The notes beneath the pieces were generated by a model that was not told the DNA's origin, did no database searches, and worked only from the letters and a program-made list of their open reading frames with translations. Position numbers and translations under genes: made by a program. A stretch of DNA of 64,000 nt, taken from NCBI RefSeq assembly GCF_003018255.1, contig NZ_CP027440.1; one strand, written 5' to 3'. Of this stretch, positions 1-64,000 are shown piece after piece (positions within the stretch are counted from its first letter, which is position 1; each line of letters opens with the position of its first letter). This DNA comes from Escherichia coli. GTDB lineage: Bacteria; Pseudomonadota; Gammaproteobacteria; Enterobacterales; Enterobacteriaceae.

Positions 1-159
1 AACGCTGCGTCGAGCAGCTGGCGAACTGGCATAAAGAGCTGGAGGAGTATAAGAACGCCTCCCGGATTGATATTAAACCGTCACGGGAATATGCCAGCAC
101 AATCATGAACGCTATCTGGACTGGCGAGCCGAGTGTGATTTACGGCAACGTCCGTAACG
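1..159 (+). pseudogene. melA: melA alpha-galactosidase (GH4), upstream part of reading frame, interrupted by prophage insertion at ~159/160
   Basis: Frame 3 reads ...NAIWTGEPSVIYGNVRN then V-stop inside prophage end; same frame resumes at 39000 as NDGLIDNLPQG...DWLPGWLHR*. Confidence 0.7.
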
Positions 160-176
160 TATAGCGCGGCGATTTT

Positions 177-242
177 TTTGATACCGATTTGCATTTCATT
201 TGATACCGCTGAAAAACGCCGATACGCAACTTATTTGATACT
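177..242. repeat. Right-end transposase-binding site cluster (three TTTGATAC(C) repeats)
   Basis: tttgataccg at 177-186, ttgataccg at 199-207, tttgatact at 234-242; reverse complements occur at the other prophage end. Confidence 0.6.
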
Positions 243-287
243 AAATCGGCGCTTTTCTTTTGAGTTTTAGAATGAGTTTTTAAGCGC

Positions 288-1025
288 TCATTCACTCTCT
301 TTCAAACCAGTTTTAACTGTTTGTGGTTTTGGGTAAGGCTGGACTTTGAATAGCTTTGTGTTGAGGCGTTTTCTGGCCCTCTTGTTCAGAAACCGGATGT
401 AACGAAACTGTCGGAACTTATGCACACTGGCTCTGTCGATATTAGCCCTCAGATGTTCACCTCGTTGTCCGCCTCGTTTAATGGCACTCCTGCAAATCTC
501 GTGATACCACTCGCCATCAAGTTCATAGAATGTTGATTCATGGCTGCCTACATAATCAAAATTGCTTGCCTGATACACGACACCAAGACAGCCACAACGC
601 TCATCTGCAAACGACTGAACCCACTGTACCTGCGGATAAAGCTGCCTGATTAGCTTGAGCGCGTAACTGATTGCCCTTGATTCGGAGTTTCTCGGCATAC
701 AGTCATGCATCCATAGCCGGTTAAGCTCCATATATTCTCGGTTCTGCGTACCCGTTACGACGCGTGCACCACTGTTTGGGTTAAGGGCGTAACCCCATTG
801 CATTACGCCAACAAGTTCCCGTTCTGAAAATATACCCAGATGAAGGTAGGAATTATTTACGAAACGGTGGCTGTAATGTTTATTGACGATAACCAGTCTG
901 GCCAGCCAGCAACTTATTGTCTCAACCCGCAACTCACGGGAGCCATAACCAACGATATTGTCGTTATAGCGAATAAGTTCAGGCGTGCTGATGATACGGG
1001 ATGTGACTTGCTTTCTGTTCCCCAC
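288..1025 (-). CDS. mom: Mom-like DNA modification protein
   Basis: 245-aa ORF at the Mu right-end position, overlapping the 3' end of com as in Mu; assigned by position and resemblance to Mu Mom from memory. Confidence 0.8.
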
Positions 1026-1179
1026 GACAGGATTTCCTTGTGTATGTGGGGTGCTCTGTGGCGCTCGGAGATGTGATTTGATTGAGGGTTTTACAGCGCG
1101 GACATTTTACTTCCAGATAACTGAAACTGGCCCGTGCCAGTAGCTTATTGCAGTGTCGGCACCGTATGTTTCGATACAT
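979..1179 (-). CDS. com: Com zinc-finger translational activator of mom
   Basis: [14 protein letters not shown]...CPRCK matches Mu Com C4 zinc finger; ATG at 1179 preceded by AGGAGG; track start at 1224 is a TTG extension. Confidence 0.8.
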
Positions 1180-1380
1180 GGCCGCATAACCTCCTGCTTT
1201 GTTGTTGATGCCTTTCTCATGCAATCGATCGACAAAAACGATCGATTCGATTTGTTTAATTGATACAACAAATAGATTTAAAAGTCATCAACAATGATTC
1301 AGGGCGGTGATTATTTACTTAAAGAAACGAAGAGTTAGGTGGTGAAAACGATCATAAAATGATCATTTTATTGACTTTTT
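1180..1380 (-). promoter_or_regulatory. com-mom upstream regulatory region with clustered Dam (GATC) sites
   Basis: GATC at 1227, 1240, 1350 and 1361; palindrome cGATCAtaaaaTGATCa at 1349-1365; Mu Pmom is known to be controlled by Dam methylation of upstream GATC sites. Confidence 0.5.
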
Positions 1381-1585
1381 ATACAGTGAAGGTAGGATCG
1401 CGCGTATATGTAGTATGTTTCAAATCAACAGGATACTACATAAAAGGGAAACCCAGCATAGCTGGAACTATGCTGGGTCAATCTGTAAAAACTTGCATCA
1501 ATGCTTTACTTCGAGCTCGTGGCGTATCCTATGATATTCCCCGGTCTCCTGTAAAGCAGAGATGCATAAAAAGGAGATCTTTATC

Positions 1586-1756
1586 ATGGATAAAGAGCCT
1601 GTTTGCCCTGCCTGTAAGACTCCCTTACAGCTCATCTATCGCCGTTCTCGATCTCAAAATGGCAAGACATACAAACCAAAAAATGCTTCCTGTTTCAGGA
1701 TGCTGATATGTCCTGCCTGTTCTCCCCGGAGGGAAAATACACAAAACGTGCATTAA
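1586..1756 (+). CDS. Small zinc-ribbon protein (CPxC...CPxC), hypothetical
   Basis: 56-aa ORF MDKEPVCPACKTPL...LICPACS with AAGGAG Shine-Dalgarno 8 nt upstream of ATG; opposite strand to the late operon. Confidence 0.5.
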   Translation: MDKEPVCPACKTPLQLIYRRSRSQNGKTYKPKNASCFRMLICPACSPRRENTQNVH

Positions 1757-1794
1757 CAAATTCACCCGGCAGGGAAACCTGCCGGTCGGTATTG

Positions 1795-2040
1795 TTACAT
1801 CATAGTACCGTCAGTTCCGGGTTGAACCGGCTCTGGTTGCTCTACGGGTTGAGGCTCATTTTCCGTGCTGTTTTCAGCCGGAGAACGACCAACCATTCGG
1901 GCCAGCACTTCATCAACATATGCGTCGATTTGTGCCTCAAAATCCTTGCGAACCTGCGCCTTCAGCACGCGGTTCACTTCTTCAGAATAAAGTGCCTGTT
2001 TGACAAGCTCTTCAGTAACCGTGCCTTTAATCTCTGGCAT
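1795..2040 (-). CDS. Hypothetical acidic protein (81 aa), cargo
   Basis: ORF MPEIKGTVTEELVKQ... with Pro/Glu-rich C-terminus; downstream of esterase and small membrane gene on the same strand. Confidence 0.45.
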   Translation of the reverse strand: MPEIKGTVTEELVKQALYSEEVNRVLKAQVRKDFEAQIDAYVDEVLARMVGRSPAENSTENEPQPVEQPEPVQPGTDGTMM

Positions 2041-2075
2041 GAATATTCTCCTTTCCTTTTCTGGTTCACAAAAAA

Positions 2076-2255
2076 TTAAATCTGACCGGAGTCTTTCGGC
2101 TGCGGCATTACAGCACCGCTTTTTATCTTTTCCTCGGCAGCTGCATCAATTTTATTTCGAAAATAATTGCGAATAATTTTATAACCACCGCTGACAAGCA
2201 ACAGACAACAAACCACCGTGCAGAAATACAGCAGGCAGACGTTTATATATGTCAT
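2076..2255 (-). CDS. Small membrane protein (59 aa), hypothetical
   Basis: Hand translation MTYINVCLLYFCTVVCCLLLVSGGYKIIRNYFRNK...; N-terminal hydrophobic helix, GAGG SD upstream; below the 60-aa cutoff of the ORF track. Confidence 0.45.
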   Translation of the reverse strand: MTYINVCLLYFCTVVCCLLLVSGGYKIIRNYFRNKIDAAAEEKIKSGAVMPQPKDSGQI

Positions 2256-2312
2256 ATAAGCCTCACTCTTATTAACTGATGTTACAGCCGGATAAATTCC
2301 CGGCCGTCACGA

Positions 2313-4361
2313 TTATGCCGCAGGGGTATTAACCTCAAGGACAACGCTCTCAAAAGACACGCCATAAGTTGCCCCTTTGGTGACATCTGTCAGTGTCAGC
2401 GTATCTTTGGCAGGGGAAAGTGCATCTTTCACCATCTGGAATGCCTGGCCCGGAGTGCCATCCAGCACAGGCGTTACCTGGGCACTTCCCGCCGTAAACT
2501 TCAGGACAAGTGTATGCCACTGGTTATTGTAGGCTCCAAATGATCCCAGTTTCGTATTCCCCCCTGTTTTATGGTGCATCAGATTTAACTGGCCGCCTGT
2601 TGTCTGGAGATAATACGCCATCAGGAACGGTGTGCCTGTACCACTCATGGTTACACCTTCCGGGACCGTATCGGTGTGGAGGTAAATACCCAGAGCAAAC
2701 TGGCCTTCTTTTACTTCACCTGACAGACGGAATTTACAGGTCAACTGACCACCATGCTTCAGAAGTTCACCGGCTGCATCAGTTCCATGGGTAAGCGTCC
2801 AGGTTTTTCCGCTTTGTTTGGATACGGTCAACGCTTTACCTTCGTCCGTCAGCTGGATTGTACCATCTGTAATTTTCCAGCCCTGAGCCGGGGCTTCTCC
2901 TGCTGATGCTTTAAGTGAAAGCAGCGTACGGAGTGACGGGGATGTCGGATGGGGGGACTCACTGCCTCCTGGCTGACTACCTGTCGGCGCTTCCGGTTTC
3001 CCACCCGGCGCGGGCTGAGGCAGGGCTTCACCATCAGGGGCCACACCGGCAATAAATGCAGAGGTCAGACCTGCATATTTAAGAATTGCTGATGCAAAAC
3101 GATCTGAGACCAGAAAACGGCGCGCCCAGGAGCTAAAATGGGTTGCCCTGGATGCTGTTGTCCAGTTGCCATCTCCCCGTGATTCCGCACCATAATACCC
3201 GGCAGAAGCGATATCCGGGTCGTGCTCCGGCAGGTTGGTCGCGGTTTTATTACCGAACTCATCGTGCATCAGTGGAACAAAGTGAATGTTCTCGGAAGCC
3301 CGGTTTTTATATCCGCTATAAATGGTTTCATATGCCGCCGGGTTCTTCTCTTTCCAGTCATAGGTTGTGTCACCACATAACCACGGCACACTGTCTGATG
3401 AACCACCAATACACTGACCGGAGAAAGCACCAAGATCCGCACGGAATTTTTTCACCATCGCAGTAAACTGGGCACCATGCTGGGCCGGGGTCGCTTTAAG
3501 GTCTCCTTCCCCCTGAATCCATACGACAGATAACAGCACATTCTTTGGATTCGCCTCAAGTGCCGCTTTAGTTCGACTGACAAGATCCTGATACAGTGGG
3601 GTATCCACTCCCCAGCGTAGTGACGCCTCGGCTGCACCACTTGCCGGATCGAATGAGCCAACTGCGCCGGTTGTAAAAGCAGAGCCGCCACGGGCACAGG
3701 GAACCAGTAAAATCCCGGCATCAGCAGGAATCACCGGTAATACTTTTTTCGCAATATGAAGTCCCTGCCCCACACAACCATACTGCCCTTTTTTCAGGTC
3801 TGCTTTTGGATGGTTCAGCAGACTCATATTCTGAACATCATGAAGGCAGTGATCTGCTGGAATGATTTCATTGTATTTGCAGGGAATACCTCCGGGGGTT
3901 TGTGTATTCCTGCGTGCCAGCTGCATAATACGTGGATCAGGACGATCATAAGAATCCGGAAGGGGCAACCCTTCACCATAAGATGAAGCATTGGACTGGC
4001 CGGCTATAACAATCACGTAATACCAGGAAGGGGAGCTGGAAGCAGTTTCATTTCCTGACGGACGGGTATGTGTTTCAGCATTATCCCAGTCTGACGGTTC
4101 AGCAGTACCGGCAACATCAGCACTTAACGGAATGACCGCACCAATACCCGCTCCGGTAATTTCCACACTCGGATCACCGGATACTGGCCTTACCCACAGG
4201 CAATCCCGTGTATTAAAACTGATGAGACAGTCAGCAAATGTCATTCCTCCTTTTGTTTCGGCCGGAGGAAAGGGAGCCTCAAGAAATGCCGCTGTACCAC
4301 CGGAAACTTTAACAGTAAAGTTTCCGGGCATTGATGATAGTTGAACCCATTTGGACGTCAT
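2313..4361 (-). CDS. SGNH/SASA-family esterase (sialate O-acetylesterase-like) with Pro-rich linker and C-terminal beta-sandwich lectin-like domain; NanS-p-like
   Basis: 682 aa; GQSN nucleophile motif (VIAGQSNASSYG), WIQGEGD block, PQPAPGGKPEAPTGSQPGG linker, Gly/Thr-rich C-terminal domain. Confidence 0.55.
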   Translation of the reverse strand: MTSKWVQLSSMPGNFTVKVSGGTAAFLEAPFPPAETKGGMTFADCLISFNTRDCLWVRPVSGDPSVEITGAGIGAVIPLSADVAGTAEPSDWDNAETHTRPSGNETASSSPSWYYVIVIAGQSNASSYGEGLPLPDSYDRPDPRIMQLARRNTQTPGGIPCKYNEIIPADHCLHDVQNMSLLNHPKADLKKGQYGCVGQGLHIAKKVLPVIPADAGILLVPCARGGSAFTTGAVGSFDPASGAAEASLRWGVDTPLYQDLVSRTKAALEANPKNVLLSVVWIQGEGDLKATPAQHGAQFTAMVKKFRADLGAFSGQCIGGSSDSVPWLCGDTTYDWKEKNPAAYETIYSGYKNRASENIHFVPLMHDEFGNKTATNLPEHDPDIASAGYYGAESRGDGNWTTASRATHFSSWARRFLVSDRFASAILKYAGLTSAFIAGVAPDGEALPQPAPGGKPEAPTGSQPGGSESPHPTSPSLRTLLSLKASAGEAPAQGWKITDGTIQLTDEGKALTVSKQSGKTWTLTHGTDAAGELLKHGGQLTCKFRLSGEVKEGQFALGIYLHTDTVPEGVTMSGTGTPFLMAYYLQTTGGQLNLMHHKTGGNTKLGSFGAYNNQWHTLVLKFTAGSAQVTPVLDGTPGQAFQMVKDALSPAKDTLTLTDVTKGATYGVSFESVVLEVNTPAA

Positions 4362-4460
4362 AATAATCAGCCTGTTCCTGAATAAACTGAATTATCATAT
4401 CCACAGACCGATAAACGCCATTTTGCGTTAATTCAGTAAAGGCCCAACAAAGAGAGCGTC

Positions 4461-5021
4461 TTATTTTTCCGAAACGCTCGCAGGATAATAACGATAAAGG
4501 GTTGAAAGACCGATATCAAAAATAAGTGCCACCTGTCTTCGACTGACACCCCCGGCCAGTAAACGCCCGACCTGCTCGTATTGTTCCTGCGTGAGACGGC
4601 GGGGTCTGCCGCCGGTTCGTCCCCTTTCACGGGCAGCTGCAAGACCAGCCCGTGTCCGTTCGACAATTAATTCACGCTCCATTTCTGCCAGCGCACCCAT
4701 TATGTGAAAAAAGAAACGCCCCATGGGGGTTGACGTATCAATGTTGTCAGTAAGACTACGAAAATTTATCCCCTGTTGCTGTAATTCATCTGTCAGCGCA
4801 ACAAGGTGGCGCATACTGCGCCCCAGCCTGTCCAGTTTCCAGACCATCAGTGTGTCACCGGGTTTTAGTTTCTTCAGTGCCCGCTTCAGTCCCGGCCGCT
4901 GTGTCGTTTTACCACTCATTTTGTCTTCAAAAATCTGCTCACATCCTGCACATTCCAGCGCATTTCTTTGTAAACCGGTGTTCTGGTCATTTGTTGATAC
5001 GCGTATATAGCCAATCAGCAT
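4461..5021 (-). CDS. gin: Gin/Hin/Pin-family serine DNA invertase
   Basis: MLIGYIRVSTNDQNTGLQRNAL...GRFFFHIMGALAEMEREL closely matches Mu Gin. Confidence 0.95.
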   Translation of the reverse strand: MLIGYIRVSTNDQNTGLQRNALECAGCEQIFEDKMSGKTTQRPGLKRALKKLKPGDTLMVWKLDRLGRSMRHLVALTDELQQQGINFRSLTDNIDTSTPMGRFFFHIMGALAEMERELIVERTRAGLAAARERGRTGGRPRRLTQEQYEQVGRLLAGGVSRRQVALIFDIGLSTLYRYYPASVSEK

Positions 5022-5075
5022 GTATTTACCTTCCTTAAAAAGAGGTGAAAATGCCTTTTAAAACAGATATACGGT

Positions 5076-5101
5076 ATCCCTGAAAACCTCGGTTTACGGG
5101 A
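5076..5101. other. gix-like recombination site (gin-proximal)
   Basis: tccctgaaaacc-tc-ggtttacgggaa resembles Mu gix (TTATCCAAAACCTCGGTTTACAGGAA); 28-bp perfect inverted match with 6437-6464. Confidence 0.7.
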
Positions 5102-5471
5102 AACGGTAAATAAGGCTGCTGATGCCCTGCCATCGGGTGGAACCGCCGTGGCAGCAAACAGACTCGCCACCCCAAGAAATATTAATGGCGTTCCTTTTGA
5201 CGGAACGCAGGATATCAACATCACGTCAGGAATGACGCAGTCAACCGCAGATGGCCGGTATGTACAGAATGTTCAGCTTGGAGCACAGAGCTATCATTCA
5301 CCCGGAGGCAATGAAATATCATGGAATTACAGCGCACCTTCCGGTTGTATGCTTTCCGGTATTAACGTGCAGGAAACCGGCTCCCGGTCTGCGGACAATA
5401 TCGGTGGGGTCTATTATCGCCCGGTTCAGATTTATATTAATAATGCCTGGAGAACGGTAAGTTCAGTGTAA
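5091..5471 (+). CDS. Alternative tail-fibre C-terminal segment (Sv'), promoterless, expressed only after inversion
   Basis: Plus-strand frame GLRETVNKAADALPSGGTAVAANRLATPRNINGVPFDGTQDINITSGMTQS... parallels the C-terminus of the tail fibre on the minus strand. Confidence 0.65.
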   Translation, partial: GLRETVNKAADALPSGGTAVAANRLATPRNINGVPFDGTQDINITSGMTQSTADGRYVQNVQLGAQSYHSPGGNEISWNYSAPSGCMLSGINVQETGSRSADNIGGVYYRPVQIYINNAWRTVSSV

Positions 5472-5505
5472 ACCACAGAAAAGGGTGCTGAATGCACCCT
5501 CTGAA

Positions 5506-6138
5506 TTATTCCGGTTTTTCCGGCCAGGGAATCGCCTGGTAATGCCCCTCACTGGCAATATCATTAAAGTGCATTTCTTTAAGCTGTCGGATATACGCCA
5601 TCCAGCGCGTCAGCTGTAATTTATTTTCATCGCTAATCATGTCCAGTTTTAATTCTGTTTTCCAGTCATCCACGGTTTCGTTGGCTTCCTGGAGCAGCGA
5701 TGAGCGACGCTTTTCAGCAACCGTCTTCCAGTTTACCGGCACCTTTGATATCAGGCCATCAGAAAACTGCCAGTTACCGTCAATATTCACACCTTCCGGC
5801 AGTTCGTCCACTTCAACAACAGTAAAACCTGCCGGATATAAAGCAGAGACATCTTCAGCAACAGAGCAGATAATACCCGTTACAGGCGAAATACAGAGTT
5901 TGTATTTCTTTGTGAAAAGCGGGATAGATTCATAAAAATCCCTTCCGTCCTCACTCTGGAAATACTGAACATCCTCACCATAGGGTTTGTGTTCCGGGTA
6001 ATATCGTTTTACGTTAATAAGCTCCATTATTTCACCTTGTTTTTGTTGAAAAGACAAAATCATCATATATTTATTCAGATAATCTGTTTTTTGAACTACT
6101 GCACTTTTATGCGCTGGAAGCTGTTTTCCACGAACCAT
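5506..6138 (-). CDS. Tail fibre assembly chaperone (U/Tfa-like)
   Basis: 210-aa ORF immediately downstream of the tail-fibre variable part, inside the invertible segment. Confidence 0.7.
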   Translation of the reverse strand: MVRGKQLPAHKSAVVQKTDYLNKYMMILSFQQKQGEIMELINVKRYYPEHKPYGEDVQYFQSEDGRDFYESIPLFTKKYKLCISPVTGIICSVAEDVSALYPAGFTVVEVDELPEGVNIDGNWQFSDGLISKVPVNWKTVAEKRRSSLLQEANETVDDWKTELKLDMISDENKLQLTRWMAYIRQLKEMHFNDIASEGHYQAIPWPEKPE

Positions 6139-6994
6139 CTATCAGAAACTGAACAGGTCGATAATATGCGGTTACCGTTGCATTACCATCACCAGCGACA
6201 TCAAGCCCTGTAAGTACGCATCCGTCAGGAACTTCAAAAATATTATATTGCATTCCAATCGTTGACCTTGAACCTCTTCGAATGCTTTGAACATAACGTG
6301 AGTCAGCCACAGACTGCGTCATCCCCGATGTAATATTTATATCCTGCGTTCCGTCAAATGGGACACCATTAATATTTCTTGGAGTGGCGAGTTTATTCGC
6401 TGCAACAGCCGTTCCGTTCGATGGCAGGGCATTCGCCGCCTTATTTACCGTTTCCCGTAAACCGACGTTATCGATAAAAGCGCCTTTATCCGGAATGTCT
6501 GCGCCGTTCTGCTCCCTGCGCAGGTAACGGTTATCACCTTCGCTTTTGCTGTAAACATCCAGATTATTACGGGCGGTTCCCGCATTCTCCAGGTCGGCAA
6601 GGTTCTGATCCTTCGCCAGAGCATTAACGTCACCGGGACCAAGACTGTTTTTTGTGGCAAGCGCCCCAAGACCAAGATAACCACGGGCAAGACGCTGGGC
6701 TTCCGCACCGGCATCAGCAATTTCTTTCAGGTTGTTTTTCCGGGAAAAGGCATTCGCAGCGATAATGGCTTTAATGGACAGCGTAAGCTGGTTTAACTGC
6801 GCCTTATCCGGCTGAATACTGGCTTCAGCCAGAATATTCAGCAGTTCGGCCTGGAGAATATTCAGCCAGTCCTGACCAATCCAGCTGATACCTTTTTGTC
6901 CGTCACCTTCGGTAAACCAGGTGGTGGTATTACTCTGCGCCGGTGCCAGCGCAGGCATATTCGCCACGCCGGAATTATTATCAACATGAAACAT
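6107..6994 (-). CDS. Tail fibre protein S (constant N-terminal part plus invertible C-terminal part)
   Basis: 295 aa; C-terminal ~115 aa lie within the invertible segment; crossover falls at IDNVGLRETVNK. Confidence 0.75.
   Translation of the reverse strand: MFHVDNNSGVANMPALAPAQSNTTTWFTEGDGQKGISWIGQDWLNILQAELLNILAEASIQPDKAQLNQLTLSIKAIIAANAFSRKNNLKEIADAGAEAQRLARGYLGLGALATKNSLGPGDVNALAKDQNLADLENAGTARNNLDVYSKSEGDNRYLRREQNGADIPDKGAFIDNVGLRETVNKAANALPSNGTAVAANKLATPRNINGVPFDGTQDINITSGMTQSVADSRYVQSIRRGSRSTIGMQYNIFEVPDGCVLTGLDVAGDGNATVTAYYRPVQFLIDGSWKTASSA
6451..6475. other. gix-like recombination site (inside tail fibre gene)
   Basis: ttcccgtaaacc-ga-cgttatcgata; inverted partner of 5076-5101. Confidence 0.7.
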
Positions 6995-7554
6995 TAAATA
7001 GTCTCCTCTTCATGGCTGTTTGCATACACGTAAATAAACGTCTGCCATGCAGGCTTATAACGGTTCAGAATACATTCCAGCGCACCGCCTTCATAAATAC
7101 GCAGCGGCGTGAGAATATCATCCAGCACATTCATATTCCGGTAGCCGGTTTCACTGTTAATCGTGACAATACTGACCCACTGTGAATCCGGTGATGGCTG
7201 AATATCTATTTCATAACCAAACTCTGCCGCAAACCGGATATAAAATTCACGGTTAAGAGAGGGTTTCATCCGGTATTTATTCCCGGCATAACGCTGACGC
7301 TCCTGAATGGTTGCGCCGGTCATATCACATTCCGGTAACCCCAGATAACGCTCCCAGTCTTCCAGCAGCAGACGGGATGAATCAGGAAAACGTTCTGCCA
7401 GCATCTGGTTACCGGTCCAGGAAACACGCTCCGTGGAATGACTGAGGCCCAGGCACAAAGCCGCAAGAACGGATGACGGCCGCTTATCCCATGCCAGCCC
7501 GTCAGGCAGCAACTGCAACAGGGCACGCTGATGCGGGGTCAGGGTTACAGCCAT
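6994..7554 (-). CDS. Tail/baseplate protein (Mu gp48-like)
   Basis: Position between baseplate J-like gene and tail fibre. Confidence 0.6.
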   Translation of the reverse strand: MAVTLTPHQRALLQLLPDGLAWDKRPSSVLAALCLGLSHSTERVSWTGNQMLAERFPDSSRLLLEDWERYLGLPECDMTGATIQERQRYAGNKYRMKPSLNREFYIRFAAEFGYEIDIQPSPDSQWVSIVTINSETGYRNMNVLDDILTPLRIYEGGALECILNRYKPAWQTFIYVYANSHEEETI

Positions 7555-8630
7555 GTGATTTCCCCCACGGTCAGCAACTCTGTATCTCCGGCCATCACGG
7601 ACTTCAGCGGGCTGCGAACTTCAAAATCCTCCAGTCCTTTCACCCCTGCAACAGCCCGCCAGAATGATGAAGGCAATACAAGTCCACCCGGCCGCGATTC
7701 GTTATAAAGCAGGTCCGTTAATGCCTGTTTTACGGCAGCCTGATTTTCCGGCGTTTTGGGTACAATCCTGATCTCAAACGCCACCGGCTTATTGGTCAGC
7801 TTAAACACGCTGATTGTCGGCCCAAGTGGCTGACCAACGGGCTGGCCCGTCGCCGGATCATCATGACTGCGGATATAATCCGCCACCCGCTTCACATCAC
7901 CTTCTCCGGGGAAAATGTCAGGGTTATTATCCTGAACAAAAGTCACACCAACACTACCCGCCTCAGGCCATTCAGGCTTACACCATGCCCGCGTCACGCC
8001 CGGTACTTCCCGTGCCCAGCGTTCAAAATCATACTGTGTTCCCCCTGATGGCGGGTTCTGTACCCGGAATACCAGCCTGGACAGCAACTCCGGCACCGTT
8101 TCCACATCCGCACCACCGGTGAGTCCCGTGCCGGTGACCGTGGCTGTCTGGTTGATGCCCGCCTGTGGCGTGATAAAGGACAGGCGGGTTCCGGTCGGGG
8201 TATTTCCAGCGCGCCCCGCACTTTCCGCCTCCACATTAACATTCAGTGTTCCGGCTTTTCCGGTCGCAGAGCCGGTGATGCGGTACACAACACCATCGCT
8301 TCGCTGAAGGAGTACGCCTTCCGTGATCCCTGCATCCGTGGTCAGCATCAGTTGTACCGGTCCGTCAGCGCGGGAAGCCGGTTTACGGATGACACCCCAG
8401 AATGCGCAGTGTTTCAGGAGTTCGGCTTCATCAGCTTCTGTCGGAATTATCTGCCGGGAGATCCAGGCCAGATGTTCATGCTCCTGTGCTGACAGACCCG
8501 CCAGTGCATACGCAATGGCATTCAGGGTGGTTTCATTCACGCCCGGCTGCGAACCGGGCAGGCGCTGGCTGATATCCTGTTGTGTCTGTGTGATCAGTTG
8601 CGCCAGTGGTAAGGGCTGATAAGGCATCAT
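7545..8630 (-). CDS. Baseplate J-like protein (Mu gp47-like)
   Basis: 361 aa, position and size. Confidence 0.7.
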   Translation of the reverse strand: MMPYQPLPLAQLITQTQQDISQRLPGSQPGVNETTLNAIAYALAGLSAQEHEHLAWISRQIIPTEADEAELLKHCAFWGVIRKPASRADGPVQLMLTTDAGITEGVLLQRSDGVVYRITGSATGKAGTLNVNVEAESAGRAGNTPTGTRLSFITPQAGINQTATVTGTGLTGGADVETVPELLSRLVFRVQNPPSGGTQYDFERWAREVPGVTRAWCKPEWPEAGSVGVTFVQDNNPDIFPGEGDVKRVADYIRSHDDPATGQPVGQPLGPTISVFKLTNKPVAFEIRIVPKTPENQAAVKQALTDLLYNESRPGGLVLPSSFWRAVAGVKGLEDFEVRSPLKSVMAGDTELLTVGEITWL

Positions 8631-9064
8631 TCCCCCTTCATATCAGCATAAAAAATCATCGGATGTCTGCTTCCGTCCGGCAGGGTGATTTTCACGGAAA
8701 GCGAAAGGCGAGCATGCCCCACACGCATGGCATGGCATACCACGGATGTGGCAGCACCGCTTTTATGCAGCCACGCCAGCGCTTCATCAGCATAGGCCTG
8801 TGCACGGCTGACCACGGAGGACAGCGTCTTTTCACGGCTTAACAGCCAGAGACGGGAGCCAACGGGGCGCTCCCGGAAACTGTCTCCCCACCATCCCCGA
8901 CGGTCACGGGTGCCGTCAGGGATTTCATCGGAATCCAGCGCCCGCCTGTCCGTAAACAGTGAAATAATGACCGCAGTCAGCAGGCTGTTATCCGTCAGAA
9001 GATCTGCGCCGTTCAGTTGCAGGGAACCGCAACCCTGATCCCAGACGACAGCAATATCAGCCAT
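8627..9064 (-). CDS. Baseplate protein (Mu gp46-like)
   Basis: Likely start MADIAVVWDQ at 9064 (track ORF 8627-9277 is an upstream extension overlapping the previous gene). Confidence 0.6.
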   Translation of the reverse strand: MADIAVVWDQGCGSLQLNGADLLTDNSLLTAVIISLFTDRRALDSDEIPDGTRDRRGWWGDSFRERPVGSRLWLLSREKTLSSVVSRAQAYADEALAWLHKSGAATSVVCHAMRVGHARLSLSVKITLPDGSRHPMIFYADMKGE

Positions 9065-9671
9065 TCTCTGGTCCTCCCGTTTTGCTGCCTTCACCGTTAT
9101 CGTGATGCACATGACCTGAATAGGTGATCCCGGCAATAACCGCTTCGGACATCGTGAACGTCCCCTGTGATCTTCCGGTGCCGTCAATGGACACATTGCC
9201 TTTGACATGCAGGTTCTTATCCACTGTGACATTACCGGTAAAGTGAGCCTCCGGTGTATCCACCTGAACACCTTCATCGGCGTAAATCTCCAGCGTCTTA
9301 CAGGTCACAATGATCCGGCCGTTCTTTGTCAGACGTATACGGTGCCCCTCATGGTGATACACGCCGGTATCTCCGGCGGTAAGTCCGGTCGGGCGACTGC
9401 GGCGGTCTTCCACCACAAGCACCACGGCCTGATCCCGTTGTCCGCCAGCACAGGCCAGAAAAACTTCCGCACCAGGCAGGGGGACGCTGATTTGCCCGTA
9501 CTGCTGGGGGCGTTCAACGTCATCAAAGGTTTCACCATCCATACCGGTGATTTGCACATTCTGGATTTTTAGCGTGTCCGTTGTGCCGGTCAGTACACCA
9601 CGCCCGAACAGCAGACGAACACCCCGCATTACGGGGGCCAGAAGGCGGCTGATGACTTCGTCATTCATCAT
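9057..9671 (-). CDS. Baseplate spike/assembly protein (Mu gp45-like, gpV-like)
   Basis: 204 aa, position. Confidence 0.65.
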   Translation of the reverse strand: MMNDEVISRLLAPVMRGVRLLFGRGVLTGTTDTLKIQNVQITGMDGETFDDVERPQQYGQISVPLPGAEVFLACAGGQRDQAVVLVVEDRRSRPTGLTAGDTGVYHHEGHRIRLTKNGRIIVTCKTLEIYADEGVQVDTPEAHFTGNVTVDKNLHVKGNVSIDGTGRSQGTFTMSEAVIAGITYSGHVHHDNGEGSKTGGPENG

Positions 9672-10785
9672 TGAATTTAATCCCCTGTTTTTTCATCTGT
9701 GCCCGCACGAAGGCGTCCACGTCACCCGCATTTCCGCTTCCGCTGTTTCCCGGCTCTGCCGGAACAATAAAGCCGTCACGGGGTGCCAGAATCAGACGGG
9801 TGGTTTCGCCGTGATTTGCATCCAGCGAAAACTCCACCTGACAGACAAGAAGATCACGCTCTTCCACTCCGGTGCGGGGAGCCGTGACAGCCGTCAGCAG
9901 GTTGATATCCCACAACTGGCCGTTCTCCCGAAACCAGTGCCGCACGGTGGCTGTCAGGCGCACAGAGCGGGCAACCGCCCGGCGCATTTCTCGGACAGCC
10001 CTCTGGCGTGCACCGTCTGCATCAACAGCATGATCCGCCAGCACAATTTTCGGTCTGTAACGGTGGATGGCACTGTCTGTCACCGTACCAACGGGTGCGG
10101 CCAGCGTTCCGGCTGTCAGTGCATCCCCGGCATGACCACCACCACGCCCGTGCCCCCGTACACGGTATTCACTGTGGCGCAGACGGTGATCCACGTTGTG
10201 ATCCAAATCCAGCAGATTTTCGCCCAGCGTCAGCGTGTCGCCACGCTGACTGCCGGCCTGAGTGAAAACCAGTTCACCGGCGGCATTACTGGTTACCAGG
10301 ACGCCTCTGTGTCTCGCGGCCCGTGTCAGCGCATCTGCCACGGTTTCTGAGTTTTCCAGTGTGAAGGTGGAAAAGGGCCGGGCTGCCGTTGCATCATTTA
10401 CCTGCCAGCGCACCGTGACCCCGAACGGAGCACACAAATCTGAAGCAATGTGCTCCAGCGTGCGGTTCCTCCACTGGCTGCCCGGATGAATGGCTGAACA
10501 GTCCACCAGGTCACCGGTTTTATCCCGTCCGCTGAGCGTGATCTGAAAACGCGTGGCGCTGATGCGCTGCCGGACCTGATCCAGCCAGCCAGTGATCACA
10601 GGCTGACCGTCAATGCGCAATTCCAGAGACTGACCGGCACGGACGGATGACGGAAGGCGTACACCGGGCATCATTACCCCCAGTTCAAAGGAGCCCGCCA
10701 GATGTTCAAGAGAGCGACGAACACTCACCGTCAGCCAGCCGGAAAAAATCTCACCGCCCAGATACAGTTCAACCCTGCTGCTCAC
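9661..10785 (-). CDS. Baseplate hub protein (Mu P/gp44-like)
   Basis: 374 aa, position after N-like gene. Confidence 0.7.
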   Translation of the reverse strand: MSSRVELYLGGEIFSGWLTVSVRRSLEHLAGSFELGVMMPGVRLPSSVRAGQSLELRIDGQPVITGWLDQVRQRISATRFQITLSGRDKTGDLVDCSAIHPGSQWRNRTLEHIASDLCAPFGVTVRWQVNDATAARPFSTFTLENSETVADALTRAARHRGVLVTSNAAGELVFTQAGSQRGDTLTLGENLLDLDHNVDHRLRHSEYRVRGHGRGGGHAGDALTAGTLAAPVGTVTDSAIHRYRPKIVLADHAVDADGARQRAVREMRRAVARSVRLTATVRHWFRENGQLWDINLLTAVTAPRTGVEERDLLVCQVEFSLDANHGETTRLILAPRDGFIVPAEPGNSGSGNAGDVDAFVRAQMKKQGIKFNDE

Positions 10786-12139
10786 TAATCACCTCCACTG
10801 AATGGCCTCCGGGAATGAACAGCGGATCAACAATACCGTTACGGCGCACAAAACGTTGCCAGCCGGTACTGTTCCCGGTGGCACGGTACAGGGTCACCAG
10901 TGCAGGCTCGGTGGTACGTACAGTCACTACTGTTGCACCGGGTAGCTGAACTCCCCGTGTATTCAGATCCTCTGTCAGTGCCAGTCTGGCATCACGAAGC
11001 GTCAGCGCCGTGGCGGTATACCCCTGCCCGGACAGTGTCATCACCTGCCGTTCGAGCGCTTCGCTTAAGTCACGGTTAATGCGCTGAAGATCAACTGAAC
11101 TTTCCAGCCAGACAGGCCAGGTACGGTGGGCTGCGTCACTGTCCGGCAGGGTTTCCTGACTGAGAACCTGATCCAGCAGTTTTCCCACGGTCTGTGCCTG
11201 GGCCACCACGGCAGCACTCTGCATTACCGCCCGTATCAGACGAATATTCTTTTGTGCTGCCGGTGTCAGACCGATGAGAGTCTGCGGATTATCCTGCTCA
11301 TCCAGCACGTAACGCAGGGAAGATAATGTCCTGTACAGTTGCGGCATTCCCTGAGAGACGGCGGATGTCGTCCGGCCGATACTGCCACCGGGCCGGGTAT
11401 TCAGGCCTCCTGAAGACAGTGACGGCAGCGATGGCAGGGTGATCAGGGCACTGAAAAGCCCCGCAAAAGATGAGGCCATGCGGGAAGGTGCTGTCAGTAA
11501 TGCCGTGGCATTCCCTTTCAGCGCCGTGAACGTGGCAGTAAAGGCACTGATATCCTGTACAATCCCCATGCCGGAAACGGCATTTTCCAGGGCGGACACC
11601 TTATCGCTGATGGTTTCGGTCATTGCCTGGACATCGTGCATTCCGTCAGAAATCACCGTCCAGCCCGCTTCCAGGGTTTCAAAAACCTTCCCGAGCGCGG
11701 TGGTACTCTTCTGCTCCAGAATGGCGGCCGTGTCCTGTGTGACAGCAGGTGCGGTATCATCACTTACCGGCGTGACATTAATGGTGAACTCAACCACGCC
11801 CTGTTCAGCAGCGTTATAACGACTTTCAAAGCTGTTTATCAGCACATTTAACGTGCCGTAATCCGGGTGAAGCAGCTCCCCGGCACCGGGAGCACGAAGG
11901 GCATCACGCAGACGATTTCGCTGTGTCTGAACATCATCCCCCATCACAAGTACACTGAACGTAAATTCAGCCAGTTTAGGTCCCAGATCGTCTGCACCAC
12001 CGGTTTCCCGTAACGGATATTCCCGACGGACAATGTTTCGCCCGCCACGTTCGCGCTGCTCACGCCAGACGAGGAACGGCACACCACGGAACGCACCACG
12101 ACCGTCACCAGAGGCCATAATTCCCTCCGTTCCAGACAT
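10769..12139 (-). CDS. DNA circularisation protein N-like (Mu gp43)
   Basis: 456 aa between tape measure and baseplate hub. Confidence 0.7.
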   Translation of the reverse strand: MSGTEGIMASGDGRGAFRGVPFLVWREQRERGGRNIVRREYPLRETGGADDLGPKLAEFTFSVLVMGDDVQTQRNRLRDALRAPGAGELLHPDYGTLNVLINSFESRYNAAEQGVVEFTINVTPVSDDTAPAVTQDTAAILEQKSTTALGKVFETLEAGWTVISDGMHDVQAMTETISDKVSALENAVSGMGIVQDISAFTATFTALKGNATALLTAPSRMASSFAGLFSALITLPSLPSLSSGGLNTRPGGSIGRTTSAVSQGMPQLYRTLSSLRYVLDEQDNPQTLIGLTPAAQKNIRLIRAVMQSAAVVAQAQTVGKLLDQVLSQETLPDSDAAHRTWPVWLESSVDLQRINRDLSEALERQVMTLSGQGYTATALTLRDARLALTEDLNTRGVQLPGATVVTVRTTEPALVTLYRATGNSTGWQRFVRRNGIVDPLFIPGGHSVEVISEQQG

Positions 12140-14180
12140 TCACATCCAGTCCGTGACCGGACGTGTCATCAATATCAATACTGCGAGCCTGCCACCCTTC
12201 CGGGGCAACCAGCTCCACACGGGCAGAGGCTTTTTGTACCGCCTGTCCACTGCTTTCATCATCACTGCCCCGTAATTTCTGCCAGGCTTCAGTCAGCCAT
12301 CCCCCCAGATAGTTACCGAGATAGCTGCCCACCGTAGAACCAATGGCAATCCCCACAGGTCCGGCTGCCGCCCCCAGCGCACCACCGGCAATACTGCCTG
12401 CAAGAGAGCCGACCGCTTCTCCCTTGTCTGTGGCACTGGCGCTGCCATCCAGCAGAACCGGGGCTGCCATCGCGCCAGCCCACAGGGCACCTCCACCCAG
12501 CCGGCCGGCCAGTCCACCGGCACTGCGGAAAAAGCCGGAGAAACGCCCCAGCCCCATGCGGCTACCGACAGACGAAAGTAACCCACCGGCGCGCCCCATC
12601 ATGCGCCCCCAGAACCCTGCCCCACCAGAAGAGGGAGACGGTGGCACTGGGGACGGTGGCAGGGGAGGCGTGACCGGTCTTCCGCGCCCCGGTCCGCGTT
12701 TCCTGCGGCCCCGCCCCTGACGTCCGCCTGAGGATGTATCGGTCGCGCCGGTGCCGGACAGTCCTCCTGTGGGCCAGTTTGTTACAAGTACTGGCTGAAC
12801 GGCTGCCGGATTTACCCCGGTAAGAAAGTTTATAAAACGTTGCCCTCGTCCCTGAGATGTGCCTGGTGGTGTTCCGGCCGGAGGAGAGCGCCGGAAAGGT
12901 GAAGTCAGGAAGGCCGCCGCTGATAATCCGTATCCCAGCAATGCAGCACCCGGACGTATAATCCCCGTTCCGACAGCCCGCGCCATTTTCAGGGCACGGG
13001 TGGCGAGATACATGTACAGCAGGTATTTCGCGGCAGTCTGTGCCCCCTGACCAATGCGATCCAGCGCATCACCATAGCCCGCATCCCGCAGAGCCTGAAG
13101 CGTGTCGCGTACCTTTCTGATCGCCTGATAAAACCCTGTCACTGCATCACGGGCATACTCAAAGCCCTGGTTCATGGCTGATGCCGTGCTTTCCGCCAGG
13201 GAATGGTAACTGCCATCAGATTTGGCACTGTCAACCCATGAAAGAAATCCCCTGAGATTACCCTTCAGTTTTTCAAATGGCCCACTGTCCATCACATCCC
13301 GGGCAAACTGGTCCCAGACGTCACCCATCATGGCCGTCAGGCCACTCCAGGAATTCATTGCGTCCTTTTGTGCTCCCCTGGCCTGTTCCGCCAGCGTCTG
13401 AAATAACAGGCGAATACTGTCCGGCCCAAGCAGCCCTTTTTCACCAAGTTTTCTGACCACTTTCTGGTCCACACCCAGACGATCAGCCAGCACGCGGTAG
13501 GCATTAATGCCGTAGGTGGCAAGAATATTTGCATCCGCCGCCTGAATACTGCCTCTTGCATACATCTGTTTCAGTTGCAGGGATGCCCCCTGTGCATCGG
13601 ACAGTGACCAGCCGCCCACGGCCCCCTGATCCTGAAGCATGGTGACAAAATTTCGGGCCTCCCTGTCACTCATACCAAAGCCCAGACTGGACGTATATTC
13701 CTGCATGACGCCAGCCAGCCCCCAGGTGGTTTCCTTCGCATTCTGTATTGCCCACCTGCGGACATCATCCGTTTTCGCCCGATCCCCTTTGTAAAGGGAG
13801 TTCAGGCGAATCATATAGGTTTCCATCTCCGCTGCCGGGCGAATAAATCCCCGGTTAAAGCCATATACAGCAGCACCACCGGCCAGCATTCCGTAAAGAT
13901 TGCTGATCCGCCCGATGGTGCCGGTAATACTGCCCTGAAGACGGTCAAAATCAGAAGTGACATGGCGGATACTGCCCCGCACCCCGGCCAGCGTGCGCTG
14001 CATCCTGCTTCCGAGTACATCTGTTTCCTGCCCGGCACGGCGGGCAGCATTTCCCAGGCCACCCAGCCCCGCCTGGCCGGAGCGTGAGAATGCCCCCAGC
14101 TCCTGTGACCACTGGCGGGATTTGGCTGAGATATTGCCGAGCAAATCAACTATCAGAGATGCTCTGAGATTTCGGGCCAT
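12105..14180 (-). CDS. Tail tape measure protein
   Basis: 691 aa with long Gly/Ala/Pro-rich low-complexity region; lies downstream of tail tube and chaperone. Confidence 0.8.
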   Translation of the reverse strand: MARNLRASLIVDLLGNISAKSRQWSQELGAFSRSGQAGLGGLGNAARRAGQETDVLGSRMQRTLAGVRGSIRHVTSDFDRLQGSITGTIGRISNLYGMLAGGAAVYGFNRGFIRPAAEMETYMIRLNSLYKGDRAKTDDVRRWAIQNAKETTWGLAGVMQEYTSSLGFGMSDREARNFVTMLQDQGAVGGWSLSDAQGASLQLKQMYARGSIQAADANILATYGINAYRVLADRLGVDQKVVRKLGEKGLLGPDSIRLLFQTLAEQARGAQKDAMNSWSGLTAMMGDVWDQFARDVMDSGPFEKLKGNLRGFLSWVDSAKSDGSYHSLAESTASAMNQGFEYARDAVTGFYQAIRKVRDTLQALRDAGYGDALDRIGQGAQTAAKYLLYMYLATRALKMARAVGTGIIRPGAALLGYGLSAAAFLTSPFRRSPPAGTPPGTSQGRGQRFINFLTGVNPAAVQPVLVTNWPTGGLSGTGATDTSSGGRQGRGRRKRGPGRGRPVTPPLPPSPVPPSPSSGGAGFWGRMMGRAGGLLSSVGSRMGLGRFSGFFRSAGGLAGRLGGGALWAGAMAAPVLLDGSASATDKGEAVGSLAGSIAGGALGAAAGPVGIAIGSTVGSYLGNYLGGWLTEAWQKLRGSDDESSGQAVQKASARVELVAPEGWQARSIDIDDTSGHGLDVNVWNGGNYGLW

Positions 14181-14306
14181 ACTTACTGCTTCGTTCTGAT
14201 GATTTTTTCTGTCTGTCGGCAGTGCCGGTAAAGTTGCGACAGGGGGAGGTTAAGCGCCCATTCCGGACCGCTTTTTGTCACCATCCCCAGGATAATTGCC
14301 GCTTCT

Positions 14307-14801
14307 TCAATCTGATCCCGACACTGCGCCTGATCGCCCCCGGTCAGCTGCCAGCTTTCCGGCAAGCGCGGTATCCAGCAGGCTGACCGCTGCCATCAGG
14401 CGGGAGAGATCGCGCTCGCTTAACTGTCCAATCTGACGGGGTGACAACGGACCTTCAATGTCTCCCACTGCGGCAATCTGACGGCGCAGCAGTGCAACAC
14501 CGCGTAACGACGGAGACGCTATCAGCATCGGGCCATTGTTTGTCTCCACCACGCGCTCGGCTTCTGCTTCTGCGTCAATACTGTCTTTCGCTGTCAGTTC
14601 CCGGAACGTGACACGATATTCACGGGTCTCACCAAACGGCAGACCATCAAGCAGATCCACATATCCCTTTGCCAGTTGCTCTGTCAGCCCGGCAGTGCGT
14701 GGATCAGCCCCCTCAAGTGCTTCCCGGATTGCCTCCATCACGGCTGCCTCGGAAACTGCCGTTTTTTTCTTACGTGTGGTCATTTTATTTTTCCTGATCA
14801 C
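14307..14801 (-). CDS. Tail assembly chaperone (possible frameshift extension into 14183-14365 frame)
   Basis: 164-aa ORF between tail tube and tape measure; overlapping +1-frame ORF runs to the tape measure start. Confidence 0.6.
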   Translation of the reverse strand: MIRKNKMTTRKKKTAVSEAAVMEAIREALEGADPRTAGLTEQLAKGYVDLLDGLPFGETREYRVTFRELTAKDSIDAEAEAERVVETNNGPMLIASPSLRGVALLRRQIAAVGDIEGPLSPRQIGQLSERDLSRLMAAVSLLDTALAGKLAADRGRSGAVSGSD

Positions 14802-15163
14802 TGAACACGGGTACTGGTGGCGCTGGCGAACTTCACGGAGATCTCCCCGCCACCGTCAAGCGAGGCCGGTTCACTGCTCCAGGCCTTCGTCATCATGTGG
14901 ACTTCGCCGGTATCCGCCACAAACTCGATAGTGACCGCAGTCCAGTTGTTGATTTCATCAGCGGCTGGTGAGCCTTCTCCGCCTGCCGGAAATTTGCAGT
15001 CCAGCGTCGCTTCACGTGGTTTCTGGCGGTAACCATAGACTTTCGCGCCTTTCACCACTTCACGTTCAAAACCTGACGGAGAAAATGTAGCCCCCTCAAG
15101 CGTCTCGTATTCCTGACCGTTCACACGGATAGTGGCCGTGCCCTGATACTGTTTTCCGCTCAT
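14798..15163 (-). CDS. Tail tube protein (Mu M-like)
   Basis: 121 aa immediately downstream of sheath. Confidence 0.75.
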   Translation of the reverse strand: MSGKQYQGTATIRVNGQEYETLEGATFSPSGFEREVVKGAKVYGYRQKPREATLDCKFPAGGEGSPAADEINNWTAVTIEFVADTGEVHMMTKAWSSEPASLDGGGEISVKFASATSTRVQ

Positions 15164-15171
15164 GCCTTACC

Positions 15172-16674
15172 TCACAAAATGAAACGGATCTGTGCTGCCA
15201 GGAAGCGGAACTGGTTAACCAGATCCGGCGTGCATAACACGTCAAGACGGTTTCGATCTGACGCATTACGCTCCACAAGCAGATTCTTTTTAAAGGTGTC
15301 CAGATTTTCGACCAGCCCGAGTTCCACCCACTCTTCACCCAGCGAAATTAACTGAAGCTTCATGATCTCCGGCGTCACGATATTCTGACCGGCACGAACG
15401 GGCGTCCCGTCATCAGCCAGTTTATGGCGCGGAAAACGTTGTGTGATAAAAGTACGCAGGGAATAACGCAGCCAGGAGAGGGTGTAGATGGTTTCCACAT
15501 CCAGATAGCTGGGATCACTTTCGCCGTACACGTTCTGGCGATACATGGTCACCTGACGTTCGATCTGAACCACATCACCGGCAGCCACACTGACCGTGGC
15601 AATCCCTCCCCACAGCAGACTGTTACGCTCTTCACGCGTCAGACGATCGGCCGGAGCCGGGGCCATGCGTGACGGAAGCGCCAGCGTCTGAAGCGGACGC
15701 GCAGGATCTGCTCCCAGAGAGGGTGCACAGGTGGCACAGACCGCCGCTGCCCAGAGGTAATCCGGTTCAGGGGCTTTGGGAATGGATGTGCAGGTCGCCA
15801 GAAAATCATTGCGTTTTGCCCCGAATGCCTGCACCTCACCAAACGTGCCGGTATGTGCCAGCCACAGCACGCCGTCAGACATTTTGGCCGGTCCCCAGCG
15901 TTTCAGAAGCTCATCACTGATGATTTTCAGGTTTGCATCATCCTTATAGGGCATGACGACATAGTTGTACTGGCGATCGCCCATCCCCGCCACGCTTCGG
16001 GTGATATCCGGGTTAGCCGCTTTTTGTTTCGGATAGGCTATAGCGACCTGTATTCCTTCCGGGGTTGCTTCCCCGTCGTGATAGTTCAGGCGCACATCAT
16101 GAACGGAGCATTCACCGGTAAAGCGGGCGGTGATCCCCAGAGACCCTTTCAGACCTGCGCCATTATCACCACTTCCTGCACCAGAGGAGGCCGTGAAGGG
16201 CGCGTCAGGATCGGCATTGATCAGCGCGGCCAGCTCGTCGGTCAGTTCTTTGCCTTTCTTACCTTTTGGTGCCGGGAGTGTATAACGCCGCCCCCCCACG
16301 CAGGCATAAACAATCCCGTCACGGGTGACCGTTCCGGTCAGATTCATGGCCGCAGCCGTTGCCTGTCCGGTGCCGTTCCCCTGAGCAATGGCATACAGTT
16401 CAGCATCAGGATTGATGGCGATAAATTCCGCCACCATCAGGGCAATCATGGAACCGCGCCCCCAGAGTTCTGTTGCCTGAGACGCACGGGTGATCCTGAC
16501 CGGAACATCCAGAACACCGGCACCGTCCACGGCATTCTCTTTCATTCTCGCCTGACCAAACAGCAGCACACACTGACGCTGTGCCGGAGTGCCGGTGACA
16601 GCCATGGAGTTATTAAACTCAACCTCAATCAGCGGTATACGGCGGTCATTACCGATCCCGTCAAAATTAATCAT
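15172..16674 (-). CDS. Contractile tail sheath protein (Mu L-like)
   Basis: 500 aa, position. Confidence 0.85.
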   Translation of the reverse strand: MINFDGIGNDRRIPLIEVEFNNSMAVTGTPAQRQCVLLFGQARMKENAVDGAGVLDVPVRITRASQATELWGRGSMIALMVAEFIAINPDAELYAIAQGNGTGQATAAAMNLTGTVTRDGIVYACVGGRRYTLPAPKGKKGKELTDELAALINADPDAPFTASSGAGSGDNGAGLKGSLGITARFTGECSVHDVRLNYHDGEATPEGIQVAIAYPKQKAANPDITRSVAGMGDRQYNYVVMPYKDDANLKIISDELLKRWGPAKMSDGVLWLAHTGTFGEVQAFGAKRNDFLATCTSIPKAPEPDYLWAAAVCATCAPSLGADPARPLQTLALPSRMAPAPADRLTREERNSLLWGGIATVSVAAGDVVQIERQVTMYRQNVYGESDPSYLDVETIYTLSWLRYSLRTFITQRFPRHKLADDGTPVRAGQNIVTPEIMKLQLISLGEEWVELGLVENLDTFKKNLLVERNASDRNRLDVLCTPDLVNQFRFLAAQIRFIL

Positions 16675-16916
16675 TGCGGTTTCTCCTTATCGGATGCCGG
16701 TTGGGCGACCGGTTTTTCTGTCGCAGTCGTTGCATCCGCAGATACAGCCGGAGCCTCTTCAGCGGCTTTTTCAGCCTGAATGACATCGCCGTCATCAAGA
16801 CGCCGACACCAGAACGGCGTAAAGGGCTTTTCCTCCCCCTCCTGTGCCAGCGGGCGCATTGTGTCGGGATCACGAATCAGGCGTCCCGGCGCGGGTTTGA
16901 TAAAGATGGTTTTCAT
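16671..16916 (-). CDS. Hypothetical protein (Mu gp38-like)
   Basis: 81-aa ORF coupled to sheath gene. Confidence 0.5.
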   Translation of the reverse strand: MKTIFIKPAPGRLIRDPDTMRPLAQEGEEKPFTPFWCRRLDDGDVIQAEKAAEEAPAVSADATTATEKPVAQPASDKEKPQ

Positions 16917-17477
16917 TTACAGTTCCTCCGGCGGTTCGACCGCCGTTGTCGTGTTCCCCGGCAAATCAATATGTGCCTCAAACGGCGGCGTACCGGGCGG
17001 CTCCACAAAGGTTTCGTAATGACGCAGGAAGTCGTCCAGCGAGCTGGTATCGGTCAGCGGTGCGATCATTTCCTCGCAGGAGAAATAAAGCGCATACATC
17101 ACCGCACCACTGTCCGCCTGGGTTTCGGTGTAACCGTTGACCGCCTTTTCAAAGTAAAGCGGTGAGGTTTTTTCTGTTCTGAAGCCGTTAAGCACGGCAA
17201 TCAGCCGGGCCACAATCTGATACAGTCCGGGACGGCTGGCCTCACGCCCGTTGAGCATGTCGCCGATGACGTAGAACACCCAGTGACTGACCAGGCGACC
17301 ACGGGTACGGCCTTCACCGGCACCCAGCCAGGCAACGTAGATCGCCGGGGCGTTAATCAGCATGGTGCGCAGTACGCTGTCGCTCCAGTCGCCGGGATGC
17401 GTGTCAACAGACACCAGTTCATTCCCGAAATACTCACGGATACGGGCGATGTATGCCTGTTCGGTTTCCGTAATCAT
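16917..17477 (-). CDS. Head-tail joining / tail completion protein (Mu gp37-like)
   Basis: 186 aa, position. Confidence 0.55.
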   Translation of the reverse strand: MITETEQAYIARIREYFGNELVSVDTHPGDWSDSVLRTMLINAPAIYVAWLGAGEGRTRGRLVSHWVFYVIGDMLNGREASRPGLYQIVARLIAVLNGFRTEKTSPLYFEKAVNGYTETQADSGAVMYALYFSCEEMIAPLTDTSSLDDFLRHYETFVEPPGTPPFEAHIDLPGNTTTAVEPPEEL

Positions 17478-17893
17478 ATGAAGCCCTTCTGGTTGCGCCC
17501 GAATACCGCTGCATCAGACTGAACCTGTGGTAAATCCCCGGATTCAGGGGCCGCACCGTTCGTATCCACACCGACCGGCACATTGCCGTTCATGACATCT
17601 TTCAGCCAGGCCAGCGCTTCACGGTAACGGTCACGCGCCTGATCGGAGGCTCGCTGATCGCACAGGTAATAAAAGGCAATCGCGCAACAGTGCTGAACAA
17701 GAACGGCCGGAATAACCTCCAGCGGCAACGTGTAACGGGCGGACAGATAGCTGTCGATAAGGGCTGACGCATCTGTCAGCGCCCGGTTCAGCTTGCGCGT
17801 GTCCGGCTCATCCGAACGGGGCACAGCCAGTAACGGCCTGAGCAAATCCTCGCGGTAACGCGCCCGCATATCGGTTTCAGTGGCGTAATTCAT
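17474..17893 (-). CDS. Head-tail connector protein (Mu gp36-like)
   Basis: 139 aa, position. Confidence 0.55.
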   Translation of the reverse strand: MNYATETDMRARYREDLLRPLLAVPRSDEPDTRKLNRALTDASALIDSYLSARYTLPLEVIPAVLVQHCCAIAFYYLCDQRASDQARDRYREALAWLKDVMNGNVPVGVDTNGAAPESGDLPQVQSDAAVFGRNQKGFI

Positions 17894-18243
17894 GCGCGGG
17901 CCTTTTTCGCCTGTTTCGCTTTGTTACCGGTCTTTTTCCGGGGAGTATCCTGTCCGGCTTCGGCTAAATCTGTACCGGCCACTGCATGAACCACACCCGC
18001 CACGCTCCCCGCATCATCAGCAGGCGTCTGTAGTATTCGCACAGTGAGGCATGGCTCCGCCTCCAGTCGGGCAAGCTGCTCCGGGGAGACCTCAACCTGC
18101 TGACGTCCACGCGTGAACAGGAACCCCGCACGACGAAACGCCGAACGACTGCAACGCACTTCTGCCAGCACTGTGACAGAATTGTCACCACTGACCTGAA
18201 GACCTGAATCATCTGTTGCTGCCACAGTGTGATGTTCATTCAT
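17890..18243 (-). CDS. Head completion protein (Mu gp35-like)
   Basis: 117 aa, position. Confidence 0.5.
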   Translation of the reverse strand: MNEHHTVAATDDSGLQVSGDNSVTVLAEVRCSRSAFRRAGFLFTRGRQQVEVSPEQLARLEAEPCLTVRILQTPADDAGSVAGVVHAVAGTDLAEAGQDTPRKKTGNKAKQAKKARA

Positions 18244-18286
18244 ATTTGCCCTCCGCAGGGGCCGGGCCGTAAGCCCGGCTCACCGT

Positions 18287-19234
18287 TTACAGATAATCCG
18301 CGACAACCAGCTCCAGCTTGCCCTTCATCTCGTTAGAGACGGTTGCGTTTCCGTCTGCGAACAGTTCACGCTCCAGCAGCTGCACCGCCTGTTTTTCCAG
18401 CGAGGTGGGGACAACAATATGGGTGGGTTTGATGCCGAGTTTGCGGCCACCGTCAGCGGTAAATTCGCGCATGGCTGACCAGCCGTGCCACAGTGCATCC
18501 AGCGTCAGCGGTGACTGCATCATGTAGGCCATCTGCCAGAAGCCGTAGCCCACATTGCGACGGGCGGATGCACCAAACACAAATTCGTTATCGGTGAATG
18601 CGCGACCTTCATCGACTTTGGTCTGGGCAACCAGTTCAGCCTTACGGCGATCCTGATAAATCAGCGGTTTGATTGCGCGTGAACAGTCGAGCAGATACCA
18701 GGCAGGACCGCTGTAATCCGCTTGTGCACCGACAGAGCCGGTTTTTGCCACAAACATATTGCTGACCATCTGCGCATCCCCGGAGCCATCCACTTTGGGG
18801 TAAACAGGATGTTCGGTATCAAAGAAGTTCTGGCCGTCATAGCAGGCCGCATTAATCCCGTCACGAAGAGCAGCAAAGACCAGTTCATCCGGTTGTGCCG
18901 CAGCAGCGCGCCCCATCTCCTGGAACAACGGGGAATAAATACCGAGGTTATCGTCTTCGAAGTCATCGCGGTTAATGGCGACGGTGCCTTCAAAGGTTTT
19001 GTTCACGATGGCATAGCCATAGGCCTTCATCTTCTCGATGACGCGGGAGCCGATCCACTCACGGAACTGCGGGAACTGCCCCAGCCAGCCGTAGGTGTTG
19101 GATTTCGACGTGGACGGTACGGTCATCGCAATTTTTTTGTACTGCGACGGGGCCATGGACATCCCGGCCTGAAAATCAGAACGGTAGCCCGTCATCAGGG
19201 CGGTGATCATCGCCGGTGTAATCGGGGTAGGCAT
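18287..19234 (-). CDS. Major capsid protein (Mu T-like)
   Basis: 315 aa downstream of protease/scaffold gene. Confidence 0.85.
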   Translation of the reverse strand: MPTPITPAMITALMTGYRSDFQAGMSMAPSQYKKIAMTVPSTSKSNTYGWLGQFPQFREWIGSRVIEKMKAYGYAIVNKTFEGTVAINRDDFEDDNLGIYSPLFQEMGRAAAAQPDELVFAALRDGINAACYDGQNFFDTEHPVYPKVDGSGDAQMVSNMFVAKTGSVGAQADYSGPAWYLLDCSRAIKPLIYQDRRKAELVAQTKVDEGRAFTDNEFVFGASARRNVGYGFWQMAYMMQSPLTLDALWHGWSAMREFTADGGRKLGIKPTHIVVPTSLEKQAVQLLERELFADGNATVSNEMKGKLELVVADYL

Positions 19235-20358
19235 TATTGCATTTCCTCTTTCATTTTCAGGAACTCGGCTTCGGTTTTACCCAGCAGTTTGGCGGCCGCG
19301 ATATCTTCAGCCGACAGCACAGCGGTGGCAGTCTTTTTATCCGGCACGGTCACGGTGTCGGTCTGAAGGCCGGTCAGGGCCGCAACCGGCTGGCGGGCGT
19401 CAAGCTGTGCAGAAAGTGCCGCAACGCCAATCTGCCCGCCCAGTTGTTCCAGATAGCCGCGTTCGCTTTTGAAGATGCGCCCTTCGGATTCAGCCTTGTC
19501 CAGCACCTGCTCCAGCGTGGTGCTGCCGTGCTGCGCCGACAGCGCAACGTATTCGGTACGCAGGGCGTTATACGTTTCAACGGGCACGTATTTCGTCAGA
19601 TCAATACTGCCGCCAGCCGGTGTGCCTTTTGCGGTTTCCAGCTCTGCCGACAGACTGGCGACCTGTGTTTTCAGGTTGTCGTGTGCATCCGCACGGGTTT
19701 TGATCCCGGTGAGGGCAGACAGCGCCGCCGTGCCCAGCTCCGGCGTAAATTCGTCACCGTCAGCCACGGTCAGACCGAGCGCCGTCAGCAACTGGCGTAA
19801 TTGCTCATTCATGGAGGTATCCTTTAAAGGAGGGTTTAAGGCGTTATAAAGGTCATCCGCCGACAGTGCGGCGACAGGATTCATGCCGGTCAGACCGGGG
19901 TCACCGGTAATAGCCAGCATCCGAAGTTCGACAGGTTCGCCGGTGCTCTCGTCATAGCCAATCACCGGTGAAAACCAGGGGAATTCGTTATTACGCAGAT
20001 GTTCAAGGGCCGGAGGGTTCCACTTCGGGCGCACCTCGAAACCTCGCTCTTCACTGAAGCGAAAATTCTCCGGTGAGGCCATCACAAAACCGGCAGCCGG
20101 TGCCGGATGTCCCTCAATCAGGGTCTGGTGGTTGTAGTCAATTTTCACCGGCTGATTGAGCGCCACAACACGGGAGACCATGCGCTCAACGGCTGCATGG
20201 TTGATCAGCCAGCCCTCGGCCGGTTTTTCCGGGCGACCGTCACGGGCCTTTACCCGACCGGCTGGCATGATCTGACACCAGTCACCGTCCCCGTCTGCGG
20301 ACAGGCTGATGGCATTCAGAATGGCATAAGCAAGTTTGGGCGTGTTTTTCGTCTTCAT
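19234..20358 (-). CDS. Head maturation protease / scaffold (Mu I-like)
   Basis: 374 aa, Ala/Leu-rich coiled-coil C-terminal half typical of scaffold. Confidence 0.8.
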   Translation of the reverse strand: MKTKNTPKLAYAILNAISLSADGDGDWCQIMPAGRVKARDGRPEKPAEGWLINHAAVERMVSRVVALNQPVKIDYNHQTLIEGHPAPAAGFVMASPENFRFSEERGFEVRPKWNPPALEHLRNNEFPWFSPVIGYDESTGEPVELRMLAITGDPGLTGMNPVAALSADDLYNALNPPLKDTSMNEQLRQLLTALGLTVADGDEFTPELGTAALSALTGIKTRADAHDNLKTQVASLSAELETAKGTPAGGSIDLTKYVPVETYNALRTEYVALSAQHGSTTLEQVLDKAESEGRIFKSERGYLEQLGGQIGVAALSAQLDARQPVAALTGLQTDTVTVPDKKTATAVLSAEDIAAAKLLGKTEAEFLKMKEEMQ

Positions 20359-20534
20359 TCCGGCAGCATAGGCCGGGAATTTTCAGGGCGGGTTTTGCGG
20401 GATTTCAGGAAGTGCTTCCAGGGGAAAAATACAAAGGCGCTTCACGCAGATTTTAAAGCCCGTTAAATACAGGTTAGAAAATCACGACACGCGCCTGAAG
20501 GGGGTAAGGTAATGCATTTGCATACCTTAAACAA
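20359..20534 (-). promoter_or_regulatory. Intergenic region upstream of I-like gene, candidate late promoter/terminator
   Basis: 176-bp gap in an otherwise packed operon; near-palindrome aaggtaatgcatttgcataccttaa at ~20497-20526. Confidence 0.3.
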
Positions 20535-21008
20535 TTAAGGCGTTTCTGTGGCCTTTTTAAAGCGTTTTCTGATTTCGTCCATGATCTCCTGCTCTGCCAC
20601 CTGATCAAAGCCCATATACGGACGTGCACCAATGGCCGCCGGTCCCGGCGGCATACCTGGCAGGCCACCCCACTGATGAATGGCCGCATAAGGCTCATTT
20701 GATCCAATCAGCGCCCAGGTGTCGCCATAATCCGTGGTCAGGCGTCGGGCCAGATCGCCGTTCAGCGTCAGGATTTTGCCGGGCATGTATCCCTTACGGG
20801 TACGCCACTTGCGGTAAGGATCTGACCAGTCATGCCAGCGTTCGCCGTCCGGCTCTTTTTCCTGTTCAAACGCCATTTCTGACGATGACAGAAGGCTGGA
20901 CGCCACACTGCGGGCCAGGTCTTTTCCGCCACCCACAAACTGAAGCCGGGCAAAGACCCGCTGGAGACGCGTAACGTCAACAACGACGGCGGCATCAATG
21001 GATGACAT
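20535..21008 (-). CDS. Virion morphogenesis protein (Mu G-like)
   Basis: 157 aa, position. Confidence 0.7.
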   Translation of the reverse strand: MSSIDAAVVVDVTRLQRVFARLQFVGGGKDLARSVASSLLSSSEMAFEQEKEPDGERWHDWSDPYRKWRTRKGYMPGKILTLNGDLARRLTTDYGDTWALIGSNEPYAAIHQWGGLPGMPPGPAAIGARPYMGFDQVAEQEIMDEIRKRFKKATETP

Positions 21009-21129
21009 ATTGCCTCCGTATAAAATATGAATATAAAATAAGCAGGCGGTCAGTGTACGCTTAACTGGTAAAGTCGGTGCCTGCCTCCGGGTGGATCATG
21101 TATGCGGGTTCGACCCCCGCCACTGACCG

Positions 21130-22461
21130 TTAATCAATATCTCCTTCCAGTACCTCAAGCATTCCGCCCCGGATATCCGATTTCAGCTTATCCATATTGA
21201 TAACCCGGTAAGCATTAACAATCACATCCAGTTTATCCGGCTGACGCTTCAGGCTGTACGGTGCATTAACGGCAATCTGCACACTGCCATCCTGATTTTC
21301 CACGATATACATCAGATTGTTGTGCCGTTTGTCCCACAGTACCGCTTTTGGCCTTGCCAGCATTGCCGGTAAGCGCCCGAAATCCTCCGGTGTCAGGGCG
21401 ATACCGTCATTCTGATGTTTCATGCTGTCCGCATGGAGCACATTTTTACCGCTCATCGCCAGCAGGCGGGCCGGTGGCGTTCCCGTCCGGCTTTCCACCG
21501 CCTGCGCAATGCTTTCGGTCATAAAGCCCAGCGTGCGGATATCGTTACCGCCTCGCCGGGTTTTCATGATGTTTTTTGCCCAGATGCGGAACGCCAGCTG
21601 CCGCTCCGGGCTGTTGTTCATCTCCTGAACCACCATTTCCCGTAACGCCGGGCTTTTCACCTCGATCAACTTGCGGAGCAGCGCCTGGTCTGTGCCGAAC
21701 GCCGCCGAACCGGGGTTATATGACCAGCCCACATCCGGTGTCATGGTTCTGGTGCCATCTGAATATGTGGTCACCGGCATTTCTCTGACTTCTCCGGTCT
21801 GCTTATCCACGCCAGCCTCAACATTGCGGGTGGAAAGATGATCCTGACCGGATGAAACGGATAACCCCATTGCATCCAGACGGGTCTGAGACAATGGCCG
21901 GACACGGCAGCGGCAGTTCCAGCCATTGGGTGGGTAGTGTGTATTCCAGAACGGATCGTCATAGCGGAATACCAGACCGTTAAGGGCGGAATGCGCCGGG
22001 CGGGTGCGGCTGTCCATCACCGCCACATACTGCCAGAACGGATGCGTGTCCGTGTTGTTCATCATCTGCGTGTAACGCCCGGCATTGTAAGCCACGCGGG
22101 TGTTCACGTTGTAAATCAGCGCCAGACGGCGGGGACAGCCCAGCTGCACTTCTTCTGCGTTACCGGCGCTGTCCACCACAATCTGCTTTCCCCACCATCC
22201 CAGCTTTTGCAGGCGGGGGGTCAGTGTGCGGATAAATGCTTTCTGTGAAATCCCCTCATCAATGGCCCGTTGCACTTCCGCCTGTAGTGTGGTCAGTACG
22301 TCCAGGCGTGCCACTTTTGCCGCCGTGAACGAACGGGCATGAACATCCGCGTCTGTTTCGAACCAGTTCCAGCTGATATGCGCCCCTTTGGCGCGGAAGT
22401 ATGCCACCGCCTCTTTTGAGGGAAGCGTGGCGGCATAACCTAAATCAATCCCCTGTGCCAT
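21130..22461 (-). CDS. Minor head protein (Mu F-like)
   Basis: 443 aa downstream of portal. Confidence 0.8.
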   Translation of the reverse strand: MAQGIDLGYAATLPSKEAVAYFRAKGAHISWNWFETDADVHARSFTAAKVARLDVLTTLQAEVQRAIDEGISQKAFIRTLTPRLQKLGWWGKQIVVDSAGNAEEVQLGCPRRLALIYNVNTRVAYNAGRYTQMMNNTDTHPFWQYVAVMDSRTRPAHSALNGLVFRYDDPFWNTHYPPNGWNCRCRVRPLSQTRLDAMGLSVSSGQDHLSTRNVEAGVDKQTGEVREMPVTTYSDGTRTMTPDVGWSYNPGSAAFGTDQALLRKLIEVKSPALREMVVQEMNNSPERQLAFRIWAKNIMKTRRGGNDIRTLGFMTESIAQAVESRTGTPPARLLAMSGKNVLHADSMKHQNDGIALTPEDFGRLPAMLARPKAVLWDKRHNNLMYIVENQDGSVQIAVNAPYSLKRQPDKLDVIVNAYRVINMDKLKSDIRGGMLEVLEGDID

Positions 22462-24043
22462 CCAGCATCCCCTTCATTTCCGCAGCAAACATGGCATCAC
22501 TGAGCAGCGTCATCAGGCGGGAATCATCCATTTCACGGTAAAGGGCAGGCAGGTCTGCCAGTGCCTCCGCCAGCCCCCGCGTTCTGATGGCATCAATGAC
22601 CGGCTCCAGTACCGGGTCGATGGCCTCCTGTAACCGGCGGGCAGGCACCGCATCCCCCATGTCGTCCAGTTCATCTCGGGGGCTGCTTTTCGCTTCCGGC
22701 AGTCTGGCAGCCAGCGCTGTCTGCTCTGTCTTCTCCTGTTTTTCCGGTGGCATCTCTTTGTCTGTCTGAGCAGGTTCATTGCCACTCTGACGGACACGGA
22801 AGATGGCTTCACCGGGGGCAGGCTGTGGAATACCGGTCTGCTCCCGTACCCAGGGATCAGGAATATCCATCCCCGTACTGAGCTGCATCACCGCACTGGT
22901 GATTTTGGTGATATCCCCCGGCTCTTTTGTCTGGAAACAGATACGCGGCAGGCGACGGATATCAATGGCGTGGGCGGTGTTCAGGGCATACAGCGGATAC
23001 ACCAGATCGCGGTTCAGCGTGGCGGCCAGCTGACGTAAATCAGAATCCCTGATTTCCCGGCGCACCTCGTTATGCACTTCACCCAGCGAACGTGCGCCCT
23101 TGTCTCCGGCTTCCGTGGTCAGCGTGCCGCCGAGGATAGCTTTGGAGATGGAACGCTCCCCCCACGAAATCATGGTTTCAAACGGATCGGCCTGACCGTT
23201 CGCTGCCGCCTGAAACTCCAGCGACATCCCGGCCGGGATGATCCCGCCTGTACGTCGCCCGATATCCATCACCGCCCGCATCAGGGCGCTTTTCTGCTCC
23301 GGTGTTGCCCCGGAGGGGTATTTACCGACCTTCATCGGCAGGCCGTACACCTCCAGAAATTCAGCCAGATCGCGCACGGAATAGTTTTTGAAAATGAACG
23401 GCCAGATAAGCGTTCTGACAAGCCCCGTCGCACCACCGTAGCCGGTGCGTGAACGTGACTGATGCACTATCCAGCCAAAGGGCTGAAACGCCACCCCGGC
23501 ATGGCTGCCGTCACGCAGCCGCAGTTCGCTCAAATCATCCGGGTTAAGGCAGAAATGCCCGCTGTCACGCCAGCGGATGGCGCGGATGATGTGCATTTTA
23601 CCGAGCATCCCGTGCTCAATCTCCATGCAGGAATAGCCTTTCAGGATGGCATCGGTGGCATCAAACAGCATGGCATCAAACCAGTCGGCGGAATGCAGAT
23701 ATTCGTCGAGCATTTCCGCGTCCTTTTTCTCATTCGCGCTGGCGTTCGGGGGCGGCTCAATACTCCAGGGCACGCCCTGAATGGCAAGACGTCGCTTGCC
23801 CAGCTCTGCAAAAAGGTGGGTATCCTTTTCTTCAATGTCAGCGGCCAGATCGGACTGGGCAATCAGATCGCCACGTTCAGCCCCGCGAAGGCACTGTGCC
23901 GCCCGGTTCGGGGTGATACCCGAGGCCGGATGTTCAATATAACGGCTGGCAATCTGCGGAATATCCAGCGCGGCGCTCTGCATCTCCGGGTCAAAGGAGA
24001 AAGGTTTTCCGTCAAGATCAATTATACGTCCCACTACCAGCAC
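22445..24043 (-). CDS. Portal protein (Mu H/gp29-like)
   Basis: 532 aa downstream of terminase large subunit. Confidence 0.85.
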   Translation of the reverse strand: MLVVGRIIDLDGKPFSFDPEMQSAALDIPQIASRYIEHPASGITPNRAAQCLRGAERGDLIAQSDLAADIEEKDTHLFAELGKRRLAIQGVPWSIEPPPNASANEKKDAEMLDEYLHSADWFDAMLFDATDAILKGYSCMEIEHGMLGKMHIIRAIRWRDSGHFCLNPDDLSELRLRDGSHAGVAFQPFGWIVHQSRSRTGYGGATGLVRTLIWPFIFKNYSVRDLAEFLEVYGLPMKVGKYPSGATPEQKSALMRAVMDIGRRTGGIIPAGMSLEFQAAANGQADPFETMISWGERSISKAILGGTLTTEAGDKGARSLGEVHNEVRREIRDSDLRQLAATLNRDLVYPLYALNTAHAIDIRRLPRICFQTKEPGDITKITSAVMQLSTGMDIPDPWVREQTGIPQPAPGEAIFRVRQSGNEPAQTDKEMPPEKQEKTEQTALAARLPEAKSSPRDELDDMGDAVPARRLQEAIDPVLEPVIDAIRTRGLAEALADLPALYREMDDSRLMTLLSDAMFAAEMKGMLDGTGD

Positions 24044-25698
24044 CCCCGATCAAATTCATGATATGCCTCATCGTCATCACGATAACCGCCCTCCATGGCC
24101 CGCGACCGCTCCGGCAGCGCCTGACAGGCTGATTCATCCAGGATGAAGCCCTCCATGTATGACGCCCGGTTTGCCATACAGAGCGCCACGGCAAAATCGC
24201 CATGGCGGCGGGCGTTCACAGCCGTTGCGTTCTGGTCCTTCGTACGCCCCTTGTCAATTTGCGGGATACCGTTCACCACCTTCACATGGCGCAAATCATC
24301 AAGCGTGGTCTGATGGCGGGCGACGAGGATATTCTGATCCTCAAACTCGGCCTTCAGTTTTGGCATCCACTCGCCGTACCACTTCGGCGATAACATCACG
24401 CAGTCGATGATGTCCGGGCCAAAGGCCAGCAGCGCGGCTTCGGCCAGATAGCCGCCGTTACCGGTGGCGTCGAACGCCGCACCGACCAGCGCCGGAACGC
24501 GGGTCAGGATGTACATCATCACCTGCTCCTGCTGGGCATACGGCAGGTTGCGCAGCTCCACGCGAAACACCTCGCGTTTTGCCAGGGATTCAGTGATTTC
24601 CAGCAGCACAAAGCAGGAGAGGTCACCGATGCGGGCAAAGTCTTCCCCGAAGCTGAAGCGGGAACGGGGATTTAACGCCTCTAAAAGCGGTTTTAAATGT
24701 TCTTCACACCAGGTTAAAACCTCCGATTCACGCAGCCATGCGGCACGGCTGATGAAGTCGTCCGGGGCTTCAAACGTCAGAATCGGGATGTCGCGGAGCA
24801 TCGCCATTTCAATAAGCGCGTGAGGAATATAGGCACCGCCGGATTTTTTCGGGATACAGCCGTATTCCTCGTCGGCATCCTCACGGGTCGGGGCGTTTTT
24901 GTAGAGATCATCACGCCACTTCTGCTCGCTTTCCGGTGACCATTCGCGGCCGGTGACATAACAGATACGACGGTACAGCCCGTCCGCAATGGCATCATCC
25001 AGGGTAATGCGGTGGACGCTGTAATCCTTGCGCCCCTCGCGGGCTTCCTGAATGTACTGATTAAACAGATTATCGACGCCGTTATGCGTGGAGATAATAC
25101 GCACGCGCGCGCCCCACATGGTGAGCGCCATTGCCGCCTTGAGAAGCTCATCCAGTGACTCGTGGAACGCGGCTTCATCAATCACCACATCCCCCTGAAG
25201 GCCGCGCAGGTTTGACGGACGGGAAGACAGTGCCTGAATTTTGAATCCACTGTTCGGAAAGCGGATCATGTAGGTCAGAATTTCTTCTTTTTTATCCCGA
25301 TCCCAGAAGGTCTGCTCATACACATCAGCATCTGCCAGCTGGTTAAAGGCACGGGAGAACAGTGCGCAGGCAGAAATATATTCCAGCGCCATCTCCTGCT
25401 TTGACCCCACATAAAACACATTGCGGCCACCACGCCGCTTAGGCTTTGCGGCGGTAATGACGTTACGCCCGGCTTCCGCCCAGGTAAGCCCGGTGCGGCG
25501 GGATTTTTCCGCGATGCAGACCTCGCTTTCATCCTCAAACCAGCGGGCCTGATAATCCAGAAATACCGGCATATCACCGGGCAAATCAAGGCTGTCCGGC
25601 ACATCCACGCCCAGCAGGGCTTTTTCACCGGCCAGATCAATTTTGCGGGTGGAGACGGTATTCGTCAGTAAGGGGGAGAGTTCTTCGGCGTTATTCAT
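24034..25698 (-). CDS. Terminase large subunit (Mu gp28-like)
   Basis: 554 aa, position. Confidence 0.85.
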   Translation of the reverse strand: MNNAEELSPLLTNTVSTRKIDLAGEKALLGVDVPDSLDLPGDMPVFLDYQARWFEDESEVCIAEKSRRTGLTWAEAGRNVITAAKPKRRGGRNVFYVGSKQEMALEYISACALFSRAFNQLADADVYEQTFWDRDKKEEILTYMIRFPNSGFKIQALSSRPSNLRGLQGDVVIDEAAFHESLDELLKAAMALTMWGARVRIISTHNGVDNLFNQYIQEAREGRKDYSVHRITLDDAIADGLYRRICYVTGREWSPESEQKWRDDLYKNAPTREDADEEYGCIPKKSGGAYIPHALIEMAMLRDIPILTFEAPDDFISRAAWLRESEVLTWCEEHLKPLLEALNPRSRFSFGEDFARIGDLSCFVLLEITESLAKREVFRVELRNLPYAQQEQVMMYILTRVPALVGAAFDATGNGGYLAEAALLAFGPDIIDCVMLSPKWYGEWMPKLKAEFEDQNILVARHQTTLDDLRHVKVVNGIPQIDKGRTKDQNATAVNARRHGDFAVALCMANRASYMEGFILDESACQALPERSRAMEGGYRDDDEAYHEFDRGCW

Positions 25699-26279
25699 CA
25701 GGCTTTACCCAACAGAATCCCCTTAATACGGGACTCAAGCTGTTCACTCATCCCGTCCACGCCGCGCAGCTCGTCGGTGACGGCGTTTGCCATCTCTTCA
25801 GCAAATGCAGCCCGGATTTCTTTTTCACGCTTAATGCTGCGCTCGGCGGCACTTTCCGCACGCTGTGCTGACAGGAGGATGTCCTTAATAAGACGCATAT
25901 CCACGTCGCTGTCACTGTTCAGGGATTCGGTCGCGGCACGCAGACGGCGGTACATCAGGGCGCGGGACATCTCCAGAATCAGCGCTGTGGTTTCACCGGT
26001 TGGCTTGTCTCCCAGTTCGGCCATCATGGCTTTTGTCTGCTCGCGTAAATCACGCAGGTTACGGGCAATCAGCTCATTACGGGAGGCTTCCCGGCTGATG
26101 GCCGCCGGTGAAAGCTGCTGCTCTTCCGGCAGGCCCGCCTCACGGATCAGACGGTTGATTTCCTCGCGTATCTGGACCTGCGTCAGACGTTTTTCACGCA
26201 GCATTTCCAGCAGTGGCTTACGGATGCTGTCGGGGAGCAAATCCACCTTGCGCACGCGTCCACGCGTCGGCTTGTCCAT
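25698..26279 (-). CDS. Terminase small subunit (Mu gp27-like)
   Basis: 193 aa, charged helical protein just upstream of large terminase. Confidence 0.7.
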   Translation of the reverse strand: MDKPTRGRVRKVDLLPDSIRKPLLEMLREKRLTQVQIREEINRLIREAGLPEEQQLSPAAISREASRNELIARNLRDLREQTKAMMAELGDKPTGETTALILEMSRALMYRRLRAATESLNSDSDVDMRLIKDILLSAQRAESAAERSIKREKEIRAAFAEEMANAVTDELRGVDGMSEQLESRIKGILLGKA

Positions 26280-26281
26280 CG

Positions 26282-26572
26282 TTACCCCCTTGCGCGTGGT
26301 TTCTTCACACCCGGAACGCTGGCGCGACCTTCCGCCACATCCTGACCCCGGCCGGTCAGTTCGGCGATGAAATAACCGTTAACGAGCGTGCGCTTACGCA
26401 CCAGTCCCTGCTCGGCAAGCCAGGCAATGTGGGTGTGAACGGTGTCGCGGGACACGCGGTGGCCGTAATCATCCAGACAGTCCTGGAGCACGGATTCACC
26501 CAGTTCACCGTTGTAATCTGCCAGCGACCGCAGAATGACCAGACGCTGATCTTCAGTAATGAAATCACTCAT
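26282..26572 (-). CDS. Hypothetical protein (Mu gp26-like)
   Basis: 96-aa ORF coupled to terminase genes. Confidence 0.5.
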   Translation of the reverse strand: MSDFITEDQRLVILRSLADYNGELGESVLQDCLDDYGHRVSRDTVHTHIAWLAEQGLVRKRTLVNGYFIAELTGRGQDVAEGRASVPGVKKPRARG

Positions 26573-26877
26573 TGCGTTTTTTTCCTTACAGCCTGCTCCA
26601 GCAGCAGTTCGTTCTGATAGGAGACAGAGCGGAGCGTGGCGTTCGTGGTTTTCAGTTCACCCCGCAGGGTCACGATTTCCACATTCAGACGGTTGACCTC
26701 GGCTTCTGTCGGCAGTGACGACAGGCGGGTTTCCACCTTCTCAACGCGGTCGGAGAGTTTTTCAAAGGCCTCGCGGGGGACAAACGTTTTGCGCATCAGC
26801 GCCATGAATATCCCGCCAGCGGTTGCCGTCGCCGAAAGGATCGGCACAACATAATCTTTAACGATGCTGACCCACAT
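26569..26877 (-). CDS. Membrane protein (Mu gp25-like)
   Basis: N-terminal TM helix followed by coiled coil. Confidence 0.5.
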   Translation of the reverse strand: MWVSIVKDYVVPILSATATAGGIFMALMRKTFVPREAFEKLSDRVEKVETRLSSLPTEAEVNRLNVEIVTLRGELKTTNATLRSVSYQNELLLEQAVRKKTQ

Positions 26878-27151
26878 GACGGGCCTCCATGATGTTCTGG
26901 CAGTTCACACAACGGATGGCATCCGGCACAGCAACAAGACGTGCGGCGGGGATCTCTCCGCCACAGTCCGCGCAGACACGTCTGCCCGGAGCATCCATTG
27001 CCCGGCGCTTACGTGTCAGCCGGTTACAAAGGGCGCGTTCTGATCCCCGCTCCATCACAGCCTGAGCACGATCTGAATCATCCATACCTTTTTCCTTACT
27101 TCGTCTTTCCTGCCGGAACAGCAGGCGTTCCGGCCATATCAGTAAATTCAT
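26858..27151 (-). CDS. TraR/DksA-family C4 zinc-finger protein
   Basis: CADCGGEI...RCVNCQ C4 motif. Confidence 0.65.
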   Translation of the reverse strand: MNLLIWPERLLFRQERRSKEKGMDDSDRAQAVMERGSERALCNRLTRKRRAMDAPGRRVCADCGGEIPAARLVAVPDAIRCVNCQNIMEARHVGQHR

Positions 27152-27467
27152 GTTGTCGCCGCGCCTCCAGACGACGAATACTGGCCTTGTCCACGTTGCA
27201 GTTCTTGATCACCGCCAGCAGTTGCAGGTTGTAAGTGACCGATGCCCCAAACGTGAACGGCTCCGGCGCAGGAGGGACCAGGCAGTCAGCCAGCCATTCA
27301 GCGGGGATCGGCACCGGCTTCACAGGCACGTATTTCACAGACGGCCCGGCGCACCCGATCAGCCACATCATCAGGAACAGGGGCAGAGGCCGCAGGCACT
27401 GCCGCCAGCGACCGGCGGACAACGCTCTGCTGCCCCTCGCTGTGCTGAATGTTCTGTTGTTTTTCAT
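27096..27467 (-). CDS. Putative o-spanin (Rz1-like lipoprotein) embedded in i-spanin frame; start uncertain
   Basis: Frame contains LFLMMWLIGCAGPSVKYVPVKPVPIP: lipobox LIGC followed by Pro-rich region. Confidence 0.4.
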   Translation of the reverse strand: MKNNRTFSTARGSRALSAGRWRQCLRPLPLFLMMWLIGCAGPSVKYVPVKPVPIPAEWLADCLVPPAPEPFTFGASVTYNLQLLAVIKNCNVDKASIRRLEARRQHEFTDMAGTPAVPAGKTK

Positions 27468-27819
27468 TCGTGGCCGCCTCACTGATTTGTGAAATGAGTT
27501 GCAGGGTGTGCTGCTGATTTGCCAGCACCTGACGCGCCTCATCCCGCTCACGCACAAGCACCTGATTATTGTCTTCAAGGCGCTGCGTCTTCTGGTGCAT
27601 TCCCCATATAGCGGCAACCAGTACAGCGATAATCCCCAGCGCCGCCATGCACGCCCCGGCAATCAGGGCCGGTAAGGCATTATTCACCGCAGCCACAGGA
27701 CACCCCGTAACAGCAGTACCGCACACAGCAGCGCTATCATGAGCGGTCGCCAGAAGCGGTTCAGACTTTCGGCAAGTCGTAGCGACATAACCATTCATCC
27801 GCCGAACGGCGGGCCTCAA
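27298..27819 (-). CDS. Putative i-spanin (Rz-like); true start probably downstream of track start
   Basis: TM segment LPALIAGACMAALGIIAVLVAAIWG followed by coiled coil; directly after endolysin. Confidence 0.55.
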   Translation of the reverse strand: MRPAVRRMNGYVATTCRKSEPLLATAHDSAAVCGTAVTGCPVAAVNNALPALIAGACMAALGIIAVLVAAIWGMHQKTQRLEDNNQVLVRERDEARQVLANQQHTLQLISQISEAATNEKQQNIQHSEGQQSVVRRSLAAVPAASAPVPDDVADRVRRAVCEIRACEAGADPR

Positions 27820-28261
27820 GGCCGGGGAGTTTCACCCCCTTTGAATAAATCCAGCGGATATACTGCTTACAGGACGCGGGCATCTGCCCGGCATTGATCA
27901 GGCGCAGAAGCGTGGAGTTGCGAAAGTTCGTTTCACCGGCCCAGAAGATCCACGAAGCCAGCGCCACCGTCTGACCACGGGTAAGCGGCACCTGAACACG
28001 CCGATCAATGGCCGCAAAGGCCCATTTCATGTCCTTTTCCAGTAGTTCCAGGCATTCTTCATCTGTCAGGGTCATACCCGGTTTCACATCCGGGCCGGTA
28101 TGGCCGTAACAGATGGTGGGTGTACCGGAGGGATCGATATACGTGGAGTTTTCTTTCCCTTCCCAGTAACCGGTGTAATGCGTGGCAATCGTGAACGTCC
28201 CGGCACCGGCCAGAACAAGGGCAATCAGCTTTTTACGCAGTGGTGCGGGGAGTTTTGGCAT
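27761..28261 (-). CDS. lys: Endolysin (lysozyme) with SAR-type N-terminal signal anchor
   Basis: 166 aa with N-terminal LIALVLAGAGTFTIA hydrophobic segment as in Mu SAR endolysin. Confidence 0.85.
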   Translation of the reverse strand: MPKLPAPLRKKLIALVLAGAGTFTIATHYTGYWEGKENSTYIDPSGTPTICYGHTGPDVKPGMTLTDEECLELLEKDMKWAFAAIDRRVQVPLTRGQTVALASWIFWAGETNFRNSTLLRLINAGQMPASCKQYIRWIYSKGVKLPGLEARRSADEWLCRYDLPKV

Positions 28262-28262
28262 T

Positions 28263-28300
28263 GTTACGCTGTCTCATGATGTTCTCTGAGTCAGCGTAAC
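28263..28300 (-). promoter_or_regulatory. Inverted repeat between mor/C-like gene and lys (candidate late promoter activator site or terminator)
   Basis: gttacgctg (28263-28271) ... cagcgtaac (28292-28300), 9-bp arms. Confidence 0.3.
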
Positions 28301-28332
28301 GGTGAAGGAGAGGCGGCAGGCTTTGCGGAATA

Positions 28333-28758
28333 TCAGAAAAGTGGCGGTTGCGTTCTTGCCAGATGCAGACGGCGCTGTTCGCGTATGACGGTATAAATCT
28401 GGGTTTCTGACATCCGGTAATGGCGGCGAAGGGATTCAATTTTCTCGCCCCGGTCCCAGCGCGAAAATATCTCATTGTTTCGCAGCTCGGCAAAGAGAGA
28501 TTCCCCGACCGGCAGGTAATAACCCCGTCCGCCCATATAGGCTGCCTGAGCCGCAGCCACCTTGCGTGCCAGTTTACCGGCCAGTACCGGCTCAATCCCC
28601 TGACGCTGAAGTTCTGCGCCGGTGACTTCAACCAGTTCTGACAGGGTCCGCGGCCAGTTCTTTTTGAGAACATCATCAGGGATGTCATCAAGGCGGTCGA
28701 TAAGGGCGTGCAGTTGCTCACTGTCACCACCAAACATGCTCATCTGAGTTTCTGCCAT
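28333..28758 (-). CDS. Mor/C-family transcriptional activator
   Basis: 141 aa with C-terminal HTH; resembles Mu Mor. Confidence 0.8.
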   Translation of the reverse strand: MAETQMSMFGGDSEQLHALIDRLDDIPDDVLKKNWPRTLSELVEVTGAELQRQGIEPVLAGKLARKVAAAQAAYMGGRGYYLPVGESLFAELRNNEIFSRWDRGEKIESLRRHYRMSETQIYTVIREQRRLHLARTQPPLF

Positions 28759-28827
28759 ATCAGCCTCCGGTTCTCGCGTTCCCGGTAAGTTTAAAATAAA
28801 AATCCCGCGTTGTGGCGGGATTTGGAG

Positions 28828-29337
28828 TTAACGGGGAAGTGATTTTTCATACTGCCTGCAAACGGCGTCATACCCCATCAGCGTGCGTTCGGGCATTCCC
28901 ATCGCGGCCAGCATTTTGCGGCGGTGCCATCGCTTGAGACGCTCCAGCACATCTGAGGCCAGGGCGGGGTGTTGCTCCAGCCACTGCCAGTTTGCCACAC
29001 CTTCGCCGCCGTTTTGCGCGGCCGTCTGCGATTTCACCCAGCGGTTAAGGGCGGTTTCCGCACCATCGGTGATAAAGCCCTGCCGGTGCATCACCTTCCA
29101 GATGGCGCGAATTTTGGCGGTCACCGTACCCGGTTTTAAGGCCCGGTTAACCGGGTTCTGACGCACTTTAAAACCGCGTTTTTTGAAAACATCCAGCACG
29201 CGGGATAACTCATCCGGTGACATATCCCGGCAGCTGGTTTTGCCGGTGGCTGCCAGCAGCGCGGATGTATAAGTCTCATCATCCAGGGCAAGCTCGCGCT
29301 TTGCCACATGAATGGCGGATATCAGTTTTCCTCTCAT
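28828..29337 (-). CDS. gemA: GemA-like protein (Mu gp16)
   Basis: 169 aa; position immediately upstream of mor-like gene. Confidence 0.7.
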   Translation of the reverse strand: MRGKLISAIHVAKRELALDDETYTSALLAATGKTSCRDMSPDELSRVLDVFKKRGFKVRQNPVNRALKPGTVTAKIRAIWKVMHRQGFITDGAETALNRWVKSQTAAQNGGEGVANWQWLEQHPALASDVLERLKRWHRRKMLAAMGMPERTLMGYDAVCRQYEKSLPR

Positions 29338-29630
29338 ACCGTATTTACCTTTTTACGGACATGGAAAGCCTTTTCTGCCTCATCCCACCGGGCATGGTGT
29401 GTTGGTGGAATAATCATTATGTGCCAGCCATCTCTGGTTGTTATCCGGCAGAAAAATTCACCGCTATATAACACAATGGCCTGCTGAATGAGCGCATCAG
29501 CCGCCCGTTCAACCGGATGTCTTTTATCAAAAAAGCAGATGATTTTTCGACATAACCACCGGGTAATAACAAATGCGCCGAAAAAGGATGTGATATATAA
29601 GCACCAGAACAACAGAGAACTATTGTCCAT
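29334..29630 (-). CDS. Hypothetical early protein with N-terminal TM helix
   Basis: ORF coupled in early operon. Confidence 0.5.
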   Translation of the reverse strand: MDNSSLLFWCLYITSFFGAFVITRWLCRKIICFFDKRHPVERAADALIQQAIVLYSGEFFCRITTRDGWHIMIIPPTHHARWDEAEKAFHVRKKVNTV

Positions 29631-29817
29631 TATCTTTCTCCTTATTCAGTCTTCTGCGACATTCGGCACAGTCATCAGGGCTTTCAAATGTATCCGGCTC
29701 GCGATTATGAGCCAGATATAACCACCGCCTACATATACTGATATTATCGCCAGTTTTAAAAAAATGATGCTTCTTAGCCATCAGAGGGCGCGCCCATCCA
29801 GCGGGTAGACTATTCAT
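29620..29817 (-). CDS. Hypothetical small early protein (Cys-containing)
   Basis: 65-aa ORF coupled in early operon. Confidence 0.45.
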   Translation of the reverse strand: MNSLPAGWARPLMAKKHHFFKTGDNISICRRWLYLAHNREPDTFESPDDCAECRRRLNKEKDNGQ

Positions 29818-30184
29818 TTGCTTTATCCTCCATACTGGACAAAATCATCTGTATTAATGTCGGGCGTGGAGATATACGCATTTCATTAAGCGTCTGAAGG
29901 GCAGCAACAGCTGCCTGTTTATCGGTGCCTTTGGCAATTTCCGCAAGAGAATGCACAATCCATAACGGACTTAACGCCACGACTGAATCCAGAATCATGT
30001 CATCCATAATAATTTCTGACACATCCCGCTTATCACATTCCTTATCCATAAAAGAAACGATTTTTTCCACATCTTCCGGTTTCATGCCTCCGGCGATAAG
30101 AAATTTGCGATACTCATAAGACGATCTTAATTCAATACTCATATTCATCTCCTGTAACTCTGACAAGGACGTGATTTTTCTCAT
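29810..30184 (-). CDS. Hypothetical early protein
   Basis: 124-aa ORF. Confidence 0.5.
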   Translation of the reverse strand: MRKITSLSELQEMNMSIELRSSYEYRKFLIAGGMKPEDVEKIVSFMDKECDKRDVSEIIMDDMILDSVVALSPLWIVHSLAEIAKGTDKQAAVAALQTLNEMRISPRPTLIQMILSSMEDKANE

Positions 30185-30366
30185 TTATGTTTTCCAGTAA
30201 TACGGATATATATGTCGATAAGAAGATTCATAATAAACAGGAAGAGCGACATCCTGATAAAGAACCAAATATCTGGCATCATGGACAGGTTTCCTGTAAT
30301 CGCAAATATAACCCCCCCCCCCAACACCGGAACGAAAATTGCGAAAAATACAAGTCTCTTTATCAT
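30181..30366 (-). CDS. Small two-TM membrane protein containing an 11-nt poly-G tract
   Basis: MIKRLVFFAIFVPVLGGGVIFAI...; C11 run on plus strand at 30312-30322. Confidence 0.5.
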   Translation of the reverse strand: MIKRLVFFAIFVPVLGGGVIFAITGNLSMMPDIWFFIRMSLFLFIMNLLIDIYIRITGKHK

Positions 30367-30914
30367 GGCGTTAACTCCCGTAATACAGCGTCCTCGGCAG
30401 TCCGGCGATGGTGATAAATAAAATTCACCGTACTCTCGGATAATTCAAATTTCTCGCCTATTTCCCGGAAGGTAAGACGTCGTGGTGATTCAGCATCCCG
30501 TAATTCACGAATAAGATGAACATCATCGTCAGGTATACGGGTGAAGGGCAGCAATTCTCCGTATTTTTTCATGCTTACGCCAATATATCGCGCCCGATTG
30601 TGGACAGAATCCCGGTCTCGCCCCAGATATTCTCCTATTTGCTTACCGGTCATCGTTCTGGCATTTTTTCGGATAAATTTATCTTCATCATGTTTAAATC
30701 TTGGACGTTTGCATTTGAGCAACTCCGGGTAAGTACCGCGTAATAAAACAATCCGGTTATGTACACCCCAGAAACTTCTTTTTACCCTGACAGCAATATC
30801 CTTAACCGGGGTGGATGGATAAAGCGCAATCAGCAGCGCATCTTCTTCAGGTGTCCACGCACGGACATGAGCAGGTGCCTGACCTTTTCGCCCCATGGGT
30901 TGTAAAATCATCAT
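30363..30914 (-). CDS. Hypothetical early protein with C-terminal HTH-like segment
   Basis: LTFREIGEKFELSESTVNFIYHHRR helix-turn-helix-like. Confidence 0.5.
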   Translation of the reverse strand: MMILQPMGRKGQAPAHVRAWTPEEDALLIALYPSTPVKDIAVRVKRSFWGVHNRIVLLRGTYPELLKCKRPRFKHDEDKFIRKNARTMTGKQIGEYLGRDRDSVHNRARYIGVSMKKYGELLPFTRIPDDDVHLIRELRDAESPRRLTFREIGEKFELSESTVNFIYHHRRTAEDAVLRELTP

Positions 30915-30917
30915 ACA

Positions 30918-31433
30918 TCACCCCCTGACTCGCTTTTCAGCAGCATAAAACTCATCAGACAGAATTTCGGTCATTTTCTGATTTGCGGGTTTTACGCCGC
31001 ACTCAAGGTAAATCACATCGTCAACGCAGAACCACTTCACAGGGCCAAACATGATTGCCGAGAAATCAATACCCAGCCAGAACAACAGTGCATCGGTTCT
31101 GGCATACGTGACGGGCGAATATTCACGCCACAGACTGTTAAGTTCGTCAGAGGCAACGCGCAGGGCTTTGGGAATACGTGATGTGCGCGGTGTGCAGCTC
31201 CAGCCATTCGACGCAGTCGGTTTTCGCCATAAGTCGCGATGAAAAGGATATTTGTCATCCATAAAGCGCAGCCCTTTAAAACAAAAGCCACTGATACCGG
31301 ATACAAATACCGACCGGCACGCAACATTCAGCACGGCCTCAAGGCGTTTTGCCTCATCCTTAACTTTCTGGCAGTCCTGCTGATATTTTTGCCACGCGGC
31401 CAGCGCGGAAGGGTTTGATGTTTTAAAGAACAT
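30918..31433 (-). CDS. Hypothetical early protein
   Basis: 171-aa ORF. Confidence 0.5.
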   Translation of the reverse strand: MFFKTSNPSALAAWQKYQQDCQKVKDEAKRLEAVLNVACRSVFVSGISGFCFKGLRFMDDKYPFHRDLWRKPTASNGWSCTPRTSRIPKALRVASDELNSLWREYSPVTYARTDALLFWLGIDFSAIMFGPVKWFCVDDVIYLECGVKPANQKMTEILSDEFYAAEKRVRG

Positions 31434-31966
31434 TACGCCACCTCCGCAGATATCCCGGCAGGCGCGGCCGTCCGGTCAACAATCAGGTAACGCAGAACGC
31501 GCGAGGTGATATTCCAGCCGCTTAAACCGCAGATAATGACACCCAGGCGTATGTCGATATACGCCATCACAAACTGGGGCACGCCTTCTTTCATGGCCTG
31601 CTCATCAACTTCAGCCACCACATAAACGGTTTCACAGGTCAGAACGCCCTGAGCAAATTCCCACGCCATTGACGGAATATCATGCCCCTCAATCCACGGC
31701 AGGGATTTTCTGAAGCTGCACCACTGAACATCATCAGCCGCACCTTCCTGGCTGCATTTGCGACGAACCGGCTGCACCGGGCGGGGACGCGGAATATCAT
31801 AAAAACCGTTACATTCCGTCAGCACCCCGGCATCGACCGCATCACGCAGAAAATAAACCATCGAGGATGGCGGCATATTCATTTTTTCAGCCAGAATGCC
31901 GCAGGTCAGACGCCCGTAAATACTCAGCCAGTTTTTAACCCCTTCAAGCACTTTTGCATCAATCAT
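31433..31966 (-). CDS. Hypothetical early protein (possible N-terminal winged-helix)
   Basis: 177-aa ORF. Confidence 0.5.
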   Translation of the reverse strand: MIDAKVLEGVKNWLSIYGRLTCGILAEKMNMPPSSMVYFLRDAVDAGVLTECNGFYDIPRPRPVQPVRRKCSQEGAADDVQWCSFRKSLPWIEGHDIPSMAWEFAQGVLTCETVYVVAEVDEQAMKEGVPQFVMAYIDIRLGVIICGLSGWNITSRVLRYLIVDRTAAPAGISAEVA

Positions 31967-31969
31967 GAA

Positions 31970-32512
31970 TTATTCCTCCGTCAGCGCCACATATTCAGAA
32001 TGTTTAATCTCCTGGCATTCTTCAGGAATACCCCCTTTTATTTCCCTGCCATAAGCGCCTACTTTAAACACCACGCACAGGGCATCACGGGAGAGCGACG
32101 GGGTCCACCAGGAGTCCATGTTAAACATGGAGGGGATTCTCATTACCCCCAGCTTTTCACAGAGCCAGACAAGGAAATCAGGACGCTTTCTTAACTCGCG
32201 TTCAGCGGCTTCAATCATTGCGGCAATCGCCGGTCCTTCAGGGCATGACTCATCAGGTCTGGCAATAAAGCACGGTCCGTCCCCGATAAAAGCCACATCA
32301 TCGCGCTTACGCCAGCCCGCAGGCAGAGCACCAGAAAAATAAAACTCACTGATTACGTCCATGGCAAACGGCTTTAAGCGCAATCCGGCAGCGCCTGTAT
32401 TTTTCAGTAATGCCCGAAGAATACTGTTGCGTAGCGGTAAAACAGTCTGTTGATATTTGGTGAAATATTTATTTGTCTGCACACGGTCTAATTTGAAATA
32501 AAAATATGCCAT
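31970..32512 (-). CDS. Hypothetical early protein
   Basis: 180-aa ORF. Confidence 0.5.
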   Translation of the reverse strand: MAYFYFKLDRVQTNKYFTKYQQTVLPLRNSILRALLKNTGAAGLRLKPFAMDVISEFYFSGALPAGWRKRDDVAFIGDGPCFIARPDESCPEGPAIAAMIEAAERELRKRPDFLVWLCEKLGVMRIPSMFNMDSWWTPSLSRDALCVVFKVGAYGREIKGGIPEECQEIKHSEYVALTEE

Positions 32513-32609
32513 ATATCCTGTTCCTTATTTTCAGTTTACAGGCGCAGGCAGTCCCCTGACGCGAGCGCCATACTTAAAACGATGTGATATTTAAAGATTT
32601 AATGCGGTG

Positions 32610-33140
32610 TTATTTATTCAGTCCGGCGTCCTGTTCAAAAGGCTCGACATAAAAACTTTCAGCGCCTTTATTCACCTTAATACCGGCAATGCCTTTCACT
32701 GCATCCGGCTCCGCCAGGACCGCTTCCTTGTTCACTTCCTCTTTCGTGCGGATGAATCGCTCAAGCCCCATACGGCGCAGCATTTCAATCACACCTTCCA
32801 CATCACGGCTGACGCTGCATGATGGATTTCCCAGCCGCCATGATACTGTTCCGGTGGTCAGATTGGCTGTTTTGGTTTTGCCGCCGTTCGTCAGCTCATC
32901 GCGGTTGGTTTTGCACCAGTCCTGAATCCCCTTAAAAAGCACTTTGATTTCTTTTTTAAGGTTTTCAATCTGCGGCGTATAACGGGCGGTGATTTCTGCC
33001 ACTTCATCATTCATCGCCGTTTCCAGCCGCAGCGCCTCTCGCTGAATATCGCCCAGGGTACGGATATCGCGGCTGACTTCTTCGCGGGTCTGCGGTGCAG
33101 CCTCGGCTGCGGCCTTTAATTTTGTAACACGTTTAGCCAT
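32610..33140 (-). CDS. gam: Gam host-nuclease inhibitor (DNA-end binding)
   Basis: 176 aa, MAKRVTKLKAAAEAAPQTREEVSRDIRTLGDIQRE... matches Mu Gam. Confidence 0.85.
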   Translation of the reverse strand: MAKRVTKLKAAAEAAPQTREEVSRDIRTLGDIQREALRLETAMNDEVAEITARYTPQIENLKKEIKVLFKGIQDWCKTNRDELTNGGKTKTANLTTGTVSWRLGNPSCSVSRDVEGVIEMLRRMGLERFIRTKEEVNKEAVLAEPDAVKGIAGIKVNKGAESFYVEPFEQDAGLNK

Positions 33141-33151
33141 TTTGTTTTTCC

Positions 33152-33445
33152 TTATTGCAGTGTGCCTGATGCTTTATGCACGCGGTGGCGTTTAATGATG
33201 GCATCCGCCCCAAAAGCCTGTACAGATGCCTGAAATTCCGCTGAGAGAAACTGAATAATTTCAGGACTGTGATACTGGAGAATACTTGCATAAACGTCAC
33301 AGAGTGACGTCGGCCTGTTATTCGTATCACGTTCTGTTTTTACATCCACACCAATCTTTTCATGCACTTCAACACAGTCATTGCCTGCCGGTTTTTCGTC
33401 ATGCGAAACATGCTTAAATTCAAAAATAACGCGTACTTTGCTCAT
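33152..33445 (-). CDS. Small hypothetical protein, paralogue A (start MSKVRVIFEFK)
   Basis: N-terminus nearly identical to adjacent gene. Confidence 0.5.
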   Translation of the reverse strand: MSKVRVIFEFKHVSHDEKPAGNDCVEVHEKIGVDVKTERDTNNRPTSLCDVYASILQYHSPEIIQFLSAEFQASVQAFGADAIIKRHRVHKASGTLQ

Positions 33446-33449
33446 GGAA

Positions 33450-33722
33450 TTACCCCTGCTGATTAAATTCATTACCTTTAATAACCCCGGAACGCATGCT
33501 CATATCTTTCATGAGCGCACTGGCTTTCATTGCCACAAGTTCAGCAAAGTCTCTGCTTTCCGCGAGCATAACCACCCCAAAAATCATGGCGGGTCCATCA
33601 CCTTTCTGCTTTATCCCGGTTGAACGTATGTCCAGACTTACCCCCATGCGCACTGTTCCATCAGCGTTTTTATGGATAACGTGCTCCTTGTATTCGAAAA
33701 TAATGCGTACGACTTTACTCAT
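33450..33722 (-). CDS. Small hypothetical protein, paralogue B (start MSKVVRIIFEYK)
   Basis: Tandem diverged duplicate of 33152-33445. Confidence 0.5.
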   Translation of the reverse strand: MSKVVRIIFEYKEHVIHKNADGTVRMGVSLDIRSTGIKQKGDGPAMIFGVVMLAESRDFAELVAMKASALMKDMSMRSGVIKGNEFNQQG

Positions 33723-34000
33723 CCTCTGGTCCTCGTTCTGTTTGGATAACTGACCCGGCGTCTGACCTCACGGCAGAACCGAATCATGGCATTAAAGGCT
33801 TCTTCCTCCGTCACCGCTTCCGGTATCCCCGGAACCAGTAACTGCTCCTGTTCATCACGTCCATGACGCGCCATAACCTCAATCACATGCCGTACCGTGG
33901 CAGGCTTTCCGGCAACTATCGGCAATGCACCTTCCGGCAGGACGTAACCAAACTCAATAAGACCACTCGACCACGCCCATGCAATGAGATTTTTTTTCAC
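33719..34000 (-). CDS. Hypothetical early protein
   Basis: 93-aa ORF. Confidence 0.45.
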   Translation of the reverse strand: MKKNLIAWAWSSGLIEFGYVLPEGALPIVAGKPATVRHVIEVMARHGRDEQEQLLVPGIPEAVTEEEAFNAMIRFCREVRRRVSYPNRTRTRG

Positions 34001-34001
34001 C

Positions 34002-34268
34002 TCACACCTCCCAGTAAACCGTGCAGCCGCTGATGCGGGTGGCCTTCACACGGCGGCGCAGGCCGTTGGTCTGTATGGTGATTTCAATTTCACCGGTTCC
34101 CTGCACGTTGCCTACCGGCGGCGTGGTTTTCAGTGCAAAACGTTGCGGATAGCGCTTACTGCGTTCCAGTACCGCACCGGCAAGTTCGGTCAGACGGCGC
34201 GCGCTGTTCAGGGAGTCGAATAAATTCATTTTGTTACCGCAGGATTGCATATTCATATAACACCTCAT
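34002..34268 (-). CDS. Hypothetical early protein
   Basis: 88-aa ORF. Confidence 0.4.
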   Translation of the reverse strand: MRCYMNMQSCGNKMNLFDSLNSARRLTELAGAVLERSKRYPQRFALKTTPPVGNVQGTGEIEITIQTNGLRRRVKATRISGCTVYWEV

Positions 34269-34496
34269 TTAGCTGACTTGTTTCGCACCAACAGAACGGC
34301 ATATTCCGCTGTAAACGTCTGTCGCACCTTCGCGATCAAGTCCGGCAGATATCACCATTCGTGTGCGGTCATTAAATTCAAAAAGAAAATCGCCACATTC
34401 TTTATTTTCGGCCAGTGAAATCACCTTCACGTTATCGAAATTAACCAGGTAAAAGCGTCCGTAAATATCAGGAATATTAAATACCGCCATAATCAC
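34269..34496 (-). CDS. Hypothetical early protein at kil position (directly after B)
   Basis: 75-aa ORF; position only. Confidence 0.4.
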   Translation of the reverse strand: MIMAVFNIPDIYGRFYLVNFDNVKVISLAENKECGDFLFEFNDRTRMVISAGLDREGATDVYSGICRSVGAKQVS

Positions 34497-35425
34497 ACCT
34501 GTGAGAGTAATTCAGGGTTGGTATAAACCTCTTTAAAGGCCGCATTAATATGTTTTTCTGTCAGCGCCGCGCCTTCACCGCTGGCGGTGAGCCACGCCTG
34601 GTTAAGCGTATGTGTCAGAACGCGTAACGCTCCCGGCTTTTCAGCGATAGCCTGCATGACGGCCAGCTCGGCCTCACCACTGATCCCCCACGCCCTGGCA
34701 ATGGCCAGCACATCCGCCTTTTTGGCCTTGCGAAGTTGTTTTGTACGGGCAAGACGGCTGAACAGGCGCGATAAATCATCAAAGGCGCGGCGTCCACCTT
34801 TAAACAATCCGCGCGGGTTACCAATAAGCACCATCCCGATCCCCGTGGCGTCCTGAATTGCCCGGAGTTGCTCCAGACCGTCAATACCAAGATGATCCGC
34901 CTCATCCACAATCACCAGTCCACGCGTTCCCATCAGGCGACGGCGGATGGCGCGGGATAATGCCCCTTTGTTCGCGCGGGTGTAATCAATCCCCAGCGCA
35001 TCGGCCAGCTCCAGCAGACACTCCGTGACGCTGGAGTGCGCGGGTGACAGGGTGATCATCCAGGTGTTTGGTTGCTCCTGGCAGTAATTACGGGCAGTGG
35101 CCGTTTTACCCACACCCGGTACGCCCACAATAACGTTAATACAGCCCATCAGACGAACCGCCTGAAACAGTGCGCGCAGCTCCTGGACTGTCTGCGTTTC
35201 CACAAACTGCGGCGGTTCCGGCAGTGCGCTTTGTTTATTCCAGTTCTCATACCAGGAACGCAGGGAAGCAGCCACAGCAGCGTTATCGCCTTTATATTTT
35301 CCCTTACGGAAAGCCGATAATGTGCCGTCGGAAATTCCCGCCTCTCTGGCGATGGCATACTGCGTCAGTACGCCGCCATCAATAAGTTCATCAATGGTCT
35401 TGATTACATCGTTAATATCAGTCAT
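34493..35425 (-). CDS. Transposition ATPase B (MuB-like, AAA+)
   Basis: Walker A GVPGVGKT, N-terminal HTH-like region; directly downstream of transposase. Confidence 0.9.
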   Translation of the reverse strand: MTDINDVIKTIDELIDGGVLTQYAIAREAGISDGTLSAFRKGKYKGDNAAVAASLRSWYENWNKQSALPEPPQFVETQTVQELRALFQAVRLMGCINVIVGVPGVGKTATARNYCQEQPNTWMITLSPAHSSVTECLLELADALGIDYTRANKGALSRAIRRRLMGTRGLVIVDEADHLGIDGLEQLRAIQDATGIGMVLIGNPRGLFKGGRRAFDDLSRLFSRLARTKQLRKAKKADVLAIARAWGISGEAELAVMQAIAEKPGALRVLTHTLNQAWLTASGEGAALTEKHINAAFKEVYTNPELLSQV

Positions 35426-35496
35426 ATTATTAACCTCTCATTTGATACCTTGTTTAATCAAATAACCTGAGTCGCCGCTCGGGTTATTTTTTTATT

Positions 35497-37587
35497 TCAG
35501 GCCAGCGGGTCATTTTCTTTTAATTTCGCTTCCAGCAACTGCAATCCCCGCTGGAAATTACGCTCGTATTCTTCATCAGGTTCATCGTCAGCGACCGGTT
35601 GCTGAACGGTCACCGTATTACCCACAGGGCGGTATATGTTTTCCAGCCAGGGCTCCTGCGGCTTGTGCTCCAGCACGTTGACAACCTCATCCTCGGCATC
35701 ACGGATTTTTTCCTCTGCGCGTTTACGCATGCCTTTAAGGCGTTGCTGCTGTTTGTAGTATTCCGCGCTAACCGGGAAGGCTTCGCGTTTATTACCGTCC
35801 CATACCGCCTCGCAAATCACGCTGCCATCCAGGCGACGTACGGTAATTCGTTCGGCATCATGAATGTCATAGCTGATAAGCACCTTACGACCATGCTCGT
35901 CACGCAGCTCGGGCGCGTAGTAAATATTATTCAGCCAGCGTATTTCACAGCGTCTTACAGGGCGTTCCACCATCGGCCGGAACATATCCCGCAGCTCAAC
36001 ATCGGACAGCCATTCAATTTCCGTGTCCTCTTCCGCCAGGCGTTTTTTTCTGAACTCCGCCGGGCTGTAATGCTTGCCGTTCGGCTTCACCGGTAATTCA
36101 TCGTGCGGCCGGTTGTTGTACCACTCAACACCGTCACGAATGGCATCAATCAGTTCAGACCAGGACGGTAAATCACGCATCGCTGACTGCTGCCGGGCGT
36201 TCAGCCGTTTGCCCTGTTGCAGGGCAGTAAATGCCGAGCGTAAATCGCGGTTGGTTTTGCGTAACGTCTCGCGATCTGCACCTTTCCCGAAATAGGTGCG
36301 GTATTTACGGGCTATGCGCATCGGTAATGTGCGGTTAAGCCGTTCGATAATGCCTCGTCCCTGCGGATTACCGGCAATCCCGGTCGGGTGATTAATCCCC
36401 AGTCGCGGCAGTATCCCCACAACCTCCTTATCCAGGATGTCGGCGGTTTCCCCGGAGCCGTTATCCGAGTAATACAGAAACGGTTTGCCGTGATGGCGAA
36501 TGCCGTGCTGTATGGCACCGGCTACGGCGAAAACATTTTCAGCCAGGTCAAGGCTCCAGCCCACCACAAAGCGCGTGCCACCGTCGATAACAAAGGTCAC
36601 TTCCGGTGCAAATGGCCGACCGTGAACCGGGTGTGCGCATTTCAGCTTCATGCCGTGACCGTCACCAATCCAGACATAATTCACCGGCATTCTGGACCAG
36701 TCGCGGCGCGTGAATCCCTCAAGCTGGCGGTATTCACTGCCGGTCACCCGGCCTTTTTGTTTCACCACTTCCGGCAGTTTCTTCATTGCGCGGCGAATGG
36801 TGTCATAAGACGGCATGATATCGAGCATATAAGGCTCATCAGCGTGCCGGTGCTGCCATTCAGCGACAAAATCCTCGTAAGCCTCGGTCATTGGTCGGCC
36901 GTTTGACTGGCGATACTGCGCCAGAAATTCGGGCAGCCAGTTAATATCTTCAGCTTTTATTTCCTGGCGCTTACCCGGTGCCAGTAAAAGCAGGCGTTCA
37001 GCGGCGTTCTGCGCCTTGTTAAAGGCCGCAATCCAGCGTTTCAGCGTTATTTCACTCAACGCACGGCTGTTTCCCTTTTTGGCGTTCGCCGTCTCAACCA
37101 TTGCCACAATGCGCTCGTCCAGTTGCGAACGTGCCAGGTTGTCAACGATAAACCGGATAGCTTTCGCACAGCTGAAACCGGGTTGTTGCGCGACTTTCAT
37201 CACTTCGCTGACGATCGCAATTCGTGCATCAGCCACCTGGCGCTGGTTTTCAGTCAGGGCATTAAGGCGTTCAACCATCAGTTGTGGTGATCCGCGATAT
37301 GCCTCCACCGCATCAACCACGGCAGGCGAGCGTCTGGCCTTTGTCACCACCGGAGCCGGTGATTCATCAGCTTTTTGCGTCATCAGTTGAAGGGCATAAC
37401 GTTCACGCAATACTTGTTGCGCGCCAGAAGGCAAACAATCGATATTAAATTCGATTGCTTTTGTCCCCTTACGTTTGCGTAACATGGCTGCATTTCCCGC
37501 AGCTGCTTTTGTGAGTCGATGGCGAATGTTATGTTCCATCATTGGTAAATCAGGAAGACCAACACATTCTTTTGCTGTTACCCACAT
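35497..37587 (-). CDS. DDE transposase A (MuA-like)
   Basis: 696 aa, N-terminal MWVTAKECVGLPDLP resembles MuA. Confidence 0.9.
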   Translation of the reverse strand: MWVTAKECVGLPDLPMMEHNIRHRLTKAAAGNAAMLRKRKGTKAIEFNIDCLPSGAQQVLRERYALQLMTQKADESPAPVVTKARRSPAVVDAVEAYRGSPQLMVERLNALTENQRQVADARIAIVSEVMKVAQQPGFSCAKAIRFIVDNLARSQLDERIVAMVETANAKKGNSRALSEITLKRWIAAFNKAQNAAERLLLLAPGKRQEIKAEDINWLPEFLAQYRQSNGRPMTEAYEDFVAEWQHRHADEPYMLDIMPSYDTIRRAMKKLPEVVKQKGRVTGSEYRQLEGFTRRDWSRMPVNYVWIGDGHGMKLKCAHPVHGRPFAPEVTFVIDGGTRFVVGWSLDLAENVFAVAGAIQHGIRHHGKPFLYYSDNGSGETADILDKEVVGILPRLGINHPTGIAGNPQGRGIIERLNRTLPMRIARKYRTYFGKGADRETLRKTNRDLRSAFTALQQGKRLNARQQSAMRDLPSWSELIDAIRDGVEWYNNRPHDELPVKPNGKHYSPAEFRKKRLAEEDTEIEWLSDVELRDMFRPMVERPVRRCEIRWLNNIYYAPELRDEHGRKVLISYDIHDAERITVRRLDGSVICEAVWDGNKREAFPVSAEYYKQQQRLKGMRKRAEEKIRDAEDEVVNVLEHKPQEPWLENIYRPVGNTVTVQQPVADDEPDEEYERNFQRGLQLLEAKLKENDPLA

Positions 37588-37597
37588 ACATCCCCCA

Positions 37598-37864
37598 TCA
37601 AGCCACTTCTCTGGCGTCCACCTGGTATCTGCTGGGCCAGATTACAGCAGGTTCAACCCCTATTTTTTCGGCGATGGCGGCTTCGTATTTACGGCACTGG
37701 CGGTAAAACACATTGCGCATTGATCCGCTTTTTAATCCTAACTCCCTTTCCAGTTCAGGGAGGTCTGTGCCTTTGTTTTCAAGGGCTGCATATACCGCTT
37801 TAGCAGACCAGTCACACCCCTCTCGAACAAACAAATTATTCGATGCTTGTCTGGATACCCTCAT
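37598..37864 (-). CDS. ner: Ner-like DNA-binding regulator
   Basis: C-terminal EPAVIWPSRYQ matches Mu Ner. Confidence 0.8.
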   Translation of the reverse strand: MRVSRQASNNLFVREGCDWSAKAVYAALENKGTDLPELERELGLKSGSMRNVFYRQCRKYEAAIAEKIGVEPAVIWPSRYQVDAREVA

Positions 37865-38020
37865 TGTGTGATCCTCTCATGTTTACCTGAACCGATAATC
37901 AAAACCGGTTATCGATTTAGGTAAATCATAATCGCAAAATAATTCGATATCAACGGTTTTTTGCGAGCATATCGAAATTAAATGCGATGTCGATAATTTC
38001 TTTGTTTTATAGGGGGTTAT
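37865..38020. promoter_or_regulatory. Divergent early/repressor promoter-operator region
   Basis: 156-bp gap between divergent ner and repressor genes with repeated TCGATA/TTATCG motifs. Confidence 0.55.
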
Positions 38021-38632
38021 ATGGATAAGGCAGAAAAAACCGTATCCAGTGCGGAACGGTTTATTGATATGGAAGGAATAAACCGATTTTCAGAACGCTT
38101 AGCTATGGCTATGGGAAACATGACAAACGTCGAACTGGCGACCCTTTGTGGACTATCTGAAGCCACAGTAAGAAATTACAGGAAGGGGAAAAACTTCCCT
38201 CCTTTGGATAAACTGGCCTTAATAGCTAAAGCCTGTAATTGTTCACTCGAATGGTTGGCCACAGGCAAGAACGAAGATGAATGCGGAAAAATCGAAAACA
38301 ATTGCGATTCAGGTTCGGGTATTGATCAGGCGCTTAGCTCTCTAAGCCCCCAAGAGAAGCAATTAATCCTTACATTCATCAGGCGAGAAGGTACTAATAA
38401 CCTTGTCAGGCTGGCAGCAATGAATACATCTACAATCAGCCAGGATGCGGTAGAAAGCATCATTGATGCCTTGCCATTACGTCCCGTACTAAAAAATGCA
38501 ATAAAGATAGGAATGGCGGGAAGTGAAGAAACAGACAAAGAGATTTTGCGCGTTATTGAGAAGTACAACTCGAGCAATAACGCCACCCAGGAATCAGGGG
38601 CAGTGACAGTAAAGAAAAATGTTGTTGGTTAA
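38021..38632 (+). CDS. Prophage repressor (c-like, HTH)
   Basis: 203 aa with HTH (VELATLCGLSEATVRNYRKGK), divergent from ner/A/B. Confidence 0.75.
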   Translation: MDKAEKTVSSAERFIDMEGINRFSERLAMAMGNMTNVELATLCGLSEATVRNYRKGKNFPPLDKLALIAKACNCSLEWLATGKNEDECGKIENNCDSGSGIDQALSSLSPQEKQLILTFIRREGTNNLVRLAAMNTSTISQDAVESIIDALPLRPVLKNAIKIGMAGSEETDKEILRVIEKYNSSNNATQESGAVTVKKNVVG

Positions 38633-38778
38633 GCGCCATCGCTATCATGAGGTGGTGCTGTAAATACATATAGAGATCATATGACTCATCCCAAGATAAT
38701 CACGCTATTGAATAGTAATTCATGATGATTATCATACTGATTATAGTTAGATCGATTATGTGAGCATTTTGGCAGTTT

Positions 38779-38812
38779 GAAGATGTTTTGAAGATGTTTT
38801 GAAGAAGATTTT
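38779..38812. repeat. Tandem repeat (gaagatgtttt x2 plus partial third) near left end
   Basis: Direct sequence repetition at 38779-38812. Confidence 0.6.
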
Positions 38813-38828
38813 AAGGGTAAATTAGCAG

Positions 38829-38983
38829 TATCAAATGTGTCGCCGTTTTTTGATCTTTTGACTATTTGTTGAGCAGTCGGTATCAAAAAGAGTTTTCCGT
38901 CCGAAGTATACATCACCTGTTTTATTTCAGCATCTTACAGGTGATTTCACCTCCTTTCACTAAAACCCTTGTCGGTATCAAAT
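38829..38983. repeat. Left-end transposase-binding site cluster (three GTATCAAA repeats)
   Basis: gtatcaaa at 38829, ggtatcaaaaa at 38879, ggtatcaaa at 38974; inverted copies of the right-end sites. Confidence 0.6.
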
Positions 38984-38999
38984 GATTCACCTGGTTACA

Positions 39000-39311
39000 A
39001 ACGATGGATTGATTGATAACCTGCCACAAGGATGTTGCGTGGAAGTAGCCTGTCTGGTTGATGCTAATGGCATTCAGCCGACCAAAGTCGGTACGTTACC
39101 TTCGCATCTGGCCGCCCTGATGCAAACCAACATCAACGTACAGACGCTGCTGACCGAAGCCATTCTTACGGAAAATCGCGACCGTGTTTACCACGCTGCG
39201 ATGATGGACCCGCATACTGCCGCCGTGCTGGGCATTGATGAAATATATGCTCTTGTTGACGACCTGATTGCCGCCCACGGCGACTGGCTGCCAGGCTGGT
39301 TGCACCGTTAA
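39000..39311 (+). pseudogene. melA: melA alpha-galactosidase, 3' fragment downstream of prophage
   Basis: NDGLIDNLPQGCCVEV...DWLPGWLHR* continues the frame broken at 159. Confidence 0.7.
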
Positions 39312-39958
39312 GGGGTAATCGCTTCCGGCGCTCTGGTGATTAAGCCAAAGCGCCGTAGCTGGCGGCAATGAAAGCGAGCGAGGAATATCACCGTCGTTAA
39401 TGCGCCAAGCAGCGCGCAGAACATATCGGATTGCGTGTCCCACTGGTCGCCCTGGGTGCCGAGAAAATCATCCGCTCCCTGACCCATTGCCAGCGCCGCC
39501 CACCACTCGATTAATTCATACATCGCGCTTATCGCCAGCGCCACGCAGCAGACCAGAAACGCCACCATCTTATGTCCGTGAACGTACATCCCGCGCACAA
39601 GGATCTCTCGTGCCACCAGTGCAGGCACCAGCCCCTGGAAAAAATGTCCCAGTTTGTCATACGGATTACGGCTCAACCCCAGCCATTCCTGCACCTCAAA
39701 ACCAACGGGGACTTTCGCGTAGGTGTATTGTCCGCCGACCATCAGGATGATGGCGTGAAAGAAAATGAGCGTATAGAGCAGCGGCGTTAACGGATAACGT
39801 TTAGCGGTGGCAAGCAGTAGCGGCACGACAATAATCACCGGTGTCACTTCCATCAGCCAGGTGAGTTTGTCATTGGCCGAAATGCCGGTATAAATCAGGA
39901 TTAACGTTAGCGCCAGTGCGCCGGTGTTAAGAATTAACGGCTTGAGTGTGCGGGTCAT
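39308..39958 (-). CDS. yjdF: Inner membrane protein YjdF
   Basis: Multi-TM 216-aa ORF at the expected position upstream of fumB. Confidence 0.75.
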   Translation of the reverse strand: MTRTLKPLILNTGALALTLILIYTGISANDKLTWLMEVTPVIIVVPLLLATAKRYPLTPLLYTLIFFHAIILMVGGQYTYAKVPVGFEVQEWLGLSRNPYDKLGHFFQGLVPALVAREILVRGMYVHGHKMVAFLVCCVALAISAMYELIEWWAALAMGQGADDFLGTQGDQWDTQSDMFCALLGALTTVIFLARFHCRQLRRFGLITRAPEAITP

Positions 39959-40080
39959 GGTGAGTTCGCAAGTCAGGGAAAATACTGACTATTGACCAGT
40001 AAGCGTGAAATTACAATCGCAAAAGAGGTGGCCCAGGGGGATCACCTGGCAGCATGCTGCCAGGCGCTGGGCCGAAGAGG

Positions 40081-41727
40081 TTACTTAGTGCAGTTCGCGC
40101 ACTGTTTGTTGACGATTTGCTGGAAGAAGTCGTTACCTTTGTCATCGACCAGGATAAACGCCGGGAAATCTTCTACTTCGATTTTCCAGATAGCTTCCAT
40201 ACCCAGCTCCGGATAAGCGACGCATTCCAGATGCTTGATGCTCTGCTGCGCCAGTACCGCCGCCGGACCGCCGATACTACCGAGGTAGAAGCCGCCATGT
40301 TTATGACACGCGTCGGTAACCTGCTGACTGCGGTTACCTTTCGCCAGCATGATCATGCTGCCGCCGTGGGATTGCAGCAGATCCACGTAGGAGTCCATAC
40401 GACCTGCGGTGGTTGGGCCAAGTGAACCTGATGGATAACCGGCAGGGGTTTTCGCCGGACCCGCGTAGTAGATCGGGTGATCTTTGATGTACTGCGGCAG
40501 TTCTTTACCGGCGTCAATCAGCTCTTTCAGCTTGGCGTGTGCAATATCTCGGCCCACGATAATGGTGCCGGTGAGCGACAAACGAGTGGAAACCGGATAT
40601 TGCGAAAGCTGGGCGAGGATCTCTTTCATCGGGCGGTTAAGGTCGACCTTCACCGCTTCGCCTTCACCGGCCTGGCGCAGTTCTTGTGGAATGTACTGGC
40701 CTGGATTGCGTTCCAGCTTTTCGATCCAGATACCTTCGCGGTTGATTTTCGCTTTAATGTTACGGTCAGCGGAGCAGGAGACGCCCATGCCTACCGGGCA
40801 GGATGCACCGTGACGCGGCAGACGGATAACGCGAATATCGTGCGCGAAGTATTTACCACCAAACTGCGCGCCAAGACCGAGTTTCTGGGCCTCTTCCAGC
40901 AGTTCCTGTTCCAGCTGGACATCGCGGAACGCCTGACCATGTTCGTTCCCTTCCGTCGGCAGTTCATCGTAATAGTGGGCGCTTGCTAACTTGACGGTTT
41001 TCAGGTTGGTTTCCGCAGACGTACCGCCAATCACAAACGCGATATGGTACGGCGGGCAAGCTGCCGTACCGAGGGTACGCATTTTCTCGACGAGGAAGTT
41101 TTTCAGTTTGCCGGGCGTCAGCAGGGCTTTGGTTTCCTGGTAGAGATACGTTTTGTTGGCAGAGCCGCCGCCTTTCGCAACGCAAAGGAATTTGTACTCA
41201 TCGCCATCTACCGCGTACAGGTCGATTTGCGCAGGCAGGTTCGTGCCGGTGTTGACCTCTTTATACATGTCCAGCGGCGCGTTCTGTGAATAGCGCAGGT
41301 TATCTTCGATATAGGTGTTATAGACACCTTTCGACAGTGCTTCTTCATCACCGCCACCGGTCCACACGCGCTGGCCTTTTTTACCGACGATGATCGCGGT
41401 GCCGGTATCCTGGCAGGTCGGCAGCACGCCTTTGGCGGCGATTTCGGAGTTTCTTAAGAATTGCAGCGCCACGTACTTGTCGTTTTCGCTGGCTTCTGGA
41501 TCGTGAAGAATAGCCGCAACCTGTTTCTGGTGTGCTGGGCGGAGCATGAAAGAAGCGTCGTGAAAGGCTTGCTGCGCCAGCAGGGTCAGGGCTTCTGGTT
41601 CCACTTTCAGGATGGTTTCGCCGTCGAAGTCGGCAACGCTAACGTAATCGGAAGTGAGTAGATAGTATTCGGTATTGTCTTTCCCCATCGGGAAAGGTGC
41701 CTGGTAGATAAAGGGTTTGTTTGACAT
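40081..41727 (-). CDS. fumB: Fumarate hydratase class I, anaerobic
   Basis: 548 aa, [24 protein letters not shown]... Confidence 0.9.
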
Positions 41728-41804
41728 AGCTTCCAGCCTGTAACTCTGTATTTGTTATTCGAAAATGGCGTGCCGCGTAGTCACGGGCGGCACGCAAAGT
41801 GCAT

Positions 41805-43145
41805 TTATAAGAACCCGTACATCGCGGCGAAGATCCAGCCGAAGACGCACGATACGCTCACACCAATCAACCCCGGCAGAATAAAGCTGTGGTTGATGAC
41901 GAAGCGACCGATGTGGGTGGTGCCGGAACGGTCAAACTGAATCGCTGCCAGATCGCTCGGATAAGTCGGCAGGATGTAATAACCGTAGCAAGCCGGTGCT
42001 GAAGCCACGATGTATGCCGGATCAACGCCGATCGCCAGCGCGACCGGAACAATCGCCGCCAGCGCCGCAGCCTGAGAGTTTACAAACTTGGAAACCAGCA
42101 GCAGAACAATGGCATAGGCCCACGGATACTCTTTCACCATTTCGCCCAGTACGCCCTGAATTTCAGACATATGCGCACCGAACATGGTTTCAGCCATCCA
42201 TGCGATACCGTACACCGCCACGATGGCGATCATACCGGAACGGAAGACTTCGTTTTTTGAGATAGACGCGGGATTGGTTTTGGTCAGGATAATAATCAGC
42301 GCCCCGGTCAGCAGCATAAACATCTGAATAACCAGTACCATCGACAGCGGTTTGCCACCGAAGGATGGACGCAGGTCCGAATCAGCACCAAGAAGTGCGA
42401 CTACAGCGATTGCCCCGAGGAAGATCCACATTGCAAGCCAGTTGCTTTTCGGCAGTTTTTTATCGAGCAGCGTCGCGGTATCACCGTAAACATACTCACG
42501 GTTTTCCGGTATGGAGATGAATTTCTGGAACTCTTCGTCTTTATCCAGATCTTTACCGCGGAACCAGCTGAAGATACCGATCGCCAGGATACCGATTAAC
42601 GTCGATGGAATGGTGATTGCCAGCAGGTCGAGGAACTCAAGATGGCGACCATCAAAGGTGACATTACCCAGCATCGCAACCAGAGACACGACTGCAACCG
42701 ACACCGGACTGGCGATAATCCCCATCTGTGCACCGATAGAACTTGCCGCCATCGGGCGTTCCGGACGGATGTTGTTCTTAATGGCGACGTCGTAGATGAT
42801 CGGCAGAATGGTGTAAACCACATGACCCGTACCGCAAAGAATGGTCAGCGTACAGGTCACAAACGGCGCGACAATTGAGACATATTTCGGGTTGCGGCGC
42901 AGCAGCTTCTCGGCAATTTGCAGCATGACATCAAGACCGCCCGAAGCTTGCAAGGTCGCCGATGCTGCCACCACCGCAATGATAACCAGCATGACATCAA
43001 CCGGTGGTTTACCTGGCTGAAGGTGGAAGACGAAGACCAGAATGACCAGACCGATACCGCCTAATAAACCCAGCGCGATACCACCCTTTCTGGCACCATA
43101 AAACAGACATATCAGTATTATGATAAGTTGGATAGTAAATAACAT
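41805..43145 (-). CDS. dcuB: Anaerobic C4-dicarboxylate transporter DcuB
   Basis: 446-aa polytopic membrane protein, paralogue of DcuA in this window. Confidence 0.9.
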
Positions 43146-43715
43146 GTGTGAACCCTCGCGATAATCCTATTTAAATTTTTGCTGAATAGATCACAGTCAC
43201 GTTCTGTTTTGTATGAACTGTTTTCAGAGCCTGACTAAATATCCGTTTGGTCGTTACCGGCTTGAGCAAATACCTCACAGTGAATATTGGCTGATTAAAG
43301 CAGCGGCAAATTTATGCACTGTGATAAGCGGCTTTTTCAGAGAGAAAAACTCTCTGGCGATGGGTTTATAGTTTGTACTGCGCAGATGTTAATGTTTTGT
43401 TTGCTGTTATCTTATTGATATTTATCGGTCTATTTTTTGTTCTCAGGGCAGATATCATTAGGTTTATAGATTAATCTGATCTACCCATTTGTGGGTAAAA
43501 ATACACATAATACGGGTGACATAATAGTTAATTAACTTTTGTTAGCGTTTTGAAATTAAAAACACCGTTCACCTGAAGAGATATTAATTTTTAGCGATGA
43601 TGGAGGGATAATTATATTTGATCTGGCACAAGTTTTACTGATGAAGGATGTAACTTGTGCCAGGGGTATTTTGCATTACAGTAATAATTATTACTTACAG
43701 ATAACCAGCGATCCG

Positions 43716-44435
43716 TTATTGGCAATATTGTTTCAGTAGTGAGTAGTGTTCTGCCTGAATACGGTAACGGTAAACCGGACGCCCCGTGACGCCATAATGG
43801 ATACTGGTGAACAAGATGTGGCAGTTGACCAGCCAGATGAGGTATTTACGGCAGGAAACACGCGAAATGTTAACCTCGTTAGCCAGCTCGTCGGTTGAAA
43901 ACTCATAGTCCTGATGCGCGTCAATCCACTGACACAGCGTGCGTAACGTCTGCGGCGTTAAGCCTTTTGGCAAGCGACGAGGATCCTGCTCGTTGGAGCT
44001 GCTGCCGTGGATTAGCTGATCAAGCTCGGCCTGGTCATAATACTGATGTTTTTCCAGCGCCATTTTCTTTTGCCGCCAGCCGGTGAGCGCCTCTTCAAAG
44101 CGGGAAGCCTGGAAGGGTTTGATCAGGTAATCCACGACACCGTAATGCAGCGAATCTTTAATGGTTGCCGCATCGGCTGCGGAGGAGATGACAATCACAT
44201 CACTTTTGCAACGCGCGTTATGCAGGACAGGCAGTAAATCGAGCCCGTTCTCTTTTTGCATATAGATATCGAGCAATATCAGGTCGATAGGCGTATCGCT
44301 ATTGAAGATAATCTCTTTGGCTTTCTCCAGCGTCGAAGCCGTTCCACAGCATTGAAAGCCCGGGATTTGTGCCACGTATCGGCGATTCAGCTCCGCGACC
44401 ATTGCGTCGTCATCGATAATTAATACATTGATCAT
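43716..44435 (-). CDS. dcuR: Response regulator DcuR
   Basis: 239 aa, receiver domain plus HTH, overlaps dcuS stop. Confidence 0.9.
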   Translation of the reverse strand: MINVLIIDDDAMVAELNRRYVAQIPGFQCCGTASTLEKAKEIIFNSDTPIDLILLDIYMQKENGLDLLPVLHNARCKSDVIVISSAADAATIKDSLHYGVVDYLIKPFQASRFEEALTGWRQKKMALEKHQYYDQAELDQLIHGSSSNEQDPRRLPKGLTPQTLRTLCQWIDAHQDYEFSTDELANEVNISRVSCRKYLIWLVNCHILFTSIHYGVTGRPVYRYRIQAEHYSLLKQYCQ

Positions 44436-46063
44436 CTGTTCGACCTCTCCCCGTCCCAGGGTATCTGGACAAAAAATTGTGTGAAAATCCCGGGTTCCGA
44501 TTCCACGGCGATGCTGCCGCCGAGATTTTCTACCTGTTGTTTGACAAGTGCTAAACCGACGCCTCGCTCGCTTCCTTTTGTCGAGACACCTTTGTCAAAA
44601 ATGTGATCGATTTTGTCGGGTGCGATCCCCGGTCCATCATCGTTAACTTCGCAGTGCAGCCAGCCGTGACGGTAGTGCAATGTTACGCTAATTTCGCCAC
44701 CGGGTTCCGGTCCTAATGCCTCCAGCGCGTTTTCTATCAGATTTCCCAACGTGGTAATCAGCGTCGCGACCTGATCCTCACTACCGCTGTCTGGCAGCTG
44801 GCTTTCACTGTTTAAAATCAGCGTATGGCCTAAATCGGTCGCGCGGTTAATCTTGCTGATTAAAAAACCAGCGATAACCGGAGATTTGATCTTACCCAGC
44901 AGAGAGCCAATCTCTTCCTGATAGTTATTGGCTGTTTTGAGAATGTAATCTTCCAACTGCTTATAACTCTTCAGATGCAATAATCCGAGAATCACATGCA
45001 ATTTATTCATAAATTCGTGGGATCGTTCACGAAGTGCGTCAGCATAGTTGACCAGACCGTCGAGTCGCTGCATCAGTTTACGTACTTCAGTTTTGTCCCT
45101 GAAGGTTGAAATGGCACCGATGATAACGCCATTACTGCGCACCGGAACGGTGTTGATCAGTAATAGTCGGTCCTTAATCGTAATCTCTTCGTCGCGGCGT
45201 GGAGTACCGTCGCGTAACACTTCCGAGACATCTACCACCTGTGACCACGAGTGGCTTAGCGTCGACAGTTTCTCATCGTCCTGCGACTTACGGTAATTCA
45301 GCAATTCTTGTGCGGCATCGTTGATCAGCGTGACTTCACCGCGATCGTCCACGGCAACGACGCCTTCTTTGATAGACTGCAACATGGCCTGGCGTTGCTC
45401 AAACAGCGTGGAGATTTCGTAGGGTTCCAGGCCGAAAAGGATTTTTTTCAGTACTTTAACCAGAATGCAGGTGCCGATCAGCCCGACCAGCATGCCAAAT
45501 AATACCGACCAGATGATGCTCCAGCGACTGTCATTGATCTGTTGGGTCACGCGACTTAACTCAAGGCCGATCGCCACCACGCCAATTTGTTTATGATTTT
45601 CATCGTAGATGGGGGTAAATACGCGTAAAGCCTGCGCCAGAAAACCGCGATTGATAGCGACATTTTCTTCGCCATTCAGCGCTTTAAGGATGTCATCACC
45701 TTTAAATGGCTGACCAATACGCTGGGCTTCAGGATGCGAGTAGCGAAGACTTTGCATATCGGTAACGACAATAAACAGCAGATCGTTGCGTTTGCGCACG
45801 GCTTCCGCGATGGCCTGGATTCCACTCTCCTGTGGTTTTTTCTGCAAGCCCTGACGGATTTCCGGCGAGTCGGCGAGGGTACGCGCTACTGCCAGTGCCT
45901 TGTTAGCTAGCCCGTCTCGCGTCATATCACTGATTTGCGAGAAGTAAATCAGATGCACCACCAATAGCACCGAGAACAGTACCGCGCTGACCATTAAGAT
46001 CACTGTGGTACTCAATTTCATCGGACGTTTGCGTAACATGCGGTAGGGCAATGAATGTCTCAT
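44432..46063 (-). CDS. dcuS: Sensor histidine kinase DcuS
   Basis: 543 aa, TM plus periplasmic domain plus kinase. Confidence 0.9.
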   Translation of the reverse strand: MRHSLPYRMLRKRPMKLSTTVILMVSAVLFSVLLVVHLIYFSQISDMTRDGLANKALAVARTLADSPEIRQGLQKKPQESGIQAIAEAVRKRNDLLFIVVTDMQSLRYSHPEAQRIGQPFKGDDILKALNGEENVAINRGFLAQALRVFTPIYDENHKQIGVVAIGLELSRVTQQINDSRWSIIWSVLFGMLVGLIGTCILVKVLKKILFGLEPYEISTLFEQRQAMLQSIKEGVVAVDDRGEVTLINDAAQELLNYRKSQDDEKLSTLSHSWSQVVDVSEVLRDGTPRRDEEITIKDRLLLINTVPVRSNGVIIGAISTFRDKTEVRKLMQRLDGLVNYADALRERSHEFMNKLHVILGLLHLKSYKQLEDYILKTANNYQEEIGSLLGKIKSPVIAGFLISKINRATDLGHTLILNSESQLPDSGSEDQVATLITTLGNLIENALEALGPEPGGEISVTLHYRHGWLHCEVNDDGPGIAPDKIDHIFDKGVSTKGSERGVGLALVKQQVENLGGSIAVESEPGIFTQFFVQIPWDGERSNR

Positions 46064-46242
46064 CAGCTTCCTTGTGTGACAAATTTCTTAAGCATTATCT
46101 CTGATGAGGCGGGTAATTCAAAGGGAGTAAGAATGATTGGCATATAGGGGAAGAGACTCTGGCAACGGAAACTGCCAGTGCTGTATGAAGATTCCAGGGC
46201 TATGCTTATAGTGAAAACCATACTGATGAGAGAGGGAAGGTC

Positions 46243-46473
46243 ATGGATCAGGCGCTACTGGACAGGGGTTATCGCTGTTATACCGGCGAAAAGATCGATG
46301 TCTATTTCAACACTGCGATATGTCAGCATTCTGGCAATTGCGTACGTGGCAACGGCAAGTTATTTAATCTCAAACGAAAGCCGTGGATCATGCCGGATGA
46401 AGTCGACGTCGCCACTGTGGTTAAAGTGATTGATACGTGCCCGAGCGGCGCGCTGAAATACCGTCATAAATAA
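46243..46473 (+). CDS. yjdI: Uncharacterised protein YjdI
   Basis: 76-aa Cys-rich ORF. Confidence 0.8.
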
Positions 46474-46484
46474 GCGAGGGTAAA

Positions 46485-46757
46485 ATGGAAATACGCGAAG
46501 GCCACAATAAATTTTACATTAATGACGAACAGGGCAAGCAAATCGCTGAAATTGTCTTTGTGCCGACCGGAGAGAATTTAGCGATTATCGAACATACCGA
46601 TGTCGATGAAAGCCTGAAAGGGCAAGGGATTGGTAAACAGCTGGTTGCGAAAGTCGTGGAAAAAATGCGTCGGGAAAAACGAAAAATTATCCCACTATGC
46701 CCATTTGCGAAACACGAATTTGATAAAACGCGGGAGTATGATGATATTCGCAGTTGA
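46485..46757 (+). CDS. yjdJ: GNAT-family acetyltransferase YjdJ
   Basis: 90 aa. Confidence 0.8.
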
Positions 46758-46983
46758 TGGGAGAGTACAGAGTCACGATATTTTTCATGCTCTCCGCGGT
46801 GTGATGCAGGAGAGCATCTGAAGGGTAGGGGGATGCACAAAGAATGGGCAGAGAGCGCGTTTTTTTGTCCCAAGTCATCCCCTTTACTGAGCAAAAAAAA
46901 GAATATCTCCTATATGAGAATCATCAATCGGGGTTAATAAGTTTTGCGTCCCCAGAGCGTTTAATATTGATAGGAGTCATATT

Positions 46984-47280
46984 ATGGAAGGTAAAAACAA
47001 GTTCAATACTTATGTTGTTTCTTTTGATTATCCATCATCTTATTCCTCAGTGTTCTTAAGGTTAAGATCATTGATGTATGATATGAGTTTCTCCTCTATC
47101 GTGGCTGATGAATATGGGATACCACGACAACTGAATGAAAACTCCTTCGCAATAACGACATCGTTAGCCGCAAGTGAAATCGAAGATTTAATCAGGCTTA
47201 AATGCTTAGACTTACCGGATATTGACTTTGACCTCAACATTATGACAGTTGATGACTATTTCCGTCAGTTTTACAAGTAG
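46984..47280 (+). CDS. ghoS: Type V antitoxin GhoS (endoribonuclease)
   Basis: 98 aa MEGKNKFNTYVVSFDYPSSY... Confidence 0.85.
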   Translation: MEGKNKFNTYVVSFDYPSSYSSVFLRLRSLMYDMSFSSIVADEYGIPRQLNENSFAITTSLAASEIEDLIRLKCLDLPDIDFDLNIMTVDDYFRQFYK

Positions 47281-47307
47281 CCAGGAAGGATAAGAAGAAC
47301 ATAAAAA

Positions 47308-47481
47308 ATGGCACTATTCTCTAAAATATTAATTTTTTATGTGATTGGTGTGAACATATCCTTTGTCATTATCTGGTTTATCTCACATGAGAAAACACAT
47401 ATTCGTTTACTTAGTGCATTTCTGGTCGGAATAACCTGGCCAATGAGTCTGCCTGTGGCATTACTTTTTTCTCTCTTTTAG
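47308..47481 (+). CDS. ghoT: Small membrane toxin GhoT
   Basis: Hand-translated 57-aa ORF MALFSKILIFYVIGVNISFVIIWFISHEKTHIRLLSAFLVGITWPMSLPVALLFSLF. Confidence 0.8.
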   Translation: MALFSKILIFYVIGVNISFVIIWFISHEKTHIRLLSAFLVGITWPMSLPVALLFSLF

Positions 47482-47550
47482 GAGCTGTAGTTGAGTGGAC
47501 CCGCTGGTTATCTTGAAACGAAGCGTCTCTCCTCAAAACTGGATTTGCGG

Positions 47551-47588
47551 AATGACGAACGAAGCAGTCGCCTGACTGCTTCGTTCAT
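47551..47588. terminator. Stem-loop between convergent ghoT and lysU (candidate bidirectional terminator)
   Basis: aatgacgaacgaagcagtc / gactgcttcgttcatt inverted repeat. Confidence 0.4.
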
Positions 47589-47599
47589 TAAAGTGAAAT

Positions 47600-49117
47600 T
47601 TATTTCAGTGGGCGCATCGCCGGGAAGAGAATAACGTCGCGAATAGTATGACTGTTTGTAAACAGCATAATCATTCGGTCGATACCAATACCCAGACCAG
47701 CGGTTGGCGGCAGACCATATTCCAGCGCAGTTACGTAATCTTCGTCATAGAACATGGCTTCGTCGTCACCTGCAGCTTTAGCGTTAACCTGTTCCTGGAA
47801 ACGTTCAGCCTGATCTTCTGCGTCGTTTAATTCGCTAAAACCATTACCAATTTCACGACCACCGATGAAGAATTCAAAACGGTCGGTGATTTCCGGGTTA
47901 ACATCATTACGGCGCGCCAGCGGTGACACTTCTGCCGGATATTCCGTGATAAAGGTTGGCTGAATCAGATGTGCTTCTGCCACTTCATCAAAGATCTCCG
48001 TGACAATGCGTCCCAACCCCCAGCTTTTCTCTACCGTAATTCCGATAGATTCAGCTAATGCTTTAGCAGCATCAAAATTATCCAGATCCGCCATATCGGT
48101 TTCTGGACGATATTTTTTGATTGCTTCGCGCATGGTGAGTTTTTCAAACGGTTTGCCGAAATCAAACACATGCTCGCCATAAGTGACTTTAGTGGTACCC
48201 AGTACCTCTTGTGCCAGAGTGCGGAACAGTGATTCCGTCAGTTCAATCAAATCGTGGTAATCCGCATACGCCATGTAGAGTTCCATCATCGTGAACTCAG
48301 GATTATGACGAACAGAAATACCTTCATTACGGAAGTTACGGTTGATTTCGAATACCCGTTCAAAACCACCTACAACCAGACGTTTCAGATATAGCTCCGG
48401 CGCGATACGCAGGTACATATCTAAATCCAGAGCGTTATGATGGGTAATAAACGGGCGAGCAGATGCTCCACCTGGAATTACCTGCATCATCGGGGTTTCT
48501 ACTTCCATAAAGCCGCGAGCGACCATGAACTGACGGATAGCGGCCAGAATTTTTGAACGGACAACAAACGTTTGACGGGATTTATCGTTAGCGATGAGGT
48601 CCAGATAACGTTGACGATAACGGACTTCCTGATCCTGCAGACCATGGAATTTATCTGGTAAAGGACGTAGTGCTTTAGTCAGCAGGCGCAGCTCAGTACA
48701 GTGAATGGAAAGCTCACCCGTTTGCGTCTTAAACAGCGTACCGCGGGCACCGATAATGTCACCCAGATCCCATTTTTTAAACTGATCGTTATAAACACCT
48801 TCTGGCAGGCTATCTCTTGCAACGTACAGTTGAATACGGCCACCGACATCCTGCAACGTTACAAAGGAGGCTTTCCCCATAATACGACGGGTCATCATTC
48901 GGCCAGCAACCGAGACTTCAATGTTTAAGGATTCCAGTTCCTGGTTATCCTTCGCATCAAACTCTTCGTGCAACTGGTCAGAGGTATGGTCGCGGCGAAA
49001 ATCATTGGGAAACGCCACACCTTGCTGACGTAGTGCCGCCAGTTTTTCGCGGCGATTTCTCAGTTCATCGTTAAAATCAATAGCCTCATTGGCTCCCCGT
49101 GTTTCTCGTTCAGACAT
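47600..49117 (-). CDS. lysU: Lysine--tRNA ligase, heat-inducible
   Basis: Class II aaRS; true start [15 protein letters not shown] at 49117. Confidence 0.9.
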
Positions 49118-49353
49118 TTTGGTTCCTCTAAATCCAGCTTTCAATTTAGCGTAGATAAAGAGACAGATCGGTACACTGTATTATCTGCCTCGACTATTAA
49201 TAACTCAGTTTATCTTATCGAAACTAACGCTTACCTCAAGTTGATATCACTAATAAATAACCATAAAAATGGTTTAAATGACTTATTAATCTCGATTTGC
49301 TAGTGTGATAAACTGAAAGTTAATTTATTCATAACCAATTGTTTTTACGACAG

Positions 49354-50811
49354 TTAATCGTTGCTCTCCTGTATCATATTCGTCGGCGTGCTAAACAGAA
49401 AACGGGTAGCAAAGGCCAATACCACGATGATCGCGACACAAGCCAACGTCCACTCTCCCATCTGAGAAAAGAATCGCTGGTAAGCGGCAATTGCCATACC
49501 GCTAATTTGCGACTCTGTCGTCTGCTGTGCCACGACGCCTGCCAGCCAGTTGGCGACCGCGCCTGTTGCCAGCATATAAATACCGGTTAATACGCCAGAC
49601 ATTTTCAGACGCGTGATTTGCGCAATCGCCACCGGGTCAATAAAGAGTTCAGCAAAGCCCATTAGCGCCAGCCCGGATATCATCACGCCCATTGACGCTT
49701 GACCGCCAGCCGCTGCATGTCGGGCATCAAATGCCAGCAACATAAAGCCACAAGCCATCAGCAGTAGGCCAAAGGCAAACTTCAGCCAGACGCGCAATGC
49801 TGAATTGCCGCGGCTTTCTGGCGACGCCAGCCAGGCCAGAACAACCCCAGCGAGCATCACCGCAATAGCATTCACCGACTGGAATAGTGCTGTAGGTACT
49901 TCAATATTGAATGCCTGACGATTCACAAAGCGATCGATAAACAAGCTGATGGTACTGCCGCCCTGTTGTGCCAGTACCCAGAACAACGTCCCGACAAACA
50001 TCAACAATACAATTTGCCAAAGAGCACGGCGGTGTTCGGGGAATTTGATCATCATGCGGGCAATGATTTGTGCTGCAATGAGGCAAACGATCGCCAGCAA
50101 ATATCCGGACCAGTCGTTCTCCAGCAGCAGGGTAAAAAATACTGGGGCTAAACAGAGCATCACCACTAACCAGCTCCATACTGGTAAGGCAAATTTGACG
50201 CTAGTGAGCGCTTTTTTATCCATACTACGCGTGGACTGGAAATGACGATGACCACTTAAGAAAATCAACAAACCGATAAACATGCCGCCTCCCGCAAGGG
50301 CAAAGCCAACATGCCATCCATACCACTGAGCAGCCAGGCCGCAGGCGATGGGCGCGGCGATAGAACCGATATTGCCCGCAGCATATAGCAGCGAAAAACC
50401 GCCATCACGTCGATGATCGTTCTCGTCGTAGAGCTCGCCAAGCAAACAGCTGATGTTTGATTTGAATAAACCGTAGCCACAAATAATGATTGCCAGCGCC
50501 AGATACAGGCTAAAGGTTGAATTTGTATCAATGCCCAGCACCACATGGCCAAGGGTCATTAACAGCGCGCCGGCAATCACTGCAGTGCGGTTGCCGAGCA
50601 GGCGGTCGGCAAGCCAGCCGCCGAGAATAGGGGTAACGTAAACCAGAGAAGCATATGCGCTGAACAGGCTGATGGCATGGTTATCATCAAAACCAAGCTG
50701 ATGGGTGAGATAGAGAATGAGTAAGGCACGCATGCCGTAAAAACTGAAGTACTCCCAGATTTGGATCGCCACGATATAGTATATCGCGCGCGGCTGTGAG
50801 GGTGTTTTCAT
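49354..50811 (-). CDS. dtpC: Dipeptide/tripeptide permease DtpC (YjdL)
   Basis: 485-aa POT-family transporter. Confidence 0.9.
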
Positions 50812-50824
50812 GTGTTCTCCTTAT

Positions 50825-50858
50825 GAGCAAAAAAGGGAAGTGGCAAGCCACTTCCCTT
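50825..50858 (-). terminator. Rho-independent terminator after cadA
   Basis: aagggaagtggc-ttg-ccacttccctt hairpin followed by T-run on minus strand. Confidence 0.6.
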
Positions 50859-50869
50859 GTACGAGCTAA

Positions 50870-53017
50870 TTATTTTTTGCTTTCTTCTTTCAATACCTTA
50901 ACGGTATAGCGGCCATCAGCCTGACGGTATGCACCGTGAATATCGGTTTCAAAGCCCGGATAGTGAGCGCCGATTTCACACAGCATCTGCAGGAACTCCA
51001 GAACCGGACGGCTTTCTTCGGTGATCATTTCACCCGGCATTACCAGAGGAACTCCCGGCGGATACGGAAGGATCATATTGGCGTTAATACGACCTACCAT
51101 TTCGTCGAGGTAAACTTCTTCGGTCATACCGTGCAGCTCTTTCTGGAACGCCGCATACGGAGTCATAACCATTGTCGGCAGAACTTCAAATGCGCGATAC
51201 ATCAGATCCGGCAGATTGTGGTGAACAATCAGTTTGTGGATATTCTGAGCCAGTTCCTGAATACGCATATCTTCATAGAATTCAGGATCTTCACGATATA
51301 GAGACGGCAGCATGTTTTTCACACGCAGGTTCAGGTCGAACGCACGTTTGAAGTCAGTCAGAGCACGCAGCAGGCTCAATGCTTTGGTCTTATCAATACC
51401 GATGCTGAACAGGAACAGCAGGTTATACGGGCCGGTTTTCTCAACAACGATGCCATGTTCGTCGAGGTATTTCGCCACGATGCTGGCCGGAATACCAAAG
51501 TCGCTCATGGTGCCGTCTTTTTCCATCCCCGGGGTCAGCAGGGTGACTTTGATCGGGTCAAGATACATGTGCTCATTGTCGATGTTCTTGAAGCCGTGCC
51601 AGGAGCTGTCAGAACGCAGCGGCCAGCATTCAGTGGTATCGATATGATCCGGCTGCCATACATCAAAGAACCAGCCATCAGATTCCGTTCTCAGACGTTT
51701 GATCTCTTTACGGAACTTGATCGCACGTTCAATGGAACCGTTGATCAGACGCTTACCAGCATTACCTTTCATCATCGCCGCAGCGGTTTCAGTGGACGCC
51801 ACGATACCGTAGTGCGGAGAGGTGGTGGTGTGCATCATGTAGGCTTCGTTAAAGGTTTCTTCGTTTACGTCACCTTTAACGTGGATCATGGAAGCCTGAG
51901 AGAACGCCGCCAGCAGTTTGTGAGTGGACTGGGTTTCGTAAATCACTTTCCCTTCTACACGGCCACCGCTCATACCGCATTTACCTTCGTAAATCGGCGA
52001 GAAGTTGGTGTAAGGCACCCACGCGGAGTCAAAGTGGATGGATTTCACATCCAGCGTTTTCTTGATGAAGTCGGTGTTGTACAGCAGACCATCATAGGTA
52101 GAGTTGGTAATTACGGCATGTACCGGCCAGGTTGCGTTTGGTGTTTCTTTAACGCGCTTAGCAATGGTTGCGTGCTGGAATTCACTCTGTGGGATACCAC
52201 CAAGAATACCGTAAGCGTTACGGGTCGGGCGGAAATAGATTGGGGTAACATCGCTCATCATCATTAGGTGGGTTAGCGATTTGTGGCAGTTACGGTCAAT
52301 CAGAATGGTGCTGCCTGCCGGAGCAGAGTACATACCGACAATTTTGTTCGCAGTGGAAGTACCGTTGGTCACCATGTAGCTGCGGTCTGCGTTAAAGACG
52401 CGAGCGATATACTGTTCCGCTTCTTTGTGTGGACCGCTGTGATCCAGCAGAGAACCCAATTCAGATACTGAAATGGAAATATCAGATTTCATGGTGTTCG
52501 GACCAAAGAAATCATAGAACAGGCTACCTACCGGGCTTTTCTGGAATGCAGTACCGCCCATGTGACCAGGAGTACAGAAAGTATATTTACCTTCACGAAC
52601 ATATTTAAACAGTGCTTTGGTCAGCGGAGGCAGAATAGTGTTGATATATTCGTCAGTGGTCTGCTTGATCTTGTTAGCAATATCATCAGCAGCACCCAGC
52701 GCATATTCAAAGAAGCTAATCTGTAAACGCAGATCGTTCAGGCTTACATCGAGTGTGGAATACGTATTAGCGAACGCGTACAACGGCAGGTTCTCGTTCA
52801 TTTTGCTAATTTCTTCGCACAGCTCGAGATTATATTTATCCCAGTCAAAAATAACACCGCACAGACGCGCATTGTTTTCGATCAGTTTTAATAAGTCGTC
52901 ACGGTCATTCGGGTAAACAATCTGGAAGTTCAGACGTTCAAGCGCGCGATGAAGTTCACGGATGGGTTCTTCTTTAAAATAAACACCCATGTGATTCAAT
53001 ATTGCAATAACGTTCAT
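50870..53017 (-). CDS. cadA: Inducible lysine decarboxylase CadA
   Basis: Start MNVIAILNHMGVYFKEEPIRELH at 53017; 715 aa. Confidence 0.95.
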   Translation of the reverse strand: MNVIAILNHMGVYFKEEPIRELHRALERLNFQIVYPNDRDDLLKLIENNARLCGVIFDWDKYNLELCEEISKMNENLPLYAFANTYSTLDVSLNDLRLQISFFEYALGAADDIANKIKQTTDEYINTILPPLTKALFKYVREGKYTFCTPGHMGGTAFQKSPVGSLFYDFFGPNTMKSDISISVSELGSLLDHSGPHKEAEQYIARVFNADRSYMVTNGTSTANKIVGMYSAPAGSTILIDRNCHKSLTHLMMMSDVTPIYFRPTRNAYGILGGIPQSEFQHATIAKRVKETPNATWPVHAVITNSTYDGLLYNTDFIKKTLDVKSIHFDSAWVPYTNFSPIYEGKCGMSGGRVEGKVIYETQSTHKLLAAFSQASMIHVKGDVNEETFNEAYMMHTTTSPHYGIVASTETAAAMMKGNAGKRLINGSIERAIKFRKEIKRLRTESDGWFFDVWQPDHIDTTECWPLRSDSSWHGFKNIDNEHMYLDPIKVTLLTPGMEKDGTMSDFGIPASIVAKYLDEHGIVVEKTGPYNLLFLFSIGIDKTKALSLLRALTDFKRAFDLNLRVKNMLPSLYREDPEFYEDMRIQELAQNIHKLIVHHNLPDLMYRAFEVLPTMVMTPYAAFQKELHGMTEEVYLDEMVGRINANMILPYPPGVPLVMPGEMITEESRPVLEFLQMLCEIGAHYPGFETDIHGAYRQADGRYTVKVLKEESKK

Positions 53018-53096
53018 AGTCATATCTCCAGGTAAAAAAGGCCCCTCCCAACACATGGGACAAAATGAAAGGAGGAGCCTCGGAAAATACTTTTAA

Positions 53097-54431
53097 TTAA
53101 TGTGCGTTAGATGCTGTGTGGTTATCCATTGAGTGGCTCTGGCGCTCGTGCATTTTGCGAGCGTAGAACATCAGGATAATCAGGCTGACGATGAAGGTAC
53201 CAGCCAGCTCGAAGGAGCTTGCGCCCATCAGAGCGATGAAGCAGAACACGCAACCCAGTACAGAGCAGATCAGGCTGACAAAGTTGCGGATGTTAACGCC
53301 TTCAAAACGAATCAGGTCAACGCAAGAGTAGAAGTACGGCAGCATAGTCAGCAGTACTGCGATACCGGTCAGTTCACCGAACAGGTCAGATGCTTTACCA
53401 CCGGCAGAGTTCATCAGAGTGATGAGGATCATCAGGGCAGTCATTTTCACTGCAGCCAGCAGCAGACCTTTTTTCGGAATACCGTTGCTGTCGACTTCAC
53501 CATAAACTTTCGGGAAGTTACCGTCGTTAGCGGCACGCACACCTGCCTGGCCGACCAGCATCATCCAGGAGCCCAGAGAAGTCAGGCACGCAAAAGCGGT
53601 GAATGCAGAAACCATCGGCGCAGCCCAGTTACCCAGGATAGTAGAAGCACTGATTGCAAACGGAGCACCGGAGCCTGCCATTACAGAAGACGGATACATA
53701 CCGGAAAGAACCTGAGTCGCAGCAATGTAAACAATACCTGCTAAACCAGTCCCCAGCATGGTTGCCAGTGGAACAGTACGTTTCGGGTTTTTAACCATAC
53801 CAGTACTTACAGCTGCGGATTCCACACCCACGAAGGCCCACAGGCAGAGCAGAATACTTTTAATGATTGCATGACCATCAGTAGTACCTGCGGTATTCCA
53901 GTTAGCTGCATAAGTTGCAGCATCAAACCAATGCCAGCCAACAATAGCAGTCATAACCACAGGAATAAGAACCAGTACCAGGCCAATAGTGGTTAAACGG
54001 CTTACCCAGGTACCGCCGAGCATATTTACAAAGGTAAATACCCAGACGATAGCAATACAGGCGATACCCGCCGGAGCAGGATCATTTAATACTGGGAAGA
54101 AGGTGGAAAGATAAGATACAGCGGTAATACCAATTGCCAGGTTACCAATCCAGTTAGCATGGTAATAAAGAACACCTGTCTGAAAACCAAATGCAGGAGA
54201 AATTTCTCCGGCATACGCAATTGGGCCACCTTGTTGCGGGTTTTTTGTTGCCAGTCGGGCATATACATATGCCAGCGACATTGCACCAATAATAGAGATA
54301 ATCCAACCCCAGATAGCAATACCACCGATACTTGCTAGGTTCGCAGGTAATAATGCAATACCGCTCCCCATCATATTACCGGCAACAACACCGGTACAGG
54401 CAAATAGCCCGATCTTCTTGGCAGAACTCAT
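53097..54431 (-). CDS. cadB: Lysine/cadaverine antiporter CadB
   Basis: 444-aa APC-family transporter. Confidence 0.95.
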   Translation of the reverse strand: MSSAKKIGLFACTGVVAGNMMGSGIALLPANLASIGGIAIWGWIISIIGAMSLAYVYARLATKNPQQGGPIAYAGEISPAFGFQTGVLYYHANWIGNLAIGITAVSYLSTFFPVLNDPAPAGIACIAIVWVFTFVNMLGGTWVSRLTTIGLVLVLIPVVMTAIVGWHWFDAATYAANWNTAGTTDGHAIIKSILLCLWAFVGVESAAVSTGMVKNPKRTVPLATMLGTGLAGIVYIAATQVLSGMYPSSVMAGSGAPFAISASTILGNWAAPMVSAFTAFACLTSLGSWMMLVGQAGVRAANDGNFPKVYGEVDSNGIPKKGLLLAAVKMTALMILITLMNSAGGKASDLFGELTGIAVLLTMLPYFYSCVDLIRFEGVNIRNFVSLICSVLGCVFCFIALMGASSFELAGTFIVSLIILMFYARKMHERQSHSMDNHTASNAH

Positions 54432-54796
54432 GCTCTTCTCCTAATTTCATTTTTGAATTTGGAGTCCGGGTCATGATGTATAACTATTTCCTGACCAGAC
54501 CAAACTGGCGCTAAGATTACTCACGAAAAAAGGATTAATCCTAAAGATTAGGTGAAATAACACAAAAGTTTCTGTAAGTGAGAACTTGAGGTTTTTTATT
54601 AACACATCAGGATCGCAAGTTGATATCATGAAAAGATAAACATTCAATGTTTACAATGTGTTATGTGACATTTTCTGGTTAAATTTATGTAATAAAAATT
54701 ATGCGACAAATAAATTGCCGCAACATATTATACCAACAGGAACATACAAAAACTCAACAACAAATATTCCCGAGCATGAATCAACCCGGGAGTTAC
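54432..54796 (-). promoter_or_regulatory. Pcad promoter / CadC-binding region
   Basis: AT-rich 365-bp region between cadC and cadBA. Confidence 0.6.
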
Positions 54797-56335
54797 TTAT
54801 TCTGAAGCGAGAAATTTGTCGAGATAAGGTACAACATAAGGAACAGAAGTCTGGAATATACCATTTTCAATCCAGTAAAGGGTGTTTGCCCCTGGGCGTA
54901 AATTAAAGGCGGTGAGATATGCATCAGCTGCTTCCCGGTTCATCCCCTTCATTTCATAAACCTTGCCAAGCAACACATAATTTAGCCAGGACATTTCAAG
55001 ATCAATGCCAGTATTTATCGCCTGATAAGACTCATCTGTTTTACCTTTTACCAGGGCACTGACCGCTTTTATTTGATATATAATGGACAGGTTGTTCAAT
55101 TCCGGCAGTGTAACAATGTTATCTATTTCTGTGTTAAGTGCTGCTAATTGTTTTTCGTCTAAAGGATGTTGAGAATGGCGCACGATATCAACTAATGCTT
55201 TTTCTGCTCTCGCGTAGGTAAATTCTGGGGATGATTGAACAATCTCACCTAATAATTCACTGGCACGATCCAATGATTTATCATCACCATGCAGTAAATA
55301 ATCATGTGCCTGATAAAAATTAGTTAATAACGCACCACGATGCGGCAAAATTTGCTGGAGCATCTCCTGCATTCGTTGTGGCCACGGTTGGTTTAACGCT
55401 TTTGATAAACTCTCCAGTAAATCATTTTGAATCGCCAGCTGATTACCGTTAGTGATGACATAACGTTTATCCAGCATGGTTGAACCATCTGCATTGTCTA
55501 CCAATTTTACCGACATAAAGCATTGTTGAGCACGGTATTGGCGCTGATTAACAAACGCAATAGATAATGTTTTACCGGAACTGCTCGGTTCATCAATGTT
55601 GTAGTTGATTTTGTCATGCACCATAAAGGTGGAGAAGGTGTTAAGTGATGTCGCCACCAAATCACCCACGCCTATCGCGTAAGAGAGCTGATACGGGGAA
55701 CTCCAGCTGTTACAACTTTTATTTACCATATTAATGTCAATATCGCGTGGATTGAGCAAAATACGCGATTTGCTCATCGGAAGACGTGTATCAAGACTTG
55801 AAAACGCTACCAGTGCTACACAGATACCTAACGACAACAGGAAAAAAAACCATACCCAAAAGGTAGTGAATCGTTTGCTTTTAACTGGGGATTGTTCAGG
55901 TGGCGTTGCGGTGTTTTGAATGTTAAGACTGTGGGAGGGAGAATCTGTGGCAGGAACCGCCTCTGGTATAGGGGGAGGCGAAGATAGCATTATTTCCTCT
56001 CCCTCTTCTTCGCTGTACCAGATAACCGGCACCATTAATTTATAGCCGCGCTTTGGTACAGTAGCGATATAGACAGGACTATCTTCATCATTATCTTTTA
56101 ATGACTTACGTAGTTCTGAGATACTCTGCGTCACAACGTGATTGGTGACAATACTTCTCTTCCAGACATTATCGATAAGTTCATCCCTGCTAAGTACTTC
56201 GCCACTGTGTTGAGCAAAGAAAACCAGAAGGTCGATTAATCTCGGCTCAAGGGTAAGTTGACGCCCATTGCGGCTAATTTGGTTTATGGACGGAGTAACA
56301 AGCCATTCGCCAACGCGAACTACAGGTTGTTGCAT
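54797..56335 (-). CDS. cadC: ToxR-like membrane transcriptional activator CadC
   Basis: 512 aa, N-terminal winged-helix, single TM. Confidence 0.95.
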   Translation of the reverse strand: MQQPVVRVGEWLVTPSINQISRNGRQLTLEPRLIDLLVFFAQHSGEVLSRDELIDNVWKRSIVTNHVVTQSISELRKSLKDNDEDSPVYIATVPKRGYKLMVPVIWYSEEEGEEIMLSSPPPIPEAVPATDSPSHSLNIQNTATPPEQSPVKSKRFTTFWVWFFFLLSLGICVALVAFSSLDTRLPMSKSRILLNPRDIDINMVNKSCNSWSSPYQLSYAIGVGDLVATSLNTFSTFMVHDKINYNIDEPSSSGKTLSIAFVNQRQYRAQQCFMSVKLVDNADGSTMLDKRYVITNGNQLAIQNDLLESLSKALNQPWPQRMQEMLQQILPHRGALLTNFYQAHDYLLHGDDKSLDRASELLGEIVQSSPEFTYARAEKALVDIVRHSQHPLDEKQLAALNTEIDNIVTLPELNNLSIIYQIKAVSALVKGKTDESYQAINTGIDLEMSWLNYVLLGKVYEMKGMNREAADAYLTAFNLRPGANTLYWIENGIFQTSVPYVVPYLDKFLASE

Positions 56336-56911
56336 AATAGAAACTCATTCGAAAAGGGAATGGTGCAATGATAATTGGCATAACCTATTTTTACCATCTA
56401 TAGATGGGTTTATTTACATATTATTGGTGAATGCAAGACGTTATTTTTACCAGACATAAACTTCTTGATTACATAGTGTTGAGAAAGGATTTTACTGAGA
56501 ACCAGAAGTAATATTCCTTACCATCAAAATTCATCATCTTTGCCAAAGAAAAATGTTCAGAAAATAATCCATGGAAAATTGTCCGGAGCGCTTACTATTT
56601 TAATGGATTGTTAGTCTTTGCATGAGCAAACGGACTGATACATTTCTCTTTGTTCTCATTCAGAAAATCTCATCAGTTGGCGTTCTGCCCGATGTTGTGC
56701 TTTATGGGTGCGTTACGCTCCTGATGACGTCATTTGACGTTCAACAGCATCACGGGGCCGCACGACATTTCACGTCAGTCAGCGCTATAGCTCAGAAACA
56801 AATTTTCCCGAATTGGAATATGCCCGCAAATTGCTGGGGATGTGGGGAGAATCTGGTTGAGTTCGGTAGAATTGATTTGGCGGCAGGACGCTTAAATCGT
56901 GGCGTCCTGAA

Positions 56912-56945
56912 ACGAAAAACGGACCTCCGTGGAGGTCCGTTTATA
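56912..56945 (-). terminator. Rho-independent terminator downstream of pheU
   Basis: aaacggacctcc-acgg-aggtccgttt hairpin followed by T-rich run on minus strand. Confidence 0.7.
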
Positions 56946-56951
56946 TGAATT

Positions 56952-57027
56952 TGGTGCCCGGACTCGGAATCGAACCAAGGACACGGGGATTTTCAATCCC
57001 CTGCTCTACCGACTGAGCTATCCGGGC
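56952..57027 (-). tRNA. pheU: tRNA-Phe (GAA)
   Basis: Reverse complement is GCCCGGATAGCTCAGTCGGTAGAGCAGGGGATTGAAAATCCCCGTGTCCTTGGTTCGATTCCGAGTCCGGGCACCA. Confidence 0.97.
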
Positions 57028-57133
57028 AACGGGGCGCATTAAACCGTAATCTGCACATCTCGTCAACCTAATTTCAGTAAAAGCGATTCAACTGCTTAAG
57101 ATTGCGGCAAATCGCTTCTTTTCTGTGTTTCTG

Positions 57134-57733
57134 TCAGGTCAAAGCACCACCCTGGCGGCAGCGGGCGAAGCGCAGGATATCTTCCGCCAGCCGATGTGCG
57201 GTGTCGACATCCGCCTGGCTACGATTCACCAGCATTCGGCTTAAACAGCCTTCCAGCACCAGTTCCATCTGCTTTGCTACCATCGCCGGATCGTCAACTT
57301 CCAGTGTGGTTAACAGTTCGTGGGTGAAATCGTAGGCCGCGCTTTTTTGCTGATCGGCCAGTTGATGAATAGGGTGGCCAGGATCGGGATAAAACGTACA
57401 GGCAGCGATAAATAGACAGCCCGGATAGCGGTTGTTTTTAACGCACTCCGATAACGCCTGATAACGTGCCAGCAGCTTTTGTTCGGCGGTTTGCGTTTCG
57501 TCCAGCATCAGCTGACGACGCCAGGCATCTATCTGTTGGCTAAGATAACGCAGCGCATCGTAGAGGATTGCCTCTTTGTCTGGCCAGAAGCGGCGTAGCT
57601 CGTCCAGTGGGTAATCCACACGTTCAGCAACCATCTCAAGCGTGGTGTTGGCAATCCCTTGTAATTCTAATAATTTCAGGGCTTCTCCCAGTACATCTTC
57701 ACGTTGCACGCTATTTTCCTCCGTCTTTCCCAC
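57134..57733 (-). CDS. yjdC: TetR-family regulator YjdC (true start possibly GTG at 57709)
   Basis: N-terminal HTH. Confidence 0.85.
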
Positions 57734-57745
57734 TGCAAGTGTCGT

Positions 57746-59443
57746 TCACGGTTGGCGATCGCGCAAATGTGCGCTGAAGGTTTCAGCATCCATAAAGCCC
57801 GTGACGCGTGCTTGTGGATGCTCCTGGCCTTGTCCGTCAAAAAAGAGAATTGTCGGTAGGCCAAGGACATTAAGATGCTTTAACAGCGCCACATCTTGTG
57901 CGTCGTTGGCAGTTACGTTAGCCTGAAGTAAGACCGTGTCTGCTAACGCTTTTTGCACCTGCGGGTCGCTGAAGGTGTATTTCTCAAACTCTTTACAGGC
58001 GACGCACCAGTCGGCATAGAGATCTAACATCACTGGTTTGCCTTTGGCTTCAACGAGCGCCTGATTTAACTCATCTACCGTTTTGATTTGTGTAAAGTTG
58101 AGATGCGTCTGAGTTTGCGCGGTATGTGTTGCACCAAATGCCCAATCCTGAAGTGGGCGCACGCTAACCAATGCCGCTGCCAGCAGGATTATTTGCACCA
58201 CGCGCATCCAGCCGCGTTTGGCCTGTAGGCTGGTGATAAAGGCCCAGCCAAAGAATGCGACACCAAGCGCCGACCACAAGCGTAATCCCCATATATCGCC
58301 AATCACTCGCTCCAGCAGGAAGACCGGCAGTGCGAGGATCACAAAACCAAACGCGGTTTTGACTTGTTCCATCCACGGGCCGCTTTTCGGCAGCAGGCGG
58401 TTACCAAAGACGGTTATTAGCATCAGCGGCAGGCCCATGCCCAACGCATAGAGATAAAGCGTGCCGCCCCCCAGCCACATGTTCCCGCTTTGGGCGATAT
58501 ACAACAGAATCGCGCTAAGCGGTGCGGTGGTGCATGGTGAACAGATCAGTCCGGCAATCGCTCCCATAACAAACACACCGCCAGGTGAGCCGCCCTGTTG
58601 GCGATTGCTCATCAGCGTGAGGCGCGTTTGCAGCGAAGAGGGGAGTTGCAGGGTAAACAAACCAAACATTGACATCGCCAGCAAGGTAAAGACGATGGCG
58701 AGGCCAATGAGCACGTATGGGTGCTGTAGCGCCGCCTGGAACTGTAACCCTGCGGCGGCAACTACCAGACCCAGCGCCGTGTAAGTCAGTGCCATCCCCT
58801 GCACATAAATAAAGGTCAGCAACAATGCTCTGGCAGTGGAGAGCCGCTGTTTACCACCCAGCACGATACCAGAAATCAGTGGGTACATTGGCAGCACGCA
58901 TGGCGTAAAGGCGATACCAATACCGATCAACAACGCCCAGAGCGCGGAAAAGGGCAATTGCGCGGTGGGCTGCTCTTGCTGCGGAACAGACACAGGCTGT
59001 GACGCTGCGTTGTTGGCGACCACTTCGCTTAACGGAACGGTTTTGGTTTCTGGCGGATAACAGAAACCGGCATCAGCACAGCCCTGGTAGGTGACAGTTA
59101 ACGTCGCTCCCGCACTCGCCTGGTTGATGGTTACGGGAAGCGTCAGCCGATCGCGGTAAATCTCGCTTTTGCCGTAAAACTCATCTTCATGCCAGACGCC
59201 TTGTGGCAGCTGCACGTTGGCAATTTTCGCGTGTTCCGGCGTAATGCGGATCTGTTTACGGTAGAGGTAATAACCGTCTTTGATCTGCCAGGTCAGATTC
59301 AGGTCATGTTGGTTTTGCTGAAAATCAAAAGCAAAGGCTTGATCCGCGGGGACAAATTGTGAACGTCCCGGCGCGTCGAATAATCCGGCAAAAACGGAAG
59401 TGCTGCAAAGTAGCAGGATCAGCGTAAAGATGCGTTGAGCCAT
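57746..59443 (-). CDS. dsbD: Thiol:disulfide interchange protein DsbD
   Basis: Start [19 protein letters not shown] at 59443; TM core plus thioredoxin-like C-terminus. Confidence 0.9.
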
Positions 59444-59757
59444 GAGAGGTAATCTGTGTCTCCGTGTGTAACAGGTAAAACCAGAAGTTCCGGGGTTTGA
59501 TATGGATGATGAGACTTCAGGCATTCCAGCAGTGCCTGCTGGTGAGATACGGTAGTTTTTAAAATCATCTGCACTTCGTATTCTTGCTCCAGCTTACCTT
59601 CCCAGTAATAGAGAGAAGTAGCGCCGGGGATCAAGGTCGCGCAGGCCGCCAGTTTTTCCGCCAGCACTTTGGCGGCTAAATCCTGGGCTGTCGCTTCATC
59701 CGGTGCGGTACATAGCACCACGACAGACGCGGTATTCGAACTTTTTTCATCAAGCAT
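59419..59757 (-). CDS. cutA: Divalent-cation tolerance protein CutA
   Basis: [21 protein letters not shown]... Confidence 0.9.
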
Positions 59758-59872
59758 AAACACCTCGCAAGAACAGATGGAACCGCAAGAGAGAGGTCAC
59801 TATACAACGGACGGGGGAAGGATGTTAGTCGGCGGGAAAGAAAGCGGGGCGTGAACGCCCCGCGATTGATCA

Positions 59873-61174
59873 TTACAGCATGAAGCTACCCAGCACGAAG
59901 CCGAAGCAAACGGCCAGGGCAACACCCAGAGTACCCGGGATGAAGAACGGATGGTTGAAGACGAATTTACCGATACGGGTAGTACCCGTGTCATCCATCT
60001 GTACCGCAGCAACCAGCGTCGGGTAGGTCGGCAGAATGAACAGACCAGACACCGCAGCGAAAGAAGCAACAGCGGTCAGCGGAGAAACGTTCAGTGCCAG
60101 AGCCATCGGCATCAGTGCTTTTGCGGTTGCAGCCTGAGAGTACAGCAGAGCAGAAGCAAAGAAGAAGATGACGGCCAGCAGCCACGGATGACCCTGAATC
60201 ACTTCACCAGCGGTATCTTTGATCCAGTCGATGTTGTTGGAAACGAAAGTATCGCCCAGCCACGCAACACCCAGGATACAAATACAGGCGCTCATACCTG
60301 CTTTGAAGGTGCTGGAGTTGAGGATGTTGTCGGTATCGACTTTACAGATAACGGTGGTCAGAGTTGCAACGCTGAGCATGATGATCAGGATTGCGTTGGT
60401 GGTGTTCATCAGCGGTTTTTCAACCAGACCCATGCTTGGGCTGTTGATGATTGCATAGATAACAACGCCAACTACGCCCAGCAGGAACAGCCAGACGGAC
60501 GTTTTTGCACCGGATTTGATTTCAATCTGCTTTTCACCGCGCAGTTCAACCAGGCCTTCTTCCAGACGCTTGCGATAAATCGGATCGTCAGAGAGTTTGG
60601 AGTTGAACAGCATAGTGACCAGGAAGGACATCACCAGAACCGCCAGCAGGGTGGACGGGATGACCACGGAGAGCAGATGGAGGTAGCTGATGCCATGACC
60701 TTCCATTACGGAAGACATGTAAACCACTGCCGCTGAGATTGGCGATGCGGTGATCGCAATCTGCGCGGATACCACTGCAGTAGACAGCGGACGGCAAGGT
60801 TTAACGCCTTGTTCCTTCGCAACTTCAGCGATAACTGGCAGTGTCGCCAGAGAGATGTTGCCAGTACCAGCAAAGATTGTCAGGAAATAGGTCACGATCG
60901 GTGCGAGGATCGTGATGTATTTCGGGTTACGGCGCAGCAGCTTTTCTGTCTGATGAACCAGATAGTCCAGACCGCCAGCAACCTGCATGGCAGAAATAGC
61001 GGCGATAACCGCCATGATAATGGAAATGACATCGAACGGGATGTTACCGGGTTTAACGCCAATAGCGGCAAGAACCAGCACCCCCAATCCGCCTGCAAAA
61101 CCAATACCTATTCCCCCCAATCTGGCGCCCAAGAAGATCGCCAGCAAAACTATGATGAGTTCTACAACTAGCAT
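59873..61174 (-). CDS. dcuA: Anaerobic C4-dicarboxylate transporter DcuA
   Basis: 433 aa. Confidence 0.95.
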   Translation of the reverse strand: MLVVELIIVLLAIFLGARLGGIGIGFAGGLGVLVLAAIGVKPGNIPFDVISIIMAVIAAISAMQVAGGLDYLVHQTEKLLRRNPKYITILAPIVTYFLTIFAGTGNISLATLPVIAEVAKEQGVKPCRPLSTAVVSAQIAITASPISAAVVYMSSVMEGHGISYLHLLSVVIPSTLLAVLVMSFLVTMLFNSKLSDDPIYRKRLEEGLVELRGEKQIEIKSGAKTSVWLFLLGVVGVVIYAIINSPSMGLVEKPLMNTTNAILIIMLSVATLTTVICKVDTDNILNSSTFKAGMSACICILGVAWLGDTFVSNNIDWIKDTAGEVIQGHPWLLAVIFFFASALLYSQAATAKALMPMALALNVSPLTAVASFAAVSGLFILPTYPTLVAAVQMDDTGTTRIGKFVFNHPFFIPGTLGVALAVCFGFVLGSFML

Positions 61175-61239
61175 ATTAGCCTTCCTTGTTTTTTTAACAA
61201 GTTGATATTAGATTGTTATTTTTAAGTTACTGCTCACAA

Positions 61240-61276
61240 GAAAAAAGGCACGTCATCTGACGTGCCTTTTTTATTT
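61240..61276 (-). terminator. Rho-independent terminator after aspA
   Basis: aaggcacgtca-tc-tgacgtgcctt hairpin flanked by A/T runs. Confidence 0.65.
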
Positions 61277-61292
61277 GTACTACCCTGTACGA

Positions 61293-62729
61293 TTACTGTT
61301 CGCTTTCATCAGTATAGCGTTTTGCTTTGTAAGCCGGGTGCATCAGATTCTGTACGGAGAAAATATCGTCAAGTTCCGCTTCAGTCAACAGACCGCGTTC
61401 CAGAACGACTTCACGTACACTCTTACCGGTTTCGGCACAGATTTTACCCACGATGTCACCGTTGTGGTGACCGATGAACGGGTTCAGGTAAGTAACGATA
61501 CCGATAGAGTTGTAAACGTAACCTTCGCACACTTCTTTGTTAGCAGTGATGCCGTTAATGCATTTTTCCAGCAGGTTGTAGCAAGCGTTGGTCAGAATGT
61601 GAACGGATTCGAACATGGCCTGGCCAATGACCGGCTCCATAACGTTCAACTGCAGCTGACCTGCTTCTGCTGCCATGGTAACAGTGGTGTCGTTACCGAT
61701 GACTTTGAAGCATACCTGGTTAACCACTTCCGGAACAACCGGGTTTACTTTAGCTGGCATGATGGAAGAGCCCGCCTGCAGTTCCGGCAGGTTGATCTCG
61801 TTCAGGCCGGCACGTGGGCCTGAAGAGAGCAAGCGCAGGTCGTTACAGATTTTGGACATCTTCACAGCCAGGCGTTTCAGCGCGCCGTGAACCATAACAT
61901 AAGCGCCGCAGTCAGAGGTCGCTTCGATCAGGTCTTCAGCCGGTACGCATGGGAAGCCAGTGACTTCAGCCAGTTTTTTCACTGCCAGCGGAGAGTACTC
62001 TTTCGGCGTGTTCAGACCAGTACCGATTGCTGTTGCGCCAAGGTTAACTTCCAGCAGCAGTTCAGCGGTACGTTGGATGTTTTTCACTTCTTCTTTCAGC
62101 AGGATGCTGAAAGCGCGGAATTCCTGACCGAGGGTCATCGGTACTGCGTCCTGCAGCTGGGTACGACCCATTTTCAGGATGTCCTGGAATTCGACAGCTT
62201 TACGTTCAAAGCCTTCACGCAGTTGGTTAATCGCATCTACCAGCTTAATCAGGGAAGAGTAAACTGCGATACGGAAACCGGTCGGGTAGGCGTCGTTAGT
62301 GGACTGACATTTGTTAACATGGTCGTTCGGGTTCAGGTACTGATATTCACCTTTCTGGTGACCCATCAGTTCCAGACCGATATTGGCCAGCACTTCGTTG
62401 GTGTTCATGTTTACGGAAGTACCTGCGCCGCCCTGGTAGACGTCTACCGGGAACTGATCCATGCATTTTCCGTTGTTCAGGACTTCATCACATGCGGCAA
62501 TGATGGCATTCGCTACACTTTTAGGAATGGTTTGCAGCTCTTTGTTTGCCATAGCTGCGGCTTTTTTAACCATTACCATACCGCGAACAAATTCAGGAAT
62601 ATCACTGATTTTGTTGTTGCTGATATAGAAGTTTTCAATCGCTCTCAGAGTGTGAACACCATAGTAGGCATCAGCTGGAACTTCCCTGGTACCCAACAGA
62701 TCTTCTTCGATACGAATGTTGTTTGACAT
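61293..62729 (-). CDS. aspA: Aspartate ammonia-lyase
   Basis: Start [24 protein letters not shown] at 62729; fumarase/aspartase family. Confidence 0.95.
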
Positions 62730-63065
62730 GTGAACCTTCTTTTTCAAGCTGCCAATGATTTGCTTTAAACACACAGAATATATGTGGTTTCGAATGTTTT
62801 TCGACCGACGATTATCCCCTGCATCGACCGAATACCCGAGATCATATGCTGCTTGAGGATTTCTACCGTAATCTGGATCACTTTAAGTGTCGGTTTTTAC
62901 CCCTTAATTATTAATTTGTGAAATAGATCACCGCTTTGGGATTACTACCAAAAATAGTTGCGCAAACATCTTGAAATTTTGCTAATGACCACAATATAAG
63001 CTGAACGCGATTCGCAACCCATTCAGGTAGCCGGGTTTAACCGGCTGCTATTACAGGAGAAACCT

Positions 63066-63542
63066 TTGCGCTGGTTACCTTTTATTGCCATTTTCCTTTA
63101 TGTCTATATTGAGATTTCAATCTTTATTCAGGTTGCCCATGTATTGGGGGTATTGCTGACTCTCGTGCTGGTTATATTCACGTCAGTTATCGGTATGTCA
63201 CTGGTACGTAACCAGGGCTTTAAGAATTTCGTGCTGATGCAGCAAAAAATGGCGGCGGGTGAAAACCCAGCGGCGGAGATGATTAAAAGTGTTTCGCTGA
63301 TCATTGCCGGTTTGCTGCTTTTATTACCGGGCTTTTTCACCGACTTCCTCGGTCTTCTGCTTTTGTTGCCGCCGGTGCAAAAGCATCTGACAGTGAAGTT
63401 GATGCCGCATTTGCGCTTTTCTCGCATGCCAGGCGGCGGTTTTAGCGCCGGGACCGGTGGCGGTAATACTTTTGATGGTGAGTACCAGCGAAAGGATGAT
63501 GACCGCGACCGCCTTGATCATAAAGACGATCGCCAGGATTAA
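63066..63542 (+). CDS. fxsA: Inner membrane protein FxsA
   Basis: 158 aa MRWLPFIAIFLYVYIEISIFIQV... Confidence 0.9.
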   Translation: MRWLPFIAIFLYVYIEISIFIQVAHVLGVLLTLVLVIFTSVIGMSLVRNQGFKNFVLMQQKMAAGENPAAEMIKSVSLIIAGLLLLLPGFFTDFLGLLLLLPPVQKHLTVKLMPHLRFSRMPGGGFSAGTGGGNTFDGEYQRKDDDRDRLDHKDDRQD

Positions 63543-63557
63543 TGTCGAAACGCCGGA

Positions 63558-64000
63558 TTATGTGGTTATGCCATTTTCCGGCGTTTTTCGTTTTGGCAGA
63601 AACAGCCATAACCCCGCCAGCATGATCAGCGCATAGAGACTTTTCCAGCCGACCATTGTCAGTAACAGAACGCATAACAGCCCGCCAACCACCGCCAGTA
63701 GTCGATAACGTCCTTGCAATAATTTACAGCCTGCCAGCATGCATAACAGATAAATCATAATAAAGATGCCATTGGCATAAATAATAAGAGCGTCCAGATT
63801 GATCTCTAAAGCATGAATCACCAAAGTGCTCACCACGCAGCAGCCGAGCACCGCATTGAGGGCATTATTCGGGATATGGCGAGAAGAGAGGCGTGACAGG
63901 TAGTGGTCAGGATTATGTTGCGCCTGCGACCAGACCAGGCGGGCGAAGCTCTGTATATAAATGTTGAGACTGGCAAAGCAGGCCAGATAGCCAATCACGC
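63558..64000 (-). CDS. yjeH: Amino acid exporter YjeH, C-terminal part (5' end beyond window)
   Basis: ORF open to window edge, multi-TM. Confidence 0.8.
   Translation of the reverse strand, partial: VIGYLACFASLNIYIQSFARLVWSQAQHNPDHYLSRLSSRHIPNNALNAVLGCCVVSTLVIHALEINLDALIIYANGIFIMIYLLCMLAGCKLLQGRYRLLAVVGGLLCVLLLTMVGWKSLYALIMLAGLWLFLPKRKTPENGITT

Follow-up and report, generated by a model that had tools for sequence, protein, structure and literature searches.

A length-variable poly-G tract in a predicted small membrane-protein gene of an Sp18-type Mu-like prophage of Escherichia coli

Gene content and insertion sites of the prophage

The window analysed here, a stretch of 64 kb of Escherichia coli DNA that matched the chromosome of E. 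coli strain War (NZ_CP074717.1) at 100% identity, carried a Mu-like prophage of the same type as Sp18 of O157:H7 Sakai (Table 1), an element previously predicted to be intact (Asadulghani et al. 2009; PMC2669165). The prophage possessed genes for a repressor, transposase A/B, Kil, Gam, gp12, GemA, Mor, lysis, head and tail proteins, a Gin-like invertase and Com. On the minus strand these ran in the order repressor, Ner-like protein, transposase A, transposase B, Kil, Gam, gp11-like protein, gp12-like protein, a 183-aa DNA-binding protein and a 61-aa protein, followed by three small ORFs, GemA/gp16, Mor, lysozyme and the morphogenesis genes, with the 61-aa gene situated in the early region. In strain War the prophage was inserted into the portal gene of a lambdoid prophage, two fragments of which flanked it (window 1-158 and 38991-39218). 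An exact 5-bp target-site duplication was not resolved, and a 4-bp AACG repeat alone was found at the ends as placed. Near-identical copies were situated elsewhere in other strains, at comEC, at siiEA and near dinI, and further insertion sites lay beside a UbiD gene, beside a gene for a citrate/sulfate-type transporter and in another lambdoid terminase/portal region. The occurrence of near-identical copies at different sites indicates recent transposition or infection.

Other features of the prophage were recorded alongside. The Gin-like recombinase gene adjoined a truncated tail-protein gene on the opposite strand (window 4461-5471), and this region is the invertible segment, typical for Mu-type phages, that determines host range. 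A CDS at 1294-1756 was annotated as frameshifted, and a Com-family regulator was encoded at 979-1179. RefSeq placed a 'tRNA-OTHER' feature at 21049-21128, between the virion-morphogenesis and head-morphogenesis genes, and relatives were annotated likewise; no tRNA was found at that position by ARAGORN or Rfam (gathering threshold), the sole tRNA of the window being a tRNA-Phe at 56952-57027.

Table 1. Features of the prophage and of the 61-aa gene, and alleles of its G tract (coding strand)
Feature	Position in window	Strand	Remarks
Sp18-type Mu-like prophage	159..38999	-	left end 38999 exact; right end near 159 approximate
110-aa gene, downstream	29810..30142	-	own AGGAG at 30153-30149; starts 38 nt downstream of the 61-aa gene
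61-aa protein gene, two hydrophobic segments	30181..30366	-	confined to Sp18-type Mu-like prophages of E. coli and Shigella
TAA stop of the frame entered by G12 or G9	30185..30187	-	products in public assemblies: P0031, P0033
TGA stop of the frame entered by G10 or G13	30279..30281	-	truncates the product to 28-29 aa
Uninterrupted G11 tract	30312..30322	-	codons 15-19, TTG GGG GGG GGG GTT = L G G G V
Four derived A-to-C substitutions	30317, 30316, 30313, 30312	+	fused C5 + CC into C11
183-aa DNA-binding protein gene, upstream	30363..30914	-	phrog_323 transcriptional regulator; TGA overlaps the ATG of the 61-aa gene
GTGTT-G9-TTTT			seen in 93_0495
GTGTT-G6-T-GG-TTTT			seen in 380-94, RM13322
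GTGTT-G5-TT-GG-TTTT			seen in 90-3040
GTGT-G6-TT-GG-TTTT			seen in Sakai Sp18
G5ACTGG, G4ATTGG			more distant alleles
G12			P0031, 22 contigs; DNA of L011/L026 shows G12
G13			L014/L028
G9			P0033, 6 contigs; L020/L027
G8, in frame			P0002; L021
G11 then T3			P0034; L022

A small gene for a predicted two-helix membrane protein

The 61-codon ORF translated to MIKRLVFFAIFVPVLGGGVIFAITGNLSMMPDIWFFIRMSLFLFIMNLLIDIYIRITGKHK, beginning MIKRLVFFAIFVPVLGGGVIFAITGNL, and was annotated by RefSeq in strain War as a hypothetical protein (WP_047381727.1). Its two hydrophobic segments, at approximately residues 5-25 and 33-56, would fit a two-helix membrane protein. The ORF is taken to be a real gene because pairwise pN/pS among its alleles was low (0.17-0.35), because frame and length were kept in alleles up to 28% different at the protein level, because its ATG overlapped the stop codon of the upstream gene (ATGA, 30366-30363), and because it encoded the two hydrophobic segments. 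In a tblastn search of 50,697 phage records the protein hit only Mu-like elements inserted in Stx phages, and no homolog was found in Mu, D108 or SfMu. Comparison with PHROGs gave a weak match alone, to a family of unknown function (phrog_19804), neither NCBIfam nor PADLOC returned a match, and no Pfam domain was listed for homologs in the database's precomputed annotations. No surface-antigen or defence signature was recognised in this ORFan by PHROGs, tblastn, NCBIfam or PADLOC.

Probable origin of the G tract by substitution

On the plus strand, positions 30312-30322 of the window read CCCCCCCCCCC, a run of 11 C that forms G11 on the coding strand of the 61-aa gene. An earlier sequence-only reading had reported an 11-G run within a gene for a 61-aa protein with two transmembrane segments, and its coordinates, strand, codons and protein size all matched ours. 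The tract was the sole homopolymer longer than 8 nt in the whole window, in which 0.03 G/C runs of 11 or more would be expected from base composition.

A search with a 1,151-nt query around the gene retrieved 232 records among 5,426 complete E. coli genomes, whereas an exact 91-nt query centred on the tract matched strain War alone in the same set. The nearest relatives were equal in length to War and differed from it at the tract by T-to-G substitutions on the coding strand. Substitution of this kind, which the sequence-only reading had not noted, made up most of the variation among related prophages. G5TTGG, G6TGG, G9T4 and G11T2 were found as members of a series; the G10T3 step was not found among the 5,426 complete genomes, and at the protein level it is indistinguishable in the larger protein collection. 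We regard G11 as the derived state because all divergent alleles were interrupted (G5TTGG, G6TTGG, G5ACTGG, G4ATTGG). The extant alleles suggest that substitutions proceeded in the order G5TTGG to G6TGG to G9 to G11.

The changes were concentrated at the tract. War differed from L007 and L008 by four and three changes, respectively, within 6 nt of the tract and by none in the 630 nt to each side (1,261 flanking nt). The closest whole prophage (L025) showed 33 differences in 28.7 kb, two of them in the tract, and in a position-by-position comparison with L023, L024 and L025 the nearest differences outside the tract lay more than 500 nt away. Each of the four changed plus-strand bases was an A directly 5' of a C run, that is, of C5, of C6 (fusing with CC to give C9), of C9 and of C10. 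In E. coli, an A:T-to-C:G hotspot has been described at AC3+ sequences, where the A 5' of a C run is replaced so that the run is extended to CC3+ (PMC13250602). The locus shared features of this hotspot, as the altered base lay beside the run, became a run base and was on the described side, and the local density of substitutions was far above that of the surroundings. The hotspot is of the transient-misalignment type (Kunkel and Soni 1988 model; PMC13250602), and here all four changes were A-to-C, at an A 5' of at least five C's, and each extended the run; transient misalignment is the probable route of the substitutions. Whereas the hotspot literature concerns single events in mutation-accumulation lines (PMC13250602), the alleles here formed a four-step natural series that ended in a length-unstable run.

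Two other accounts of the tract were considered and set aside. The tract is not conserved across related prophages, given that War alone carried it among the 5,426 complete genomes and that IMG/VR held interrupted alleles only, with no uninterrupted tract. A diversity-generating retroelement as the source of adenine-specific changes was rejected, as just four positions varied, all at the border of the run, and no reverse transcriptase was annotated in the prophage.

Length variation of the uninterrupted tract

In a collection of 15 billion proteins, at least 228 contigs (395 index blocks) encoded the protein of the G11 allele (P0020), and G11 was confirmed in the DNA of four other assemblies (L012, L035, L036 and L037). 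The sequence-only reading had offered an assembly error as its alternative, and for this genome it was rejected, as the same G11 protein recurred on contigs of independent assemblies and G11 was verified in DNA. Its main proposal, that the tract is prone to slippage, fared better: G8, G9, G11, G12 and G13 all occurred in otherwise identical DNA, so that tract length varied rather than being uniform across related prophages. Over 0.9-3.1 kb of flanking sequence the variants matched the window without a single mismatch, and the G8, G9, G13 and G11T3 variants were flanked alike (GTGTT...TTATATTTGCG). Three contigs, L035 (G11), L027 (G9) and L028 (G13), shared one 40-nt host junction and approximately 20 kb with 0-1 mismatch, and their lengths of 55,580, 55,578 and 55,582 nt differed exactly by the tract difference; they represent one lineage in which the tract is the only variable site. 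The G12 example was situated at an insertion site of its own.

Out-of-frame products of the uninterrupted allele occurred on 22 + 6 + 2 contigs, plus the G13 cases, versus at least 228 contigs in frame. For the interrupted alleles they occurred on 6, 9, 9 and 1 contigs, versus at least 1000 in-frame contigs for each of three alleles, so that frameshifted forms, relative to in-frame forms, were at least 10 times rarer than for the uninterrupted allele. Two of the frameshifted interrupted-allele copies were flagged 'frameshifted' in RefSeq and one was in IMG/VR. A 33-aa downstream ORF (P0040) marked frame-disrupted copies, and the single copy with an uninterrupted tract that was read there was G13. 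No G10 allele was observed, its 28-aa product being too short to have been called in the protein collection. The 22 G12 contigs may be one clone that records a single event, and some of the other variant counts may likewise reflect clonal descent instead of independent events. We infer that the length changes arose via slipped-strand mispairing in replication and that, over the time in which clones diversify, the tract switches often.

Consequences for the reading frame

The tract was translated in silico at lengths from G7 to G15. G11 and the in-frame lengths G8 and G14 gave the two-helix protein. At G9, G12 and G15 the first 17-19 residues were kept and were followed by YICDYRKPVHDARYLVLYQDVALPVYYESSYRHIYPYYWKT in an unrelated, polar and Tyr-rich tail of 41 residues; the G9 and G12 products were 59 and 60 aa long, respectively, and had lost the second hydrophobic segment. 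The G12 frame was open for all 42 codons (30185-30311, minus strand), to a TAA 1 nt before ATG 30184. Such openness was reached by 3.4% of codon-order shuffles in a single post-hoc test, and it may be due to chance. From these translations, tract length would decide whether the small membrane protein is made.

The sequence-only reading had extended the possible effect to a coupled downstream gene, a suggestion that did not stand. Translational coupling at the ATGA at 30184-30181 was rejected, as this motif begins merely a longer mechanical ORF. The start of the downstream gene at ATG 30142 was agreed on by PGAP, an independent call of the 110-aa gene and a PHROG profile, phrog_1988 aligning from residue 15 of the longer ORF, i.e. 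from that start, and the gene has a ribosome-binding motif of its own (Table 1). The TAA of the G12 frame also falls at the place of the normal stop. The downstream 110-aa gene therefore appears independent of the tract, and a change in length would be expected to leave neighbouring genes unaffected.

By-product of mutation bias or evolved switch

We consider it likely that the tract, situated in an accessory gene for a small membrane protein, is a real homopolymer that arose recently and is hypermutable, that the Mu-like prophage carrying it is active, and that the tract is a by-product of mutation bias. Four A:T-to-C:G transversions would have converted an ancestral GGGGG-TT-GG-TTTT, via G6TGG and G9, into G11, each turning the base beside the growing run into a run base. 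Once uninterrupted, the run would slip in replication, giving the observed G8, G9, G11, G12 and G13, and its length is computed to set the product as the two-helix protein, the polar-tailed form or a stub of 28-29 residues. The gene itself would be a dispensable early-region gene that is mostly held in frame by purifying selection. G11 was retained in prophages 0.3% apart at different insertion sites; the dominance of in-frame G11, together with the low pN/pS, argues that the protein is of importance to the phage, with OFF states selected against and not exploited. The early operon of Mu is repressed in lysogens, and by analogy the operon of the 61-aa gene is expected to be silent in them. The non-adaptive reading draws on this analogy and on absence of evidence. 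We have filed the locus, from its sequence, as a hypermutable simple-sequence locus rather than as an established phase-variable gene.

Alternatively, the tract might be an evolved contingency locus, at which selection keeps ON and OFF variants of the membrane protein in the phage or lysogen population, for example as bet-hedging on superinfection exclusion, lysis timing or host toxicity. The locus has several properties of such genes. The tract, being uninterrupted and inside an ORF, exceeds the threshold of seven or more G/C given for contingency tracts in an ORF or promoter (PMC2193922), and its length and composition are typical of phase-variable poly-G genes. Tract length was polymorphic among close isolates, with ON and OFF lengths both occurring in nature within one lineage. 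The on/off logic of the frame is intact, length toggling between a full-length and a disrupted product, and the G8, G9 and G12 products were present in public assemblies. G11 was kept at several prophage insertion sites, and the G12 frame is open to the normal end of the gene, as in few codon shuffles. Gonococcal pgtA, moreover, likewise has a poly-G tract beside an interrupted allele, with a biological meaning proposed there. However, the tract was not maintained across lineages: it was present in 1 of 5,426 complete genomes, most alleles lacked it, and three interrupted alleles were each found on at least 1000 contigs versus 228. The gene is an ORFan without surface-antigen or defence signature, its early-operon position is one that is repressed in lysogens of Mu, and a mutational bias already known accounts in full for how the run arose. 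We judge an adaptive switch unlikely since only one allele has the tract, the mutational bias is known, no surface or defence role was recognised and the operon would be silent as in Mu; the locus is probably not an evolved contingency switch.

It is quite improbable that the length differences, and possibly the run itself, are sequencing or assembly artefacts at a difficult homopolymer, the true sequence being uniform. Long G runs are error-prone on all platforms. Most of the length variants came from automated short-read assemblies (Logan), prone to error at such runs, so some of them could be artefacts, and two relatives were flagged 'frameshifted' by RefSeq. However, hundreds of independent assemblies, as well as a finished genome, showed the same G11, and G5TTGG, G6TGG and G9 each recurred on at least 1000 contigs and in many genomes that were finished. 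Consensus errors are an unlikely cause of the -3, -2 and +2 nt variants (G8, G9 and G13), individual frameshift products were seen repeatedly, on 6 to 22 contigs, and the three contigs of 55,578, 55,580 and 55,582 nt differ by the exact tract difference. Expression-level slippage, by RNA polymerase or through ribosomal frameshifting on G GGG GGG GGG G, by which both products would come from one allele, is highly improbable: 11 identical bases would let tRNA-Gly or the transcript re-pair in any frame and the alternative frame is open to the end of the gene, but the alternative-frame peptide has no independent conservation, as most alleles lack the run, neither a stimulatory structure nor a Shine-Dalgarno-like element upstream was evident in the sequence, and transcriptional slippage in E. 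coli is documented for A/T runs (Wagner et al. 1990, as cited in PMC1378130).

Comparison with known systems and implications

In its behaviour the locus resembles the poly-G/C contingency loci known from Neisseria, Haemophilus and Campylobacter, and most closely gonococcal pgtA, which likewise has an intragenic 11-G 'on' tract whose frame is shifted by a change of ±1. In that species, the 11-G 'on' allele coexists with a GGGAGCGGGG allele that differs by two bases (PMC2193922). In both systems the tract is uninterrupted or interrupted depending on the strain (GGGAGCGGGG in pgtA; G5TTGG, G6TGG or G9T4 here) and its length varies between isolates, and the pgtA 11-G tract yielded frameshift variants when carried in E. 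coli (PMC2193922). The locus departs from those of the pgtA type in its host, since E. coli has proficient mismatch repair and in general few long runs, and in its gene, a prophage ORFan from the early region where pgtA-type loci have surface-structure genes. The tract is also rare among alleles, and the switch here is a putative one. The same prophage carries a genuine evolved switch, in that its Gin-like recombinase gene is situated by tail-fibre gene fragments, as in the Gin-mediated inversion of the G segment in Mu-type phages. Gin acts by site-specific inversion to alter host range, and is mechanistically unlinked to the G tract. We found nothing relevant in the literature on poly-G tracts in E. 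coli Mu-like prophages.

E. coli is usually held to be poor in slipped-strand switches. It is possible, though improbable, that the tract is a contingency locus just coming into being, in a transposable phage that was recently active in Shiga-toxin-producing E. coli, and a switch built stepwise by mutation bias that toggles a membrane protein with a real phenotype. If so, that phenotype might be superinfection exclusion, host killing or modulation of lysis, with heritable ON/OFF heterogeneity in the phage or lysogen population, and no slipped-strand phase-variable gene would have been described before it in E. coli phages of the Mu type. Were the membrane protein to have a phenotype, the locus would lend itself to the study of phase variation at its onset in a phage. 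As a by-product, the tract would be a clean natural illustration that a hypermutable run can arise without selection for variability, the natural isolates preserving the whole route by which an ordinary stretch of glycine/valine codons became a length-unstable G11, each step of it at the hotspot that recent mutation-accumulation work predicts. In practical terms, 'frameshifted pseudogene' calls can be foreseen at this tract, as can spurious SNP/indel differences in outbreak genomics of STEC with Sp18-type prophages.

Further differences in the prophage and the 61-aa gene

In the lysozyme gene, position 28129 was a base private to War, with T on the coding (minus) strand versus A in L023-L028 (19-29 kb compared), and was the only difference besides the tract from the most closely related prophage copies. 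A second slippage site was observed in the 61-aa gene itself, at 30344-30350 (minus strand, codons 6-8), where Sakai-type alleles have T7 (CTTGTTTTTTTCG) and T6 and T8 variants occurred in public assemblies (L015, L019 and L018); in the allele of the window this run is interrupted (GTATTTTT). One homolog, P0015, on a 1.43-Mb contig, followed the +1 frame for approximately 14 codons past the tract (GGWFYICDYRKPVHDARY) and then returned to the normal frame (WFFIRMSL...). The pattern resembles a second, compensating frameshift by which the second hydrophobic segment would be restored and, unless it reflects two sequencing errors instead, the return to frame hints at selection on that segment.

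Follow-up and report, generated by a model that had tools for sequence, protein, structure and literature searches.

The stretch of Escherichia coli DNA analysed here (64,000 nt of contig NZ_CP027440.1 from assembly GCF_003018255.1, hereafter the window) holds a Mu-like prophage of the EHEC type, in which all early genes lie on the minus strand. Two small tandem genes, hereafter gene A and gene B, occupy its early operon immediately ahead of a Mu-type gam gene. The interval 33152-33722 singled out in the first-pass annotation corresponds exactly to these two genes, both on the minus strand. The features of the early operon are given below from upstream to downstream.

35497-37587, minus strand: transposase, marking the start of the early operon together with the MuB-like ATPase
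34493-35425, minus strand: MuB-like AAA+ ATPase, near the start of the early operon
34269-34496, minus strand: early gene of 75 aa (phrog_3375)
34002-34268, minus strand: Kil-like gene, an 88-aa ORF called as 84 aa by PGAP (phrog_2679)
33719-34000, minus strand: 93-aa gene (phrog_1518, labelled 'host nuclease inhibitor' in PHROGs)
33719-33722, minus strand: ATGA in which the stop of the 93-aa gene and the start of gene B overlap (translational coupling)
33450-33722, minus strand: gene B, 90 aa, beginning MSKVVRIIFEYKEHV..., basic, pI 9.45 (RefSeq WP_000049432.1; phrog_4107)
33453-33457, minus strand: AGGGG Shine-Dalgarno sequence of gene A, within the last codons of gene B
33450-33452, minus strand: stop codon of gene B, 4 nt from the ATG of gene A
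33152-33445, minus strand: gene A, 97 aa, beginning MSKVRVIFEFKHV..., pI 6.6 (RefSeq WP_000049304.1; phrog_2230)
33149-33153, minus strand: AAGGA Shine-Dalgarno sequence of gam, overlapping the stop codon of gene A (33152-33154)
32610-33140, minus strand: Mu-type gam, 176 aa, product 57% identical to Mu Gam (phrog_491), directly downstream of gene A

A GAGGA Shine-Dalgarno sequence precedes the ATG of gene B by 7 nt, and 11 nt separate gene A from gam, the ATG of which lies at 33140. The promoter and terminator scan revealed no promoter beyond chance on the coding strand within the early cluster, and its sole terminator-like match there (34803-34779, inside the MuB-like gene) is within chance expectation; an Rfam scan of the cluster returned no RNA element. 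The tight packing and the lack of internal promoters or terminators beyond chance fit one long early transcript, as in Mu (PMC3325207), and the spacing of the genes suits coupled translation. The semi-essential (SE) region of Mu is carried on the long early transcript with the Mu genes A and B, is deletable, and comprises 14 ORFs, most of them without an assigned function (PMC3325207, PMC3820752). Functions of the SE region are harmful or lethal to the host (PMC3325207). In the present prophage, genes A and B belong to this semi-essential portion of the early operon.

The neighbours of the pair deserve a closer description. The Gam protein of a related locus matches PF07352, and Mu Gam is a Ku-like protein that binds DNA ends (PMC3820752). 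The first-pass annotation had placed the pair next to the RecBCD inhibitor Gam; gam does adjoin gene A, but it is of the Mu type, whose product is a Ku-like end-binder (PMC3820752) and not a direct RecBCD binder of the lambda Gam type, so the 'RecBCD inhibitor' neighbourhood is functionally looser than had been implied. Some alleles of the 93-aa gene are also labelled 'host nuclease inhibitor' by PGAP, and no match in Pfam or NCBIfam stands behind this label. The 183-aa 'DNA-binding protein' encoded downstream of gam (30363-30914, minus strand) matches Mu gp9/E8 over its residues 66-166 (E=7e-9). Gene 9 of Mu lies upstream of gam, and the module is found here across gam, with an extra N-terminal part.

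Genes A and B are real coding genes. The 701 bp of the window that hold them were present in 231 of 5426 complete E. coli genomes, with both genes spanned in 225 of the 231, and both were intact in at least 225 of the 5426. Both are under purifying selection (dN/dS of 0.34 for gene A and 0.30 for gene B), and values below 1 indicate that the two genes encode functional proteins. The plus-strand ORFs that overlap the region were rejected, having no support, while the selection fits the minus strand. A 106-aa reading of gene A with a start at 33472, taken from the mechanical ORF list, was likewise set aside; the MSKV start at 33445 is preferred because it is the PGAP start, is preceded by the AGGGG Shine-Dalgarno sequence and is common to all family members.

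The near-identical N-termini from which a duplication had first been suspected were confirmed by BLASTP, in which 12 of 17 residues of A and B were identical (E=9e-4 in a single comparison). The subsequent divergence was equally evident, for pairwise similarity is undetectable past about residue 45. That this similarity is confined to 17 residues would suit a likeness arising by chance or convergence, for example under a translation-initiation constraint, between unrelated proteins or between ORFs that are not genes. Comparison of the family alignments of A and B with hhalign yielded E=1.3e-5, improving to E=2e-7 with larger alignments (93.6% probability over 43 columns), and bridging subfamilies extend the relationship over 70-85 columns. 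The two proteins also share a predicted topology and are both under purifying selection, and synonymous differences in the shared codons point to conservation at the protein level. A chance resemblance is therefore highly improbable and can be regarded as essentially refuted.

To collect relatives of the pair, 80 viral-contig loci were anchored on Gam. The family HMM of A aligned almost end to end with an 89-aa protein of Mu-type prophages (type C, MAKVIFEFN...) that is 97.8% identical to D108 gp7, and a motif scan added Mu gp7/E6 (87 aa, MAKVIIEIKN...) and an 85-aa type D. The five groups A, B, C, D and gp7 aligned collinearly over their full length in MAFFT. Profile comparisons by hhalign connected A with C (E=5e-11, 78 columns), C with D (E=3e-13, full length), D with gp7 (E=5.6e-10), A with D (E=7.5e-6) and B with D (E=2.3e-5, 70 columns). 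Direct profile comparisons of A and B with gp7 were not significant, and Mu gp7 matched the PHROG of A at E=0.009. For their C-terminal halves, the connection between A and B is transitive only, running through the D subfamily with moderate probability (76-84%).

A and B also carry the traits of this family: a length of 85-97 aa, the N-terminal motif M-[AS]-K-[VI]-x(0,1)-[VIR]-[VI]-[IF]-E-[FIY], of which I7 and E9 (numbering of A) are nearly invariant across the family alignment, and a position in a Mu-like early operon between kil and gam or a gam substitute. On profile comparison and the bridging subfamilies, the tandem diverged paralogues proposed upstream of gam thus belong to one family, and with high confidence A and B can be assigned as adjacent, diverged members of the gene-7 family of Mu (E6) and D108. 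Like Mu gp7 (E6, AAF01086.1) and D108 gp7, they are small proteins with the same N-terminal strand, a collinear alignment and an early-operon location. In Mu and D108, by contrast, a single gene 7 is followed by gp8 and gp9 before gam, whereas two tandem copies adjoin gam here; the identity of A and B to Mu gp7 is only about 15-24%, and a C-terminal His closes the proteins of the gp7, C and D subfamilies (...CH, ...RH, ...KH), as against TLQ in A and QQG in B. In PHROGs, A (phrog_2230, E=1e-40), B (phrog_4107, E=1e-61) and Mu gp7 (phrog_10252, E=8e-57) fall into separate groups, all of 'unknown function', which are joined here, together with the D-type group, into one superfamily. The literature search yielded no work on the function of Mu gp7/E6 or of A and B.

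The predicted structures are in keeping with a common architecture. AlphaFold2 monomer models were built from family alignments of 32-33 sequences, which are shallow and come from one bacterial family. The model of A (mean pLDDT 77.3) contains strands at residues 4-21 and 24-39, helices at 48-58 and 60-77 and a disordered tail at 85-97; that of B (mean pLDDT 81.3) contains strands at 6-18 and 24-35, a helix at 44-73 and a disordered tail at 84-90. The order of elements is the same in both, a long beta-hairpin and then a long helix, and the helices start in the same alignment columns. Both proteins are accordingly predicted, with moderate confidence, to fold as a long beta-hairpin packed on a helix of about 30 residues, followed by a disordered and variable C-terminal tail.

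Foldseek searches with these models against BFVD and AFDB50 returned nothing at E<=0.001. The top matches (E=1.6e-3 and 1.2e-3) were two uncharacterized proteins, one viral (82 aa) and one from Salmonella (98 aa), that probably belong to the family; the Salmonella protein, the best AFDB50 match of B (TM 0.72/0.67), may be A-like. Strand 1 is the most conserved feature of the family, with one hydrophobic face and the stripe [KR]-x-I-x-E on the other. Its two-fold pattern of charge, hydrophobic residue and charge is what an antiparallel strand1:strand1' dimer would need, which suggests that the proteins probably dimerise through the conserved N-terminal strand.

The distribution of the family is narrow. 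A profile search of 5.8 billion proteins returned 102 members, all from Enterobacteriaceae and none with a Pfam domain, in E. coli, Shigella, Salmonella, Citrobacter koseri and Mangrovibacter, and tblastn added Mu, SfMu and Mu-like phages isolated on Yersinia pestis. The gene-7 family is thus confined to Mu-like elements of Enterobacteriaceae and to the Mu-like phages isolated on Yersinia pestis. Word-indexed searches in which A or B was the sole query returned only E. coli proteins above 68% identity, and phmmer of A against 1.84 billion representatives retrieved only its own cluster and fragments. Among isolated phages, tblastn of A and B recovered only two Stx-phage records with an inserted Mu-like phage.

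The copy-number survey that the first-pass annotation had called for, carried out on the 80 Gam-anchored loci, showed that only this prophage lineage has two copies. Among window-type loci (Gam at least 94% identical), 38 carried intact B and A, one (L043) had both genes truncated and one (L021) had A alone. Exactly one copy was present in 31 of 39 Mu-type loci (Gam 54-61% identical), namely 10 of the gp7 type, 20 of the C type (one frameshifted) and 1 of the D type, and the family HMM detected no gene-7 member in the other 8; two further loci had too little upstream sequence for the copy number to be judged. A and B are not orphan paralogues but members of the gene-7 family, which is single-copy in most Mu-like phages; gene A is the copy directly upstream of gam, and gene B is an extra copy in this prophage lineage.

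Two of the surveyed loci merit separate mention. In L081, one of the 8 without a detected member, a shorter ORF immediately upstream of gam (3246-3488) encodes 65 aa from MAQVVIDINDDGQ...; it was missed by the HMM and has the look of an additional gene-7 family member, one that is very acidic. L084 (Mangrovibacter sp. MFB070, 2739-5152) is a degenerate Mu-like element with a DUF3164 protein in the place of gam and a 228-aa product that combines Pfam matches to the Mu-transposase HTH and the MuB C-terminal domain, and it keeps kil, a D-type gene-7 member and a 93-aa-type gene.

In several Mu-like lineages, the 93-aa gene accompanies members of the gene-7 family, in varying order. The order is 93-aa gene, B, A in the window, D followed by the 93-aa gene in Salmonella- and Mangrovibacter-type elements, and the 93-aa gene followed by C in L070; the 93-aa-type genes lie at 3246-3500 in L076, 4268-4522 in L084 and 2961-3227 in L070. 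In prophages with A only, the 93-aa gene has disappeared save for a 3' remnant of about 70 nt. In some Mu-type prophages, a copy of the 75-aa gene lies between kil and the gene-7 member.

Gene B was never seen without gene A among the 80 loci, and even a B that is 55% identical (P0100) is still paired with a 97-aa A downstream. Gene A, on the other hand, occurs alone in strain CI5 as in L021. In both, kil is followed by a 74-nt spacer and then by A, and alignment matches this spacer to the leader of B in the window, namely the 3' end of the 93-aa gene. The occurrence of the same leader before B in the window and before A in CI5 and L021 indicates that a single gene unit is gained or lost when the two-copy state changes. 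One E. coli genome (P0022) encodes a hybrid of residues 1-49 of B and 79-97 of A joined at 'FG' dipeptides, a deletion in which the dipeptides are out of register. In P0012, P0020 and P0021, frameshifted copies of A run into an alternative frame (window ORF 33133-33330). The frameshifted and truncated copies in some genomes indicate that genes A and B can be lost in lysogens.

No other gene of the local cluster varies as much among window-type prophages as A and B do. The minimum amino acid identity was 0.55 for A and 0.77 for B, at the dN/dS values given above, compared with 0.91 for gam (dN/dS 0.09), 0.92 for the 93-aa gene (0.11), 0.94 for kil (0.09) and 0.82 for MuB (0.10). Next in variability comes the 75-aa gene behind MuB, with a minimum identity of 0.73 and a dN/dS of 0.21. 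The dS of A is raised as well (0.35 versus 0.18 for gam), which points to exchange with distant lineages. Considering that dN and dS are both raised and dN/dS stays below 1, the variability may reflect such exchange or relaxed constraint rather than an arms race.

Exchange is also apparent across phages. The same map position is occupied by the gp7 type in Mu, SfMu and some Yersinia phages and by the C type in D108. Mu and D108 are close relatives, yet they carry different subfamilies at one position, and gene 7 thus behaves as a swappable unit. The ORF7 products of SfMu and D108 share less than 50% identity (PMC4406740). The family also spans a wide range of charge, with pI values from 4.8 to 9.45 (C 4.8, variant A2 4.9, D and gp7 5.6, A 6.6, B 9.45) and net charges of -1 for A and +2.7 for B.

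How the pair arose can be weighed on these data. Duplication in place is favoured as the somewhat likelier origin. In such a course, unequal crossing-over between the similar 5' ends of A and B would lead to gain or loss of one repeat unit, and the common leader, found before B here and before A in CI5 and L021, is what this process would be expected to leave. A and B also share Ser2, an Arg at position 5/6 and a His after strand 1, all absent in C, D and gp7. The pair could instead have been assembled by recombination that brought together two already diverged gene-7 variants from different Mu-like phages. A resembles the C subfamily (E=5e-11) far more than it resembles B, the C-terminal half of B aligns with D and not with A, gene 7 has demonstrably been exchanged between phages, as Mu and D108 illustrate, and the dS of A exceeds that of gam; this origin is accordingly a genuine possibility, if on the doubtful side. 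The shared residues, the common leader and the constant company of A wherever B occurs speak against it and for duplication in place.

Searches for known relatives of the two proteins gave consistently negative results. Pfam searches of A and B, even at E<=10, and of all 32 family members returned nothing beyond one marginal match to RraB (PF06877), which was treated as chance and not as membership. NCBIfam and PADLOC gave no match to A or B, and hence no defence or toxin-antitoxin model, and the PDB sequence profiles nothing below E=0.06. No structural or housekeeping phage protein, the competing identity raised in the first-pass annotation, was found among the relatives of the pair, nor did PADLOC, Pfam, NCBIfam, PDB sequence or fold searches link it to a known inhibitor or anti-defence family. 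The Pfam, NCBIfam, PADLOC and PDB sequence searches likewise tied the family to no enzyme, virion protein or known regulator. Mu-type Gam and the 93-aa neighbour share with A and B the operon, the early timing and the character of small accessory proteins. Neither A nor B matched PF07352 or, by BLASTP, Mu Gam, and no sequence or profile similarity to the 93-aa protein was detected.

Phage inhibitors of defence systems and nucleases, such as lambda Gam, DNA mimics of the Ocr/ArdA type and anti-CRISPRs, are small, early, non-essential, fast-diversifying and variable in copy number, and they cluster with other genes directed at the host. The likeness of A and B to these proteins is a functional analogy, with no homology detected. 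A DNA-mimic mechanism of the Ocr/ArdA kind was rejected on charge, neither protein being strongly acidic. Judging from position, small size, variability and copy-number change, the inhibitor-family reading offered in the first-pass annotation is nevertheless plausible for A and B.

More specifically, A and B are tentatively proposed to be non-enzymatic early accessory proteins that bind a host protein. The reasons are the early position by kil and gam, the small single domain, the conserved core with a variable hairpin and tail, the swapping of subfamilies at one position, the copy number of 0, 1 or 2, and the dispensability in lysogens. The proteins would be made early in lytic growth and would act by binding. 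They would form dimers through the N-terminal strand stripe [KR]-x-I-x-E, either as separate homodimers or as an acidic/basic A/B heterodimer, and would be directed at a host protein, for which a factor of defence or of DNA metabolism is the most plausible candidate. Specificity would lie in the variable hairpin and tail, and the second copy could widen or split the range of targets. Against this proposal stand the lack of similarity to any known inhibitor or anti-defence protein and the dN/dS below 1, which leaves exchange or relaxed constraint as possible sources of the variability; moreover, B is basic in a mostly acidic family, and the two proteins need not work by the same mechanism. The moderate confidence of the models, the moderate link between the C-terminal halves of A and B and the loss of the genes in some lysogens count against it as well. 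Taken as a whole and weighted to its functional part, the explanation that joins the tandem gene-7 family with host-protein binding is given somewhat less than an even chance.

A bolder version extends the proposal to the whole family, in which the gene-7 proteins would be polymorphic early anti-defence or host-takeover proteins directed at a host factor that differs by subfamily (gp7, C, D, A and B), the pair then representing two specificities or a heterodimer. This extension is considered rather unlikely. The exchange of very different versions and the duplication are marks of a host-interaction determinant.

A and B might alternatively be small, dimeric factors that bind DNA or RNA and adjust Mu transposition, replication or early expression. 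Most members are acidic, no nucleic-acid-binding motif is present and the variability is extreme, which makes this role improbable. A role on the side of the lysogen, either in superinfection exclusion or defence of the host or as a toxin-antitoxin-like pair of A and B, is rated lower still. It draws on the low-level Pe transcription in lysogens and a possible benefit of SE genes to the host (PMC3820752), on the lethality of SE-region functions (PMC3325207), and on the small size, coupling and opposite charge of A and B. Most relatives are single-copy and A occurs alone, however, so the pair is not obligate; PADLOC, Pfam and NCBIfam gave no matches, and truncated or frameshifted copies are tolerated in lysogens. 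Binding of a host protein early in lytic growth thus remains the preferred, if tentative, reading.

On present evidence, the pair is a duplicated member of a known, uncharacterized family and not a new kind of system. Gene 7 of Mu, D108, SfMu and the EHEC-type Mu-like prophages can now be treated as a single family, and the lineage with the duplication occurs in roughly 4% of complete E. coli genomes. The five subfamilies of about 90 aa form a small candidate set for anti-defence screens; otherwise, the result is a tidier annotation of two hypothetical genes.

Several minor observations concern the prophage as a whole. RefSeq annotates a 'tRNA-OTHER' on the opposite strand of L085 (7951-8030; strain 90-3040, identical prophage), between the virion-morphogenesis and head-morphogenesis genes, which would correspond to about 21050-21129 on the plus strand of the window. 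ARAGORN predicted no tRNA there, and the only tRNA of the window is a tRNA-Phe in the host flank (56952-57027, minus strand). The left end of the prophage lies at about 38999/39000, and the host flank at 39001-42500 matches the yjdF / fumB / dcuB / melA region of E. coli; this prophage-host junction is common to no complete genome in the collection. The same prophage type was found elsewhere in etk (EH031) and in a ComEC/Rec2 gene (90-3040), and such varied insertion sites are expected of a transposable phage.

Follow-up and report, generated by a model that had tools for sequence, protein, structure and literature searches.

How an Escherichia coli melibiose locus came to hold a melA gene cut in two by a prophage and, directly beyond it, no melB at all, and whether both lesions bear on melibiose use, are the questions raised by the 64,000-nucleotide stretch of DNA analysed here (hereafter, the window). 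We consider it very probable that two unrelated events of greatly differing age meet at this place, an old deletion of melB and a recent insertion of a prophage into melA, and that the source strain is melibiose-negative (Mel-) by the melA lesion alone. A transposable prophage of a known kind has inserted, as a strain-specific event, into the melA gene of a melB-less background that is common and has been described before, and the locus is, as such, ordinary.

Interruption of melA and its predicted effect

The mel region of K-12 MG1655, annotated in the order adiA-melR-melA-melB-yjdF-fumB-dcuB, was used as a BLASTN query against the window and aligned in three collinear blocks, two of which belong to melA. 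K-12 positions 2801-2959 correspond to window positions 1-159 (98.7% identity, E 2e-77) and K-12 positions 2956-3267 to window positions 39000-39311 (98.4% identity, E 2e-157). These two blocks are contiguous in K-12 and share four of its bases, AACG (2956-2959), which align in the window both at 156-159 and at 39000-39003, the two copies of a target-site duplication. At the protein level, TBLASTN places MelA residues 298-349 at positions 3-158 and residues 347-451 at positions 38994-39308. As observed directly at both junctions, melA is broken after codon 349 of 451 by 38,840 bp, and the window holds no uninterrupted 451-codon gene.

The 5' fragment (1-159, plus strand) comprises codons 297-349 and the first base of codon 350; these 159 bp are the part of the melA 5' portion visible within the window, the melA start and melR lying outside. 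Its reading frame runs into the phage, where the native ending ...GNVRN is followed by a valine and a stop codon (GTA TAG, 159-164). The 3' fragment (39000-39311, plus strand) opens with the duplicated codon 349 and continues with codons 350-451 and the stop codon. The right boundary between prophage and melA, at 38999/39000, falls within the interval 38990-39320 delimited by the first-pass annotation, which had proposed from the letters alone that the melA frame resumes exactly at the prophage end and that the gene is insertionally inactivated. The first proposal is correct and the second is supported. A 109-aa ORF (38982-39311) starts at an in-frame ATG within the phage end and extends into the melA 3' fragment. 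The prophage repressor gene is read in the same direction as this ORF, and it is pure speculation that read-through could express a C-terminal MelA peptide and also give transcription antisense to yjdF.

Uninterrupted MelA is an alpha-galactosidase of family GH4 with Glyco_hydro_4 and Glyco_hydro_4C domains, the latter spanning residues 198-421 according to Pfam, and the break at residue 349 falls within it. The insertion would cut the protein to 349 native residues and one valine; since roughly one third of this domain would be lost together with the tail, MelA should be dead. The mutation should also be stable, because precise excision of Mu-type insertions does not reach a useful frequency. 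Since the pathway has no alpha-galactosidase other than MelA, the source strain is predicted to be alpha-galactosidase-negative and Mel- through the melA insertion alone, unless another such enzyme is encoded elsewhere.

This proviso has a concrete form. The strain might be melibiose-positive despite its split melA if it owned another alpha-galactosidase, for example RafA from a plasmid-borne raf operon, and raf plasmids do occur in animal-associated E. coli. However, the 64-kb window contains no second alpha-galactosidase, TBLASTN with MelA finding the two melA pieces only, and we regard such a rescue as unlikely. The expected loss of MelA activity offers a clean prediction from genotype to phenotype (alpha-galactosidase-negative, Mel-) and possibly a strain marker, which matters little beyond the description of the strain.

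The melB-less junction and its age

In K-12, melB occupies positions 3370-4791 of the mel region, between melA and yjdF, as the first-pass annotation had stated. The third BLASTN block links K-12 positions 4933-9001 to window positions 39332-43401 (98.2% identity) and leaves out K-12 positions 3268-4932. These 1,665 bp, which comprise the melA-melB spacer, melB, a REP-containing spacer and the yjdF stop codon, are missing from the window, and 20 bp (39312-39331) identical to those of strain E04 and of the type strain ATCC 11775 stand in their place. No MelB-like translation is found in the 64-kb window (best E = 0.23, TBLASTN with MelB), and the K-12-type melAB operon, in which melB lies just 3' of melA and before the convergent yjdF, is absent from it. 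The suspicion that melB is missing between the two genes was therefore well founded.

The replacement of 1,665 bp by 20 bp accounts for both an altered YjdF ending and an overlap of yjdF with melA. The window encodes a 216-aa YjdF variant (39308-39958, minus strand; NCBIfam PRK09867, E 1e-139, residues 1-208) that ends in ...GLITRAPEAITP, whereas the 209-aa protein of K-12 ends in ...GLITG. The melA stop codon TAA lies at 39309-39311 and the yjdF stop at 39308-39310 on the minus strand; the convergent ORFs, stops included, overlap by 4 nt (39308-39311), precisely where a stop overlap had been noted at first pass. A scan for promoters and terminators near the melA-yjdF junction gave background level only. 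In the melB-less haplotype, the overlapping stops of melA and yjdF leave neither a spacer nor a clear terminator between the two genes (39308-39331), and this convergence should therefore entail transcription of each gene into the other in the ∼23% of E. coli genomes that share it. Further downstream, fumB (40081-41727, minus strand) and dcuB (41805-43145, minus strand) are the normal K-12 neighbours, and the flank from 39000 to 63900 (yjdF-fumB-dcuB-dcuRS ... cadCBA, dsbD and a tRNA-Phe gene at 56952-57027) shows synteny with that of other E. coli.

This arrangement is widespread. A 241-nt junction probe matched over its full length in 1,264 of 5,426 complete E. coli genomes (∼23%), with 96.7-100% identity among the carriers and a prophage at that place in none of them; in the remaining matching genomes, the match to the probe is broken precisely at the melA stop codon. 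A search with K-12 melB detects the gene in 4,136 of the same 5,426 genomes, in 4,127 of them with an identity of 99% or more. The two counts sum to 5,400, one fewer than the 5,401 genomes with any match to the locus, so that, judged from this sum rather than genome by genome, the two sets are essentially disjoint and junction carriers essentially never have melB elsewhere. Among the carriers are LF82, NRG 857C, porcine ETEC, O139:H1 strains and the type strain ATCC 11775 / DSM 30083T. Over 56 nt, the junction is identical in the window, E04 and ATCC 11775, and with the 216-aa YjdF it gives the window a B2-type locus.

The absence of melB is also on record, since, according to Touchon et al. 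2009 (PMC2617782), no phylogroup B2 strain has the gene, and B2 is negatively associated with melibiose degradation genes (Touchon et al. 2020, PMC7314097). The Clermont markers lie outside the window, and its flank does not point to B2 in particular, with 97.9% identity to the type strain of that phylogroup and 98.2% to K-12. Among complete genomes, JNE23-011 and JNE112863 come nearest to the flank (99.6%); none in RefSeq is identical to it, which places the source strain outside that collection. The adjacency of melA and yjdF, which the first-pass annotation had named as evidence that would speak against its reading if seen in K-12-like genomes, does occur in about 23% of complete genomes, but not in K-12-like ones. 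Given a junction present in 1,264 prophage-free genomes and a published absence from B2, the melB loss is an old lineage trait that had already been described, and not a second hit in the source strain as had been supposed.

We treat the melB event as a deletion and not as a gain, because melAB is also the arrangement of Salmonella and because 4,127 genomes carry melB with an identity of 99% or more. On the opposite reading, melA-yjdF would be ancestral and K-12-type strains would have acquired melB by insertion. Homology breaks off exactly at the melA stop and the yjdF stop, which is tidy for a deletion, and the junction is old, as its identity of 96.7-100% among carriers indicates. The melAB arrangement is nevertheless found in other enterobacteria as well. 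In Salmonella it comes with a functional MelB, as the literature on MelB_St attests, and the uniformity of melB within E. coli is what vertical inheritance would be expected to give. The 20-bp filler moreover shares the 9-mer TTCCGGCGC with a hairpin of the K-12 melA-melB spacer, a weak point as roughly 0.1 such matches are expected by chance, and the exact junction 27-mer had no match in a scan of species-representative genomes, a result that is uninformative on sharing by other Escherichia species. An acquisition of melB by K-12-type strains is accordingly very unlikely in our opinion. Within the filler, the end-points of the deletion are ambiguous by global alignment, and we claim no microhomology mechanism beyond the shared 9-mer.

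If the event was a deletion, some 1.6 kb carrying melB and the yjdF stop would have been removed in the ancestor of a large E. coli lineage, leaving an intact, orphan melA that converged on a slightly lengthened yjdF. It could still be argued that the melibiose pathway of the source strain was struck twice independently, perhaps by linked events or under selection against melibiose use, as the melA and melB lesions lie within 320 bp of each other. But 1,264 complete genomes share the identical melB-less junction with their melA intact and free of a prophage, the sequence of melA between the deletion end-points (39311/39332) and the phage end (38999) is undisturbed, Mu-type transposition with its own 4-bp duplication fully explains the insertion, and the type strain, which has the same junction, is Mel+. 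These facts make a double strain-level hit barely credible. We likewise considered whether the prophage and the melB deletion might be causally connected and reject this, in view of the junction in prophage-free genomes and the intact melA sequence between the lesions: the melB loss is unrelated to the prophage 310 bp away.

What the lack of melB means for melibiose use is best judged from the type strain. In API 20E tests, M9 minimal medium and phenotype arrays alike, ATCC 11775 / DSM 30083T is reported to be melibiose-positive (PMC4334874), and because its junction is identical to that of the window, the absence of melB does not predict a Mel- phenotype. The source strain had been predicted melibiose-negative on two counts; only the melA lesion is an effective one. 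LacY carries melibiose, as is established from K-12 genetics. Melibiose uptake in melB-less strains would thus most simply proceed via LacY, by extension from K-12, and such strains may still use the sugar, with LacY importing it and MelA cleaving it. In line with this role, the standard host for MelB assays, DW2, must be both melB- and lacY- (PMC10374971). ATCC 11775 also uses lactose (PMC4334874). Among gut isolates, 59 of 63 use melibiose (PMC8232093), a figure uninformative here since few of them belong to B2. For annotation, the practical lesson is one of caution: a melA without melB beside it is a normal haplotype of ∼23% of genomes and does not, on its own, signify the loss of melibiose use.

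The inserted prophage and its mode of transposition

The insert is a Mu-like transposable prophage of the Sp18 type (160-38999, 38,840 bp, minus strand), with its early end (repressor and transposase) on the right and its mom end on the left. Its identity follows directly from comparison. It is collinear with an annotated Mu-like prophage of the O26 strain RM10386, at ∼98% identity over 36.0 of 38.8 kb, and its ends are 97% identical to those of the "inserted Bacteriophage Mu-like phage" in the Stx-phage record LC727881. On the right, a MuA-type transposase of 696 aa (35497-37587, minus strand; phrog_310, E 1e-209) adjoins a MuB-type DNA transposition ATPase (34493-35425, minus strand; phrog_296, E 8e-110), and the RefSeq homologue of the former is named "Mu transposase C-terminal domain-containing protein". 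A prophage repressor (38021-38632, plus strand; phrog_3037, E 3e-59) and a ner-like gene are also present. Toward the left lie a Gin-type serine invertase (4461-5021, minus strand), which adjoins an invertible tail-fibre segment, a com-like zinc-finger ORF (979-1224, minus strand), so called from the RefSeq names of its homologues, and a mom-like DNA modification gene (288-1025, minus strand; phrog_1384, E 1e-83). NCBIfam named neither the transposase, for which it returned only weak IS-transposase matches below the cut-offs, nor Mom; PHROGs named both. The tail-fibre segment at 5091-6465 is inverted relative to the otherwise collinear RM10386 prophage, which fits an active inversion switch of the G-segment type.

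Two parts of the prophage depart from RM10386. At the nucleotide level, neither the immunity region (37421-38910) nor positions 2054-3433, within a large DUF6645-type gene, can be matched to the prophage of that strain; the immunity region is also unlike that of LC727881. As read from the sequence, both differences would represent modular exchange within the Sp18-type phage family. The repressor of the immunity region has 203 aa in the window prophage versus 176 aa for the protein of its relatives.

Both phage ends carry repeated motifs. The mom-side end (160-260, plus strand) starts with TATAGCGCGG and has TTTGATACCG repeats at 177 and 199, and the repressor-side end (38826-38999, minus strand) reads TGTAACCAGG... 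on the minus strand, with repeats of the same type at 38826, 38878 and 38973. In total, TTTGATACCG matches 13 times in the window versus 4.0 expected, a number reached in none of 100 shuffles. The repeats are inverted between the two ends (177 and 199 on the plus strand, 38826, 38878 and 38973 on the minus strand) and are putative motifs of the transposase-binding type.

In other genomes, the Sp18-type phage end adjoins many unrelated host genes, among them psiE, dprA, bcsA and ypdA, and an insertion at melA is seen in none of the 5,426 complete RefSeq E. coli genomes. Prophages of this kind are known as Sp18-like and variable in location (PMC10132054), and Sp18 itself interrupts a gene of the sorbose operon (PMC7430833), so the inactivation of melA, a sugar gene, adds a new site to a kind of event already known for this phage family. 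We compared both junctions of eight independent insertions (the window, LC727881, RM10386, 2013C_3653, SJ7, O157 2-6-2, STEC2018-607 and 7_26_9A). The phage starts with TATAGCGC and ends with TGGTTACA in all eight, and the flanking direct repeat measures 4 bp in seven, the length also annotated by the depositors of LC727881; the 5 bp of the remaining one are about as expected if a 4-bp repeat is now and then extended by chance. These prophages consequently combine many unrelated sites with a short direct target duplication. The window insertion would have arisen by a recent transposition of such a phage between codons 349 and 350 of melA, either in the source strain or in a near ancestor, duplicating 4 bp. 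A mis-joining of the prophage into melA during assembly, for which nothing specific speaks, can be practically discounted, as both junctions are base-precise and show the 4-bp direct duplication together with the exact termini of seven other independent insertions.

Phage Mu makes a 5-bp target duplication and has TG...CA ends. Neither the 5-bp duplication nor these termini are those of the window prophage, whose ends, in the orientation of the window, are 5'-TA...CA-3' (TATAGCG...GGTTACA, with the junctions at 156-163 and 38996-39003). The Sp18-type family thus seems to differ from Mu in both duplication length and termini. The window prophage is Mu-like in mechanism without being identical to Mu in these two respects.

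Relation to known systems

Taken further, and only tentatively, our observations would fit a picture in which Sp18-type phages seem to transpose with a 4-bp stagger and a mom-side end in ...TA-3', and in which an orphan melA seems to be kept intact in about a quarter of E. coli since LacY replaces MelB, the source strain being a natural melA-null in this background. If the substitution by LacY is true, it would be an extension of textbook K-12 genetics and not a new system.

The closest relatives of the insert are Sp18 of E. coli O157:H7 Sakai and the Mu-like prophages of STEC (CC119, O26, O157), with which it has ∼98% nucleotide identity over most of the genome as well as gene order, end sequences, variable sites and the inactivation of host genes in common. 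It differs from them by its new site in melA, by its immunity region (37421-38910) and by part of the DUF6645 gene, and from RM10386 also by the opposite orientation of the invertible segment. With phage Mu itself, it shares MuA/MuB-type transposition genes, a repressor and ner-like genes in the early region, gin-type inversion and com/mom, along with many insertion sites, a short target duplication and repeated motifs at both ends that resemble transposase sites. Unlike Mu, for which textbook values are used, it duplicates 4 bp and not 5 bp, and its mom-side end is ...TA-3' and not ...CA-3'.

As for the host locus, the B2-type mel locus of ATCC 11775, LF82 and NRG 857C (melR-melA-yjdF, no melB) has the same 56-nt junction, 216-aa YjdF and 4-nt overlap as the window, and the flanking fumB-dcuB-dcuRS genes are common to both. 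The window melA is additionally interrupted by a prophage, an insertion found in 0 of the 1,264 junction carriers. Finally, the mel operon deletion of STEC/EPEC O80:H2 ("70mel") is another natural, lineage-wide lesion of the melibiose locus. In those strains, which are Mel-, a 70-bp fragment stands in for the entire operon of melR, melA and melB, whereas in the window 20 bp take the place of melB only, a lesion that still allows a Mel+ phenotype where melA is intact.

Follow-up and report, generated by a model that had tools for sequence, protein, structure and literature searches.

The ghoS–ghoT toxin–antitoxin gene pair between yjdJ and lysU in an Escherichia coli chromosome

Gene content and layout of the locus

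The stretch of Escherichia coli DNA analysed here (64,000 nucleotides of contig NZ_CP027440.1, assembly GCF_003018255.1; in the following, the window) contains two small, adjacent plus-strand genes that correspond to the type V toxin–antitoxin pair ghoS and ghoT. The first of these, ghoS (formerly YjdK; 46984–47280), extends from an ATG at 46984 to a TAG ending at 47280 and encodes a protein of 98 aa that is assigned as a Cas2-like endoribonuclease antitoxin. The second, ghoT (formerly YjdO; 47308–47481), extends from an ATG at 47308 to a TAG ending at 47481 and encodes a hydrophobic membrane toxin of 57 aa. Upstream of ghoS lies yjdJ (46485–46757), a member of the GNAT family, while downstream of ghoT the lysU locus is occupied by a convergent, minus-strand gene for a lysyl-tRNA synthetase (47600–49117). 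The resulting gene order dcuS-yjdI-yjdJ-ghoS-ghoT-lysU-dtpC-cadA matches that of both K-12 and E. coli strain 104 and is annotated in K-12 NCM3722 as dcuR-dcuS-yjdI-yjdJ-ghoS-ghoT-lysS(lysU locus)-dtpC-cadA. An adjacent, same-strand pair with the antitoxin gene first, located between yjdJ and lysU, is thus found as in the type V GhoT/GhoS system. The first-pass annotation had placed both genes between yjdJ and lysU, and open reading frames are indeed present at these coordinates with the flanking genes as named. It had also stated that the toxin falls below the cutoff of the ORF track, which agrees with the default limit of 60 aa as compared to the 57 aa of GhoT. The value of recording ghoST at this site is accordingly one of annotation hygiene, given that a 57-aa toxin gene is easily overlooked under common ORF-length cut-offs.

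For the neighbouring synthetase gene, RefSeq/PGAP uses the name lysS in both comparison genomes despite its lysU position beside dtpC and cadA. Its mechanically called ORF (47600–49144 of the window, minus strand) begins with a TTG at 49144 and comprises 514 aa, while the annotated 505-aa protein starts at the ATG at 49117.

The intergenic region between yjdJ and ghoS (46758–46983, plus strand, 226 nt) presumably harbors the ghoST promoter and the 5′ leader, and an AGGAG Shine–Dalgarno motif is located at 46972–46976, that is, 7 nt ahead of the ghoS ATG. A consensus promoter scan of 46700–47700 returned no plus-strand sigma-70 site within this spacer; the nearest sigma-70 consensus site (46720–46748) is situated inside the end of yjdJ. 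The spacer between ghoS and ghoT (47281–47307, plus strand) measures 27 nt, is purine-rich (AGGAAGGATAAGAAGAA) and supplies the ribosome-binding region of ghoT. Downstream, in the gap separating ghoT from the convergent lysU gene, a perfect 13-bp hairpin is encoded at 47557–47586 (no strand assigned), which reads GAACGAAGCAGTC-GCCT-GACTGCTTCGTTC. Folding of the RNA of the 139-nt stretch 47482–47620 gave a minimum free energy of −47.1 kcal/mol (z = −3.09). The hairpin is not followed by a U-run and was not called by the consensus terminator scan, which detected no canonical intrinsic terminator within 46700–47700; it is possibly a structure shared by the ends of the ghoT and lysU transcripts. 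When the whole window was scanned against Rfam at gathering thresholds, no RNA family was recovered in or antisense to ghoST, and the only hit was a tRNA-Phe at 56955–57027.

Relationship to the K-12 module and identity of the encoded proteins

A base-by-base comparison with the K-12 strain NCM3722 across 46200–47650 revealed no indels. Within ghoS, five SNPs were found, four of which are synonymous (R26, L50, L72, and D81), while the fifth exchanges Asn35 for Ser (N35S). This is the only amino-acid difference from K-12 in the whole module, as the single SNP in ghoT (47421; F38, TTC to TTT) is synonymous and the GhoT protein is 100 % identical to its K-12 counterpart. The 27-nt spacer between both genes is unchanged, and the remaining differences are two SNPs in the 226-nt yjdJ–ghoS spacer (46789 and 46799) and three in the 118-nt spacer downstream of ghoT. 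The module therefore shares with K-12 GhoT/GhoS the locus, the protein lengths of 98 and 57 aa, the intervening spacer, the distribution of GCU sites (three in ghoS, none in ghoT), and the fold of the antitoxin (TM 0.91), with protein identities of 100 % for GhoT and 99 % for GhoS. It differs from it by N35S, five synonymous coding SNPs, and the intergenic SNPs mentioned above. That the pair is intact, as had been claimed beforehand, is borne out by this alignment: neither gene shows a frameshift, an indel or a premature stop, and their divergence from K-12 at the protein level amounts to one conservative substitution.

In E. coli strain 104 (NZ_CP029164.1), the 863 bp spanning the module are 100 % identical. 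There are no differences at all in 46200–47650, and strain 104 hence carries the same S35 allele, although 22 SNPs occur across the surrounding 7.9 kb. RefSeq names the ghoS product of this strain 'type V toxin-antitoxin system endoribonuclease antitoxin GhoS' (WP_001317561.1) and its ghoT product 'toxin GhoT' (WP_001173343.1), in agreement with the earlier description of the pair as a known module.

At the family level, GhoS matches Pfam PF11080 with 136.8 bits (cut-off 21; E-value 2.4e-40) over profile positions 6–93 of 94, and 97 of its 98 residues are identical to those of the PDB entry 2LLZ ('Uncharacterized protein yjdK', which is GhoS), Asn35 to Ser again being the sole difference. A scan of GhoS and GhoT against NCBIfam yielded no family at E ≤ 0.01, and the naming of both proteins thus rests on Pfam, on identity to the PDB entry and to K-12, and on how RefSeq annotates identical DNA. 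The AlphaFold2 model obtained for the window GhoS (mean pLDDT 81.7, pTM 0.73) superposes on 2LLZ with a TM-score of 0.91 and an rmsd of 1.8 Å. It consists of strands at residues 8–15, 54–59, and 83–88 with two short ones at 39–41 and 47–49, and of helices at 21–33, 63–76, and, C-terminally, 89–96. The best PDB matches of this model after 2LLZ are almost all Cas2 proteins (TM ≈0.45–0.54, probability 0.96–1.0). GhoS has been described as a structural homologue of Cas2 with which it has five catalytic residues in common, R28 being the most important one (PMC4010927). R28 as well as L25 and M31 are present in the window protein and invariant among 12 aligned homologues, so that both the Cas2-like ferredoxin fold and the catalytic R28 of type V GhoS are retained.

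The likeness to Cas2 is one of fold only (TM ≈0.5). Sequence identity between Cas2 proteins and GhoS is 9–20 %, GhoS was solved as a monomer (according to the title of the 2LLZ entry), and it acts on the mRNA of a toxin rather than in spacer integration. A Pfam search with GhoS at E ≤ 0.01 returned PF11080 and no Cas2 family, and the genes next to ghoS are yjdJ and ghoT, with no cas1 or CRISPR array alongside. Membership of GhoS in the Cas2 family was rejected on the grounds of the missing Cas2 Pfam match and the missing cas1/CRISPR linkage.

GhoT, in turn, matches Pfam PF10753 (Toxin_GhoT_OrtT) with 90.4 bits (cut-off 22.1; E-value 8.9e-26). The peptide is strongly hydrophobic (GRAVY 1.50), with hydrophobic segments at about residues 2–26 and 32–57 and a polar loop, H27-E28-K29-T30-H31-I32-R33, between them. 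Both I21 and F38 are retained, and the window peptide hence has the features of the family, namely small size, two hydrophobic segments, and F38. Exchange of the latter residue in F38R abolishes the toxicity of GhoT (PMC4344625).

Taken together, sequence comparison makes it very probable that the locus is the ghoST operon of the E. coli chromosome itself, an intact orthologue of the founding type V toxin–antitoxin system. At this level the designation 'intact' holds; the module is already known, and there is nothing unusual about it.

Proposed mechanism, the S35 allele, and alternative readings

The GhoT/GhoS pair (YjdO/YjdK) of E. coli K-12 was introduced as a type V system by Wang et al. 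2012, as cited in PMC4010927. In K-12, GhoT harms the inner membrane and reduces ATP, while GhoS cleaves the ghoT mRNA and does not bind the toxin; MqsR attacks the ghoS message in preference and leaves the ghoT mRNA unharmed (PMC4344625, PMC4905990, PMC3905216, PMC4010927). By analogy, the adjacent, same-strand ghoS and ghoT genes of the window would form a bicistronic operon with the antitoxin encoded first. GhoT, a 57-aa peptide with two predicted helices in the inner membrane, would damage this membrane and lower ATP levels, giving rise to slow growth or 'ghost' cells. The stable endoribonuclease GhoS with its Cas2 fold would normally cut the ghoT mRNA, again with no binding of the toxin itself, and only little GhoT would be made. 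Once active, MqsR, which is a type II toxin and an RNase with specificity for GCU, would cut the ghoS portion of the transcript and spare ghoT, thereby tipping the balance towards the toxin. As the proteins are 99–100 % identical to those of K-12 and ghoT differs by one synonymous base, GhoS presumably neutralizes GhoT by cleavage of its mRNA here as well. More generally, we infer the RNase activity of S35 GhoS, the toxicity of GhoT, co-transcription, and control by MqsR from work on K-12. The mqsRA genes do not map close to ghoST and lie outside the 64-kb window; they are presumed to be encoded elsewhere in the genome.

The GCU motif, which is the favoured cleavage site of MqsR, is missing from the ghoT mRNA of K-12 (PMC4344625, PMC4905990, PMC3905216), an mRNA that belongs to a group of just 14 in E. 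coli devoid of the motif (PMC4344625, PMC4905990, PMC3905216, PMC4010927). In the window, ghoS contains three plus-strand GCU (GCT) triplets starting at 47104, 47196, and 47204 (span 47104–47206), and ghoT contains none as compared to 2.1 expected from its composition, which is the distribution described for the type V GhoT/GhoS cascade. None of the SNPs relative to K-12 falls inside the three triplets. All sequence features needed by the MqsR model are thus present.

An alternative reading is that the genes are intact and yet do not act in vivo as a switch triggered by stress; GhoS might, for instance, serve mainly as a housekeeping RNase for other mRNAs with ghoT being near-silent, and the MqsR cascade might be physiologically irrelevant. 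Such a scenario draws on several published observations. GhoS was reported to lower the levels of some 20 further transcripts from purine/pyrimidine metabolism (PMC4010927, PMC3905216), and some ghoST-positive E. coli strains do not possess mqsRA (PMC7232551). [quoted passage not shown] This dispute is about the family's biology, however, and has no bearing on whether the ghoST annotation is correct. Against this reading, both genes are near-universally kept in E. coli with unchanged spacing, the zero GCU triplets of ghoT versus the three of ghoS fit selection for differential cleavage, and ghoT expression was found to respond to acid and to intramacrophage conditions in other strains (PMC7232551). 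On balance, we regard the absence of a switch function as rather unlikely, and the operon is preferably read as the intact orthologue of K-12 ghoST.

A second point to be considered is the GhoS allele. Codon 35 (47086–47088, plus strand) reads AGT (Ser) in the window and AAT (Asn) in K-12, owing to the SNP at 47087. In the GhoS model, residue 35 is placed in a loop, two residues beyond the helix 21–33 that bears R28, L25, and M31. This vicinity deserves attention, as the conservative double exchange L25I/M31L in that helix suffices to broaden the specificity of GhoS and to turn it into the toxic protein ArT (PMC4010927). The GhoS surface near residue 35 is therefore functionally sensitive. Moreover, few genomes carry the allele. 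A perfect match to the 61-mer surrounding codon 35 was obtained for 73 of the 5293 complete E. coli genomes (≈1.4 %), and all others differ by at least one base. One might accordingly suppose that the pair is intact but its antitoxin altered by N35S, being either weaker or directed at a wider range of RNA targets, which would set the module apart from K-12 ghoST. Several lines of evidence speak against this. The exchange of Asn for Ser is conservative in that polarity is kept, residue 35 is modelled in a loop and hence outside the helix, and N35 is not among the positions that recurred in a toxicity screen of GhoS, which were D15, M31, E43, and N85 (PMC4010927). Across the 12 mostly full-length sequences of our shallow alignment, position 35 varies, being mostly N, with H in one homologue of 77 % identity and S in the window protein, whereas R28, L25, and M31 are invariant. 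The underlying homologue search in a large protein database retrieved 45 proteins, solely from relatives at the level of Escherichia/Shigella and many of them fragments. Finally, the S35 allele is no private mutation, as it has been maintained in at least 73 complete genomes. An altered antitoxin is consequently very unlikely. S35 is a natural minority variant of GhoS, and the N35S polymorphism is most likely neutral. There is a slim chance, slightly smaller still, that S35 might shift the substrate range or the efficiency of GhoS and result in a differently tuned ghoST switch in this lineage.

The identity of the toxin gene likewise had to be weighed, since open frames of this size can arise by chance in AT-rich DNA. 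At the local composition (36 % GC, stop-codon probability 0.068), the chance of an open frame is about 0.001 for 98 codons and about 0.018 for 57 codons. Length alone is therefore insufficient proof of ghoT, and the matter is settled by the Pfam match and the 100 % identity to K-12 GhoT. Another candidate is the orphan paralogue OrtT (YdcX), which belongs to the same Pfam family (PF10753), likewise comprises 57 aa (PMC4344625), and is a two-helix membrane peptide with F38. It differs in being only 63 % identical to GhoT, in having no adjacent antitoxin, in not being neutralized by GhoS, and in an mRNA reported to contain two GCU sites. The window gene has a neighbouring antitoxin gene, is not limited to about 63 % identity, and contains no GCU. 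That the 57-codon frame at 47308–47481 is a chance ORF, or OrtT instead of GhoT, is thus ruled out for practical purposes by its protein product, which is fully identical to that of K-12 ghoT with a single synonymous SNP in the gene, its start 27 nt after ghoS at the position of K-12 ghoT, and the lack of GCU.

Distribution, base composition, and the remainder of the window

In a search of 5426 complete E. coli genomes with the 863-bp ghoST query, matches were obtained in 5342 (≈98 %), and in 5264 of these they extend over 80 % or more of the query. Nearly all are single chromosomal copies with 95–99 % identity, and ghoST is hence a near-universal feature of the E. coli core genome. In line with this, a published comparison found that K-12, HS, CFT073, and NRG857c all carry the module at this position (PMC7232551). 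Three of the 5376 matches are plasmid-borne, and 84 of the 5426 genomes gave no match; in NZ_CP100922.1, nucleotides 1–47 of the query are all that is left. These plasmid copies and missing matches indicate that ghoST is occasionally lost or relocated.

With 36.0 % and 34.5 %, respectively, the GC contents of ghoS and ghoT are well below that of the window (51.4 %). Both genes lie in an AT-rich trough at 46850–47600, in which 300-nt windows have 35–39 % GC versus 45–52 % in the neighbouring genes. Such a composition may point to horizontal acquisition of ghoST in the distant past, even though some 98 % of E. coli genomes carry the module today.

Downstream of cadC, at the position of pheU, a tRNA-Phe gene (anticodon GAA) is encoded on the minus strand at 56952–57027 (56955–57027 according to Rfam). 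pheU is a frequent integration site of genomic islands; in the window, no island appears to be inserted at the tRNA-Phe position. The long minus-strand frames that follow the tRNA gene have sizes that fit the order yjdC, dsbD, dcuA, aspA, which we take to be that of K-12.

Elsewhere in the window, a 38.8-kb Mu-like prophage (160–38999) interrupts melA about 8 kb upstream of ghoST. The term 'host' used for ghoST in the first-pass annotation is apt in this respect, and ghoST marks its surroundings as ordinary E. coli core chromosome, unlike the prophage. melA is split in such a way that its 5′ part stops at 159 and its 3′ part restarts at 39000. The tetranucleotide AACG is found at both junctions (156–159 and 39000–39003) and may be read either as a perfect 4-bp duplication or as a 5-bp duplication of the Mu type with one mismatch. 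Additionally, the sequence TTTGATACCG is common to both prophage ends, at equal distance from the tips. Genes recognized within the prophage include those for a protein with a Mu transposase C-terminal domain (35497–37587, minus strand), a MuB-like AAA+ protein (34493–35425, minus strand), and a CI-type repressor (38021–38632, plus strand). The portion 30000–39000 of the window shows 96.6 % identity (81 % aligned) to a region designated 'inserted Bacteriophage Mu-like phage' in the Stx2c phage record LC727881. Among the 5426 complete E. coli genomes, no sequence extends across the junction 38999/39000 itself.

Beyond the prophage, the interval from melA to yjdF (39000–39958 of the window) lacks melB. 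The 3′ end of melA (stop codon at 39309–39311) instead overlaps the end of yjdF (39308–39958, minus strand, DUF2238) by 4 nt. Most genomes split the melA–yjdF query into two places, in agreement with a location of melB between both genes as in K-12. A melA–yjdF junction with no prophage is found in some E. coli, for example, in strain E04, where it is 99.7 % identical.
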